From positions 71,147,790 to 71,211,789 of the forward strand of contig NC_057718.1 of NCBI RefSeq assembly GCF_004010195.1: 64,000 bases of DNA, given 5' to 3'. Of this stretch, positions 1 through 64,000 are shown piece after piece. The DNA comes from Chiloscyllium plagiosum. Taxonomy: Eukaryota. The notes beneath the pieces are model-generated. The model was not told the origin of the DNA. It saw nothing but the letters and a program-made list of their open reading frames with translations, and ran no database searches. The translations under genes and the position numbers were made by a program. Numbering within the stretch: position 1 is the stretch's first letter; the number at the start of each line of letters is the position of its first letter.

Positions 1-1447
1 ATGAGAAAGAAAATTGAAGGGGATGGGCACAAGTGAAATGTGGAGCTTATTCAAGGAATAGCTACTGCAGAGTACGTACCTGGCAGGCAGGGAGAAAAGT
101 TGTCGAATGCAGGAGCCGTGGTTTACTAAGGAAGTTGAAACTCTTGTCAAGAGGAAGAAGACGACTTATGTTAGGATAAGATATGATGGCTCAGTTAGAG
201 TGCTTGAGAGTTACAGGTTAGCCAGGAAAGACCTAAAGAGAAAGCTAAAATCATCCAGGAAGGGACATGAGAAATTGTCGTCAGATAGGATCAAGTAAAA
301 CCCTAAGGTTTTCTATAGGTACATCAGGAATAAAAGAATGACTAGAGTAAGATTACAGCCAGTCAAGGACAATAGTAGGAAGTTGTGCGTGACATCAGAG
401 GAGATAGGCAAAGTACTAAATGAGTATTTTTCATCAGTATTCACACGAGAAAAAGACAATGTTATCAAGGAGAATACGGAGAAACAGGCTACTTGGCTAG
501 ATGGGATTAAGGTTCACAAGGAGGAGGTGTTATCAATTCTAGAAAGTGTAAAAATAGATTAGTCCCCTGGGCTAAATGGGATTTATCCTAGGATTCTCTG
601 AGAAGCCAGGGAGGAGATTGCAGAGCCTTTGGCTTTGATCTTTATGTCATCATTCTTTACAGGAATAATGCCAGAAAACAGAAGACAGCAAATGCTGTTC
701 CCTTGTTCAATAAGGGGAGTAGAGTCAACCCTGGTAATTATAGGCCAGTGAGCCTTACATTGATTGTGGGTAAAGTGTTGGAAAGGGTTGTAAGAGATAG
801 GATTTATAACCATTAAGAAAGGAATAAGTTGATTTAGGGATAGTCAACACAGTTTTGTGAAGGGTAGATTGTGCCTCACAAACCTTATTGAGTTCTATGA
901 GAAGGTAACCAAACAGATGAATGAGGGCAAAACAGTTGATGTGGTATGTATGGATTTCAGTAAGGTGTTTGATAAGGTTCCCCATGGTAGACTATTGCAC
1001 AAAATACATGGGATTGAGGGTGAGTTAGCCGTTTGGATCAGAAATTGGCTAGCTGAAAGACAGAGGCTGGTGGTTGATGGGAAATGTCAATCCTGGAGTT
1101 CAGTTACCAGTGGTGTACCACAAGTGTTTTGAGTCCACTGCCATTTGTCATTTTTATAAAATGAGGGCATGAGGGTTTGTAAACTTGCAGATGACACTAA
1201 GGTCAGTAGAGTTGTGGATAGTGTCGAAGGATATTCTAGATTAAGGAGGGACACAGATAAGCTGCAGAGCTGGGCTGAGGAGGCAAATGGAATTTAATGC
1301 GGACAAGTGTGAGGTGATTCACTTTGGTAGGAGTAACAGGAACGCACAGTACTGGGCTAATGGTAAGATTCTTCATAGCATAGATGAGCAGAGAGATCTC
1401 AGTGTCCAGTTATGTAGATCCTTGAAAATTGCCACCCAGGTTGATCA

Positions 1448-1661
1448 ACTAGGAGAAAGTAAGGACTGCAGATGCTGGAGATCAGAGCTGAAAAATGTTT
1501 AACTGGAAAAGCGCAGCAGGTCAGGCAGCAACCAAGGAGCAAGAGAATCGACGTTTCGGGTATAAGCCCTTCCTGAAGAAGGGCTAATGCCCGAAACGTC
1601 GATTCTCCTGTTCCTTGGATGCTGCCTGACCTGCTGCGCTTTTCCAGCAACACATTTTTCA
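1448..1661. mobile_element. PLE-derived mini-element inserted as an inverted (hairpin) pair
   Basis: Arm 1449-1572 and arm 1573-1661 are reverse complements over ~85 nt. 14-bp TSD acccaggttgatca at 1434-1447 and 1662-1675. Confidence 0.9.
1573..1600 (+). ncRNA. Minimal type I hammerhead ribozyme motif (PLE type)
   Basis: CUGAAGA-A-GGGC(UAAU)GCCC-GAAA-CGUC. Self-complementary ACGU at stem III; stem I is weak. Confidence 0.65.
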
Positions 1662-2792
1662 ACCCAGGTTGATCAGGTTGTTAAGGCAGCATACAGTGTA
1701 TTAGCTTTTATTGGTAGAGGGATTGAGTTTTAGAACCGTGAGGTCATGCTGCAGCTGTACAAAACTCTGGTGTGGCCACACTCGGAGTATTGCATTCAGT
1801 TCCAGTCACTGCATTATAGAAAGGATATGGAAGTTTTGGAAAGGATTCAGAGGAGATTTACTAGAATGTTGCCTGTATGGAGGGAAGGTCTTACGAGGAA
1901 AGGCTGAGGGACTCCAGGCTGTTTTCGTTAGAGAGAAGGAGTTTGAGAGGTGACTTAATTGAGACAGTGAAGATAATCAGAGGGTCAGATAGGGTGGATA
2001 GTGAGAGCCTTTTTTTCTCGGATGGCAATGGCTATCATGAGGGGACATAGCTTTAAATTGAGGGGTGATAGATATAGGACAGGTGTCAGAGGTAGTTTCT
2101 TTACTCAGACAGTAGTGGGGCGTGGAACGCACTGCCTGCAACAGTAGGAGACTCACCAACTTTAAGGGCATTATGGATGAGAATGGAATAATGTAGGTTA
2201 GATGGGCTTCAGAGGTTGGTGCAACATCGAGGGCTGAAGGGCCTGTACTATACTGTCATATCCTATGTTCTGTTATGAAGACGTGGATGTACTGTACCTT
2301 TCAGAGAGTTAAAAGCTAGCAGAACTACCTGACAGCACCAAATGTTCTGAATAAGACACAGCATAACATGTTGTCCAGCAGCTAAGGTTGCTGGTTGCCT
2401 GGAGACAAAAACAAATTTGAATTAGACCAATCAGTTTAAATTGTACTCCCAAAAAATTACCAAAGTCCAATCAAGTTTGAATTTAGTATATTGACAATAT
2501 TAAAAGCCGATGCTTTGGGGCATATGAGCAGGAAAAATTGAACAGTTGGGAGAGAACTGCCAAAAGACCAACAGATATAGGCTGCTAGTCAGAACTCACT
2601 GGGAGGTACCTATCTAGAGAAGGAGTTTGCACAGAGAAAAACATCAACACAGACCTGGAGAGCAAACCGACAGAGGAAGATATAAAAAGATTTGACCACT
2701 GGCTGGTTTTGAAATGTGAATTTCTGGTAAATCTTTTTATTGGACTAGTATTATAGAAGGGCAAGTAAAAGATAGGTTAGAGGAAGGAGTTA

Positions 2793-4731
2793 GAACATAG
2801 AACAGTACAGCACAGAACAGGCCCTTCATCCCACAATGTTGTGCCAACCCCTGATCCTCATGTATGCACCCTCAAATTTGTGTGACCATATGCATGTCCA
2901 GGAGTCTCTTAAATGTCCTCAATGATCCTGCCTCCACAACTGCTGCTGGCAACGCATTCCATGCTCTCTCAACTCTCTGTGTAAAGAACCCACCTCTGAC
3001 ATCCCCTCTATACTTTCCTCCAACCAGCTCGTGTTAGTCATTTCTGCCCTGGGAAATAGTCTCTGGCTATCGACTCTATCTATGCCTCTCATTATCATGT
3101 ATACCTCAATTAGGTCCTCTTCTCCTCCTTTTCTCCAATGAAAAAAGTCCGAGCTCAGTCAACCTCTCCTCATAAAATAAGCCCTCCAGTCCAGGCAGCA
3201 TCCTGGTAAACCTCCATGAACCCTCTCCAAAGCATCCACATCTTTCTTATAATAGGGCGACCAGAACTGGATGCAATATTCCAAGTGCGGTCTAACCAAA
3301 GTTTTATAGAGCTGCAACAAGATCTCACGACTCTTAAACTCAATACCCCTGTTAATGAAAGCCAAAACACCATATGCTTTCTTAACAACCCTGTCCACTT
3401 GGGTGGCCATTTTAAGGGATCTATGTACCTGCACCCCAAGATCCCTCTGTTCCTCCAAACTGCCAAGAATCCTATCCTTAATCCTGTACTCAGCTTTCAA
3501 ATTCGACCTTCCAAAATACATCACCTTGCATTTATCCAGGTTGAACTCCATCTGACACCTCTCAGCCCATCTCTGCATCCTGTCAATGTCCCACTGCAGC
3601 CTACAACAGNNNNNNNNNNNNNNNNNNNNNNNNNNNNNNNNNNNNNNNNNNNNNNNNNNNNNNNNNNNNNNNNNNNNNNNNNNNNNNNNNNNNNNNNNNN
3701 NNNNNNNNNNNNNNNNNNNNNNNNNNNNNNNNNNNNNNNNNNNNNNNNNNNNNNNNNNNNNNNNNNNNNNNNNNNNNNNNNNNNNNNNNNNNNNNNNNNN
3801 NNNNNNNNNNNNNNNNNNNNNNNNNNNNNNNNNNNNNNNNNNNNNNNNNNNNNNNNNNNNNNNNNNNNNNNNNNNNNNNNNNNNNAAAGATCTTCGCAAG
3901 TGGTGAAGCAATTGCATTTCTCGTTTCCCAAAGCAGCCGAGGACACATCTGGTCCGGGCCTGGCGAATTGTCAATCTTAATGTTTGTCAAAATTTTCAGC
4001 ACATCAGCTTCCTTTATCTCTATCCATTTCAGCATGCACACCTGCTCTTCAAAGGTTTCATTCACTACAAAGTTTGTTTCTTTCGTAAAAAGCAAAAGAT
4101 TCATTGAGGGCTCCCCTACCTCCTCAGACTCCACACACAAATTTCCTATGCTATCCCTGATCGGCCTACTCTTTCTTTGACCATTCTCTTATTCCTCACA
4201 TAAGTGTAAAATGCCTTTGTGTTCTCCCTAATCCGTTCTGCCAAGCCTTTCTCGTGCCCCCTCCTGGCTCTCCTCAGGCCATTTTTAAGCTCCTTCCTCG
4301 CCTGCCTGTAATCCTGTAGAGCTGAGCTTGACCCTAGCTTCCTCCACCTTACGTAAGCTATCTTTTTCCTTTTGACGAGAGGCTCCACCGCTCTCGTCAT
4401 CCAAGGTTCCTTTATCTTACCCCTTCTTGCCTGTCTCAGAGGGACATATTTATTCACACTTGCAACAACTGTTCCTTAAACAGTCTCCACATGTCTATGG
4501 TGCCTTTACCATGGAACAATTGCTCTCCCACCACAAGATCTGATACCTGCCCCGGCTCGTTTCCGAGCACCAAGTCTAGAATGGCCTCTCCCCTCGTCGG
4601 CCTGTCAACGTACTGAGTTAGGAAACCCTCCTGAACACACCTTACAAAAACAGCTCCATTCAAATCTTCTGCTCGAAGGAGGTTCCAATCAATATTGGGA
4701 AAGTTAAAGTCACCCATTACAACAACCCTAC
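2793..4731 (-). mobile_element. CR1 LINE (endonuclease end, RT, 3' tail) nested in the LTR, with an internal gap
   Basis: MGDFNFPNIDW, RPTRGEAILDLVLGNEPGQV, LVRPHLEYCIQFWSPYY. agaacat tail repeats at 2792-2803. Confidence 0.92.
3610..3885. other. Assembly gap
   Basis: N run. Confidence 1.
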
Positions 4732-5924
4732 AGTTATAAATAGTTGTTAGTTAATTATTCTCTGTTATACTTGAAGAAATCAAGTTGTTACTTTTTATTC
4801 TAACTAGTTCTTTGCCTCTCAAATCTTCACAGATTACTGCATGGGATAAATGTTTTCTGTGTTGCTGGTTTAGAATTAACAGAGGGGGTTTACCTCATGT
4901 CGTAATAGTTCTATGTTCTATAAGGTTGGGTTTCTTAGTATTTAATGGTATTAAAAGAATATTAAATACCTCTGATTTCAAGATAACAAGAAACTTTTTG
5001 TGAACTATTTAGCTTATTAAAATGAATTCTCTTTTCTGTTTCAGTGCCCTTATGTTGTGTGTGTTTTTTTAAATTTGATCACTTTGATTTTTGATTTTAA
5101 CAGCAGAGTATGAAATATATACAAATATTCAGCCAGAAGGATTGGGGTGGGGGGAGTGCGGTGGATGTACAGACAGACATATGGACAGACAAAGAAGAAA
5201 GGCTTTTGTCTTTCGTTGCTTGAATCAATACCAAAGTGACTGGACTCTAAAAGTATTTAACTTCTTGCATACAACTAAAAATGTTTAATTTCCAAAATCA
5301 AACAAGGATTCATAAAGTCCTAAATTTCAATTGATTATCTTCAAAGAGTAGCACATATGCATCAATTATTGATTTTAGCAGCTTCATAGTCTACAAATTG
5401 CTCATTTGACAAACTCTTCTCACTCTTTCAATTTTCATATTCCCAATTCTGCTTTTAATACTTCTTTTCCATTTCCCTTTTTTCTCCCTTCGTTACAAAG
5501 ACTCTTCACTGGTCTTTCGCTCTCTCTTTCAGTTGTTTTTTTTTAAATCTCAATCCTAATTGAATTTTAGCTGATTCTAGCAATGACACAGTAAGTAGAG
5601 GTTTCCTCCTTTTAATTCTGAATCTTGGGCAATTACTTTAAGCATATCATATTTACAAAATCCTACTTTTATTTCTGCCTTCAATTCACCTACCATCTCT
5701 CAGCTTTGTTTTAGTTCAGAAATTTCAAAACATCCCTTGTGTTCTTTGCCCCTGAAAACATTCAAAGCTATTTTCAAACACAAATCAATGTAATAAAACA
5801 CAAAACTCCTGTTTCATTACCTCTACATACAAGATTCTTTGAGGGAGAGAGAGAAAGAGACACAGACAGACAGACACACAGAGAGACAGATCCTCTTAAA
5901 CTCCAATCCTGGATGAGCCACCAC

Positions 5925-6650
5925 TTTATGATCCTACCTGATGGTAACACTGAACAAGTTAGATCCCAGAGTGAAACCGGCCTGGTAGATCATTTATTTT
6001 TTTTAAGACAGTTTGTTAATATCGTGGTTAGTCACTGAACATATACACACGGCTACAAATATTCTTTAATAGCAGAACACAAGTTAATTGTACAAAAAAA
6101 AATGACAGTTTTGAAGACATTAACAAAAACAGCAGAACAAAATTTCAACTCATTTCCCAGCAACATGTGACAGATACTCAAGTCCCAAAGAAATAGCACT
6201 CCTGCCTCAATTGTGTCATTTTAAAATTTAATTCACTGTTCTTAGTTCCCCTTCTTGGACTGATAAAACAGTTTTATGATATTTCTGAGTCCTCCGACCT
6301 AAACAGCTTTCCAATTGTGAAGATGTAAACCTTTTCTAAGTTCAGATAGTTAGAATACTTTGACATAAACTCACATTTTGGATGTTTCACAATCTGGTGA
6401 TGGTTTCTCTGAACTTTGTACTTCCTAGTCTGAAGTTAAAACAAAACTAATGATTGTGGTCTGTTTTAGCTACATGTCATCAATTCAGCAATATATTTTT
6501 TGTTCTTGAACACCACAGGTGCTTGTCCAGTTGCTTGACTGAAGTCACATGCATTCTTGGAAATAATGTAGTTTCGTCGAAAAAAATGACCTTGAACTCA
6601 TCCAAATGCATCTGCCGCCATTTTAATATCCAAATTCCAAATAATAACAT
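5925..6650. mobile_element. LTR-like interspersed repeat, same family as 41533-42640
   Basis: Shared start (ttatgatc...agatcccagagtgaaaccggcctggtagatc versus ttatgatg...agataccagtgtgaaacctggcatgatagatc). Ends in ...taaca. Confidence 0.5.
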
Positions 6651-6824
6651 GTTAGATACCTTTTATCACAGTACTGAGAGGATTATTAAAACCAAAAGCT
6701 GATAAGTGTTAAAAAAGCAGCTGCTGAGAGAGTGGTTTATTTTTCCCAAAATTCCACAGATTCTGCAAAAGGTCCAATCAGATTACAAAATAATGAATGG
6801 GACTTCTCAACTGAATAACAAATG

Positions 6825-7938
6825 AAGTACAGGACAGAAACAGGATCTGCTGGCCACTAAGTATGTGCACAACCATGACACCATTCAAAACTAAAATCTT
6901 TTTGCCCGTCTATTCACGTATCTGTCAAGACGCCTACTGAACATTGCTGTTTTATGTGCTTCTACCGCTGGCAGATTCAACCACCTTGCAGTGTGTCTGG
7001 TGTCCCATTCTACCACTTCCTCTGGCAGTGCATTCCAGACACTTGCCACATTCAGTGTTTAAAAAAAACCTGCCTCTCACGTCTCCTATGAGCTTACCCA
7101 TTCTTACATAGGCATCCTTGCAATTGACATTTCTATCCTGGAAAAAGACTCTGACTATCCATTCTATCAATGCCTCTCATCATTTTCAAAACATTATCAG
7201 CACATCCCTCATCCTTCGATATTCAAATAAAACTGAAAATGTGTTGCTGGAAAAGCACAGCAGGTCAGGCAGCATCCAAGGAGCAGGAGAATCGAAGTTT
7301 CTGGCACGAGCCCTTCTTCAGCCCTTCTTCTCCATATTCAAATAAAAACAGACCAAGTTTGTCCAAGCTCTCCTCATAGCTAATACCTCCTAAAGCAGGC
7401 AACATCCTGGCAAACCATTTCTGTATCTCTCCAGAGCCTCCACATCCTTCTGGCAGTGTGGCAACCAGAACTGTACACAATATTCCAAATACAGCGGCAA
7501 CGTGACTTGGCAATTGTTATACTCTTTGCTCTGAGCTATACTTCTTCTTGACCACCTTATCTATTCGAGGTGTCACTTTCAGGGAACTGCACATCTGTAC
7601 AACCTAATCTCTCTGTATGACTAATAATGCTTCTAATGCTTCTACCATTTACTGTTCACTTCCCTCCTGTATCAGGCCTCCCAAGATGCATCACCTCACA
7701 TCTGTCTGGATTAAATTCCATCTACCATTTCTCCAAGTCTCCAGCTCTCTATATCCTACGGTACTCTTTAGCAATTGTCCTTACCACCTGCAAATCCCCC
7801 AATCTGTGTCATCCACAAACTTACTAATCCGACAACCTAAATTCTCCTTTAAATCAATTATACATATATATTACAACTAACCTTGGTCCCAACACTGATA
7901 CTTGTGGAATGCCGCTGGTCACAGATCTCCAGTCAGAA
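6825..7938 (-). mobile_element. Decayed CR1 3' fragment
   Basis: EYCVQFW-like sequence, ISYEESLDKLGLF and GDVRGRFF on the minus strand. Confidence 0.8.
7233..7333 (-). mobile_element. PLE mini-unit, single arm with decayed HHR
   Basis: Same sequence as 1448-1661. TSD atattcaaataaaa at 7219-7232 and 7334-7347. Confidence 0.85.
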
Positions 7939-8414
7939 AGAGTTCACTAATGTCCTTCACAGTAGGAAATCTGCCATCCTTATCTGGTCTGTCCTACATG
8001 GGACACCAGACACACTGCAAGGTGGTTGAATCTCAAGTGCCCTCTAAATGGCTGAGCAAGCTACAAAGTCTCAAAGAGATGAAACCAGACGGATCACCTG
8101 GCATCCACCTAGACATTAGAAAAGACAATGGCAGCAACAACCCGGGTTAACCCTGCAAAGTCCTCGTTACTAATATCAGGCAGCTAATGTCGAAATTGAG
8201 ATAGTTGTCTCACAATCATACTCGTGGAATCATACCTTACAGACAATGTCCCACACACCACCATCACCATCCCTGTCTCACCAGCGGACAAACCTGGCAA
8301 AGGTGGCGGCACAGTGATATACAGTCCAAAGGGAGTTCCCTTGGGAGTCCTCAACATTGACTTCAGCCCCCATGAGGTCTCATGGCTTCAGGTTAAACAT
8401 GGGCAAGGAAACAT

Positions 8415-8632
8415 GGGCAGCACAGTGACTTAATGGTTATCATTGCTGCATTACAGCGTCAGAGACCCGGGTTTGATTCCAGCTTCAGGCTGTGTGGAGT
8501 TTGCACATCCTCCCCATGTCTGCTCCGGTTTTCTCCCACAGTCCGAAGATGTGCAGGTTAGGTGAACAAGCCATGCTAAATTGCCCACAGTGTTCAGGGG
8601 TGTGTAGGCTAAGTGCATTAGTCAGGAGAAAT
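8415..8632 (+). mobile_element. HE1-type V-SINE, 3'-truncated
   Basis: tRNA-like head plus the core tgtggagtttgcacat...ctcccacagtcc. Confidence 0.85.
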
Positions 8633-9615
8633 GGCCAGCAAACAAAAAGGCAGCCTGTCCTAGCATTAAAGTATAAGATGGCTGACTGCACATAAATAAG
8701 ACAAATAGTCTGTTCTAGCCTTTAAAAGACACACAACATCTTTGAACACAGCTAGATCAGAACCATGAGTATGCCCTGATAGACATTTTTGATGTGAGTG
8801 TGTATGCAGGACAGAGAAGTGACTAATCCTAGCCTTCATTAAAGAAAGAATAATTGCCCCAGTGAATGAATAAACACTAGGTGCAGTATAAGCCTGGTCC
8901 CTAGCAGCTATCAGAACAGTGAAAATTATTTTGTTGTAAATGCCTGTTTTGCAAAAATGTTTCACAAATATTAAAATAAAAGGTTCTAGTTAAAGGTTCT
9001 TCAGAATCATAAGAGCAGCTTGCAATATAAAATAAATACATACAACCAACGCTTCGTAAAAGTATTAAAGAGAAAGAATTTAGACCTAGATGTGAAGTTA
9101 CCTGGCTTTAACAAATGACTCCTCTAATTCCTAGAACAAGATAGATTGTTCACAGTCCACTAATTACAAAGTCCTGACAGTAAGAGTAGCTGTATAATTG
9201 TGTAACTATATAATGGAAGTCCATAATAAAAATATTATAGCTAGTTAAAACAAACGTTTTTTGGTACTTCTTCATTCCTATTAATTAGGACAATAGAAAA
9301 TGTGAGCAATTGAATTTTATAAAATGAAACGTAATGAAGAACAAAATTCAAATAGTCCCTCGAGATAAACTAGCATGAGAGACACTGGAAGGAGTGTAGT
9401 AATTAACTTTGGAATGCAAATGAATAAGATGCATGGAAAGATTCCAAGGCCCAGAGATTACAGTGCCTGTTAAACACCATGGGAACCTAGGGCTATCCAT
9501 AGGAAAGCCCATCATTGATTAGGTGTCCCTTTGGATTGGGTATATGAAGTAAGTGAGTGGAACGCAGTGATCAAGTTGTATGTGATTGTTTTATATACTT
9601 TCTGTTAACAGAGAG

Positions 9616-9745
9616 GAGAAAGTGAGGACTGCAGATGCTGGAGATCAGAGCTGAAAAATGTGTTGCTGGAAAAATGCAGCAGGTCAGGCAGCATCCAACG
9701 AGCAGGAGAATCGACGTTTCGGGCATAAGCCCTTCTTCAGGAATC
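9616..9745 (-). mobile_element. PLE mini-unit with an intact HHR core (9740-9713, minus strand)
   Basis: Minus strand reads CUGAAGA-A-GGGC(UUAU)GCCC-GAAA-CGUC. TSD ctgtt(a/t)acagagag at 9602-9615 and 9746-9759. Confidence 0.88.
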
Positions 9746-11889
9746 CTGTTTACAGAGAGCATGTCACTGATTTACCTTCCAATCTAAGCTAAAGATTAAG
9801 GGAAAAATTGACTTCTCACATCAAGGCAAGATTCGAGGAAGACTCTTCGGCCCTGTCCCTGCATTAACTGGTTTCGGCTTGAGTATAAGTCTTCCACTTG
9901 CCTGAATTCAGCCTGCCTTTTGAGTCTTAGCACTCCCTCGAGGCAAAACGTTCCTACACTTACCAATCTGCCAACTGCAGATGCATCTGTCCATGACAGT
10001 ATCGCTAACAGCAACAAACGCACAGTCCTTGCGGAGACAATGAGAATAACCTTCACATTGAGAACAACCACGATCATGTTGTGTGGCACAATCACCATGT
10101 GAACTGGGAGAAACTTCGATCAGACCTAACAACCGAAGACTCGGTGCTACGAGGTGCTGTCGGCCATCGGCAGCAGCAGAATCATACTCCAGTACAATCT
10201 GTAAGCTCATGGCCCAGTATATCCCCCACTTAACCAGTACCATCAAGCCAGGGAATCGACTTTGGTTCAGCAGAAGGTGCAGGAGGTCATGCCAAGAGAA
10301 GAACCAGCCATACCTGAAGATGAGTGTCAACCTTGTAAAATCAATTGAGATTACTTGCATGCCAAACATCATAAGCAGCAAGTAATAGACAGAACTAAGC
10401 AATCCCACAAACATAAGGTCACATTTAAGCTCTGCAGTCTTGCCACATCTAATCACGAATAGTGATGGATTAAACAACTCACACAAATGTCCTCATCCTG
10501 AATGAGGGAAGAGCTCAGCACATCAGGCTTAAGCTTTCGCTGCAATCTTCAGCCAGAAATGCTGAGTGCATGATCAATCTTGGCCACCTCCTCTGTTCAC
10601 AGCATTACAGAAACGAGTCTCCAGTCAATTCAATTCACTCCATGTGATATCAAGCAACAGTTGGAGACACTAGATACTGCAAGGCTACAGGCACTGACAA
10701 CATTCCAGCAATAGTGCTTGGCTCCAAAACTTGCGGCTCCCCTAGCTAAGCTCTTCCAGTACAGTTACAATACTGGTATCTACCTGACAACATGGAAAAT
10801 TGCCCAGGTATGGTATGTACATAAAAGCAGGACAAATCCAACTTAGCCAATTAGTGCCGCATCAGTCTACTCTCAATCATCAGTAAAATAGTAGAAGGTG
10901 TCATCAACAGTGCAATTAAGCACTACCTGCTCAGCAATAACTTGCTCAGTGATGCTCAGGTTGAGTTCCGCCAGCACCCCTCCGCTCCTTCATTATAGCT
11001 AAAAGAGCTAAACTTAAAAGGTGAGGTGAGACGAACAGCCCTTGACATCAAGGCTGCATTCAATTGTGTGTGGCATTTGGGAACTTCAGAAGAAGTGGAA
11101 TCAATGGATATCAGGGGAAAACTCTCCAGTGGTTAGAGTCACACCTAACATATAGGAAGATGGTCATGGTTGTTGGAGGTCAATCATCTCAGCTCCAGGA
11201 CATTTCTGCAGGAGTTTCTCAAGGTAATGTCCAAGGCCCAAACTTCTTCAGCTATTTCGTCAATGATCTTCCCTCCATCATAAGGTCAGATGTGGGGATG
11301 CTTGTCGATGATTGCACAATGTTCAGCATCATTCGCAAGTCCCCAGATACTAAAGCAGAACATATTCAAATACAACATGATCTGGACAATATTCAGGCTC
11401 AACCTAACAAGCGGCAAGTAACATTCATGCCACACAAATGCCACATATAACGATCACCAATAACTGACAGGCAATCTAACCACGGCCCCTTGACATTCAA
11501 CAGCATAACCATCACTGTAACTCACTATCATTGACTAGAAACTTAACGGGACTCACCAGATCAATACAATAACTATAACAGCAGATCATAGGCTAGGAAT
11601 ACTGAGGCAAATAACTCACCTGATTCCACAAAACCTGTCCACCATCTACAAGGTGCCTGGATCTGTGCCGACACAAAAACACTCAAGAAGCTTGACACCA
11701 TCCAGGACAAAGCAGCTCACTTGACTGGCACTGTATCCACAAGCATCCACTCTCTCCACCTCTGAAGCTCAGTAGCAGCAGCAGTGTGTATTATCTACAA
11801 GATGCACTGCAGAAATTAACCAAAGATCCTCAGACAGCACCTTCTAAACCGATGACCATTTTCGTCTGGAAGGACAAAGGCAGCAGTGA

Positions 11890-12510
11890 ATTCCAAAATT
11901 ACAATTCACTGAAAGGAAAAAGTTCTCACCTATGTTCTGAAAGATGACCGCTTGTTTTAAAGTAGTGCCTTGGATCTGGACTGACTCAGAAGAGGAAACA
12001 TCATCTCCACATCCACTTTGTCAAGACCATTCAGGGTTTTACACACTTCAAACAAGTTGCCTGTCATTCTTCTAATCTCCAGTGGAAGCAAGCTCAGCCT
12101 ACCTGACCTTTCTGCATACGACAGCCGCTTATTCCAGATATCAATCTCATGAACTTCCTCTGAAAAGCCTCCAATGCATTTACATCATTTGTTGAATAAG
12201 GGAACCAAAACTACATATAGTAGTCGAGATATGGTCTCCACAATGCCCTGTCGAATGGAAATATAACACCCAGACCTTCATGTTCAATTCCAGTCATAAC
12301 GAAGAATAGCATCTCATTAGCCACCTTGCTTACATGCTGTACCTGCACACTACTTTTCACGATTCCCCAGAGCACCTGACTCTCTCTGCAATTTGGAATT
12401 ATACAGTTGTTAACCATTTCCATGCTTCCTGCCAATGTAAACAACTCCATATTATACTACTTCTACAAAGGTTTTTCACCACTCATTTTTAGATGTTTTT
12501 GCAGACTTGC
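11890..12510 (-). mobile_element. Old CR1 3' fragment
   Basis: SVQVQHVSKVANEML, RALWRPYLDY. Confidence 0.7.
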
Positions 12511-12880
12511 GAGGCAATGGCCTAGTGGTATTATCACTGGACTGTCAGCCTAGAGACCTAGATAATGTCTAGTGACCAGAGTTTGAATACCGCCATTGTG
12601 ATGGTGGAATTTACATTCAATAAAAATGCCTGGAATTAGGTGTCTCACGATTACCGTGAATCCATTGTTGATTTTTAGGGAAAACCCATCTAGTTTGTTG
12701 CTTGTTGATCCATTGTTGATTGTTAGGGAAAACCTTGGAGGGAAAGAAGCTGCCACCTTTACCTGGTCTGGTGTACATTTCACTCCAGACTCTCAACAAT
12801 GTGGTCGACTCTTAACTGCCTGATGGGCAATAAATGCTGTTTGGTCAGTGATGCCCTCATCCTACAAATGAATATTAAAC
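12511..12880 (+). mobile_element. tRNA-derived SINE distinct from HE1 (central region possibly MetaSINE-like)
   Basis: A box tggcctagtgg and B-box-like gagtttgaatacc. Body acctggtctg...actccagac...gactcttaactgcc; tail gatgggcaataaatgctg. Confidence 0.8.
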
Positions 12881-13751
12881 AAAACTCCTTTGGTCATCTT
12901 TGCATCTTAAATTCCTCTGTTTGATGATCAGCAGATTTAGCCCAGCCAGATGAATGAAGTTTCAGTGGGGAAGCATTTTTGGAACAGTGGCAATAATTCT
13001 GTAAGCTTTAAGTTATTTATGGATAAAAATAAGAGTAGGTCTTGGGTGAAAATACTAAATTGGGGGAAGGCTAACTACACAATATTAGACAAAAACTGGG
13101 CAATGTCAATTAGGGATGGCTGTTTAAGGGTATATCAACATCTGTTATGTGGGAATCTTTTAAAGGCCAATTGGTTAGAGTCAGGACTGTCATGTTTCTG
13201 GGAAAGTGAGGGATGAAAATGGCAAGATTTAATAACCTCAAACAAGAGGAGAAATTATGAGCTTAGTCAGAAATAAAGAGGAAGCATACACAAAAGTTTA
13301 GGACACTGAAGACAGACAGAGCCTGCAAGGAATATAAAGAAAGTAAAAAAGAACTCAAACAGGACTCAGGAGTGCTAAAAGGAGCATAAAATTATCTTGG
13401 CAAATAGGATTAAAAAAAACCTCGAGGCTTTTTATATGTTTATAAGGAAAAAGAGGTTAGCAAGGGAAAGGGCTGTTTTGCTCAAGAAGAGAGGAGGGAA
13501 TTTATGCATGGAACCAGAAGAGATGGGTGAGGTTCTTTGTGAATTCCAATGCAAAGTGTTCATTAACAAGAAGGACACAGAGGATGGTGAGTCTAGGAAG
13601 GGGGATTTTAATATTGTGGGGCATGTTGATATATAAAAAAAAAGGTGTGTTGGGTGCTTTGTATGTATTAGGGTAGACAAATCCCCAGGACCTGATGGGA
13701 TCTATTCCAGAATACTAATGGAGGCTGGTGAGGAAACTGCTGGGGCCTTGT

Positions 13752-15943
13752 ACAATAGACAATAGGTGCAGAAGTAGGCCATTCTGCCCTTCGAGCCTGC
13801 ACCACCATTCAATATGATCATGGCTGATCATCCTTAATCAGTATACTGTTCCTGCCTTATCTCCATAACCATTGATTCCACTATCCTTGAGAGCTCTATT
13901 CAACTCTTTCTTAAAGGAATCCAGAGACTGGGCCTCCACTGCCCTCTGGGGCAGAGCATTCCACAAAGCCACCACTCACTGGCTGAAGAAGTTTCTCCTC
14001 ATCTCTGTCCTAAATGATCTACCCCGTATTTTTAAGCTGTGTCCTCTGGTTCGGCACTTACCCATCAGCGGAAACATGATTCCTGCCTCCATAGTGTCCA
14101 ATCCTTTAATAATCTTATATGTCTCAATCAGATCCCCTCTCAGTCTTCTAAACTCAAGGGTATACAAGCCCAGTTGCTCCAGTCTTTCAGCGTAAGGTAG
14201 TCCCGCCATTCCAGAAATTGACCTCGTGAACTTATGCTGCACTCCCTCAATAGCCAGAATGTCTTTCCTCAAATTTGGAGACCAGAACTGCACACAGTAC
14301 TCCAGGTGTGGTCTCACCAGGGCCCTATACAGCTGCAGAAGAACTTCTTTGCTTCTATACTCAATCCTTCTTGTTATGAAGGCCAGCATGCTATTAGTCT
14401 TCTTCACTACCTGCTGTACCTGCATGCTTACCTTCACTGACTGGTGTACAAGAACACCCAGATCTCTCTATACTGCCCCTTTACCTAAATTGATTCCATT
14501 AAAAATGATTCCATTGAGGTAGTAATCTGCCTTCCTGTTCTTGCCACCAAAGTGGAAAACCATACATTTATCCACATTAAACTACATCTGCCATGCATCT
14601 GCCCACTCACCTAACTTGTCCAGGTCACCCTGTAATCTCCTAACATCCTCAGCACATTTCACCCTGCCACCCAGCTTTGTATCATCAACAAATTTGCTAA
14701 TGTTATTGCTGATACCATCTGCTATATCATTAACATATATTGTAAAAAGCAGCGGTCCCAGCACGGATCCCTGCGGTACCCCACTGGTCACTGCCTGCCA
14801 TACCGAAATGGAGCCNNNNNNNNNNNNNNNNNNNNNNNNNNNNNNNNNNNNNNNNNNNNNNNNNNNNNNNNNNNNNNNNNNNNNNNNNNNNNNNNNNNNN
14901 NNNNNNNNNNNNNNNNNNNNNNNNNNNNNNNNNNNNNNNNNNNNNNNNNNNNNNNNNNNNNNNNNNNNNNNNNNNNNNNNNNNNNNNNNNNNNNNNNNNN
15001 NNNNNNNNNNNNNNNNNNNNNNNNNNNNNNNNNNNNNNNNNNNNNNNNNNNNNNNNNNNNNNNNNNNNNNNNNNNNNNNNNNNNNNNNNNNNNNNNNNNN
15101 NNNNNNNNNNNNNNNNNNNNNNNNNNNNNNNNNNNNNNNNNNNNNNNNNNNNNNNNNNNNNNNNNNNNNNNNNNNNNNNNNNNNNNNNNNNNNNAATTCT
15201 CTTCAGTTCAGGTCCTTCAGCCACTGTTACCTCAGGGAGATTGCTTGTGTCTTCCCCAGTGAACACAGATCTGAAGTACCAATTCAATTCTTCTGCCATT
15301 TCTTTGTTCCCCGTAATATATTCCCCTGTTTCTGTCTTCAAGGGCCCAATTTTAGACTTCACCATTTTTTTCCCTTTCACTTTTCTGAAAAAGCTTTTAC
15401 TATCCTCCTTTATATTTTTGGCCAGTTTACCTTCGTACCTCATTTGTTCTCTGCGTATTTCCTTCTTAGTAATCCTCTGTTGTTCTTTAAAAGCTTCCCA
15501 GTCCTCAGTTTCCCTACTTATCTTTGCTATGTTATACTTTTTCTCTTTTAACTTTATAAGTTTCTTAACTTCCCTCGTCAGCCACGGCCACCCCATGCCT
15601 CCTCCTAGGATCTTTCTTCCTTTTTGGAATGAACTGATCCTGCATCTTCTGCATTATACACAGAAATATCCGTCATTGTTCCTCCACTGTCATCCCTGCT
15701 AAGGTATTGCACCATTGAACTTTGGCCAGCTCCTCCCTCATAGCTCCATAGTTCCCTTTATTCAACTGAAATATTGTCACTTCTGATTGTACCCTCTCCC
15801 TCTCAAGTTGCAGATTGAAGCTTATGGTCACTACTTTCCAATGGCTCCTTCACTTCGAGATCCCTGATCAATTCTGGTTCATTGCACAATACCAGATCTA
15901 GAATTGCCTTCTCCCTGGTAGGCTCCAGCACCAGCTGTTCGAA
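13752..15943 (-). mobile_element. Relatively young CR1 LINE (ORF2 and 3' tail) with an internal gap
   Basis: Long open stretches including TSGVPQGSVLGPLLFTIYVND, KFVDDTKLGG and ALVRPHLEYCVQFWSP. caatagacaatag tail. Confidence 0.93.
14816..15194. other. Assembly gap
   Basis: N run. Confidence 1.
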
Positions 15944-16409
15944 GAAATCTTTGTATCTTCTTTAGTCACAGGAGAGGTCCAAGAATAGCCATTGTTGTTC
16001 CTTTATTTAAGAAGGGCAACAGAGATAACCCAGGAATTTACAGGTTGGCAAGACTTACAACAGTGGTAGGGAAATTATTGGAGAAGATTCTTACAGACAG
16101 GATTTATTCACATTTGGAAGAATATGAACTTATTTGTGTCAGGCAGCATGGTTGTGTCTCACAAACTTGAGTATTTGAGGAAATGATAAAGAGATAGTAA
16201 GACTCAAAAGGTGATCTGAAGTATTAGAGGTTTCAATATAGTGGATGCAGAGAAAATGTTTACTCTTGTGGGGATAAGCATAACTAGAGGCACCAATAAA
16301 AATCACAAACCAAAACAGAAGAATAAATTGCTTTTCACAAATAGTATTGAGTGTCTGTAACTTGCTATAAACAGGAATGGATTAAGTGAAAACTAGAAAT
16401 GTATTTTGG

Positions 16410-17610
16410 GTTGATGAAACATCTGAAGATAGTTGGGCCTAGGACACCACCCTGAGGAACTCCTGCAGAGTTGCCCTGGAGCTGAAATAACTGACCTCCA
16501 AAAATCAGAACCACCTTCCTGTGTGTCTGGTCTGACTATAATCACCAGAGAATTTGTCCTCTGATACCATGATTCCAGTTTTGCTAGGGGTCCTTGATGC
16601 CACACTTGGTCAAATGCAACCTTGATGTCGAGGGCAGTCACTCTCACCTCACCCCTGGAATTCAGCTCTTTGACCATGTTTGAACCAAGGCTATAATGAG
16701 GACAGAAGCAGAATGGCCCTGACAGAATGCAAACTGGGCATCACTGATCAGGTGCTGCTCAATTGCATTGTTGATGACATCTTTATCACTTTATTGATGA
16801 GAGTAGGCTGTTGTTGCGGTAATTGGCTGGGTTGGATCTGTCCAGGACATAGCTGGGCAATTTTCCACATTGTCAGGTAGATGCCAATGTTGTAGCTATA
16901 CTGAAAGAGCTTGGTTGTATGGGAGTGGCAGTTTCTGGAATACAAGTCTTCAGTAATATTGCCGGAATGTTGTCAGAACCCGTGGTGTTTGCAGTATAGA
17001 GTGTCTCCAACCATTTTTTGATATCATGTGAAGTGAATCAAATTAAATGAAGACTGGTATCTGTAACGCAGGGGACCACTGGAGGAGCCAGGATGGATCA
17101 TGCACTCAACATTTCTGGCTGAAGATTGCTCAGAAAGCTTCAGACTTATCTTTCACACTGATGTGCTGGGCTCTTCCATCTTGAGGATGGGAATATTTGC
17201 AGAGCCTCCTCCTCCAGTCATTTATTTAAGTGTCCACCACCATTTGCAACTGGATGTGGCAGGACTGCAGAACTTAGATCTGATCCATTGGTTGCGGGAT
17301 TGATTAGCTCTATCACATGCTGCTTATTCTATTTGGCATGCAAGTAGTCCTGTTTGGTGACTTCACCAGGTTGACACCTTGTCTTTAGGAATGCGTTGTG
17401 CTGCCCTTCTGCACTCTCCATCGAACCAGAGTTAATTCCTTGGCTTGACGGTACTGAATAAGTGGAGGAAATGCTGCGCCTTGAGATTATAGATTATGCT
17501 GGAGTACAGTTCTGCTGCTACTGATGGCCCACAGCTGATGAAGGTTATTCTCAATGTGAAGACTTCATCTTCACAAGGACTCTGCAGTGGTCATTCTTAC
17601 CAATATTGTC
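16410..17610 (-). mobile_element. Internal fragment of the SINE-headed LINE family
   Basis: KELNSRGEVRVTALDIKVAFDQVWHQG, KLFQYSYNIGIYLTMWKIAQ. Confidence 0.85.
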
Positions 17611-17954
17611 ATAGAGTATTTTTAGAACATAGATAGATTGAATCTTATTTGGCAAGGGGAATCAAGAATGATTAGGGGCAGCATTCTCTCTCTCGACTTG
17701 GAGCATAGAACGTAACCGCGCAGTACAGGCTCTTTGGCCCTTGATGTTGTGCCGACCTGTGAAATTAAGCTGATGCTCATCTAACCTATACTATTCCATT
17801 ATTATCCATATGTGTATCCATGTAAATGCCCTTCAAGTTGGCGTGTCTACTACTGTTGCAGGAGGGCCATTCCACGCCCCCAATACTCTGAGTGAAGAGT
17901 ATCTGATACCTGTCCTAAATCTATTACCCCTCGTGTTAGCCTTCACAATCAGAG

Positions 17955-20110
17955 GATTTGATGTCGTCCTCCTCCTCAACTATCTGAAACACTTGCCATA
18001 TGTGGTCTCTCCACAGAAGATTTCTATTGCACAACATCAGGTAATGTTTCTGGGATTCATCCTGTCTACTGACTCATGCTCTCTTGAACAGAGCCGCGTC
18101 ACACTTATTGTCAACTTCCCAGTTCCAACCACAAAACAAGTCCGCAAGTGGCTGGGCATGGTCAACTTCTGCCGACAATGGATTCCAAATGCAACTCTCC
18201 TCATTAAGGTGTTGACCCCATTCACCTCTCATGAAGGGACCTTCAATCTCTCCTTAGAGAGGAAGCAAGCTTTCAATGAACTTAAGCATGCCTTGTTACA
18301 AGCTCCAGCTTTGGGAAGACCACTCTGTGACAGACCCTTCCAACTGTACTGCACCATCTTGGATGACTGTGCCACTTCAGTTCTCACTCAACTGCTTGGA
18401 GATCGACACCACCCAGTGACCTACTTTTCTACTAAACTTGACCCTGTTGCCTTAAGACATCTCTGCTGCACTCAAATCCTAACAGTTATTTATTTTAGTC
18501 TACAATCTGCAGAAAATCTTACACTACGGCAAGACATTGCCATCTACAGTTCTCATGCCGTAATTGCCCTGTTAGGACACCTACAAATTCAACATTTGAC
18601 TGCCGCTCGCCAAAACCCATTATGAGATTTACCTCCTCAACAATCCTCGACTGACCTTCAAGAATTGTACTACTATTAATCTCGCTGATTTCCTTATACA
18701 TCCTCCTTCACCCTTATCCGCTCTTGATCATGATTGTCTTCTTCTCATTAACGAGGATCTTCAAGTTCATCCAGACCTCTCTGACGCCCCTATCTCAGGC
18801 CCTGATATCAATATGTTCACTGATGGTAGTTCCTTTACTGACCATACAGGTACTCGCCTTTCAGGCTATGAGATAGTTAATGACTATGGCTGTGTCCTGG
18901 AATCTGCTGCCTTTGAGACTCCTTTTTTTGCCCAGCAAGCTGAGCTTTTAGCACTTAGTCGTGCTTGCATCCTCGACACTCGTCTTCATGCTAACATTTA
19001 TACTGATTCCCAATATGCTTTTGGGGTTGTGCAGGACTTTGGACAACTCTGGGAGGAACAGAGGATTTTTGACATCATCTAGTACTCCAATTTCCCAGCG
19101 CCAGCTTGTCTGAGACCTTTTAACCACGCTCTTATTCCCAAAGCAGGTTTCTGTTATCAAATGTGCTGCCCATACTACTGACCAATCCCCTGTTGACATC
19201 GCGCTGCTGATGAGGCTGCAAAACTAGCCTCTCGCAACCGTCTTATGATTGTGCCTAAAATGACAAGCCAGCTTGAAATCTCTGACAGGAGTCAGTTGAC
19301 CACGGTTAAACTAATGCCAACCATTCAAGATGTTGTTACCTTACAAGGGGACGCCTCTGATTCTGAAAGGCAGATGTGGTCCAAAGCAGGCTGTTATTGT
19401 AATCTTGTTACTAAATTATGGACCACTCCAGCTGGACAGATTTGTATGTTTGCTGATACTCTTGCTCTGTGGGTAGTTGATTGTCTTCATAATGCTACAC
19501 AGTGGTGCTCGCTCTACACCTGACCTCCTATTGACCACCTGTTGGCACCCTCACCTCCAGCAGGTAGCTCAATGTGTCAGTGATAGAACACAACCCAGGC
19601 AAGGGTATACCTTGCCCGGTGGTCAAAATGCCCCTCCCTCAAGGACCTTTCCAAACCCTTCAACTTGACCTCATCGAGTTAGAGGTGTCAAAACTATATG
19701 TATGTTTTGGTTATTGTTGATGTCTTTTCTAAATGGGTTGAAGCTACTACCAAAACTGTTGTGAGTATCCTACTTAAGGAGATTATTCCCCACTTTGGCA
19801 TTCCCTATTGCCTGTCTTCTGACAATGGTCCTCATTTTGTTGGCGAAATAAATGAGGAATTATGCTTTCACTTCAGTATCCGCTGCCAACTCCATTGTGC
19901 TTATTGTCCACACGCAGCAGGACTTGTGGAGCATTGTATCCAGACTCCGAAAACCAAACTTTGGTTTGTCTCTGGCACCACCTTATTTTTAATTTTTTCT
20001 GCCTTATTTAATTGGATTATAGGCCATCCCTTCACTTATTATTCAGCTGTTGACACTTTACTCACACCATCTGACACTTTTGATCATCTGCAGAGACTTA
20101 TTATTTGACA
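17955..20110 (+). mobile_element. Endogenous retrovirus pol fragment (class I, gamma/epsilon-like): RT C-terminus, tether, RNase H, integrase; decayed, no LTR seen
   Basis: WLGMVNFCRQWIPN, LLQAPALGRP, YFSTKLDPVA; FTDGSS, AQQAELLALSRAC, NIYTDSQYAFGVVQDFGQLW; LVIVDVFSKWVEA, EIIPHFGIP, SSDNGPHF, AGLVE. Confidence 0.92.
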
Positions 20111-20164
20111 CTCCACTCACAGCTTTTGAATGATATTTTCTCTCTGCCCTTGATTTTTAAACAT

Positions 20165-20318
20165 ATAAATTCTGTGTCTGTGTGCTTCTCTCTCACTTCA
20201 CCTGACAAAGGGGCTAGCTCCAAAAGCTGAGATTTCAAATATACCTGTTTGATGAAAACCTGGTGTCGTGTGACTTCTGACTTTGCCCATCCGAGTCCAA
20301 CACCGGCACCTCCATATC
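20165..20318 (+). mobile_element. PLE 3'/pLTR fragment (second family, decayed HHR)
   Basis: cctgacaaaggggctagctccaaaagct...cctggtgtcgtgtga, homologous to the minus-strand copies at 44494 and 62905. Confidence 0.65.
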
Positions 20319-20541
20319 TTGGCATGTCATAACATTCAAGGCTATGGACCAAGTGTTGGAAAGTGGAATCAAATGTAGTTTCAGACTTTATTGTTGCCCG
20401 TGCAGACTCGATGGGCCAAAGGCCCTCTTTCTGGACTGCATGATTCTTTGATTCTAAATTTTGAGATCTGGTGTCATCATTAATTTGTGAACATTCAAAT
20501 TATATGGCAAAACAATTTGCCCTTTATTTAGATAATCATAC

Positions 20542-20632
20542 CTGTGGACTTGTTGGGTTCAAAGCGGCACATTAACCATAGTTCTTGATTGTACGTAGAC
20601 AAGCCAGGTGTTTGCAGCTTAAAAGGGCGAGA
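20542..20632 (-). CDS. TMEM181: TMEM181 coding exon (91 nt, phase 0 to phase 1): SRPFKLQTPGLSTYNQELWLMCRFEPNKST
   Basis: Polypyrimidine tract ending ...ataccAG and donor GTatga. Only one frame is open. LSTYNQELWLMC matches the TMEM181 motif LSTYNQQLWLTC. Confidence 0.92.
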
Positions 20633-21340
20633 CTGGTATTAAATGGGAAAATAAAAAGGCAAAAATTAACCTCTAGTAATTTTTTGATGATATAGTAACT
20701 ACCAACTATACCACATCACAAAAAAAGGCTTCAAATTTCAGAGAAGATTCAGCTTCAGCATTTCAAGTGTTCCAGGAAACCAAAATATAGCTTCAAAAAC
20801 CCTGACTAATGATGAATACCCAAAACTGGTTTGAGTTCTGCTCTAAATGGTCTCTGGGGCAATATTGTGAAAAATTATAAAATATTGTCTCTTCTGGTGG
20901 ACGAGGGCAAAGCTGAGACTAAAGAATCTCACAGCAATTGTTACTTCATTCATGCCAGAACATAGCAGAGTGAGGCAGAACCGGGTTGGCACTCCTGCTT
21001 CTCTTCACTCGAGTTAAAAAGATGCCAGTTTCTGATACTCCTTCAATGCTCTCCAACAATTGCTCAAAGGATAAACGTGGGTTTAACATTTAATTGAATT
21101 CAATATTCATTTCATGCAGTTACCAGTTCCACCTAAAACAAAAGATGTCTAATATACCTACCATCCCGCTGGTGACACAGATTAGATGCGGGAGTTAGTG
21201 ACAAGAAGTTAGTACAAAAATGGCACATGATTTACTCCCCAAACTGGTAAAATGCAACAATGCCCTGTTGCTCAATGTGGCCCATTGCAAATGTCAGGAT
21301 GCCTGACCATTGCAAACCGATTGATTTGAGTTTAACAATA

Positions 21341-21660
21341 GGGCAGCACGGTGGCTCAGTGGTTAGCACAGCGCCAGGGAGCCTGGTTCAATTCCGGCTG
21401 CGGGCAACTGTCTGTGTGGAGTTTGCACATTCTCCCAGTGTCTGCATGGGTTTCCTCCAGGTGCTCTGGTTTCCTCTCACAGTTCAAAGATGTGCAGGTT
21501 AGGTGAATTGGCCATGCTAAATTGCCCATAATGTTAGGTGCATCAGTCAGGGGTAAATGTGTAAATGTCAGGGAATGGTGCTGGGTGGGCTGCTCTTTGG
21601 AAGGTTGGTGTGGACTTGTTGGGCCGAAGGGCCTGATTCCACACTGTAGGGAATCTAATC
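21341..21660 (+). mobile_element. HE1-type V-SINE, full length
   Basis: ggcagcacggtggctcagtggttagca head, V core, CR1-like tail gggccgaagggcctg, aatctaatc end. Confidence 0.93.
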
Positions 21661-22076
21661 AAATAAACACAGTTGCTCATGTTATCCTCTTTTGTACTTT
21701 ATTTGTGTACAAGGCAATTTTCCATGCATCATTACAGTTTCCTTGTTTAAAAATAATAATGACCAAATAGAATTCTAAGATATCACGATGTGGCAAAACA
21801 ACTAGTGGAACAAAAAAGCTCAATGCTAATATTACCGACAATTAAACTGATATCTGTGGAAAGGACTCAGAACTTTCAAAGTAGGATGGTCTGTTATTGT
21901 TTTTATGATCACATCATTGACATTGTCCAATGATTTCATAGATTTCCATTCATCTTACGATCAGCAAAACAAGACTCTAGCAACAACAGGCAAGTGGGAA
22001 AGGGCTCAAAAACAATAAAATTAGTTATGTAATTCTACAAAATAAAGCAAGTGAATGTTTTACAACACTAACTTAC

Positions 22077-22138
22077 CAGATGACCTTTGCTTTTGGTTGA
22101 AATTGGTGGCAAGGCTGTGGATGTAATAATTCCTGGAC
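22077..22138 (-). CDS. TMEM181: TMEM181 coding exon (62 nt, phase 1 to phase 0): (G)PGIITSTALPPISTKSKGHL
   Basis: Acceptor tattctttctgctttcAG and donor GTaagt. Its phases join the 104-nt and 91-nt exons in frame and complete the conserved G|P junction. Confidence 0.88.
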
Positions 22139-22374
22139 CTGAAAGCAGAAAGAATAGATCATGTGAAACAATGCACACATTTTTCATTTGGCATGGTGAA
22201 TAATGAAGGAGTTGAACGCATTTCTTTTCCCCAATCTACATCAATTTCAGGAGATCCTGAAGCATATTCTCGGATAAGTTCATCTCCCATTTCAATGGGG
22301 AAACATATGCATCCTAGCCGTTTCCTCTTCCATTGATCTAAGTTGATAATGGTGATTCAATTAGCAGAGGCATA

Positions 22375-22615
22375 GGTGGCAATGGTGCAGCAGTGATAAT
22401 GTAGAGCACTAGTAATCTAGAGGTCTAGGCTAATAGTCTGATGGATGAGTTCAAATCCATTCCAGCAGCTAGTAGAATTTAAATTCAGTTGATAAAATCT
22501 CGAATTGAAAACTAGTCTCAGAGATACTGACCATGAAATTATTGTTAACTATCTTAAAAACTTAGCTGGCTTACAAATGCCCTTGCGGGGAGAAAATCTG
22601 CCATTCATTACCAGG
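22375..22615 (+). mobile_element. 5' half of a tRNA-derived SINE (12511 family); the 3' half is at 27706-27855
   Basis: gagttcaaatcc B box and aatctgccatt...accaggttt. Resumes after the LINE as ggtttgacc...tgactccagg...gactcttaactgc. Confidence 0.7.
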
Positions 22616-23461
22616 TTTTTTTTTTAATTCACTAGCTGGCCAGCATTTATTGCCCATCCATAGTTGCCCCTTCAGAAGGTGGTGGCCAGCTGCCTTCGTG
22701 AACTGCTGCAGTCCACCAGCTGTGGGTTGACCCATAATGCCATCAGGGTGGGAATTTCAGGATTTTTACACAGCGACAGTGAAGGAACGCTGATATATTT
22801 CCAAGTCAGGATGGTGAGTGGCTTGGAGTGGAACTTGAAAGATGGTGTTCCCACGTATCTGTTACCCATGTTCCTCTAGATGAAAGTGGTCATGGGTTTG
22901 GAAGATACTGTCTGAGGATCTTTAGTGAATATCTGCAGTGCACAATGTAGACAGGACACACTGCTACTACTGAGCATCAGTGGCGGAGGGAGTGGATGCT
23001 TATGGATACAGTGCTGATCAAACAGGCTGCTTTGTCCTCGATGGTGTCAAACTTAGAGTCTTGTTGGGGCTGCACTCATCCAGGCAAGTGGGGAATATTC
23101 CATCACACTCCTGACTTGTAGATGGTGGACAGGCATTGGGGAGACAGAAGGTAAGTTATTCACTGCAGTATTCCTGGTCTCTGACCTGCTCTTGCAGCCA
23201 CTATATTTATGTGGCAAGTCCACTTCAGTTTCTGATCAATGATAACTCTCAGGATGTTGATAGAATGGGATTCAGTTGAATGTCAAGGGGCAGTGGTCGG
23301 ATTGCCTTTTGGAAATGGTCATAGCCTAGCATTTGTGTGGCACAAATATTACTTGTCACTTGTCAGCCCAAACCTGGATATTGTCCAGATCTTGTAGCAA
23401 TTAAAGATGGGCTGCTTCAGAGTCGGAGTCATCATGAATGGTGCGAAACATTGTACAATCA

Positions 23462-24120
23462 ATCATTGTGCCTCTCCTGCAACCACTACTCCCAATGTGG
23501 TCTTCTCTACATCAGTGAGACAAAAATGTTCGCTTAGGGAACATTTCAACAAACTTCTCAGCCAGTCCTCTAAGGCCAGTCTGACCTCCTGCTCATAATC
23601 CATTTTAATTTCCCTTCCCACTCCCACATGTCCATCTTCAGCCTCCTCCATTGCCACAGTAAATCAGACCGCAAGTTAAAGGAACACCACCTCATTTTCT
23701 GCCTGGGGAGCCTACAGCCTGGAGGCCTCAACAAAAAGTTCTCTAATTTCAAGTAACTTTCTCACCCACCCCCCGACTCCCTATCCAGCCCAACTTCCTC
23801 CTTTTGATTCCAACTACTGATCCTTCCTTCCACTACCTAGTGGATTCATCCCTCCCATCTACCAATCAGGTCATACCCACCATGTGTTCATCTATCACCA
23901 CTTCACCATTCTGCCATTCTCCCCACCCAAAACCCTCCCTCCTCCTTTTATCTAAAGCTCCTCCTACCCCCAACTTCATTCCTGAAGAATACATATAAAG
24001 AAGTCATACCAGAAACGTCAACTTCTCCATCTCCTGATGCTGTCTGGCTTCCAGCTATATTCTTCTAGCCTCCTGCTTTCCTACTTTAGATTACAGCACC
24101 TGCAGGGTTTTTTTGCCTCT
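23462..24120 (+). mobile_element. PLE 3' fragment: GIY-YIG endonuclease end plus tail with decayed HHR
   Basis: SQCGLLYISETK, RKLKEHHLIFCLGSLQPGGLN. TSD cattgt(a/g)caatca at 23449-23461 and 24121-24133. Confidence 0.85.
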
Positions 24121-24286
24121 CATTGTGCAATCATTGGCAAACATTCCCACTTCTGACCTTATGATGGAGAAAAGGTGAAGCAGGTGAAAATGGTTGGGCA
24201 TAGGACACCCTGCAGAACTCCTGCAGAGATGCCCTGGAGCAGAGATGTCGAATCTCCAACAACCACAACCATCCTCCTCTGTGTCA

Positions 24287-25091
24287 TCGTTCCAACACAG
24301 GTTAAACCCCTCTGCTAATTTAAACCAGCCATACAAATAAGATTCACGTCGTGTTGTAATGTGTTAAAATTGGAGAGGCAAAGACTCTTTAAGTCCAACA
24401 GAGAATATTAAAACCAACAACTATTTACAACTCCTTTCTCTTAAACCTCTCTCTTACCTCCCACTCTACAACACTAGCCTGATAAAAAAAATCCTGATTA
24501 AGATTTATAAAAAAAATTTCAAAACCAGTCAGCTGTCGAATCTTCTCTTTTTATCTTCTTCTGCAGGTTTCCTCTGTCACCTTTTTGATGTCCTGCTGCG
24601 CAAACGTTTTGTAGTCAGGTACCTTTCCGAGAGCCTTTCTGCTGGCAGTCTGTACTTGTTGGTGGCTTGGCAGTTGCATTCCTGAAGAAGGGCCTGTTCC
24701 CTGGATGCTGCCTGACCTGCTGTGCTGTTCCAGCAATAAAGTTTCAACTTTGATCTCCAGCACCTGCAGACCTCACTTTCTCCCCGGCTTGGCAGTTCTC
24801 CCCTAACTGTTCAAAATGTCTGGTTTTATACCCCAAAACATTGGATCGTTTCATTGGTTTTAATATTATCAAAATACTAAATTCAAATTTGATTGGATTC
24901 TGATATCTTGGGGCATAATTTAAACTGATTGGCCGAATTTGTTTTTGTATTCCATAGCAACACTGCTGTACTACTGGTTTTGACCAAGTGTTACATTGCT
25001 ACCTTGTTCAGAACACTGTATGCTGTGTCAGGCAGTCCTTGCTAGCTTTTCAACTCTCTTCAAGGTACAGTACTTCCATACCTTCATAACA
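24287..25091 (-). mobile_element. Gypsy-type solo LTR
   Basis: Minus strand starts TGTTATGAAGgtatggaagtactgtacctt, like 2271. 4-bp TSD gtca at 24283-24286 and 25092-25095. Confidence 0.88.
24676..24785 (+). mobile_element. PLE mini-unit with a partly deleted HHR, inside the LTR
   Basis: cctgaagaagggc...gatgctgcctgacctgctg...ctcactttctcc. TSD ggcttggcagtt at 24664-24675 and 24786-24797. Confidence 0.85.
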
Positions 25092-26664
25092 GTCAGGTAT
25101 GAGCGCAACTACTGGAGAGTTTGCCCTCTGATACCTGCTGATTCCAGTTTTGCTAAGGCTCCTTGATGCCACACTTAATTGAATGCCACCTTGATGCCAA
25201 GGGTTGTCACACTCACCTCATCTCTGAAATTCAGTTCTTTTATCCAGGTTTGGATCAAGGCTGTAATGAGATCAGGAGCTGAGTGGCCCTGACGGAACAC
25301 AAACTGGGCATCATTGAATAGGTCAGTGCTTAGCAGGTGCTGCTTGACAGTCCTGTTGATGACCCCTTCCATCACTTTACTGATGATCGGTAATAGACTG
25401 ACAGGGTGGTAATTGGCCAGGTTGGATGTATCCAGCTTTTTATGTTGAGGACATACTTGGGCAGTTTTCCACATTGTCGGATAGATGCCAGTGTTGTGAC
25501 TGTACTGGAACAGCAAGTTTTGGAGCACAAGTCCTCAGTACTAATGCCAGAATGTTGTCATGGCCTGTAGCCTTTGCAGTATCCAGTGTCCCCAGCTGGT
25601 CATTGATATCACATCGAGTGAATCGAATTGGCTGAAGACTGGTTTCTACAATGCTGTCACCACTGCAGGTGGCCAAGATGGATCATGCACTCGGCACTTC
25701 TGGCTGAAGACTGCAATGAAAGCCTCAGCCTCATCTTTTGCAGTTATGTGCTGGGCTCTTACATAATTGAAGATAGGGATATTTACTTGTGCAGCCTCCT
25801 TCTAGTCAGATGTTTAATCGTTAACTACCATTCACAACTGGATGTGTCAGGATTGCTGAGCTTATATCTGATCTGGTGCTTGTGGGATTACTTAGTTCTA
25901 TCACTTGCTGTTTATGTTGTTTGGTATGCAAGTCGTCCAGTTTGGTGGCTTCACCAGGCTTGCACCTCATCTTCAGGTATGGTGGATACTGTTCCTGGCA
26001 TTCCCTCCTGGACTCTCTGTTGAACCAGGGTTGATCCCCTGGCTCGATGGTAATGGTTGAGCAAGGGACATGCTGGGCCACAAGTTTACAGATTGTAGAG
26101 TACAATTCTGTTGTTCATGGCACACCTCACCACTCAGATGCCCAGCCGAGAGTTGCTAAACCTGTTTAAAGGCTGTCCCACTTAGCACAGTGATAGCGCC
26201 ACACAACATGATGGTGGTTATTTTCAACGTCAAGGCCGGAATTGGTCTCCACAAGGGCTCTGTGGTGGTCACTCTTATTTGGGCACGGACGGATGCATCT
26301 GCAGCTAGCAGATTAGCAAGGATGAAGTCAAGTATGTTTTTCCCTCTTGGTGGTTTCCTCATCACCTGCAGCAGACTCAGTCTAGCAGCTATGTCCTTTT
26401 AGGACCCAACCAATTCAATTAGTAATGCCAAACCACTCTTGATGGTGGACATTGAAATCCTCCACCCAGAATACATTTTGTGCCCTTGCCAACCTCTGTG
26501 CTCTCGCTAAGCATTGTATAACATGGAAAAGTACCGATTCATTGGCAGAGGGGGATATGATTCCATGAGTATGACTATTTCAGGCTGTTTCTTGATTAGT
26601 CTGTAAGTTGTGGTAATCAGGAGGTTTCCTTGCCTGTGTTTAACCTGAAGCCATGAGACTGTAA

Positions 26665-27090
26665 GTTATAGAGTTATAGAGATGTACAGCACGGAAACAG
26701 ACTCTGCCCAGTCCAACTGTCCAGGCCGACCAGATATCCCAACCCAATCTAGTCCCACCTGATAGTACAAGGCCCATATCCCTCGAAACCCTTCCTATTC
26801 ATATATCCATCCAGATGACTTTTAAACGTTGCAATGGACTAGCCTCCATCATTTCCTCTGACAGCTCATTCCATACATGTACCACCCTCTGCATAAAAGT
26901 TGCCCCTTAGATCCCTTTTATATCTTTCCCCTCTCACCCTAAACCTATGCCCTTCAGTTCTGGACTTCCCCCACCCCAGGGAAGAGACTTTGACTATTTA
27001 TCCTCTCCATGCCCCTCACGATCTTATAAACCTTCCAACAGGAAGTTCCTTGTAATTTTTTTCTGAACCCTTTCAAGTTTCCCAACATCC
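26665..27090 (-). mobile_element. CR1 3' end fragment
   Basis: atagagtt tail repeats; same 3' UTR as 52181-52478 and 51339-51542. Confidence 0.8.
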
Positions 27091-29912
27091 TTAGTCAATG
27101 TTGAGGACTTCCAGGGCAACTTCCTCGAGACTGTAATATCATTGTGCTACCACCTATTTTAGCTCTATCCTGCCGGTGAGACAGAACACACCCAGGCATG
27201 GTGATGGTGGCGTCTGGCGTATTGTCTGCAAGATATGATTCCATGAGTATGACTATTTCAGGCTGTTTCTTGATTAGTCTGTAAGTTAGCTCTCCCAATT
27301 TTGGCACAAGCCCACAGATGTCACAAAGGAGGACTTTCCAGGGTCAACAGGGATGTTTCTGTTGTTATCTTTTCTGGTGCCTAAGCCAATGCCAGTTGAT
27401 CTGTCCGGTTTCATTTCTTTGAGACTTGGTAGGGATTGATACAACTGAATGGCTTGCTAGGCCACTTCACAGGGCAATTGAGAGTCAATCACACATTGCT
27501 GCGGGTCTGCAGTCACAAGGAGGCCAGGGCAGGTGAGAATGGCAGATTGCCTTCCCTGAAGGATATCAGTGAACCAGATGGGGTTTTTCTGATCGTCAAC
27601 AATGATTCTTAATTCCAGATTTTTTGTGTTTTCTTTTCAATTCAAATTTCACCATCTGCCATGTTGGGTTTAGTACCTGGGTCTCTGGATTAATAGTCTA
27701 GAAATGGTTTGACCAATATGTGACTCCAGGTCCACAATAGAGCGAATGACTCTTAACTGCTCTCTGAAATAGCAAACCAGTCAGTTCAATAGCCATAATC
27801 AATGGGTACATGTGGCCTTGACAATGATGCACAAATCTCAAAGTATATTAAAAAATCATTCCTACTTCTGTAGTTAACCATCATTATCTGGGATTCCACT
27901 GAAAATACCTTTCTTTAAAGAAAGTTTTGGCAGTATAGAACTTAAGCATTTGTCGAAAAATATACTTCCTTTTTCCCTTGCACTCTCAGGAAAGTTGGCA
28001 AGAAATACCAATGTAAAGAGAAAATATTCGCATTGAGAAGGAAGTGCGAATGGTTTGGCAAGTGAATTCTGATTGCTTGTTAGTAACACATGAGTTAGTA
28101 ACTAATATTTACTGCCAAACTTTGTTTAAATTTTATGATCTTGTAGGTAGATTCTGTTCAGTTCATTTTTTGGGGCAATGCGTTCACATGGAATATAACA
28201 TCACCACCTAGTTCATAGAATTGAAATAGACTCAACGCAGGCATATGATATTTCTCAGTCTACAAAAAACAGGGTCCCATGTAAGAATGAATGTGACTTC
28301 CAGTATGCACAACTGCACTGAGATAGTGTGTTATAGGCTCTCTTTATTAACTCACTCACCAGCTCACTATATTCATTAATACCGGATTCCCATTCATTCA
28401 TTCATACACAATCCTTTATTTACGATAACAGGGTTTAATCTACTCATTCATAAAACCAGAGTTCTGCACTATCCACAGTTAAAAACAATCCTTTGAAACC
28501 CATGACCGCATTTCCACACCTTGTCAGCATACAGAACAATACCATCCTCATCAAGTCTCCACTAAACATTATAATATGAATCACAACCCTTACCAACCAT
28601 CTCCTGGATCAATTAAGTACCAATTAATTACTTTTTAGCTCGGCCATTACCCCATTTAAGAAACCAACTGACAAAACAGTGCTTGCATGAAACTGCATGA
28701 AAGAAAGAAACTCATGCCAGCAAATCTTAAATAAATCTCACCACACAGCTGCAGTAATCAGTTTAATATCCTTTATTATTTTGTTATGATTTCTAACTTA
28801 TTCACACCACATAGGTCTAGTAGTTTATACTAATATTTAAAAGACAAAAGAACTGACATCTCTTGATTATGTATGCAAACTGGACAGACACCCTTAATCC
28901 CACCAGAAGTAACAGCCAGCACTTAGCCACAAGTTTTTAACCCATCTCCTGTCTCCCAGGTCAGAAGTCCTTCAAACCTTCATGACTTATAGAATGGAAC
29001 TTTAATATATGTAAGAACTGTGTACAAAGCGGCTCGTGTAAGAACTGTATTTCAGGATTATTTTGCCGCCTTGAACTTGCGCTGTGATTGTTGAATGAAG
29101 AGGCTATTTTCGTCACTCACCAATTTTGATCGTTATTTGAACACGACCCCACTACACCATACTGTAAGCCAAGTGAACCCTAAATAGGTTGTCAGTGTAA
29201 TCGTTCACACACTCAGGATTGCTTAGCAAATGCTGTCTAGCCTCAAATCACTTACATTCCGCACAGAGTTTTCAGTTTTGCAGTACAGCGATAGGTTAGG
29301 TACATTCAGGACCTTGATTATGGCAAACAGCTGAAAGATTATGCTGTTTCATACAATCCACCATTCTTTGGAATAACCAGTCTAGATATTGGCACTAAGT
29401 TGAAGGTAGTGGCTGGGATGTCAAAGAAGCCAGTTGCTTCTTCTTGGGAAGTTTTAACATTCCAGTAGTATTAGAGCCAAATCCATCCAGACAAGTGAAG
29501 AGTATTCCAAACTTCTAACCTGTGATGTGATGGACAGCAGACAAGCTTTGACTGTCAGGTGGTGAGTTTCTCACACACTTAACCACAGTATTTATATAGA
29601 TAGTCCAACTCAGTATCTGGTAATGAAAAACCTGCAAGATGATGACTTCGTGAACAGGATATGGGCTTCACTGGATAGGCCAGCATTTATTGCCCATCCC
29701 TAAATGTCCAAAGGGGAGTTAAGAGACAAACATGTTGCTGCAATTCAGCAAAGGTTCAGCACAAAAGGGAGATTGTTAGATTCTCTTTTGTTGGAGATGG
29801 TCATTGCTTGGCAACTGTGGCACAAATATTACTTGCCACTTATCAGCTCAAACCTGAATATTGTTCATATCTTGATGTGTATGGACAGGGATTACTTCAT
29901 TGTCCACGGAGT

Positions 29913-30180
29913 TTAGATTAGATTAAATTAGATTCTCTACAGTGTGGATACAGGCCCTTCGGCCCAACCAGTCCACACCAACCCTCCGAAGAGTAACCCA
30001 CCCAGACCCATTTCCCTCTGACTAATGCAATTTAGCATGTTCAATTCACCTGACCTGCACATCTTTGGACTGTGGGAGGAAACCAGAGCACCCAGAACAA
30101 ATTCCACACAGACAGTCACCCGAGGCTGGAATCGAACCTGTGACCCTGGTGCTGTAAGGCAGGAGTGCTTACCACTGAGT
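29913..30180 (-). mobile_element. HE1-type V-SINE
   Basis: (ttaga)n tail, V core and tRNA head on the minus strand. Confidence 0.88.
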
Positions 30181-30603
30181 TACAAGTGAACAAGTGACCT
30201 CGTGATGGAGGGAAGATTAGTGACAAAAATGGTTAAGCTTATGAAGGTACCTAGCAAAATGGCTTGGGGCTATGATAATTGCCTTCCAACAATCCTTACC
30301 ATCTTTATTAATGCTCAGTATGATTTCAGAGATTTCCCTGATTCATATGAATATTCAGCCCGTCAAGCCCGCTCTGCCATTCAGTAAGGTCAGGACTGAT
30401 CTGTGGCTGAACTCTGTATGTCACCTTGGGTCCGTATCCCTTGATAGCCTTACTTAATAAAACAATTATCTATCTGAAATTTAAATTGAACAATTTAAAA
30501 TCAGCATCAAACCTCCACTGCTCTTTATGTGTAGAATCCTCAACTAGTGAAAACAGTTTATCTTTGTGGATGGAAGTTTGCTTGTTCAGCTGGAAGATTA
30601 GTT

Positions 30604-30645
30604 TTCAGATGTTTCATCACCATACTAGGTAGCATCATCAGTGAA
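30604..30645 (-). ncRNA. Minimal hammerhead motif in the inverted PLE arm
   Basis: UUCA-CUGAUGA-U-GCUACC(UAGUAU)GGUGAU-GAAA-CAUC-UGAA. One stem II mismatch. Confidence 0.6.
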
Positions 30646-31776
30646 CCTCCGGTGAAGCACTGGCGATATGGCCCGCTTTTTATTTGTGTGTTTATGTTTT
30701 TTGAGTTGGTGATGTAATTTCCTGTGGTGGTCATTTCCTGTTCTTTTTCTCAGGGGGTGGTAATTGGTATCAAAGTCAATGTGTTTCTTGATAGATGTCT
30801 GGTTGGAAGGCCATGCTCCTAGGAATTCTCGCGCACGCCTCCATTTGGCTTGTCCGAGGATGGATGTGTTGTCCCAGTCGAAGTGGTGTCCTTCCTCATC
30901 TGTATGTAAACATACTAGTGAGAGTGGGTCATGCCTTTTGGTGGCTAAACAACAACGAACTGCCATTCCTACATGTTGCAATAGAACAAACAGTCAATGG
31001 TGAACTTCAAACCAGCGTCTACAGGAAAAACAACACATACAGGCCAAATACTTAACTACAGAAGCGATCAACCCAACACCCAAAAAAGAGCTGCATTAGA
31101 ACATTATTTCAATGAGCCACCACACACTGCAGCAGAGAGGAACTATGAAGAGCAGAGGAAAATCACCTATGCAGCGTATTCAAAAAGATTAGGCACCCAA
31201 TGAACACAGTTCATCGATTTCTCAGCAACAAACCCAAAAAAGCGGACAAAACATGTCCAGAAACCTTAGCCACTCTCCCCAACATCAAAGACACTTTGGA
31301 AATGACTGCCAGACTACTCTGACCCCTTGGCATCATGGTAGCCCACAAAGCCACCAACATACTAATACAGCAGCTAATGAACTTGAAAGATGCTACACAG
31401 ACAACAAGCAAAACTAAAGGCATTTACAAAATACCATGCAAGAACTGTAACAAACACTACATTGGACATACAGGCAGAAAACTAGCCACCAGGATACATG
31501 AACATCAACTAGCCACAAAAAGACATGACCCACTCTCACTGATATCTTTACATACAGATGAGGAAGGACACCACTTCAACTGGGACAACGCATCCATCCT
31601 AGGACAAATGAAGACAGGTGCAGGAATTCCTAGAAGCATGGTATTCCAATTGGAACTTTATCAACAAACACCTTGACCACCCCCTGAGAAAAAGAACAGG
31701 AAATGACATCACCAACCAAGGAAACCTAAACATTCAAATAAAAGGTGGGCCATATCACCAGTGCTTCACCAGAGGC

Positions 31777-31817
31777 TCACTGAAGATGTTACCTAGTAGT
31801 GGTGATGAAACGTCTGA
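31777..31817 (+). ncRNA. Minimal hammerhead ribozyme in the PLE 3' region
   Basis: UCA-CUGAAGA-U-GUUACC(UAGUAGU)GGUGAU-GAAA-CGUC-UGA. Stem I UCA/UGA and stem II pair. Confidence 0.75.
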
Positions 31818-31894
31818 AAACAAACCTTCCAGTTCAGCAAGCAAACATACATCCAGAACCACAAATTCTCTCAAAACTTACTAAGTTTATCTTT

Positions 31895-33423
31895 CAATAA
31901 AACAACACCCCAACCGGTTGAATCCTCTCAAAGTCACACAGGTCCAGAAGGATGTGAATGTGATGCTCAATGAAGACATCATCGAAACCAGATGGAGTAG
32001 AGTTCATCCAATCGCGTTAGCTCCCAAATCTGAAGGAATTCCATGATTTGGGTCAATGCTGTTTAAACTAAACAAATTGGACTCCTATCTAATGCCAAGA
32101 TTGGAGGAAAGTTGGATTTAGTGTGCGCTTATTGGCAGGTACCTTTATCAGAGAAAGCGAAAGAAAGTTTCTACATTTGTAACCCCAACTAAGCTATATT
32201 AATTCAAAGTGATTCCCCTTGGAATGAAGAACGCACCAGCCACATTCCAAAGACTCTCAAACAGAGTTGTGGTTGGATTAACAAATTGTGCAGTTTATCT
32301 GGATGATGTAGTGATCATTAGTGAGTCATAGAAAGATCACATACTTAGAACACAGTTGGCAAAGCTCTTTGAAGGGTTAGATAGGGTGAACAATGAGAGC
32401 CTTTTTCCTCAGATGGTGATGGCCAGCACAAGGGGACATAACTTTAAACTGAGGGGTGACAGATATAGGACAGCCATCAGAGGTGGTTTCTTTACTCAGC
32501 GTAGTAGGGGCATGGAACGCCCTTCCTGCAACTCTGGTAGACTCATCAACTTTAAGAGAATTTAAATGGTCATTTGATAAACATATGGATGAAAATGGAA
32601 TAGTGTCTGTTAGAAGTACTTCAGATTGGTTCTACAGGTTGGAGTAACGTCAAGGGCTGAAGGGCCTGTGCTGCACTGGAATGTTCTACATTCTATGTTC
32701 TAATTAGGAGAAGCAAAACTGGTAATAAACTTTAAGAAAATAGAAAATAGAATTCGCGGAAAGCAGAGGTGATATGCCTCGGACATAACTTCAGTGTAGG
32801 AAGGTTGACTTCAAGGAACACGAAGACGAAGACCATCAAGGAATTTCCACAACCATCCTCTAAGAAACAGGTGCTTCAAGTTTTGCAAATAAGCGGATTC
32901 TACTGTAAGATTATTCCAAACTTCAGCAGTGTGGTGGTGCCACTAACAGATTTACTGAAGAAGAACACAAACATTTGGTGGACATAACCATGCCAGAAGG
33001 CATCTGAGAATTTAAAACCAGTATTAATCACCGCACCAAGCTTTCTGAAACCCTTCAAAGTTGGAATCCATGCTAGTAATATAGGAGTTGGAGATGTACT
33101 GCTACAGAAAAATGATGATGGAATTAAATGGCCAATTTGATATTTTGCAAAGAAACTTAACACCCACCAGAGAAAATACATTACCATCGGAAAAGAATTA
33201 TTACTTTTGGGACTGGCCTTACAACAACTTAAATGCTTATGTGACAAACAATGTGTCAGAGACAATTGTGTCCACGGAACACAATCCTTTTACATTCTTG
33301 GAAAGATTTAAAGACAAAAATATGAGACTATTTTGTTGCAATCTTATGTTACAGACTTTTAATTTACAAATTGTACATGCGCCAGGTTGTAAAAATGTGA
33401 CAGATGCGTTATCGTGGATTTAA
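31895..33423 (+). mobile_element. Gypsy pol RT-RNase H fragment (Gmr1-like), with a CR1 tail inserted at ~32370-32700
   Basis: IKQHPNRLNP, PLGMKNAPATFQR, AVYLDDV, IIPNFSSVVVPLTDLLKK, YFAKKL, TEHNPFTFL. Ends IVHAPGCKNVTDALSWI*. Confidence 0.88.
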
Positions 33424-36400
33424 AGGGAAAAATGTAGGAACACGTGGCTGCAGGGCTGGTGTAAGAGGGAGAGCTTCAGATATGTGATTGATTGGGATAC
33501 TTTCAAGGAAAGTAGTACGGGTTGCACCTGAACTGGAGGTGCACTAATATCCTGGACGGGAGGTTTGCTAGAGCTCTTCAGGAGGGTTTAAACTAGATTG
33601 GTAAGGGGTGGAACCTGAGCTACAGATCAGATGATGGAGTAGGTAGTGAATAGCCAGATATAGCATGCAGAGAGTCTATGAGGAAGGACAGGCACTTGAT
33701 AGGGCAAAGGTGTAGTCAGTGTGATGGACTGAAGTGTGTATATTTTAATGCAAGTAGTATCAGGAATAAGGGTGACGAACTCAGAGCATGGGTCAGTACT
33801 TGGAACTATGATGGTGTGGCCATTACGAAGACTCAGATATCAAAGGGGCAGGAATGGTCATTGGCTATTCCAAGATTTAGATGTTTCAAAAGTGGGTGTC
33901 GTTAAAGTGGTGGAGGAGTGGCATTGCTAATCAGGGATACTATCACAGCTGTAGAAAGGGAGATTGTAGAGGCGGGTTTGCCTACAGAGTCAAAATGGGT
34001 GGACGTCAGAAATAGGAAAGAAGCAGTCACTTTATTGGGAGTTAACTGCAGTTGCCCCAATAGCAGCAGAGACATTGAGAAGCAGATCGGAAGGCAGATT
34101 TTGCAAAGGTGCAGAAGTAACAGAGTTGTTGTCATGGGTGACTTTAACTTCCCTAATATTGTTTGCAATCTACTTAGTTCAAATAGCTTGAATGGAGCAG
34201 TTTTTGTCAGCTGTGTCCAGGAAGGGTTCCTGACACATGTCTATCGGCCGACTAGAGGGGAGACCATATTGGATTTAGTGCTTGGCAATGAACTAGACTA
34301 GGTGTCAGATCTCTCGATGGGACAACATTTTGGTGACAGTAATCACAACTCCACGACCTTTACCTATATCCATGGAGAAGGACAGGAGCAAACTGTATGG
34401 GAAAATATTTAATTGGGGGGAGGGGGAACTACAATGCTATCAGGCAGGAACTGGGGCACCTAAATTGGGAACAGATGTTCTCAGGAAAATGCACAACAGA
34501 AATGTAGAGGTTGTTCAGGAAGCACCTGCTGATCGTCCTGTCCCAAGGAAGGGATGGTAGCTTTAAGGAACCTTGGGTGACAAGGAATGTAGAACATCTA
34601 GTCAAGAGAAAGAAAGAAACTTAAGGTTGAGGAGGCAAGGCTTTAGAAGGTTACAAAGGTCACCAGGAAGGAACTGAAGAACGGACTTAGGTGAGCTAGA
34701 AGGCGGCATGACAAAGCTTTAGTGGGTAGATTAAGGAAAACCCTAAGGCTTTCTCCACTTATGTGAGGAACAAGAGGATGGCCAGATTGAGGTGGGGCTA
34801 ATCAAGGATAATGGAGGGAACTTGTGCCTGGAGTCGGAGGAAGTAGGGGATGTTCTCAATAATACTTTGCTTCAGTATTCACAACCGAGAGGGACTTTAA
34901 TGTTTCGTGACAGCATGAACCACACTGATTTGCTTAACAGTTTGATGTTAGGAAGTAGGATGTGACGAAAATTTTGAAAAACACAAGGATAGATGAATCC
35001 CTTTGGCCAGATGTGGTTTACACTCGGTCACTACAGGGAGTGAAGGAAGAGATTGCTGCACCTTTGACGATGATCTTTGCATTCTCACCATAAACTGGAG
35101 TACTGCCAGTGGCAAATGTTATTCCCTTGTTCAAGAAAAGGATTCGGGATAATCCTGGGAATTACAGACCACTCAGTCTTATGTCATTGGTGGACAGATT
35201 GTTGGAGAGGATCCTGACAGACAGGATTTAGGATTATGCGAAAAACCATAGTTTGATTAGAGATAGTCAGCATGACTTTGAGAGGGACAGGTCGTGCCTC
35301 ACAAACCTGATTCAATTCTTTGAGGATGTGACGAAACATGTTAATGAAGGTCGAACATTGGATGTGGTGCATGTGGATTTTAGCTAGGCGTTTGATAAGA
35401 GTCTCCATGGTAGGCTCATTCAAAAAATAAAGAGGCATGGGATATAGGGAAACCTGTCTGCCTGGATACAGAATTGGCTGGCCCATACAAGACAGAGGGT
35501 GATGGTTGATGGAAAGTATTCAGCCTGGAGCTCGGTGACCAGTGCTGTTCCACAGGGATCGGTTCTGGGATCTCTGCTCATTGTGATTTTTATAAATGAC
35601 TTGGATGAGGAAGTGGAAGGGTGGGTTAGTAAATGTGATGATAATACAAAGGTTGGTGGAGTGGTGGATAGTGTGGAAAAACTGTTGTAGATTGCATCGG
35701 GACATTGACAGGATGCAGAACTGGGCTGAGAAGTGGCAGATGGTGTTCCACCCAGAAAAGTGTGAAGTCATTCACATTAGAAGGTCGAATTTGAATTCGG
35801 GTTAAAGGCAGGATTCTTGGCAGTGTGGAGGAACAGAAGGACCTTGGGGTCCATGTCCATAGATCCCTCAAAGTTGCCATCCAAGTTCATAGAGTTGTTA
35901 AGATGTATGGTGTGTTGGCTTTCATTAGCAGGAGGAATTGAGCTTAAGAGCTGCAAGGTAATGCTGCAGCTCAATAGAGCTCTGGTTAAACCACACTTAG
36001 AATATTTGTATTCAGTTCTGGTCACCTCATTATAGGAAGGATGTCAACCTAAAGGGTACAGAGGAGATCTACCAGGATACTCTCTGGAGTGGAGGGCATG
36101 TCCTGTGAATAATGGTTGAGGGAGCTAGGGCTTTTCTCATTGGAGCAAAGAAGGATGAGAGGCCACATGATAGAGGTGTACTAGATGAAGAGAGGCATAG
36201 ATAGAGTGAATAGCCAAAGACTTTTTCCCATGGCAGAAATATCGATCATAAGGGGGGCACAGTGGCTCAGTGGTTAGCACTGCTGCCTCACAGCACCAGG
36301 GACCTGGGCTCAATTCCATCCTTAGGCGCCTGTCTGGAATTTGCACATTCTCCTTGTGTCTGTATGGGTTTCCCCCAGGTGCTGTGGTTTCCGCCCACAA

Positions 36401-36841
36401 TCCAAAGATGTGCAAGTTAGATGAATTGGCTATGCCACATTGCCCATAATGTTCAGGGTTATGTGGGTTAGGTGTATTGGTCAGAGGTAAATGTCGGATA
36501 ATAGGGGAGGGGAATGGGTCTAAGTGGGTTACTCTTCGGAGAGTTGGTGTGGACTTGTTGGGGTCGAAGGGCCTATTTCCACACTGTAGGGATTCTATGA
36601 TAAAGGGACATACTTTAAAATAACTTGGGAAAGGATTAGGGGAGGTGTCAGAGGTAGGTTCTTTACACAGAGATTGGTGGGTGCGTGCAATGCACTGCAG
36701 CAGTGATAGTAGAGTCAGATATATTATGGACATTTAAGCAACTCTTGCATAGGCACATGGAAGTTAGTACAATGAAGGATATGGAGGTTAGTCTGATTTT
36801 GGAGTAAGGGCCTGTACTGTGCCGTACTGTTCTATGTTCTA
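33424..36841 (+). mobile_element. CR1 LINE from the end of ORF1 (esterase) through ORF2 to the 3' tail; decayed
   Basis: LHLNWRCTNIL; CVYFNASSIRNKGDEL; VVMGDFNFPNI; VTSAVPQGSVLGSLL; ctgttctatgttct tail. Confidence 0.92.
36252..36598 (+). mobile_element. HE1-type V-SINE nested in the CR1
   Basis: Head, V core and tail as at 21341. Confidence 0.9.
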
Positions 36842-36993
36842 GAAGACTTGACAGTGTTATACAGGTGTGCAGAAATTAATATGCAAAATATAAATTAGAT
36901 TAATGACCTATGTCTTACATTGTAATGGGATTAAGAATTAGAAAACTGAATGAACCCATCTTTTCATTATGATTGTTTTTTTAAAGGGGCAGA

Positions 36994-37775
36994 TGTTATG
37001 AAGTTGAAGGCATGCACTGTACCTTCAAGAGACAGAGAGAATGCTGTTATGAACTGAGAGATTACAAGCACATTTGTATATGACTAGATGGCAGTCCCAG
37101 AGTGTACTGAAAAACTGAAAATACGAAACATTTGGCCATAAAATGGATACCTGAGTTTTGGGTGCTGTTTTGACAACAATTCAAATTTAACCAGTTTAAA
37201 TGATGCCCCAAGATAGTAAAATCCATTGAGTTTGAATTTATTATCTTACCAACATCCAACCAATGAGATGACCAAAGTATAAAATGCGAACCGTTTTGAA
37301 AATGGGTCAGAGAGCAACTTCCATCAAGACAGAAATGCACAGTGAGCTAACATCTTGCTCTCCAAGAAATTAGGAAACACTATCTATCAAAGGTTCCTTT
37401 TTATAAGAAACATACTTGTAGTAAAAAGAAAGACAATGACCTAGGGAGATCGTCAGCAGAAGAAGGAAGACATAGTAGACATCAGTGGTTGTGTGGTTTT
37501 GAAAATAAGTTGATGTAATTTTATTAAGTATCTTACTGGAACAGCACTGTGTTGTAGAGTTGGAGGCAGATTATAAGCAGTTAAGAGAAAGAGGGAGCTT
37601 AGAATTGTGAATAGTTGTTTAATATTCACTTTTAAGCGTTAAAAAATAAACTGACGTTACTTTCTTTAAATAGCAGACTTTGGAAGTTCTCTGTCACTCA
37701 TATTTTAATAGATTATGAGACGAATTGAGCTTTTCTAGTCTAATTAACAGAAGGGCTCACCTCTGTGTTGTAACA
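36994..37775 (+). mobile_element. Gypsy 3' LTR preceded by a polypurine tract
   Basis: aaaggggcaga|TGTTATGAAG...GTAACA. Internal AATAAA; homologous to the solo LTRs. Confidence 0.85.
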
Positions 37776-38012
37776 TTAAGGTGTGGTGCCCACATCTGCA
37801 CTCAATAATCTAAAAGAGACATAACTCGGGTTTTATATAACAGCAGCATAACATCTACTTCTCAAAACTCCAGTCCTTTAGATGTGAAGATCAACACTCC
37901 ATTAACCTTATTAACAACATTCTTTACCTGTTCATGGCATCTTAAAAGAATTTTATCTGAACTCCCAAGTCTCATTGGACATCCACTGTACTTTAACTTT
38001 GTGTCTTCATAA

Positions 38013-38590
38013 TGTTATGGCCCAGATCAGACCCCAAAGTGTATTATGGAGATAGCCGACACATCTTTTAAAAGGCAAGGATAAGGTGCTATGTTTCAGA
38101 CATGACTCGATTGGTCGACCATTAAGATTGAATCAAAATAAATTTGATTCTTACAACACATTTGAAATACAATGAAAAGAACTAGTGTAACTCCATTGAA
38201 ATAACCCAAAAAAAAAAACCACTAATCACCAACTGTTCCAATATAGGCAGCATCCCATAAACACATCCTTGGTAAAGGCAATTCAGCCACATCATTATTA
38301 ATCTCATGTGCTGTCACTCTCCAGTCCACTCAAAAGTAATAACTTGTGCCTTATAATTTTTAAGAGGAAGCTCCTCTGTCTAAGACTTCACTCTAGCTGC
38401 ACAGAAGTCAAGCTTTCATCAAACTAACAAAACCTTGCCCCACTAACTGAAAGCAAAACAAAAGACTTCTGGGTCTCTGTGATTCTTGATTCATGATTCT
38501 TTGGTCTACAAAGGAAACACCCAGCGAGAACTCAAAGCTGTTTACCAACTGCTTGTCTGAAAGAGACATTTCTGCACCACTGTGATAATA
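38013..38590. mobile_element. LTR-like repeat interrupting a decayed CR1
   Basis: Starts tgttatgg and ends ...gataata. Flanked on both sides by minus-strand CR1-like sequence. Confidence 0.4.
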
Positions 38591-39199
38591 TCTCTCTGCA
38601 AGAATGCATCTCATTAAAATCCATCTGCAGAGTTTTGCCTATTCACCCAATATACCAATATCCTGTTATAATTTTATGCTGGTGTCAATACCATCCTCTT
38701 TGCTGCCCAATTTGATATTATCCAAGTTGTGAATAAATACTGAATATTGAGGCCACATCACAGATTCCTGCAATTTGAGTACTAATCTATTATTCCAAAT
38801 CTGGTTCCTGCCATTCAACAAATTTCCTATCAATGTCAGTAATTTGCTATCAATTCTGTGGGCATACACCACAGCTAACAATGCAACATGCAGGACTTCA
38901 AAGATCTTCTGGAAGTCCATTAAAAACAACATTCATCAATTTGCCTCCATCCATCACCACCTCTTCGAAGAGCTCTATGGACGTTTGTCACGCATGATCT
39001 ACCCTTCATAAAGCCATAGACCCAGCAGTCTTTGGCCCAAACTGGTCCATGCCGACTAAAATGTCCAACTACACTCCTCTCATTTCAATGCACCCGGCCC
39101 ATATCCATTTAAACCTTTCCTGCCCATGCATTTAGCCAAATGCATTTTAAATGGTGTAAATGTACCCACCTCAACCACTTCCACTGACAGCTCATTCTG

Positions 39200-39862
39200 A
39201 AGGGACAAGATAGTAAGTGAGGTAGGAATTTAAGGAGGAGGTCCCCGAAAGTATAATATCTGGATTACTCCTGGTGCTACGAGCTAGCGAGGGTAGAAAT
39301 AGGAGGATTGAGCAGATGAATGCATGGCTGAGGAGCTGATGTATGGGAGAAGGATTCACATTTTTGGATCATTGGAATCTCTCTTGGGGTAGAAGTGACC
39401 TGTACAAGAAGAACAGATTGCACTTGAATTGGAAGGAGACTAAGATACTAGCAGGAAGATTTGCTAGAGTTGCTCAGGAGGATTTAAACTAGTAAGGTGT
39501 GAGCTGCTCAGGATAATTTAAACTAGTAAGGTGGGGGAGTGGGACCCAGGGAGATAGTGAGGAAAGACATCAATCTGAAACTGGTACAGTTGCAAAAAGA
39601 AGTGAGTCAAACAAACAAACAAAAAGTCAGTGCAGGCAGGAAACAGAGCCAGAGAACAAGGTAGGACTGATAAATTAAACTGCATTTATTTCAATGCAAC
39701 ATGCCTAACATGGAAGGCAGATGAGCTCAGGGCATGGTTAGAAACATGGGACTGTGATATCATAGCAATTACAGAAACGTCAGGGATACAGGAAAGACAG
39801 AAAAGGAAGCAAGAGAGGAGGGTGAGTGGCATTTTTGATAAGGGATAGCATTACAGCTGTAC
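39200..39862 (+). mobile_element. CR1 ORF1 end / ORF2 start fragment
   Basis: ISGLLLV, FLDHWNL, LHLNWK; LNCIYFNATCLTWKADELRAWLETWDCDIIAITET. Confidence 0.85.
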
Positions 39863-41532
39863 TTGCATCATCAATAGTCACAGGTGTGCAGCTAGCTCTG
39901 GAGTACAACTCGCAGTACTATTGTTGAGTTGTCATCACGGATAGAAGTCTTTTCTGTGTGCAGTGCATTTAGTCATTTCTTGATAATAAGGTGGAGTTCA
40001 AGTTTGATGATGGGAACCTCAAAATAGACCAAGATGGATCATTCACTCAGCAAGTGTAGCTAAAGACATATGCAAATGCTTTAAGATTGTTGTTTGAAAT
40101 GATACTTGGGACCTCACATCACTAAGCATGTGAACCTTTGTGAATTTTCACTCTCCATTTATTTGTTCATATGACTGGTTGTGGTAGGAATGCAGTTTTG
40201 ATCTGAGCTGCTAGATGTGCAATTGCTAAGTTCTATCAATCCCATTTTGTGCTTTTTGGAATGCTCTGGTGTTACTTCTTCAGCTTGGCACCTTATTTTA
40301 GGTATGCCTGGTATTACGCCTGATATGCTATCCTGCAGCAGTGAAAAATGAAAAATGAACGAGTGAAAGAGAAAGTGAAAAATGTGTCAAATTTTGAGTT
40401 TGCACATTGCAGTTCAACGCAATTCTACTGCTACTACTAACACACAATGCCTCATGGTTTCCAAATTGAGGTGGCAGCTTGTAATGTCTCACATTTAACA
40501 TGGTAGAAGTGCCATACAACATAATAGGCTCAGCATGAAACTTGGATTTTACCTCCACAAGAACTGTGTCATGATCATTCATAACAATATTGTCCAGGGA
40601 CTGATACATTTATGACACAGAGACTGATTGGAGGCAGGTCAAGTAGGTTCTTGTTGGTTTCCTCACCAACTACTACATGTTCACTTGGGCAGAGATGTTC
40701 TCCAGGACTCAGCTAGCTGAGGCAGTAGTGGTGCTACTGAGCCACTCTTGCTGATGGGTATTGAAATGCTCTAATCAGAATGCATTGCACTTTTTCAAAA
40801 AAATCATTCATGGCATGTGACACTGCTGGCAAGCACAACATTTAATGCCATTCCTAACTGCTCTCAGGAAAATGACAGCTTCCAACGTTCTTAAGCTGTT
40901 GTCGTCCATAATGCGTAGATACTCTGACACTACTCATAGAAAGGAAGTTCCAGTTTTTCAGAAATAATAAATGCTGGAGATCAAAAAAAAAATGCTGGAA
41001 AAGCTCAGCAAGTCACACAGCTGTGGAGGGAAATCAGAGTTAACATTTCAGGTCCAGCGACCCTTCACATTTCCAGAAATAATTTCACTCCACCCAGAGT
41101 ATAAAGCCGTAGCCTCCCCTTAAAAGATTAGTTTTGTACAGCAGTCACTGTTTTTCACCTTATTTTTACTTTTGTCCTTGCTCAAAAAGTGTTTCATCTC
41201 CTTTTTTCCCAGTTCTGATGCAAGTTCATTAAATTGACAAGTCTTTCTCTCTCTCTGGAGATTCTGTATTTCCTTTTATTTTCAGGATGTTGTTTTCAGA
41301 TTGGTAGCACCTGCTTTTTGATTGGGAGGTTTTCAACTGCTCAGTTTTGATACAAAAGGAAGAAAACAGATTAGATCTAAGGAACTTTGAGCCAATGACG
41401 ATGATGACTGTAATTAGGCAGATAATTGTAAATGGATTACGTGGCAAGAAAAGGTGAACTTCTGCTGGAGAGCTGCAAGTAACTTTGGAATTGTTCCTTT
41501 CATTATACATATCTACCAGAATCATAGTATTG

Positions 41533-42640
41533 ACTTATGATGCATCTAATGGCAATGCTGGACCAGTCAGATACCAGTGTGAAACCTGGCATGATAGATC
41601 AGTTTCATTTTTGCAGGTGGTTACTGTGATGTCAGTCTCTCAACAGACACACAAGGCTGCAAATGTTCTTCAACAAAAGTTGAAAAAAATTAGAAAAATC
41701 TCAATATAAACAAAAAGATTTCAACCCGTTTCCACAACATACTTCTACAGATACTCAATCCTGAAGAAATATCTCCCCCATCTCAACTCTTTAATTTCTT
41801 CCTTAACTGGCACTTCGCAGTTCTAGGAGATGAGAGAAAAGTGAGGACTGCAGATGCTGGAGATCAGAGCTGAAAATGTGTTGCTGGAAAAGCGCAGCGT
41901 TCGAGGGATTTGACTGAGACAAGGTGGGGGGAGGGGAAATGAGGAAACTGGAGAAATCTGAGTTCATCCCTTGTGGTTGGAGGGTTCCTAGGCGGAAGAT
42001 GAGGCGCTCTTCCTCCAGCCGTCGTGTTGCTATGGTCTGAGGCTAAGATAAAAGGTAGGGAGGAGGGACTTGGGGGAGGAGGCTAAGATAAAAGGTAGGG
42101 AGGAGGGACTTCGCAGTTCTATTGATTCAGTTTTATGGCTTCTTTCTAAGTTTTTACAGCAATCAACGATTTTTTAATTCTGATGACCTATAGCTCGTCA
42201 GTTCTAGAAAACTCCTCGACAAACAGTCACAGCTTGGAAGCTTCACAAACTAAAACCACTTCTGCTAAGGTGTCCTGAGCTAAATCTTGATTTTTCCTAC
42301 ACAATTCACAAACTGTTCTTCCTTGTGAATTGAACTCCTGATTCTCCAGAAATGAAGTCAAAACCAATCACAATCACCTCTGGTCTGTTTTGCCTTGGTC
42401 TGTTCTAAACTCAGCAGGATAAACATTAAATCCATTAACACCCTCATCCCGTGAATTAATTCAAAAAAGTACATGTGTCCTACTAAACATGATTGAATGA
42501 ATGCCTTCCTGGAAAGTATGTCTTTTGCTCAACTCTTCAAAATTACTTTCTGGTCTCTTAGAAAAAAAAACTTTTAACTTCAAAGTAGAAGCCACACATC
42601 TACCTCTATTTCAAAAATCCAATCCTAAATGTTACTACAT
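41533..42640. mobile_element. LTR-like repeat (5925 family) containing a PLE insertion
   Basis: Homologous start to 5925-6650; ends ...actaca. Confidence 0.5.
41826..42107 (-). mobile_element. Rearranged PLE fragment joining the GIY-YIG C-terminus to the mini-unit tail
   Basis: Minus strand RRLEEERLIFRLGTLQPQGMNSDFSSF plus the ctcactttt tail. TSD acttcgcagttcta at 41812-41825 and 42108-42121. Internal ~33-bp duplication. Confidence 0.85.
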
Positions 42641-43503
42641 ATATTACAATATTTTTGAACACATCAATTAAAGGTTTTTTTTAAAAGGCACATTTCAGTT
42701 TCCTTAATGTGGAAGTGACTCCTTCAATTAACAAGCGAATTATACATCAAGCAAACATTCATATTCAAAAATACAAATTTCTGGAAAAGAATTCAGCAGT
42801 CTGGCAGCATCTTTGGAGAGAAAGCAGAGTTTCGGATCCAGTGATCTTTCTTCAGAATAATTCACATTAGATGATTTTCACTTTTTTCGTTACAATAAAA
42901 TTTTTACAAAGTAATTTCTCATTCTTCAGTGCTTTCTATCACTTGTTGGGGAACTTATCTTTCTTTTAAAAAGATTATCAGCCTGTATGGAATTGTTTCA
43001 CTCACTATGATCCTCGGAACAGTACATACTATCAACTGCAGATGATAAAGTGACACAATTTGTTATTCAATTTTGAGATAAGTATTTACAGGGAACGAGT
43101 ATTTCTGGTTCAGTTTTGTGCCATGTTGTAGCTTCCATGCCTCATTTAAAAAGCTCAAGTTAAAAAAAGCAAAAATGTTTCTCATTCCACTCTATATCAT
43201 GACTATTTCATCTTCAGATAACTGCACAATTCTCTTTTGAAAATCATGATTGAATCTGCCTCCACATCACATACCAAGCAGTGTATTTCACCCCTCATTC
43301 CTGAGGAAGAGCTTATGCTCAAAACATTGACTCTCCAGCTACTCGGATGCTGCCGGACTTGCTGTGCTTTTCCAGCACCCCACTCTTCGAGTATATTTCA
43401 AATCCTAATTACTCAATGTCTAAAAATATTTATTCTAAAGTTTTGTTCTCTTCTTAAAACAGTGTCCACCGATTCATAACTCATCTTCACCCCGTCTATG
43501 CTA

Positions 43504-44493
43504 TCCATTGTATTCAGCTGCAATCTAACCAGTGATTTCTTAAGCTTTAGTTATTCTCCTTGCTTTTACGTTCTAGTCCACTATTTATAAAGTCATCCAC
43601 GTGCTTTTATCTCCCCAAATCACCTTACTAACTTGCCATATCATCTTTTACCATTATTCATTATTTAGTCAACTTTTGTATTATCTATAAATTCTACAAT
43701 GTTGCATTACACACCCATGTTTAGAACATTTGTCATAACTATTAGAAAGTTATATCATACAAATGATTTTAAGTCAATGATTCTAGTTATTGACCAACCT
43801 GCCAGAAGAAATCATGCTCTATCAAACCTTACTCTATCAAAACTATGTCTTGAAAACATTTATTAGGTCACCTCTTACCTTATGGCTAAATCTTAAGATC
43901 TGAATGCTGTAGAGAAGTAGGTACTTATTTAACTTAAAACCTCTACAAATGAGACAGTCCTCCTAACCCACTGTCACAACTCTCCAAATACATCACTCTG
44001 AAATAGTCACCAACATTCTCTCAATTTTGCTTTTGTCTAAAAGGTCTTTGCAAGGCAGCAACTGCCAAAATTAAAAATGTAATCTGCATCTGCACACCAG
44101 CTGCTGTGCACTGAAAGTGGGAAGCATGTACAGCCATGCAGCTTAGAGGAGACATTGGTCACTATTACTGTCAGGTACCACATTGGGGAAAGAGCAATGA
44201 GAAGCACTGCTTTACATTTCTCTGAGGTTGATGCCTAAAATTTTCCATTGTATTCAGCTGCAGTCTAACCAGTGATTTCTTAAGCTTTAGTTATTCTCCT
44301 TGCTTTTACGTTCTAGTCCACTATTTATAAAGTCATCCACGTGCTTTTATCTCCCCCAAATCACCTTACTAACTTGCCATATCATCTTTTACCATTATTC
44401 ATTATTTCGTCAACTTTTGTATTATCTATAAATTCTACAATGTTGCTTTACACACCCATGTTTAGAACATTTGTCATAACTATTAGAAAGTTA
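43504..44493 (+). repeat. ~250-bp near-identical direct duplication (43504-43752 and 44244-44493)
   Basis: About four differences on manual alignment. Confidence 0.93.
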
Positions 44494-44990
44494 AAAATCA
44501 CAACACCAGATTATAGGCCAACAGAATTAATTGAAAATACAAGCTCTTGGAGAGCTGCTCCTTCGTCAGGTAGCTGGCAGGGCAGGATGCATAGCACACA
44601 CAATTTATAGTAAAAGATCAAATTGTCATACAACTGATGCAATGTATTAAACAAGCCTATATTGCTGTTAATTCTTTAATCACTTAGAATGGGGATGCAG
44701 GTTTCAATTAATACGTAAATCACAGAATTTCTTTCAACTCACTGCCCCAAGATAACTTAAGGTTTTATCAGTATATAAGAACAGAGACATCTCAGCTCAG
44801 ACAATACATTGAAGGTGTGAGGTTAGAGCCTGCCCTATACTTCCAATCTTAAGTCAGACGGGTTTCATTTTTAAAGTAGGAATTTATAAAATGTCACATT
44901 GACTGACTGACTACAGATTATGTGTTTTTTGAACAAAGTAGAAGGTATGTGCAAATACAAATCTGCAAATTCACCCCACAGATTTGTGTG
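44494..44990 (-). mobile_element. PLE pLTR/3' fragment (second family)
   Basis: aaaaatcacaacaccagattatag... Minus strand cctgacgaaggagcagctctccaagagc is a decayed HHR. Homologous to 62905. Confidence 0.7.
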
Positions 44991-45019
44991 TGTGTGAGAG
45001 AGAGAGAGGAGGGAAAGGT

Positions 45020-46900
45020 ATATTAGCTGGGTGAACACCAAGCATTAATAGCTATATGGGAATTATGATACTGTGTTGATAACAGAGACCTGGCTCAAAA
45101 ATAGGCAAGACTGGGTACTAAATATTTGTGGATGCAAAGCATTCATAGAAGCAAAGAAGGAGGAATGTTGCCAGCATTGATCAAGGAGTATATTATGCTG
45201 CTGAAGAGAGTATTACCTGGAACAGCCACGAACATGAATCTATTTGTTTAGGTTGAAGGAACAACTGAGTGCCATTATACTACTGGATGTATTCTATTGA
45301 TTAACTAGTGGAAAAAATACATATCAGGAAATTTGCTGAAAATGAGAGGAACAAGAACCACAGGCTCCCAACAGGGAGCTTCTATGATCCCAAAATAAAC
45401 AGGGATAGCAACACCGAACAGGGCAGAAAGGGCACAAAGTTTAAAATATGTTCAAGAGAGTTGTCTTGGTCGATACATTCTTGACCAAAGTGGAAGGAGA
45501 ACTAGGTGGAACTGGTTCTGGGAATCAGCATGATAACAAAGAGGCACCAGTTTAAAATTGAAATGTAGAAACATTTCTTCCCTCAAAGAATTCAATCTTT
45601 AGAATTCCTTGCCACAAAGAGCTGTGGTGGCAGAGTCCTTGTGTATATTTAAGACTGAGATAGACAGATTCTTGAAAAGGAGGGGAATCAAGAGTTATGG
45701 GGGAAAATACAGGAAACGTGGCCCAAGCAATGTCTGATCAGCCATCGAATGACAGAGCAGGTTTGAGGGGCCAAAAAGCCTACTCCTGTTTCTATTTCTT
45801 ATGGTCTCAAGTGGATTAAAAGTGTAAGGACAATAAAATTTAGAGACTAGTGATTATAGATTGACTATTGAAAAAGACAAAGAGCAACTTACAGTAAAGA
45901 TACTCTACTTGGGAGGACGAGTTTCAATTAATGCAGTCAGGTATATTGGCATCTGATACAGGCAGGCAAAAATACAATGGAGTACATAGGAAAGACAGAC
46001 AAAATGGTCCGAGTGCAATCAACAAACATTTTAAGAAAGGGCATCCAGAGCTTGAGCCTCCTAGATGACAAAGATGGAGAGTAAGGTGAAGCAAAAAAAA
46101 AGGGCTGTATGGCATATGAAAGTACAAGTGAGACCAAGGCTGAATACAGAACAAAGAGCAAATGAACAAGGACATGAGACACAAAAGAGTGCGCACAAAA
46201 ACAGATCAGAAGTAACAGAGAAATGCAAAAAATCTTCGACAAGCACAAAAATAGTTAAAATTGGTAATTAATAATAACGGTGGAGCTAATTGAAAAGCAA
46301 AAGGGTGGTTGATACATGGAGTAAATGAATCTGCCTTCAACAAAGAAAAATATTCTGCCAAAATATGCTCTGTTAAGCTGGTAATTGAAATCCTTGCTGG
46401 GTTAAAAATAAAAGTTTAAGAGAAAGTACTGGAAAAGCTAACTCTACTTACATTAGGTGTGTCACCAGGGTTAGCTGGGGGCTGAAAGAGATAAAGTGAG
46501 GAAACTACAGAGTTAGTGGATGTTCAAATCTCCTTCAGGCATAACATTAAAAGATTGGAGAATTGCTAATGTTAGACTCTTACTCAAGGGAGGAATGAGG
46601 ATAAACAGGGCAATAGCAAGCTAGTTAATTTAACCTCAGTGGCAGGAAGGTTTTACAACATTAACCTGGGATAATTGGGTAGTCCTTTGCACAGTATGTT
46701 AAAGGCAAATAATCTTTCACTACATTCATCAAGTTTCTGAATAAGTTAACAGAGAGGCTTGATGAAGATAATGGCAGTGGCCATAAACTAGTGGAAATGC
46801 AAAAACCTTTTAATAAAATGTTATATAATTGGATTGACAGGAAAGTTAAGGCCCACCGAATAAAAGGGGTACTGCTGGTATGGATTTGAAATTTGCTGAG
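45020..46900 (+). mobile_element. Highly decayed CR1 ORF2 with a nested LINE tail (~45535-45810)
   Basis: ITETWL, IANVRLL and QKPFNK remnants. Confidence 0.55.
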
Positions 46901-47340
46901 TGTCTTTGAATTGCCCTTGCAGAGAATCACAGTGGATTGGTGTACTGAATGGCCACTTTCTACCTTGTAACCATTCCATGATTCTATTCCACAACAATAA
47001 AAAAATAAGATGGATGACCCAGCATTGATCCATAGCAAAAATTAAAAAGACACACCCTACCCAATTGCGCATACAAATTCTCCTTGTAAGAAGTGGGAAC
47101 TTGTTTAAAAATTTCAAGAACTGTCTCACACACAAGACAAACAGCTTGATAAAGTTGTGCATACCTTACAGCCAAGGTGCCAGACACTTCACAATCACGC
47201 TCCAAGAGTATGAAATAGTGCCTCTTAAGGCATACATAACCATTTGTCTCTCTCTTATGCAGAAAGATACCTATAGTCCTTGGTATGCTATGGTTAGCAT
47301 ACGAAGGGAGGGAGGGAGGAGGGGGGAAAAGGGAGAGAGA

Positions 47341-47485
47341 NNNNNNNNNNNNNNNNNNNNNNNNNNNNNNNNNNNNNNNNNNNNNNNNNNNNNNNNNNNN
47401 NNNNNNNNNNNNNNNNNNNNNNNNNNNNNNNNNNNNNNNNNNNNNNNNNNNNNNNNNNNNNNNNNNNNNNNNNNNNNNNNNNNNN
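47341..47485. other. Assembly gap
   Basis: N run. Confidence 1.
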
Positions 47486-50400
47486 ACCCACCCTGAACCC
47501 CTCGATTAGATTCCAGTCTGTAACTCACTCCCGGGGTATCTGTTATTCTGTATTTAACCCACCCTGAACCCCTTGATTAGATTCCAGGCTGTAACTCACT
47601 CCGGGGTATCTGTTATTCTGTATATAACCCACCCTGAACCCCTCGATTAGATTCCAGTCTGTAACTCACTCCCAGGGTATGTGTTATTGTGGACATAACC
47701 CACCCTGAACCCCTCGATTAGACTCCAGTCTGTAACTCACTCCCGGGCTATCTGTTATTCTGCATATAACCCACCCTGAACCCCTCGATTAGATTCCAGT
47801 CTGTAACTCATTCCCGGGCTATCTGTTGTTATGTATATAACCCACCCTGAACACCTCCATTAGATTCCAGGCTGTAACTCACCGCCTGGGGTATCTGTTA
47901 TTCTGTATATAACCCACCCTGAACCCCTCGATCAGATTCCAGGTGGTAACTCACTCCGAGCAATCTGTTATTGTGTCTATAACCCACCCCGAACCCCTCG
48001 ATTAGATTCCAGACTGTAGCTCACTTCTGTGGTATCTGTTATTCTGTATATAACCCACCCGGAACCCCTCGATTAGATTCCAGTCTGTAACTCACTCTCG
48101 GGGTATCTGTATTCTGTATATAACCCAACCTGAACCCCTCGATTAGATTCCAATCTGTAACGCACCGCCTGGGTATCTGTTATTCTGTGTATGACCCACC
48201 CTGAACCCCTCGATTAGATTCTAGTCTGTAGCTCACTTCGAGCAATCTGTTATTTTGTATATAACCCACCCTGAACCCCTCGATTAGATTCCAGTCTGTA
48301 ACTCACTCTGGGGTATCTGTTATTCTATATATAACCCACCCTGAACCCCTCGATCAGATTCCAGTCTGTAACTCACTCCTGGGCTATCTATTGTTCTGTA
48401 TATAACCCACCCTGAACCCCTCGATTAGATTCCAGTCTATAACTCACCGCCTGGCTATCTGTTATTCTGTATATAACCCACCCTGAACCCCTCGATTAGA
48501 TTCCAGACTGTAGCTCACTTCTGTGGTATCTGTTATTCTGTATATAACCCACCCTGAACCCCTCGATTAGATTCCAATCTGTAACGCACTGCCTGGGTAT
48601 CTGTTATTCTGTGTATGACCCACCCTGAACCCCTCGATTAGATTCTAGTCTGTAACTCACTCTGGGGTATCTGTTATTCTGTATATAATCCACCCTGAAC
48701 CCCTCGATTTGATTCCAGTCTGTAACTCACTCTCGGGGTATCTGTATTCTGTATATAACCCAGCCTGAACCCCTCGACTACATTCCAGGCTGTAACTCAC
48801 TCCCGGGGTATCTGTTATTCTGTTTATAACCCACCCTGAATCCCTCGATTAGATTCCAGTCTGTAACTAACTCTCGGGGTATCTGTATATAACCCAGCCT
48901 GAACCCCTCGATTAGATTCCAATCTGTAACGCACTGCCTGGGTATCTGTTATTCTGTGTATGACCCACCCTGAACCCCTCGATTAGATTCTAGTCTGTAG
49001 CTCAGTTCGAGCAATCGGTTATTTTGTATATAACCCACCCTGAACCCCTCGATTAGATTCCAGTCTGTAACTCACTCTGGGGTATCTGTTATTCTGTATA
49101 TAATCCACCCTGAACCCCTCGATTTGATTCCAGTCTGTAACTCACTCTCGGGGTATCTGTATTCTGTATATAACCCAGCCTGAACACCTCAACTACATTC
49201 CAGTCTGTAACTCCCTCCCGGGTATCTGTTATTCTGTATTTCACCCATCCTGAACCCCTCGATCAGATTCCAGTCTGTAACTCACTCCGAGCAATCTGTT
49301 ATTCTGTATATAACCCACCCTGAACCCTTCAATTAGATTCCAGACTGTAGCTCACTTCTGTGGTATCTGTTATTCTGTATATAACCCACCCTGAACCCCT
49401 CGATTACATTCCAATCTGTAACGCACCACCTGGGTATCTGTTATTCTGTGTATGACCCACCCTGAACCCCTCGATTAGATTCTAGTCTGTAGCTCACTCC
49501 GAGCAATCTGTTGTTCTGTATATAACCCACCTTGAACCCCTCGATTAGATTCCAGTCTGTAACTCACTCTGGGGTATCTGTTATTCTGTGTATGACCCAC
49601 CCTTAACCCCTCGATTAGATTCCCGTCTGTAACTCACACCCGGAGTATCCGTTATTCTGTATATAACCCACCCTGTACCCCTCAATTCGATTCCAGTCTA
49701 TAACTCACCCCCTGGGTATCTGTTATTCTGTATATAACTCACCCTGAACACCTCCATTAGATTCCAGGCTGTAACTCACTCCCGGGTATCTGTTATTCTG
49801 TATATAACCCACCCTGAACCCCTCGATTAGATTCCAGTCTGTAACTCACTCCGGGGTATCTGTTATTCTGTATATAACCCACCCTGTACCCCTCAATTCG
49901 ATTCCAGTCTATAACTCACCCCCTGGGTATCTGTTATTCTGTATATAACCCACCCTGAACACCTCCATTAGATTCCAGGCTGTAACTCACTCCCGGGTAT
50001 CTGTTATTCTGTACATAACCTACCCTGAGTCCCTCGATCAGAATCCAGTCTGTAACTCACTCCTGGCTATCTGTTACTCTGTATATCACCCACCCTGAAC
50101 CCCTCAATTAGATTCCAGTCTGTAACTCCCTCCCAGGGTATCTGTTATTCTGTATATAACCAACGCTGAACCCCTCGATTAGATTCCAGTCTGTAACTCC
50201 CTCCCGGGGTATCTGTTATTCTGTATATAACCCACCCTGAACACCTCGATTAGATTCCAGTCTGTAACTCACTCCCGGGGTATCTGTTATTCTGTATATA
50301 ACCCACTCTGAAGCCCTCAATTAGATTCCAGTCTGTAACCCACGCCGGGGTATCTGTTATTCTGTGTATAACCCACCCTGAACCCCAGGATTAGATTCCA

Positions 50401-50980
50401 GTCTGTAACTCACTCACGGGTATCTGTTATTCTGTATATAACCCACCCTGAACCCCTCAAATAGAGTCCAGTCTGTAACTCCCTCCAGGGTATCTGTTAT
50501 TCTGTATATAAACCACCATGAACCCCTCGATCAGATTCAAGTCCCTAACTCCCTCCGGGGTATCTGTTATTCTATATACAACCCACACTGAACCCCTCGA
50601 TTAGATTCCAGGGAGATGTTATTCTGTATATAAACCACCCCAAAACACCTCGATTAGATTCCAGTCTGTTATTCCCTCCCGGGTATCTGTTATTCGGTGT
50701 ATAAACCACTCCGAACCCCTTGATTAGATTCCAGTCTGTTGTTCCCTCCCGAGTATCTGTTATTCTGTATAGAAACGCCCCCCCCGAACCCCTCTATTAG
50801 ATTCCAGTTTGTAACTCACTCCCGGGTGTCTGTTATTCTGTACATAAACTCCCCCAAACCCCTCGATTAGATTCCAGTCTGTAACTCCCTCCCGGGTATC
50901 TGTTATTCTGTATATAAACCACCCTGAACCCCTCGATCAGAGTCCAGTCTGTAACTCACTCCGGGGTCTGTGTTATTCTG
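47486..50980 (+). repeat. Tandem array of a 70-71-bp unit, ~49-50 copies
   Basis: Consensus ACCCACCCTGAACCCCTCGATTAGATTCCAGTCTGTAACTCACTCCCGGGGTATCTGTTATTCTGTATATA. Units start at 47486, 47557, 47627 and so on. Confidence 0.98.
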
Positions 50981-51114
50981 CCTGGCCTGGCCTGCCCTCG
51001 CTGGTGTGTGTATGATGAACGATGTGTAAGGTATGGGAGGGGCTGGAGATGATGCCCTTTGGGGGTATGAAGAGGGTGAATGATGGACAGAAAGGAGCGC
51101 GGATATTCACTTAC

Positions 51115-51191
51115 CCACTCGTCCTGTAGAGCTTTGAGGATTGCTGGGATGCTGGTCGCTGAGGGAGGCTTTGGTCTGATGGGGTGGCTCG
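51115..51191 (-). CDS. PRPF19: Isolated PRPF19 exon (77 nt, phase 1 to phase 0): [26 protein letters not shown]
   Basis: Acceptor ttctgatttctttgtgtccgtAG and donor GTaagt. The peptide is near-identical to the recalled PRPF19 segment after the U-box ([26 protein letters not shown]). No other PRPF19 exon was recognised in the window. Confidence 0.92.
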
Positions 51192-51338
51192 CTACGGACA
51201 CAAAGAAATCAGAACAACGTGACTCAGTGCCGCCTGAGCAACCGCTGGTCAGCGCCAGTGAAACAGGATGGCAACGCGTTGGATGCAACACCATATGCAA
51301 CCACAACAGCTCCTGCACAGGAGGATCAGGAAGCCATT

Positions 51339-51542
51339 GAGAGTCATACAGCACACAAACAGACGCTTCGGCCCGACCCGTCCGTGCTGACCCAGATATC
51401 CCAACCCAATCTAGTCCCACCTGCCAGCACCCGGCCCATGTCCCTCCAAACCCTTCCTATCCATATACCAATCCAAATGCCTCTTAAATGCTGTAATTGT
51501 ACCAGCCCCCACCACATCCTCTGGCAGCTCATTCCATACACG
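51339..51542 (-). mobile_element. CR1 3' UTR fragment running into the gap
   Basis: Reverse complement of the 52270-52478 type tail. Confidence 0.85.
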
Positions 51543-51575
51543 NNNNNNNNNNNNNNNNNNNNNNNNNNNNNNNNN
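51543..51575. other. Assembly gap
   Basis: N run. Confidence 1.
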
Positions 51576-51599
51576 TGGGGGGGGAGGGGGTGGGGGGGG

Positions 51600-51887
51600 G
51601 GTTAGGGGGTTGGGAGGGGGTGGGGGGATGGTCCACCCTCACCCCGCCCTATCATCTTCATCCCCTCCCCCACTCACCTATTTTACTCTATGCTACTTTC
51701 TCCCCACCCCCATCCTTCTCTCACTTATATCTCCACGCTTCAGGCTCTCTGCCTGTATTCCTGATAAAGGGCTTTTGCCCGAAACGTCAATTTTACTGCT
51801 CCTCGGATGCTGCCTGAACTGCTGTGCTCTTCCAGCACCACTAATCCAGAATCTGGTTTCCAGCATCTGTAGTCATTGTTTTTACCT
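51600..51887 (+). mobile_element. PLE 3' tail with a mutated HHR (CUGAUAA...GAAACGUC at 51761-51788)
   Basis: ctgataaagggcttttgcccgaaacgtc...gatgctgcctga...ccagcatctg. Confidence 0.8.
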
Positions 51888-51889
51888 AA

Positions 51890-52890
51890 CATGAACCCAC
51901 GGTTAAGGCACTCTTCACGGGTTCAGAACTTGGCTCAGTTCTGCTTGGCTATTCTATCCCAAAAGGACTACACATTACAACACAGACTACACTGAGAGGC
52001 TCTGCCATCGCACCTCTCGCACACTCCTCAACCAACGCGTACACCAGACGTGCCAACCTTGAAATCAACATATAGTCCATATTCTCAGTTTGCATTCAGG
52101 GGACTAACTAAGAGACACTGCCAAGCAGATGAGGTAACTGAACTACACCACGTACACGCACACCAAGAACAGAAAACTGGTAAGGTCCTAGGGAGAATTG
52201 CTGAACAAAGAGACCTTGGAGGAGAAAGACATAAAAGAGACGTAAGGGGCAACGTTTTCACAGAGGATGGTACGTGTATGGAATGAGCTGCCAGAGGATG
52301 TGGTGGAGGCAACTGCAACATTTAAGAGGCATTTGGATGGGTATATGAATAGGAAGGGTTTGGAGGGATATGGACTGGGTGCTGGCAGGTGGGACTAGAT
52401 TAGGTTGGGATATCTGGTCGGCATGGACAGGTTAGACCGGAGGGTCTGTTTCCATGCTGTACATCTCTATGACTCTATGGAGAAATTTGGCATCACACTA
52501 GCAGTCACCAAGCCTACAGGGTAATACCACAGTGAACTCCATTGTCAACTTGTCTCACCAATTTTGTCTGGTTGAAGGGTGTAAAGTTCTCAGCCGAGGA
52601 CTCAACTTACTCCCCACAACCAACATGGACCCCATTGGTCTCGGGTAAGACAAAAATAAATTCATTTGGCAAATCAGGCTCCAGGAATTCTTCCACAACC
52701 CACAACACGTCAGCAGCAAGCCCAATGAGATAACCAATGAACTGCAACAGTCGATAGAGAGATCTGCAGTACAGCAACCAAAGAAACAACAGTCGAATTG
52801 GACCCCTCTGGAAGGCCTGAACAGGATACCCAACAGACATCACAAATCTGAAACTTTCAACAACAATTCTCTTTCCGGATCCTCCGCTCC
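51890..52890 (+). mobile_element. PLE ORF N-terminal fragment interrupted by a CR1 tail (52181-52478)
   Basis: SIVNLS...KVLSRGLNYSPT-like PLE N-terminal motif; SNWTP. Confidence 0.6.
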
Positions 52891-55198
52891 ACGCCATCAG
52901 CCATGCGCCGCTATCGACTCTACCTGCAGTTTGTCCTGCCTCAGCTCAGAGCCTCACTTTCCTTGACCTGCAGCAGACCTCTGCATTTCTACATTCTCAG
53001 AAGGATTCCTATGCTCAACCAATGATTTTTCTCCACCACACTGGACATAAAAGAATGCAAGTTAAACAAATTTTCATGTACTTCCCTCAATACAGATATT
53101 TCCTCAAATCTTCTAGAACTTTCTCCTGGCCTCTGGAATCGCCCAGATGCCAATCGCCACGCGGCCATTTCTTCCATGAGCACCAGGGCGATTAATGACG
53201 TCACTTCCACCCCCGCTGCCGCTGCATGGACTACAGCCACTGTCGATCACACCATCTCCACCATCGCCATCCACCCAACCATCTTAGTGACCGCCAGGAA
53301 GACTACCGTCGCCTCGACCGCTGCAGGATACACCACCAGTTTCACCACCCCCAGCACAGACACGATACCTTCTAGGAGAAAGTGAGGACTGCAGATGCTG
53401 GAGATCAGAGCTGAAAATTTGATGCTGGAAAAGCGCAGGTCAGGCAGCATCCAAGCAGCAGGAGAATCGACGTTTCGGGCATGAGCCTGAAGAAGGGCTC
53501 ATGCCCGAAACGTCGATTCTCCTGCTCATTGGATGCTGCCTGACGTGCTGCACTTTTCCAGCAACACAGACACAATACCTACCTTGTACGTCACTTCCAC
53601 CCCCGAAATTGCCGCGGCGGCAGCCACTTCCGCCCCGATGGACACCGCTCACCTCAACACGGAAGCCTCAATCGCCGATGTCACTTCCGCCACCAGTGAC
53701 ATCACCCGTCGAGAACTAAACAGCATTGCTCATGACGTCACTTACGCCCCTGTTGACACAGCTATAAGCCCCTTTGCGACTGTCACTTCCGTTGGTGATG
53801 ACACTCCTAACCCTATAATCACGCCTACTCAATCAACTTTCTCCGCCCCCACATCCAGCTCCAGCCCCACTTTCAATCCTAGCTCCCATTCCTGCTGTGT
53901 GTTCACCATTCCCCTAGACATCCCCCTCACTGAAGTCAAATATTTAGTCCTCAGCAAAGGCCTGACTCCTTATCCCTCTACACTCCCAGATTAATGAGTT
54001 CAACACACGCTGTGACCTTGAATGTTTCTTCTGTCGCCTCCGCCTTCAGGCCCACTTTTTCAGCTAGGACACTCGCCCACCCACTGAATACCGGTCCTGC
54101 CACCTCCAACACACCCCATCCACCTGGACACCCCGTGCCAGCCTCTTACCCACCCTTGACATCTTCATTTCCAATTGTCATCGTGATATCAGCCACCTCA
54201 ACCTGCCCACCCTCCTCACCAATCCAACCTCCCGCCCTCACTACGCACAGCCCTCCTCTCCTAGCCCAAACCTCACCAACAAGCCTGAAAACAAGGAGGG
54301 GTGGAGTAGTCAGGCGCCAACTCGCAGACACCTCCTCCTACTGCCCCCTTATCACGACCCCACCTCCTATCACCAAACCATCATCTCCAAGACCATCCAC
54401 AACCTCATCATCTCTGGGGGTCTCCCACCCACAGCCTCCAACTCATTGTCCATGAATCCTGCACTGCCCAATTCTACCTCCTACCGAAGATTCACAAACC
54501 TGACTATCCCAGTCAACCCATTGTATCAGCCTGCGCCTGTCCCACTGAACTCATTTCTTCCAACCTTGACACTGTCCAGGTTACTCCCTCAGTTCAGGAA
54601 ATCCCCACCTACGCTTGTGACACCACCCATACTCTTTATCTCTTCCAAGATTTCCCCAGCCCCAATACTTCATTTTCACCATGGACATCCAGTCCCTGTA
54701 CACATTGATCTGCCACGATGAAGGTCTCCAAGCCCTCCATTTCTTCCTCTCACGCTGTCAATTCCAGTACCCTTCCATGGATATCCTCATTCACCTGACT
54801 GAATGGGTCCTCACCCTCAATAACTTCTCCTTCCAATCCTCCCACTTCCTCCAAACCAAAGGGGTAGCCATGGGCATCCCCGCATGGGACCAGCTATGCC
54901 TTGCCTGTTTGTCGGATACGTGGAACAGTCCATCTTCTGCAGTTACACCGGCACCACCCCACCTGTTCCTCCACTACATCGATGACTCTTTCGGCACCAC
55001 CTCCCACGAGTAGGTTGAGCAGTTCATCAACTTCACCAACACCCTGACCTCAAATTCACCTGAACCATCTCTGGCACCTCCCTCCCCTTTTTGGACCTCT
55101 TCCTCACCATCTCCAATGACCGACTAACCACAGACATCTACTACAAAGTCCACCGACTCCCACAGCTACCGAGACTACACCTCCGTCCACCCTACCCC
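52890..55198 (+). mobile_element. PLE ORF: N-terminal low-complexity region plus RT; decayed
   Basis: VFTIP...VLSKGL; FTMDIQSLYT; VLTLNNFSFQSSHFLQTKGVAMG; FLHYIDD; LPFLDL; TDIYYK. Confidence 0.9.
53371..53564. mobile_element. PLE mini-element hairpin with an intact HHR core at 53487-53514 (+)
   Basis: Inverted arms; CUGAAGA-A-GGGC(UCAU)GCCC-GAAA-CGUC. 16-bp TSD cacagacac(g/a)atacct at 53355-53370 and 53565-53580. Confidence 0.9.
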
Positions 55199-55199
55199 T

Positions 55200-56480
55200 T
55201 TTAGAATTTTACACTTCTATTTTATATCATCTTTCAACGGTCTTCCTAAAAAATTGCATGACTTCATACTTTGCTATATTGAACTATTTTGCCATTTATC
55301 TGCCCACCCTACTAACTTATCTTTCTGGAGTTCACACTGTACTTCTCACAGTTTACAACTCTTCCAAATTATGGATTACCTGCAATCTTTGAAATTGCCC
55401 CTGTACACCCTGTAGGAAAAGCCTGGATTCCAAGAGATCCCATGGGAGTTTCCATCACAAACCTTCCTCCAGCCCAAAAAAAAATCCATTGACCATTACT
55501 GTTTCCTATCACTCATGCAAGTTTGCATTCATATTGCTACTATCCTTTTATACCATGACCTATAATTTTATTCACAAGTCTGTTGTGTGTCAATGTAGCT
55601 ATCGCCTTCTGGAAATCCATGCATGGCATTACCCTTATTGACCTGTTACCTCATCAAAAATCTCAGCAACTTAGTTAAACACAATTTTTACATTAGGCAT
55701 CTGTGCTGACACTAATCAACCAACCTTTTTCAATGTGACTCCTCATTTTACTGCAAATAATAGTTTCCAGAAGCTTCTCACCACTGAGGTTAAATTGACT
55801 GGTCTGTAATATCTGGGATTATCCTTAAATTTTCTTGAACAAGGTCGCAATGTTTGTATTCCTCCAATTTTTTGGCATCTCTCCCAAGTGTAGGGAAGAC
55901 TTAAAGATTATAGTCAGTGACCTGCAATTTCTACCCTCACTCCCTTCAAAAATCCTTGGATGCATCTCATCTTATCAAGTTGAAGTACCAACAGTCTATC
56001 CAAAAGTCCTTTGCTATTAATTTAAACCATTCCAAAGTTTCCACTTCTATCACCATGGTCTACACAACATCCCCCTGTTTTACAAAGTATTGACTTAATA
56101 TCAAACCCATGCCCCTTGCCTCCCTGTGTAAATCCTCTTCTCCTCCTCCTTTAAGCACTGTTTTACCATAAGCCTATAGAAGACTTTGGAATTACCATTT
56201 ATGTTAGCTGCTAGTCTTTTCTCATAATTCGACTTTGCTGCTTTTATTTTCATTTTCACCTCACCTCTAATCTTCAGTATTCCTCTTGGTTCTCAAATAT
56301 ACTGTCTGCCCAACACGTGATAAACATAATTTTTTTTACAAAATAGTAATTTCTTCCTCCTTTGTCATCCTGGAAACTCTGGATTTGTTTGTCCTAACTT
56401 TCCCATTTGAGGGAATGTACTTCAACTATATCTGAACCATCTTTTTTTTAAAGTAGTCCATTGTTCAGTTACTGTTTTTT
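55200..56480 (-). mobile_element. Highly decayed CR1 ORF2
   Basis: Minus-strand DFQKA and DNPRYYRPVNLTSVVR remnants. Confidence 0.6.
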
Positions 56481-57284
56481 CCCCTGCTAACCAAAATGTA
56501 CAACATATTACTCAGCTAACAATTCAGACAAGTAGAGGAAACTTAACTCAGTGTCAAACCCTATGCTGTCCTTGCCCTGGGGGTATTTGATTGAGACAAT
56601 GTAGAATTAGCTTTATTTTCAGTTTAGAAGAATAGAGGAAGGGTTACCCAGTATCTATCAGGCTGTCCCTGTCCTGTGGATACAAGAAAAAGAAAATAAG
56701 GTCAAGAGGGAAATTGCTGACCAGGTAGGTCACCAGTGATCAGTTGAAATTACTTTGTTTCTCTGGGTGATCCTTCCAGTTAATGGATAAATGCCTTTGC
56801 CACACATGCCCTGGAAAGGTTTGGCCTTGATCTCTTCACCACATTTGGGATACATCACAGTCCAAAGCCTTGGGTTCAATTCACTTCGTTACCAGCTGCT
56901 CCCACTCACTGTCCTTGTAGGTGTTTCACACTTAATTATGTTCTTTCTCTCTCTTCACCTTCATTTCCTTTACTTTCTCTCATTGGGTGGCTTTGAGGTT
57001 CAAGCTGCTCCAAAGTAAAATGCTTTTCTTTCCTAAATCTTTGATTAGCCGATTTTTTTAAAAATGGAATTATTCCCACATCGCTGCTTTGAATCTTTTT
57101 CAATGTAACCATATTAATATGTGAAGAAGTCAAAACTGAGTGCAATTCTTGAGATCTCATCTCACTAGCAATGACAAGAATGACTGGTCCATTGGTGTGT
57201 ATTAACAGAACCAAATACTGCCAGTTTTAGTTACAGGTTTTATACTTTAATCATAAATCTCAGTAACCTATTGAAAATGTGCAT

Positions 57285-57815
57285 ATGGTATAAGCAGGTA
57301 GGGAAAGAGTTAAGTTCTGAGTTTTGTGGAATAAGAGGTTCAGCTGAGTATGACTCAGATCAATTAAGAACTTTCAGTTAACAATGGGGTGCTGGAGGCA
57401 AGGGTAATGGGTTAAGAAGGTGGAAATGCAGTTATTATGTACAGCCATTTAACAATATTAAAAGCATTCAGTATGTGAGGTCAGTTTAACAAGGTGACAA
57501 ATATTCATTATGTGAAGTTATTCATTGTGTAACAGCAGATGGCTTAGTCTTTACTATTGACACTCGCTGATTTTAACAGTCACCCAATCAATATGCATGT
57601 TGCCTTATCTGGATGCTCCTCTGTGTAAACTGAATACATAATTCAATGAGAAACTGCTGTTCCAAAGACGACCGAGAACTCACGTCTCTGTGCACATGGG
57701 TGATCGTTCTCTCTCCCTCCAGGGCCCGGAATAAAGACGAAGGAGGTAAAACTATACTGTGTCTCTGCAGATTTTGCTTTGACTGGGTGGGGGGGGGGGG
57801 TGAATTGGGACGACA
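57285..57815 (+). mobile_element. Possible solo LTR
   Basis: AATAAA near 57730 and end ...gggacgaca. The 5' terminus and TSD are not resolved. Confidence 0.35.
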
Positions 57816-58139
57816 CTATGTACAGTAAGATACAGATTTTTTCCCTAACTCTTTAAATTGTATCAGGTTTTGTTGATCCTACAAAACACATGACACTAAG
57901 TGTTATTTGCCATTTCACATTCAGCATGTTGTCATGTTTGTATGTCTGCAAACATTTTATGTACCTCCTCCTTATACATGGGTACATAGCATTTCAACAA
58001 TGATCATCTGTCATTCTAAGTCATTTTTCAATGATCTTCATGAAAACATTGCAATATTGCAAGCTGCATCTGAGCAGCCTGATACCCCCTTTTCACCAGA
58101 TCTATCAATCTGTTCAGTTAATTTTTTTAAATTCAAATA

Positions 58140-59430
58140 ACAAGTGAGGTATGCTCAAAGACAAGCAGATATTTCTGAGTGGATCATACAGCAAAAGGAA
58201 AAGGAGTTTGCAGCTAGAAATTTTAGTTGGGATGGCGAGATTCTCGAGCATGTTAAGATTATTAAGGAGGTGGTATTTAATATTTCAGTGAGCATAAAGT
58301 TGCGTAAATCCATAGGGTCAGATGGGATATATCCCAGACTGCAATGGAAAATAAGGAGGGAGATTGCTGGAGCCCAGGAGAAGTGGCCACAGGAGAAGTG
58401 TCAGATGACTGGAGGATAGATAGAAAATTTACTCAAGAAGGGCAAGGATAGGTCAAGCAATTACAAAGTCAGTGGAAGGTAAATTATTGAAAACATTTGA
58501 GGGACAGAATTAATCAACGCTTGGAAAGGCAATTGATCAGGGATAGTCAACACACACAAAGACATGTCTGGTTGATTTAATTGATTTTTTTTTAAAGAGG
58601 TGACTGTAGTACAGTTGATGTGGTTTACATGGACTTCAGTGAGGCCTCTGACAAGGTTGCACGTGGTAAGCGGTTCTATAATGCATGTTGACAAACTGGA
58701 TCCAAAAATGGTTTGCAAATAGGTGGCAAAGGGTGATGATGGAGGCTGTTCTTGTGATTGCGATGAACATGTACTACAGGGATCGGACCTTTGCTGTTCA
58801 TTATATAGATTTGTGACTTGGAATGAATGTCAAAGGTATACATTGGTGGTGATGTTATGGATAGTGAGGAGGATGATTACAGTCTGATATTGATCATAAG
58901 GCAAATTGTATAGAGCAATAGCAGATGGAATTCACTCCTGATAAGTGTGATATGACGCATTTTATGAGGTCTAATAGGGGAAGGATTTACACAATAAATG
59001 GTAAGTTCCTCGGAAGTACTGAAGAACAAAGGGAAGCATTGGCACAGGTAGATAGGGTGAAGACAACAACATATGACCTTCAATGATCAAGCTGTAGAAT
59101 ATAGGATCCGGGAAGTCTTGGTGAAAATTATAGAACATTGCTTATTCCACAGATGGAATACTGTGTGCAGTTCTGGTTGCCACATTATCAGAAGGATGCA
59201 ACTGAACTGGAGAGGGTACAGAGGAGATTTGCCATAATGTGACTTGGGATGGAAAATCTTAGTTCGGAGGAAAGATCAGATAGACTGGGTTTATTTTCTC
59301 TACTGCAGAGGAGGCTGATGGGACACATAATTGAGGTATACAAAATCATGAGAGGCATATATAGGGTATATCATAAGAATCTTTTGCCCATGGTGTGGTG
59401 AAGGGCCTATTTCTATGCTGTATGACTCAA
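58140..59430 (+). mobile_element. Decayed CR1 ORF2 and tail
   Basis: KSIGSDGIYPR, DVVYMDFS, EYCVQFWLPHYQKD. Confidence 0.75.
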
Positions 59431-60156
59431 GAGAGACAGATATCTTGTTCCAAAAAATGACACAAGGAAAACACCTAAGAGCAAGATTATCGACATCTAG
59501 ACTGTTAAAAATTAATTATTCAAAAGCAAATCACTTCTTTCATGATATAGATTATGGACCCAATTGGAGTAGGTTAGAACTCACATTGCAATGAAAAGGA
59601 AAGGCAAAACATAGAATGAATGAGTTAAAGGTGTACTTTAACAATACAGGAATTAAACGAGGAAATAATAAGCCTATTGGTATTATCTCAGTTGTGTGGA
59701 CGCTATTGGAGTCTGTTTGTTGGGACTGAGCATTTCGACAAATCTGAGCTCAACAGAGAAATATGGCATGGATTTGCAAAGAATTAGTCCAATCTAAATT
59801 AATTTTGATCAATTTTGAGAGGCTTTTCAAACTTGTGCGTCTTTGGATATTATTACAAAAGGTATTCAGCAAGTCTCCGCCGAAGAGAGAGTTAACAAAA
59901 ATAACAGCACATAAAATTGGAGTTAGCCTGCTGGTTTGAATATTATGAATTGTTTCGAAAATAAGAAACATAGAATAGGAACAATGGATATGTAATTAGA
60001 TTGGCAGTATGTAACTCATTTTCCACAAGAAAATCAAGTTCTCAGTTTTTCTCTATAGCAAAATGATTTGGCTGACTTGCTATTAAGGCAGCTGCTGTGT
60101 GGCTTGCAGCTGCTAACTCCAAAAAAAAAGTACACATTAGTTGTTGGGATCTTGGT

Positions 60157-60465
60157 GGGCAGCACGGTGGCACAGTGGTTAGCACTGCTGCCTCACAGCG
60201 CCAGAGACCCGGGTTCAATTCCCGCCTCAGGCGACTGTCTGTATGGAGTTTGCACATTCTCCCCGTGTCTGCGTGGGTTTCCTCTGGGTGCTCCGGTTTC
60301 CTCCCACAGTCCAAAAACGTGTAGGTTAGGTGAATTGGCCATTCTAAATTGCCCGTAATGTTAGGGGCAGGGGTAAATGTAAGGGAATGGGTCTGGGTGG
60401 GTTGCGCTTCGGAGGGTCGGTGTGGACTTGTTGGGCCGAAGGGCCTGTTTTCACACTAAGTAATC
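60157..60465 (+). mobile_element. HE1-type V-SINE followed by a CR1 3' tail (60470-60643)
   Basis: Complete head, core and tail; A box tggcacagtgg, B box gggttcaattcc. Confidence 0.93.
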
Positions 60466-61370
60466 GTGAGTTCATGGAATGCCCTGCCAGTAGCAGTGGT
60501 GGACTCTCCCTCTTTATGGGCATTTAAACGGGCATTGGATAGGCATATGGAGGATAGTGGGCTAGTGTAGGTTAGGTGGGCTTGGATCGGCGCAACATCG
60601 AGGGCCAAAGGGCCTGTACTGCGCTGTATTTTTCTACGTTCTAAAATCTAAGCTTTGGTCAAGTTAACAGCAAATGTTTACTGTTTCCTCTCCAGATGCC
60701 AGACCTGTCAGTATTTCAGTATTATCTGTTTTTGTGCCATATCAAACCTTGGTTCACAGAAGAGGCTGTTAAATTATAACTTGTAACAAGCATCTGGTTG
60801 GGAATGTGAATAGGTTGAGTTTAGAGGGATATGGGCCAAATGCTGGCAAACAGGACTAGATTAATTTAGGATATCTGGTTAGCATGGATGAGTTGGACTG
60901 AACGGTTAGTTTCCATGTTATACATCGCTAAAATGCAAACTTGCTTTTGGATAGAGTTCTAAAAGAAATATTTTCTTGATTGAACTTAAAATGCACACAA
61001 GATATCAACAAATAGAATCTTGCTCTATGGACAATGGTCTGGAACTTACAAACTGGCACCTGACAAAATTGAAACAAAGGCTGCCAAGTTGTTCACAGTC
61101 TAAGTGAGTCATGAATGCTCTTCAGGTCATCATGCTATCTCTAACTTTTGTCTCTCTCATTCAATTCTCTCAGGGCAATTCAAAGTGATCAAAGAAAGGC
61201 CAATGCCACACTTATTCAAAAATCAAATTTCAAAAAACACACACACACAAAATCATTAAGTCCAGAAAATTATCAGATCAGAGAATGCAAAATTCCTTTG
61301 CAACACCTTGATTTACTAGAGAAGACACCAATTGTTGAGAAAAGTTCAAGTTTTGTACTTCTGTACTTAC

Positions 61371-61474
61371 CAGCTATGCCAATAAAAACTATCAGCCCAA
61401 AACAGATGAAGAATACGATAAACACAAGGACAAAGTGCCTCTTTGAGAGCGCATATAATCGCATTGGTGCAATC
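61371..61474 (-). CDS. TMEM181: TMEM181 coding exon (104 nt, phase 2 to phase 1), N-terminal TM helix: IAPMRLYALSKRHFVLVFIVFFICFGLIVFIGIA(G)
   Basis: Acceptor tttcctggtttgttctttgcAG and donor GTaagt. The peptide closely matches the recalled vertebrate TMEM181 segment APMRLYTLSKRHFVLVFVVFFICFGLTIFVGIRG. Confidence 0.95.
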
Positions 61475-61751
61475 CTGCAAAGAACAAACCAGGAAATGTC
61501 AAAGCAAAAAAAAACAGCAACAAAATATCTGCAGTGATAGATTTGAAGTAATGTTCAGTATAATCTTGTCAGAGCACATAATGATATATCACAAATCAAC
61601 AGATTCCACATGGCTAACTGGTTTTACCACATTGTGGTCTATTGAAAGGAATGTAATTCCAACCTGAGAGCATTTTGTTTACCAATTATTAAAATTCCAT
61701 ATTCACAATACAATTCGTGACCCCATTTGGAGACAAAACTTGCCAATCCAA

Positions 61752-61900
61752 TAAAGCTCAGCAGGTCTGGCAGCATCTGCAGAGAGAATGTTTCAGGTCA
61801 AGTTCTCTAGTTCTAAGAAAGGGTCACTTGACACTAAATGTTAACTCCAACTTCTCTCCACAGATACTGCCAGACTGCTAAGTTTATCCAGCAATTTGTT
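61752..61900. mobile_element. Old hairpin PLE mini-element (third family; relatives at ~40968-41070 and 42770-42857)
   Basis: ctcagcaggtctggcagcatctg... and inverted ...cagatactgccagactgctaag. The 42857 relative reads CUGAAGA-AAGAUC(ACUG)GAUCC-GAAA on the minus strand. Confidence 0.6.
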
Positions 61901-62364
61901 TTGTTTGTTTGACCTTATAACTCAACATCTCTTAAGTATGTTCTAAAGATCCATAAAGATGCTATCCAAACTATTTTTCAATGTGACCCAAGTTTAATGT
62001 TCAAAAGATACCATGATTCCAGATGCCAGCAAAGCATAACACTAAGTCTGACATCCAGCACATTAAAGTTGATATCACGTTTATCTATATGCATGAATCA
62101 TTTTTTCCCCTAAAAACACTTTGCTACAAGGTTATCATTTCACATACTGCTGTGGGTTCCAGCGAAGTGCTGCATATTCTGTGGATGACAAAGACTCTTT
62201 AAATTGACTCTCCACCTTCCCTCTACACAGAGATGCCCTAGTGACTCTCCCCTTCCCTATTTTCAATTTAGATGCCAACACCTGCAGAGTTTCTATCCTG
62301 GGGTAAGAAATCTGTATAACAATCAAATTTGAAGTCACCACTTCATTTACCAGCTCATCCTTTG

Positions 62365-62670
62365 ATTTAGATTACATTTAGATTTAGATTAGATTAGATT
62401 ACATTACAGTGTGGAAACAGGCCCTTCGGCCCAACAAGTCCCTACATTTACCCCTTACCCAACACTACGGGCAATTTAGCATGGCCAATTCACCTGACCT
62501 GCACAGTTTCTGGACTGTGGGAGGAAACCGGAGTACCCGGAGGAAACCCAGACAGACACGGGGAGAACGTGCAAACTCCACACAGTCAGTCAGTCGCCTG
62601 AGGCGGGAATTGAACCCGGGTCTCCGGCGCTGTGAGGCAGCAGTGCTAACCACTGTGCCACCGTGCCGCC
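62365..62670 (-). mobile_element. HE1-type V-SINE
   Basis: (ttaga)n tail, V core and tRNA head on the minus strand. Confidence 0.92.
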
Positions 62671-62904
62671 CTTTGCTGCCCTCTACCGGAATCAAATTGG
62701 TACATAAACATCTTAGACCTACTTAAGCAACTACTAACAATAGCTTTTGATGATAATTGGTGCTTAGGACCCACCACCCACCTCTTCCTGTTTGGAATAA
62801 TTAATCCCATGAACGAGTCTGGTAGCTAACCCACTACAGCTACCAGACTGAGCAACCTGCTCTCTGTTCTGTGCCCAGTTCTGGTCTCCCTGATGTATGA
62901 AGCT

Positions 62905-63810
62905 AACAATCGCACAACACCAGATAATAGTCCAACAGGTTTATTTGGAAGCACCAGCTTTCAAAGTGCTGATTTTTTTGTCAGGCGGTTGTGGAGCAGA
63001 ATCATAACACACAGAATTTATATAGCAACAGGATTGTCGCGTCATGGAATGTATTATTAAACAAATTTAGCTTAAGTCTTTCATCTTTTAGAATGGTCGT
63101 GTTAGTGTTGGTTCCTTCATATGTAAATCCCAGAACTGTTGAAAGGTACATTCTCAAGATAGCTTTTAACAATAGGTGTCATCTCAGGTTTAATAATGCA
63201 TTGAAGTTGAGAGGTTTTGGTCGAGGATGAAGCAGATGAGCTGCAGAACGGGGCTTGGAGATTGGCAGTTGTTAGTACTGAGGCTGTTGTCATGATGCTG
63301 TCATTGCGGGGATGCTGGTGTAGAGTGCTGAAACATCCATTGTGACGAGGAATGTTCCTGGTTCGACTGGTATGTGGGTCAAGAATGTGGTGCTGGAAAA
63401 GTACAACAGGACAGGCAGCATCCTAGGAGCAGGAGAATCTACGTTTTGGGCATAAGCCCTTCATCAGGACCGTGGGTGCTGAGTTTCTGCCAGAAATCTG
63501 TAGTGTTGCTGGGGGTCCCCTGGGGGTCCCCTGTACAATGGGTTTCAAGATGCCTTTGACATAACTAGAGACATTCCCACATTGGGTCCCATTGCCTGAT
63601 TCAATAGGGCGCCCTGGTATGTTGGCTTTGTGTATCTTTGGAAAGCAGCAGAAATTTGACCTCAGGAGGCCGACACAAGCTGTAACTGATAGGGTATCCT
63701 TTATTGTCCAGTACGTCCCAGGAGCCGAAAAACTACGCCATATTCTTCACAGCCTGCAACACACTATCAATGAGCATTTCCCAGGCCTCCACTTGTTGCC
63801 TTTAAACAAC
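62905..63810 (-). mobile_element. Rearranged PLE: pLTR and RT fragment on minus, inverted linker fragment on plus, nested mini-unit at 63380-63471
   Basis: Minus strand FLVTMDVSALYTSIP; plus strand DRVSFIVQYVPGAEKLRHILHSLQH. gtgggt TSD around the mini-unit. Confidence 0.75.
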
Positions 63811-64000
63811 TGTTAGGTTCTTGTCCCAAGGTTTCACACTAGAGATGCAATGTGCACACACCAACTTCTGCAAACAGTTAAAGTTTATTAAAGCATGAAC
63901 AAGCAAGGTGTTCCCCTTTGACCACCTGCCCACACCCCCTCGCATGTGTGCGAGGTTGAGTCAAAGTGAGTCAAAGTGAACAAAGAAAATACATCCCCTT

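Follow-up and report, generated by a model that had tools for sequence, protein, structure and literature searches.

A tRNA-like, SINE-type head at the 5' end of the elasmobranch Zenon LINE: a possible polymerase III promoter on a protein-coding retrotransposon

LINEs are usually viewed as polymerase II genes and SINEs as polymerase III parasites that copy the LINE tail only. The bipartite-LINE SINEs (Bov-tA, SINE2-1_EC, SINE2_Gav, CoeSINE4, WALLSI and others; Kojima 2018, PMC5786205) hold a 5' piece of a LINE together with its 3' tail, a composition consistent with internal deletion; in the part of that paper considered here the 5' pieces come from the RTE and Vingi clades only, and the small-RNA head is thought to have been added by template switch to a headless bipartite LINE. 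SacSINE1 and LmeSINE1, DeuSINEs known from sharks, skate, chimaera and coelacanth (Luchetti et al. 2017, PMC5499810), which are compared here by description only, combine a head related to tRNA, in which A and B boxes are present, with a long conserved body and a LINE-like tail, whose donor is given in the sections considered as L2 (L2-2_CM). The TRIMp3 elements (Cassandra, Helenus, Ajax; Kojima 2024, PMC10886601) are LTR retrotransposons whose polymerase III promoters derive from small RNAs, described in the portion of the paper considered as 311–1263 bp long, non-coding and non-autonomous.

We analysed a 64,000-nt stretch of the Chiloscyllium plagiosum genome (the window), in which a SINE and a LINE resemble each of these systems in part. 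As in the bipartite-LINE SINEs, the local SINE combines a LINE 5' piece with a 3' tail, but the donor is Zenon, a member of the CR1 group, and the autonomous LINE itself bears the head on its full-length copies. With SacSINE1 and LmeSINE1 the local SINE shares the order of modules, a similar length and an occurrence in whale shark and skate (the latter as published in PMC5499810), whereas its tail is that of Zenon; the shared body could correspond to a named conserved SINE domain such as Deu, for which k-mer searches of papers and supplements gave no hit. The likeness to TRIMp3 lies in a polymerase III-type promoter module on a retroelement other than a SINE, but Zenon is 3.3 kb long and encodes its own enzymes.

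The first-pass annotation of this DNA had raised the possibility that the LINE family is novel, which was not borne out, as sequence comparison identifies it with elasmobranch Zenon, an already published LINE of the CR1 group (Stuart et al. 2026, PMC13343379). An exact 26-mer from the LINE-only leader (locus L027) and an exact 29-mer from the body, strings taken from loci L027 and L030, were found in six entries of Supplementary Table 2 of that study, all of them elasmobranch Zenon, and in no others of the supplement. The published consensuses were compared over the first 400 nt of each: seven, from five shark and ray species (CarCar, HypSab, RhiTyp, ScyCan and SquAca-1 to -3), open with the same head and body, and GGTTCGAATCC is intact in three of the seven, whereas the coelacanth and hagfish consensuses start differently and lack this head. 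Over this length RhiTyp_Zenon-1 matches the C. plagiosum copies by eye nearly base for base, CpG decay apart. The elasmobranch consensuses, as presented in the part of the study considered, also resemble the window family in their single endonuclease/reverse transcriptase ORF without ORF1, their A-rich tail and their length of ~3.2–3.3 kb, and a poly-A tail is stated there to be unique to Zenon among CR1-group elements. The element is the same, but its description differs: in the main text of PMC13343379 the words 'tRNA' and 'promoter' occur 0 times and 'SINE' once, in the reference list, and therefore the head, the relation to SINEs and the depletion of T-runs are undiscussed there.

The window copy occupies 27701–22615 of the minus strand (3' boundary corrected from 22616) and presents, in this order, a SINE-type head (inside which the copy starts), the SINE body, the endonuclease and the SINE tail (Table 1). 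Judged from its sequence, it is a dead, 5'-truncated and insert-riddled relic of the elasmobranch Zenon LINE. Its segment 27701–27440 had been described as collinear with the stand-alone SINE, and alignment upheld this for 27701–27470, with the anticodon-arm piece, GATGGTG(G/A)AATTT, CATTGTTGA...AAACCCATCT and CTGCCA...GACTCT(T/C)AA(C/T)TGCC following one another in both; within the window the likeness is visible in alignments only and was missed by plain blastn (word 9, E 1e-3). The two part after ...AA(C/T)TGCC, where CTGTGAAGTGGCCTAGCAAGCC follows in the LINE and TGATGGGCAATAAATGCTG in the SINE. The endonuclease motif ICGLVPKLGELTYRLIKKQPEIVILMESYL lies inside the open frame 27343–27095, ~130–150 nt past the parting point, and the ~150 nt that separate the endonuclease from the stretch shared with the SINE leave no space for ORF1, in agreement with the earlier description of the LINE as ORF1-less. 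The claim that the LINE ends in the SINE's own tail stands as well: the LINE 3' end, GATGGGCAATAAATGCTGGCC at 22658–22638 plus the A-run 22625–22615, is common to the SINE tail, ~25 nt of which are deleted here relative to other copies. Removal of inserts leaves ~3.15 kb of LINE (~3.1 kb had been estimated), the surplus being due to three nested inserts together with an internal duplicate of 56 bp; the repeat in insert 1 has further copies at ~52219–52478, 51347–51540 and 60762–60933. The reservation made earlier about the boxes of this copy was also correct, since the A box is absent because of 5' truncation at about head position 30, and a ~24-nt deletion runs across the variable arm and B box, most of which is lost, with the anticodon-arm piece ctagactattaatccag preserved. 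The leader contains an out-of-frame ATG (aagaaatgaaacc), the HSP of the N-terminal endonuclease piece ends at 27102–27084, and part B gives an RVT_1 match at 25178–25534 (E 7.3e-4, below the curated cut-off).

Table 1. Zenon LINE and SINE features of the window, with the parts of the minus-strand copy in 5' to 3' order.
Feature	Position	Strand	Basis or content
Stand-alone SINE	12511..12885	+	head: A box, decayed B box; body; tail
Second Zenon LINE copy, 5'-truncated inside body	7942..11876	+	self-hits, alignment, breakpoints
Third Zenon LINE fragment, reverse transcriptase region	16415..17517	-	self-hits, breakpoints
tRNA-like head remnant	27656..27701	-	alignment with 14 other LINE-linked heads and SINE; majority head, ARAGORN cloverleaf
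SINE-shared body GATGGTGAAATTTGAATT ... GACTCTCAATTGCC	27470..27655	-	alignments; block found in six published elasmobranch Zenon consensuses
LINE-only 5' leader, SINE-shared part to endonuclease	27344..27469	-	alignments
Apurinic-type endonuclease, N-terminal part (ICGLVPKLGELTYRLIKKQPEIVILMESYL...)	27084..27343	-	open frame; L002 homologous frame
Nested insert 1, unrelated repeat	26663..27083	-	coverage drop, breakpoints, window self-hits
Short LINE piece SWLQVKHRQGNLLITT, past insert 1	26610..26662	-	sequence, open frame, coverage
56-bp patch, out of order within endonuclease	26554..26609	-	self-hit, 100% identical to 27232-27287
LINE part B: remaining endonuclease, linker, reverse transcriptase first half	25092..26553	-	tblastn of homologues P0001-P0003; breakpoints
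Nested insert 2, unrelated repeats	24287..25091	-	zero LINE coverage; breakpoints
LINE part C: reverse transcriptase around FADDC motif	24121..24286	-	open frame, coverage, breakpoints
Nested insert 3, unrelated sequence	23462..24120	-	zero LINE coverage; breakpoints
LINE part D: reverse transcriptase end and C-terminal region	22700..23461	-	coverage, breakpoints, tblastn
3' tail common to SINE (GGGCAACTATGGATGGGCAATAAATGCTGGCC...GAATT + 11 A)	22615..22699	-	sequence; 3'-end comparison

The window is dense in nested repeats. The independent plus-strand copy noticed in the first pass covers 7942–8362, goes on to 11876 and shows the same body-to-LINE junction as the minus-strand copy; its LINE pieces are 7942–8362, 9959–11134, 11148–11321 and 11309–11876, and another SINE-like insert interrupts it after 8412. 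The derivation of both copies from one local duplication was ruled out. The stand-alone SINE carries a ~30-nt internal tandem duplication in its body and joins AACTGCC directly to TGATGGGCAATAAATG.

Genome-wide, 40 of 40 scored matches on many contigs, which represent the best-scoring few among 4594 first-look candidates and not a random sample, span the SINE-body-to-LINE junction at 81–85% identity. Upstream homology in 29 other fetched copies ends after 255–286 nt (15 copies), 200–254 nt (5) or less than 200 nt (9), and the common 5' end, reached by 15 of the 29, is the first base of the head, which is also the 5' end of the SINE. This single 5' end and the constant junction sustain the earlier claim of a family feature. 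No alternative shared 5' sequence or 5' UTR was found among the 29 fetched copies; the sole longer upstream match links L005 with L006, which are duplicates of one another. The full-length element comprises a head of ~94 nt (A box at nt 11–21, B box at nt 74–84), ~190 nt of body, a leader of ~150 nt, one endonuclease and reverse transcriptase ORF, without ORF1, and a tail of AATAAA plus an A-run. The endonuclease frame of the better-kept copy L002 matches Exo_endo_phos_2 (E 4.3e-9, 36.7 bits, above the cut-off) as well as Exo_endo_phos, and the ORF of L043 matches RVT_1 (E 1.8e-24). The copies in the window and genome are old (reverse transcriptase matches 63–80% identical, longest open frame 484 aa), and function is therefore read from relics.

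In the majority head, GGGGAGGCAA TGGCCTAGTGG agrees perfectly with TRGCNNAGTGG, and GGTT(T/C)(G/A)AATCC begins 63 nt after the A box start; the A-box and B-box sequences used for scoring are those we take to be the consensuses. When up to one mismatch is allowed, an A box is present in 5 of the 15 LINE heads and in 13 of the 30 SINE heads and a B box in 7 of 15 and 9 of 30, respectively, compared with 0 of 15 flank controls for either box, and by the same presumed consensuses the internal A and B boxes in the family of the SINE at 12511–12885 are spaced as in a tRNA. ARAGORN at default settings reported a tRNA in 0 of 36 loci and in neither majority head, and Rfam at E up to 1 in 0 of 20 loci; at a relaxed threshold, ARAGORN folded the SINE majority head into an 88-nt cloverleaf (anticodon GTT, long variable arm) and the LINE majority head into none. 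Diagnostic columns not covered by either search query separate LINE-linked from SINE copies (for example, A in 20/20 vs G in 21/30; C in 16/20 vs A in 24/30), and the LINE/SINE label clusters on the tree, with 7 changes vs 15.9 under shuffling and 0 of 500 shuffles as low. By these columns and this clustering, the heads travel with the LINE.

The local SINE is made up of ~290 nt of the LINE 5' end and ~70 nt of its 3' end, in at least two junction variants, and its 3' tail of ~60–75 nt (GGGCAATAAATGCTGGCC...GAATGAAT) is common to Zenon 3' ends. This composition confirms the link between SINE and LINE drawn in the first-pass annotation, whose general rule, by which a SINE has no more than the 3' tail in common with its LINE, was too strong, as RTE and Vingi 5' parts are described in SINE bodies (PMC5786205, in the part considered). 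Capture of the SINE front by the LINE and excision of the SINE from the LINE, offered earlier as alternatives and either of which may have come first, are not mutually exclusive. Since the local SINE is the two ends of the LINE joined, a protein-coding element may be copied by polymerase III.

The composition of the coding strand bears on this possibility. Over 3191 majority-rule columns (43 copies) it contains 0 runs of four or more T (T4+) and 5 of three or more, compared with 49 A3+, 43 C3+ and 37 G3+ runs. The absence of T4+ deviates from the mononucleotide expectation (4.8, P(0) = 0.006) but is not significant under a null that keeps dinucleotides (1.9 expected, P = 0.16) or codon usage (1.77 expected, P = 0.14). 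Under synonymous-codon shuffling, T3+ runs are depleted (4 observed vs 12.3 expected, P about 0.0005), whereas A4+ runs are not (10 vs 11.1); phenylalanine is encoded by TTT twice and by TTC 15 times. Decayed LINE copies have 0.75 T4+ runs per kb vs 2.11 expected, and no depletion is seen in a LINE family of this genome that served as control (4.5 vs 3.15). By eye, none of the seven elasmobranch Zenon consensuses contains TTTT in its first 400 nt; it occurs at least 6 times and once in the hagfish consensuses and 4 times in that of coelacanth. This depletion fits transcription by polymerase III without proving it. A run of at least four T directly precedes the terminal A-run, by eye, in 7 of 29 LINE and 12 of 29 SINE 3' ends and is a possible terminator; most ends of both kinds have no such run and carry AATAAA plus an A-run instead, the usual polymerase II polyadenylation signal. 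A-rich or T-then-A ends are seen across the 29 other LINE 3' ends, and the A-run of the window copy measures 11.

The reading to which we give close to even chances is that the Zenon family begins with a tRNA-like A/B-box head which is likely the internal promoter of the LINE, and that the 3.3-kb coding RNA would therefore come from polymerase III. Polymerase III would start at the head and read through the T-run-free element to the tail, the transcript would then be polyadenylated or end at the terminal T/A-rich stretch, and the ORF would be translated without a cap-dependent AUG start. An internal deletion at the CCCTCTGAA / CCTTCTCAAG microhomology, made either by a jump of the reverse transcriptase or by loss of DNA, could then turn the LINE into a ready-made SINE in one step. 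That the coding strand was purged of terminator T-runs to allow transcription over 3.3 kb, and that a single internal deletion yielded the SINE, is held tentatively, at somewhat less than an even chance. We know of no translated polymerase III transcript of 3.3 kb, and an uncapped RNA would be poorly translated, both of which count against a polymerase III origin. The accepted view that LINEs are polymerase II-made and that polymerase III limits length (PMC10886601, in the portion considered) counts against it as well. So do the negative default ARAGORN and Rfam scans, the absence of T4+ runs in so far as it loses significance under the dinucleotide and codon nulls, the AATAAA plus A-run at most 3' ends, the age of the copies and their selection by score.

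Or perhaps the architecture is real and the LINE is transcribed by polymerase II, a serious possibility whose chances we also place below even. Head and body would have been captured once from an older SINE, by a switch of the reverse transcriptase from LINE RNA to SINE RNA at the CCCTCTG microhomology, and kept as a 5' UTR, persisting as a polymerase II promoter or a TFIIIC-bound insulator, through RNA stability or RNP assembly, or by hitch-hiking, while the T-run depletion would reflect codon and composition bias or else selection against signals rich in A/T. No such head is present on the Zenon consensuses of coelacanth and hagfish, and it was therefore gained within the clade, and similarly built tRNA-headed SINEs are described in chimaera and coelacanth (SacSINE1-CM, LmeSINE1; PMC5499810, in the sections considered), while Zenon was not found in chimaera by Stuart et al. 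in the part of PMC13343379 considered; the SINE front would therefore be older, if SacSINE1-CM and LmeSINE1 are homologous to the local SINE. The AATAAA plus A-run of the tail and the lack of significance of the T4 absence under the dinucleotide and codon nulls point the same way. However, the common 5' end precedes the A box by 10 nt and so coincides with the expected start of a type-2 polymerase III promoter, the B box is intact in consensuses of lineages that otherwise differ in the head, T3+ depletion exceeds what codon usage and protein sequence explain, with A-runs undepleted, and the control LINE family shows no T-run depletion.

It is improbable that the LINE RNA is headless and that heads are added copy by copy, by a switch of the reverse transcriptase within the shared body to abundant SINE RNA. 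The ~190 nt of common body would offer room for such a switch, and template switching is an accepted route of SINE module exchange (PMC5786205 and PMC5499810, in the parts considered), but LINE-linked heads and bodies bear their own diagnostic bases, also outside both queries, the label clusters on the tree, and each species-specific LINE consensus has its own head variant. Chance nesting of a SINE beside a truncated LINE, or one local duplication, which the repeat density of the window might suggest, is rejected as having practically no chance of being right, considering the identical junction and 5' end in the genomic copies described above and the same junction in the published consensuses of five species.

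Zenon presents a SINE-type head, a putative promoter, on an autonomous element, where consensuses from five species of sharks and rays retain it, with a coding strand that avoids T-runs. If polymerase III makes its RNA, this would be a rare long, translated polymerase III transcript, would provide a one-step route from LINE to SINE, and would point to a specific candidate from which a long, strongly conserved SINE body could have come. Even under polymerase II, the sharing of LINE 5' parts with SINE bodies, described for RTE and Vingi, is extended to a LINE of the CR1 group.

The 5' end of the minus-strand Zenon LINE of the window, a dead relic of the elasmobranch members of this CR1-group family, aligns block by block with the stand-alone SINE of the window, as the first-pass annotation had proposed from apparent collinearity. 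They part after ...AA(C/T)TGCC, with CTGTGAAGTGGCCTAGCAAGCC following in the LINE and TGATGGGCAATAAATGCTG in the SINE. This similarity needs an alignment to be seen, since blastn of the window with the SINE as query (word size 9, E 1e-3) returned the SINE alone. About 130–150 nt past the parting point the LINE has a frame encoding ...ICGLVPKLGELTYRLIKKQPEIVILMESYL; this short, decayed piece received no Pfam score, and searches with four short window fragments found nothing. The homologous frame in a better-kept genomic copy (locus L002) matches Exo_endo_phos_2 (E 4.3e-9, above the cut-off) as well as Exo_endo_phos, from profile position 18. The endonuclease therefore starts about 130–150 nt past the parting point, with no space for an ORF1, which agrees with the earlier proposal that it is reached within ~150 nt in an ORF1-less element. 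For the stretch just ahead of the endonuclease, which was examined in the window copy, L002 and L011, the majority-rule reading (the column-wise consensus of aligned copies) offers no in-frame ATG after the upstream stop and before the conserved endonuclease N-terminus. The sole ATG close by (AAGAAATGAAAC) starts a short reading frame in a phase other than that of the endonuclease, and inspection by eye of the published Zenon consensuses (PMC13343379) gave the same picture.

At its 3' end the window copy carries GATGGGCAATAAATGCTGGCC, a shortened tail and 11 A, and this 3' tail is shared with the SINE, again as first noted. Coverage from 42 other copies together with clustered alignment ends delimits the LINE pieces, which are separated by three foreign inserts and amount to ~3.15 kb of LINE sequence, close to the earlier estimate of ~3.1 kb. 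The copy is 5'-truncated at about position 30 of the tRNA-like head and lacks ~24 nt in the region of the variable arm and B box, in keeping with the A box reported as absent and the B box reported as degraded. The second, plus-strand Zenon copy of the window does carry the same junction, and target-site duplications were not evident by eye in the window copy or in a few SINE copies. As a separate observation, a 56-bp patch with 100% identity to the endonuclease start of the window copy lies ~620 bp downstream of it in the same copy, at a site whose local sequence ACATACAGAC resembles the patch's own start ACTTACAGAC. The identity is perfect although the copy is ~18% diverged from its relatives, which suggests that the patch arose recently through templated repair or conversion, or that it is an artefact of the assembly.

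Coordinates of the Zenon copies, the SINE and other elements in the window
Position	Strand	Feature	Remarks
7942-11876	plus	Second Zenon copy	
8413-8600	plus	Different tRNA-headed SINE, nested in the second Zenon copy	gggcagcacagtgacttaatggttatcattgctgc...gtggagtttgcacatcctcccc...; may be of V-SINE/HE1 type
12511-12885	plus	Stand-alone SINE	
12655-12735	plus	Internal tandem duplication of ~30 nt in the SINE	ccattgttgatt(t/g)ttagggaaaacc...; not in the other 29 SINE copies
17774-20105	plus	LTR-retrotransposon pol fragments	RT_RNaseH_2, RNase_H, integrase core; frames broken
27701-27084	minus	LINE piece of window copy	
26662-26610	minus	LINE piece of window copy	
26553-25092	minus	LINE piece of window copy	
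24286-24121	minus	LINE piece of window copy	
23461-22615	minus	LINE piece of window copy	
27701-27470	minus	Part aligned with the stand-alone SINE	
27344-27469	minus	Stretch ahead of the endonuclease, without in-frame ATG in the majority-rule reading	
27343-27095	minus	Endonuclease frame of window copy	
26609-26554	minus	56-bp patch	Identical to 27287-27232
22658-22638	minus	GATGGGCAATAAATGCTGGCC at the 3' end	A-run reaches 22615
31323-31673	plus	Open frame with GIY-YIG nuclease match	E 9.6e-5, just above cut-off; may be a Penelope-like element
33906-34298	plus	Endonuclease (Exo_endo_phos_2) of a second, unrelated LINE family	Control family for T-runs

The architecture is real and is spread through the genome and through published species consensuses. 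A query across the LINE junction (27230-27480, of which only ~10 nt are SINE-shared) gave 4594 first-look candidates in the 3.56-Gb genome of C. plagiosum, and all 40 scored matches (81–85% identity) span the junction, so that the suggestion of a family feature is borne out. Pairwise comparison of 29 fetched copies, the window's excluded, showed that upstream homology ends 255–286 nt before the anchor in 15, at 200–254 nt in 5 and below 200 nt in 9; the fetched loci are a few top scorers among thousands, and these counts do not represent a random sample. The shorter, variable ends are the usual LINE 5' truncation, and the long LINE copies all begin GGG(G/T)AGGCAATGGCCTAGTGGTATTA..., the place where the SINE copies begin as well. 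Apart from L005 and L006, which are mutual duplicates, no other upstream sequence is shared among the 29 copies, and the check for an alternative 5' UTR thus found none. Chance nesting is excluded by the 40 junction-spanning matches and the 15 copies reaching 255–286 nt.

A search with a reverse transcriptase fragment yielded 129,581 first-look candidates and 149 scored matches (the window's own excluded) of 63–80% identity, and the longest real open frame, 484 aa, carries RVT_1 (E 1.8e-24); candidate number, identity and this frame indicate a LINE family that is very abundant and old in the genome. The protein search returned 211 matches (best 39% identity) with names uninformative for the clade, including one horn-shark gene model that holds a fragment covering 15% of the query at 71% identity. 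An assignment to the RTE clade was dropped because LINE strings and 5' starts match elasmobranch Zenon consensuses of Stuart et al. 2026 (PMC13343379), where Zenon of sharks and rays (CR1 group) is described as lacking ORF1 and as the sole CR1-group elements with a poly-A tail. Supplementary Table 2 of that paper gives Zenon consensuses of 2886–3314 bp, and an exact 26-mer and a 29-mer from C. plagiosum loci occur in six of its rows, all elasmobranch Zenon. Supplementary Table 3 of the same paper counts 3 of 612 ORF2 as intact in the stingray family and 1 of 1419 in that of whale shark. In the first 400 nt of each consensus, the part covered by our comparison, seven open with the same head and SINE-shared body and continue into the same leader, i.e. 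the LINE-only stretch before the endonuclease (great white shark, Atlantic stingray, whale shark, catshark and three subfamilies of spiny dogfish, the species being read from name codes); the coelacanth and hagfish Zenon consensuses start differently. In the main text of the paper the words "tRNA" and "promoter" are absent and "SINE" appears in the reference list only. Within these published consensuses a ~150-nt body block (AAAAACCCATCTGGTTCACTAATGTCCTT...CAGCAATGTGGTTGACTCTTAA.TGCCCTCTGAAATGGCCTAGCAAGCCA) hardly changes among the five shark and ray species. The head and the stretch directly after it vary between species, which makes the body the best-conserved non-coding region of the Zenon element.

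The SINE, in turn, is composed of the two ends of the LINE. The query spanning its body-to-tail junction gave 1799 first-look candidates, and 40 of 40 scored matches span that junction. Aligned SINE copies run through head and body to GACTCTTAACTGCCCTC, proceed with TGGGCAATAAATGCTGGCCTAGCCAGTGATGCCCTCATCC..GAATGAAT and close with runs of T and A, and LINE 3' ends read ..CCTTCTCAAGGGGCAACTAGGGA(C/T)GGGCAATAAATGCTGGCCCAGCCAGCGA.GCCCACATCCCACAAAATGAATAAATAAAAAA. Three SINE copies (L060, L065, L069) retain ~14 further bases of the LINE 3' end (..CCCTCTGGGCAATTAG.GATGGGCAAT) and several others show small junction differences, so that the junction has two forms or more. In the LINE, the sequences at the two break points, CCCTCTGAA on the 5' side and CCTTCTCAAG on the 3' side, look alike; this would fit a microhomology-guided deletion or jump of the reverse transcriptase, and equally the opposite switch, from LINE RNA to SINE RNA. 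As to a Deu/SacSINE1 identity of the body, its k-mers were not found in the part of the supplementary files of PMC4824008 covered, in the supplement of PMC11481361, or in the papers searched.

Over 298 shared columns, 20 LINE-linked copies differ from 30 SINE copies at diagnostic positions outside both search queries (A in 20/20 versus G in 21/30; C in 16/20 versus A in 24/30). On the star-like head tree (0 of 47 inner branches starred) the LINE/SINE label changes 7 times, versus 15.9 after shuffling, and was as low in 0 of 500 shuffles. The diagnostic positions and the clustering of the label on this unrooted, outgroup-less tree indicate that heads travel with the LINE lineage, and both disfavour the alternative that heads were added copy by copy at each insertion; the same tree gives no direction and cannot tell a head-first from a SINE-first order.

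The majority LINE-linked head has TGGCCTAGTGG at nt 11–21, which fits the A-box consensus perfectly, and GGTTTGAATCC at nt 74–84, a B box altered by CpG decay. At the B box, GGTTCGAATCC is present in three of the published consensuses (PMC13343379). Among the decayed copies, an A box with at most one mismatch is found in 5/15 LINE heads and 13/30 SINE heads, and a B box at the same threshold in 7/15 and 9/30, respectively, with 0/15 in the flank control for either box. ARAGORN with default settings called no tRNA in the window, in 36 loci or in either majority head, and Rfam (E up to 1) none in 20 loci. A relaxed threshold brought an ARAGORN call in one of the two majority heads, that of the SINE, where nt 7–94 fold into a cloverleaf of 88 nt (anticodon GTT, variable arm long); there was no call in that of the LINE, whose anticodon stem has one mismatch. 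These analyses support a tRNA-like head with polymerase III boxes, and a copy of a tRNA gene only weakly.

The Zenon coding strand is depleted of T-runs. The majority-rule reading of 43 aligned copies (3191 columns, T 20.9%; used for counts only) has no run of four or more T and 5 of three or more, versus 49, 43 and 37 such runs (three or more) of A, C and G. Base content predicts 4.8 T4+ runs (P(0) = 0.006), a null model that preserves dinucleotides only 1.9 (P = 0.16) and a synonymous-codon shuffle of 2844 coding bases 1.77 (P = 0.14); in this last shuffle 12.3 T3+ runs are expected and 4 seen (P ~0.0005), and A4+ runs are as expected (10 vs 11.1). Phenylalanine is encoded by TTT twice and by TTC 15 times. 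Decayed Zenon copies have 0.75 T4+ runs per kb versus 2.11 expected, and the control, the second LINE family of the window (loci L105-L139; 87,393 first-look candidates, genomic open frames up to ~900–1400 aa), has 4.5 per kb on the coding strand (56 kb, also counted in decayed copies; 3.15 expected). By eye, TTTT is absent from the first 400 nt of the seven elasmobranch consensuses and occurs at least six times and once in the hagfish consensuses and four times in that of coelacanth (PMC13343379). Among LINE ends (L076-L104) as among SINE ends (L046-L074), the tail is either ...GAATAAATAAAAAA or ...GAAT(T)4-7(A)n. Inspection by eye found a T-run of at least four directly before the terminal A-run in 7/29 LINE and 12/29 SINE ends, and the remaining ends finish in AATAAA and A; the T-run form would put a polymerase III terminator right at the element end.

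The head may be the LINE's own promoter, from which polymerase III would transcribe the full LINE RNA, a reading that we infer from sequence features and to which we give slightly less than an even chance. LINEs are described as polymerase II products, and polymerase III as limiting element length (Kojima, PMC10886601). The main rival reading, which we hold to be about as probable, is ordinary transcription by polymerase II; the LINE would then have taken over head and body in a single capture from an older SINE and retained them for some other reason. This reading fits the headless Zenon of coelacanth and hagfish (PMC13343379), the similar tRNA-headed SINEs known from chimaera and coelacanth (PMC5499810) and tails that mostly resemble polymerase II polyadenylation sites.

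Both the LINE family and consensuses for it have been published before. According to Kojima (PMC5786205), SINE bodies take up only RTE and Vingi 5' parts, and RTE-1_DAn contains tRNA-like sequence; that remark is all we found in the literature on a SINE-type polymerase III head of an autonomous LINE, and neither the SINE as a two-ended Zenon derivative nor T-run avoidance by the Zenon coding strand was found there, although supplements and subscription papers may hold more. For the history of the family, capture of the head by the LINE and origin of the SINE by deletion can both be true, one after another.
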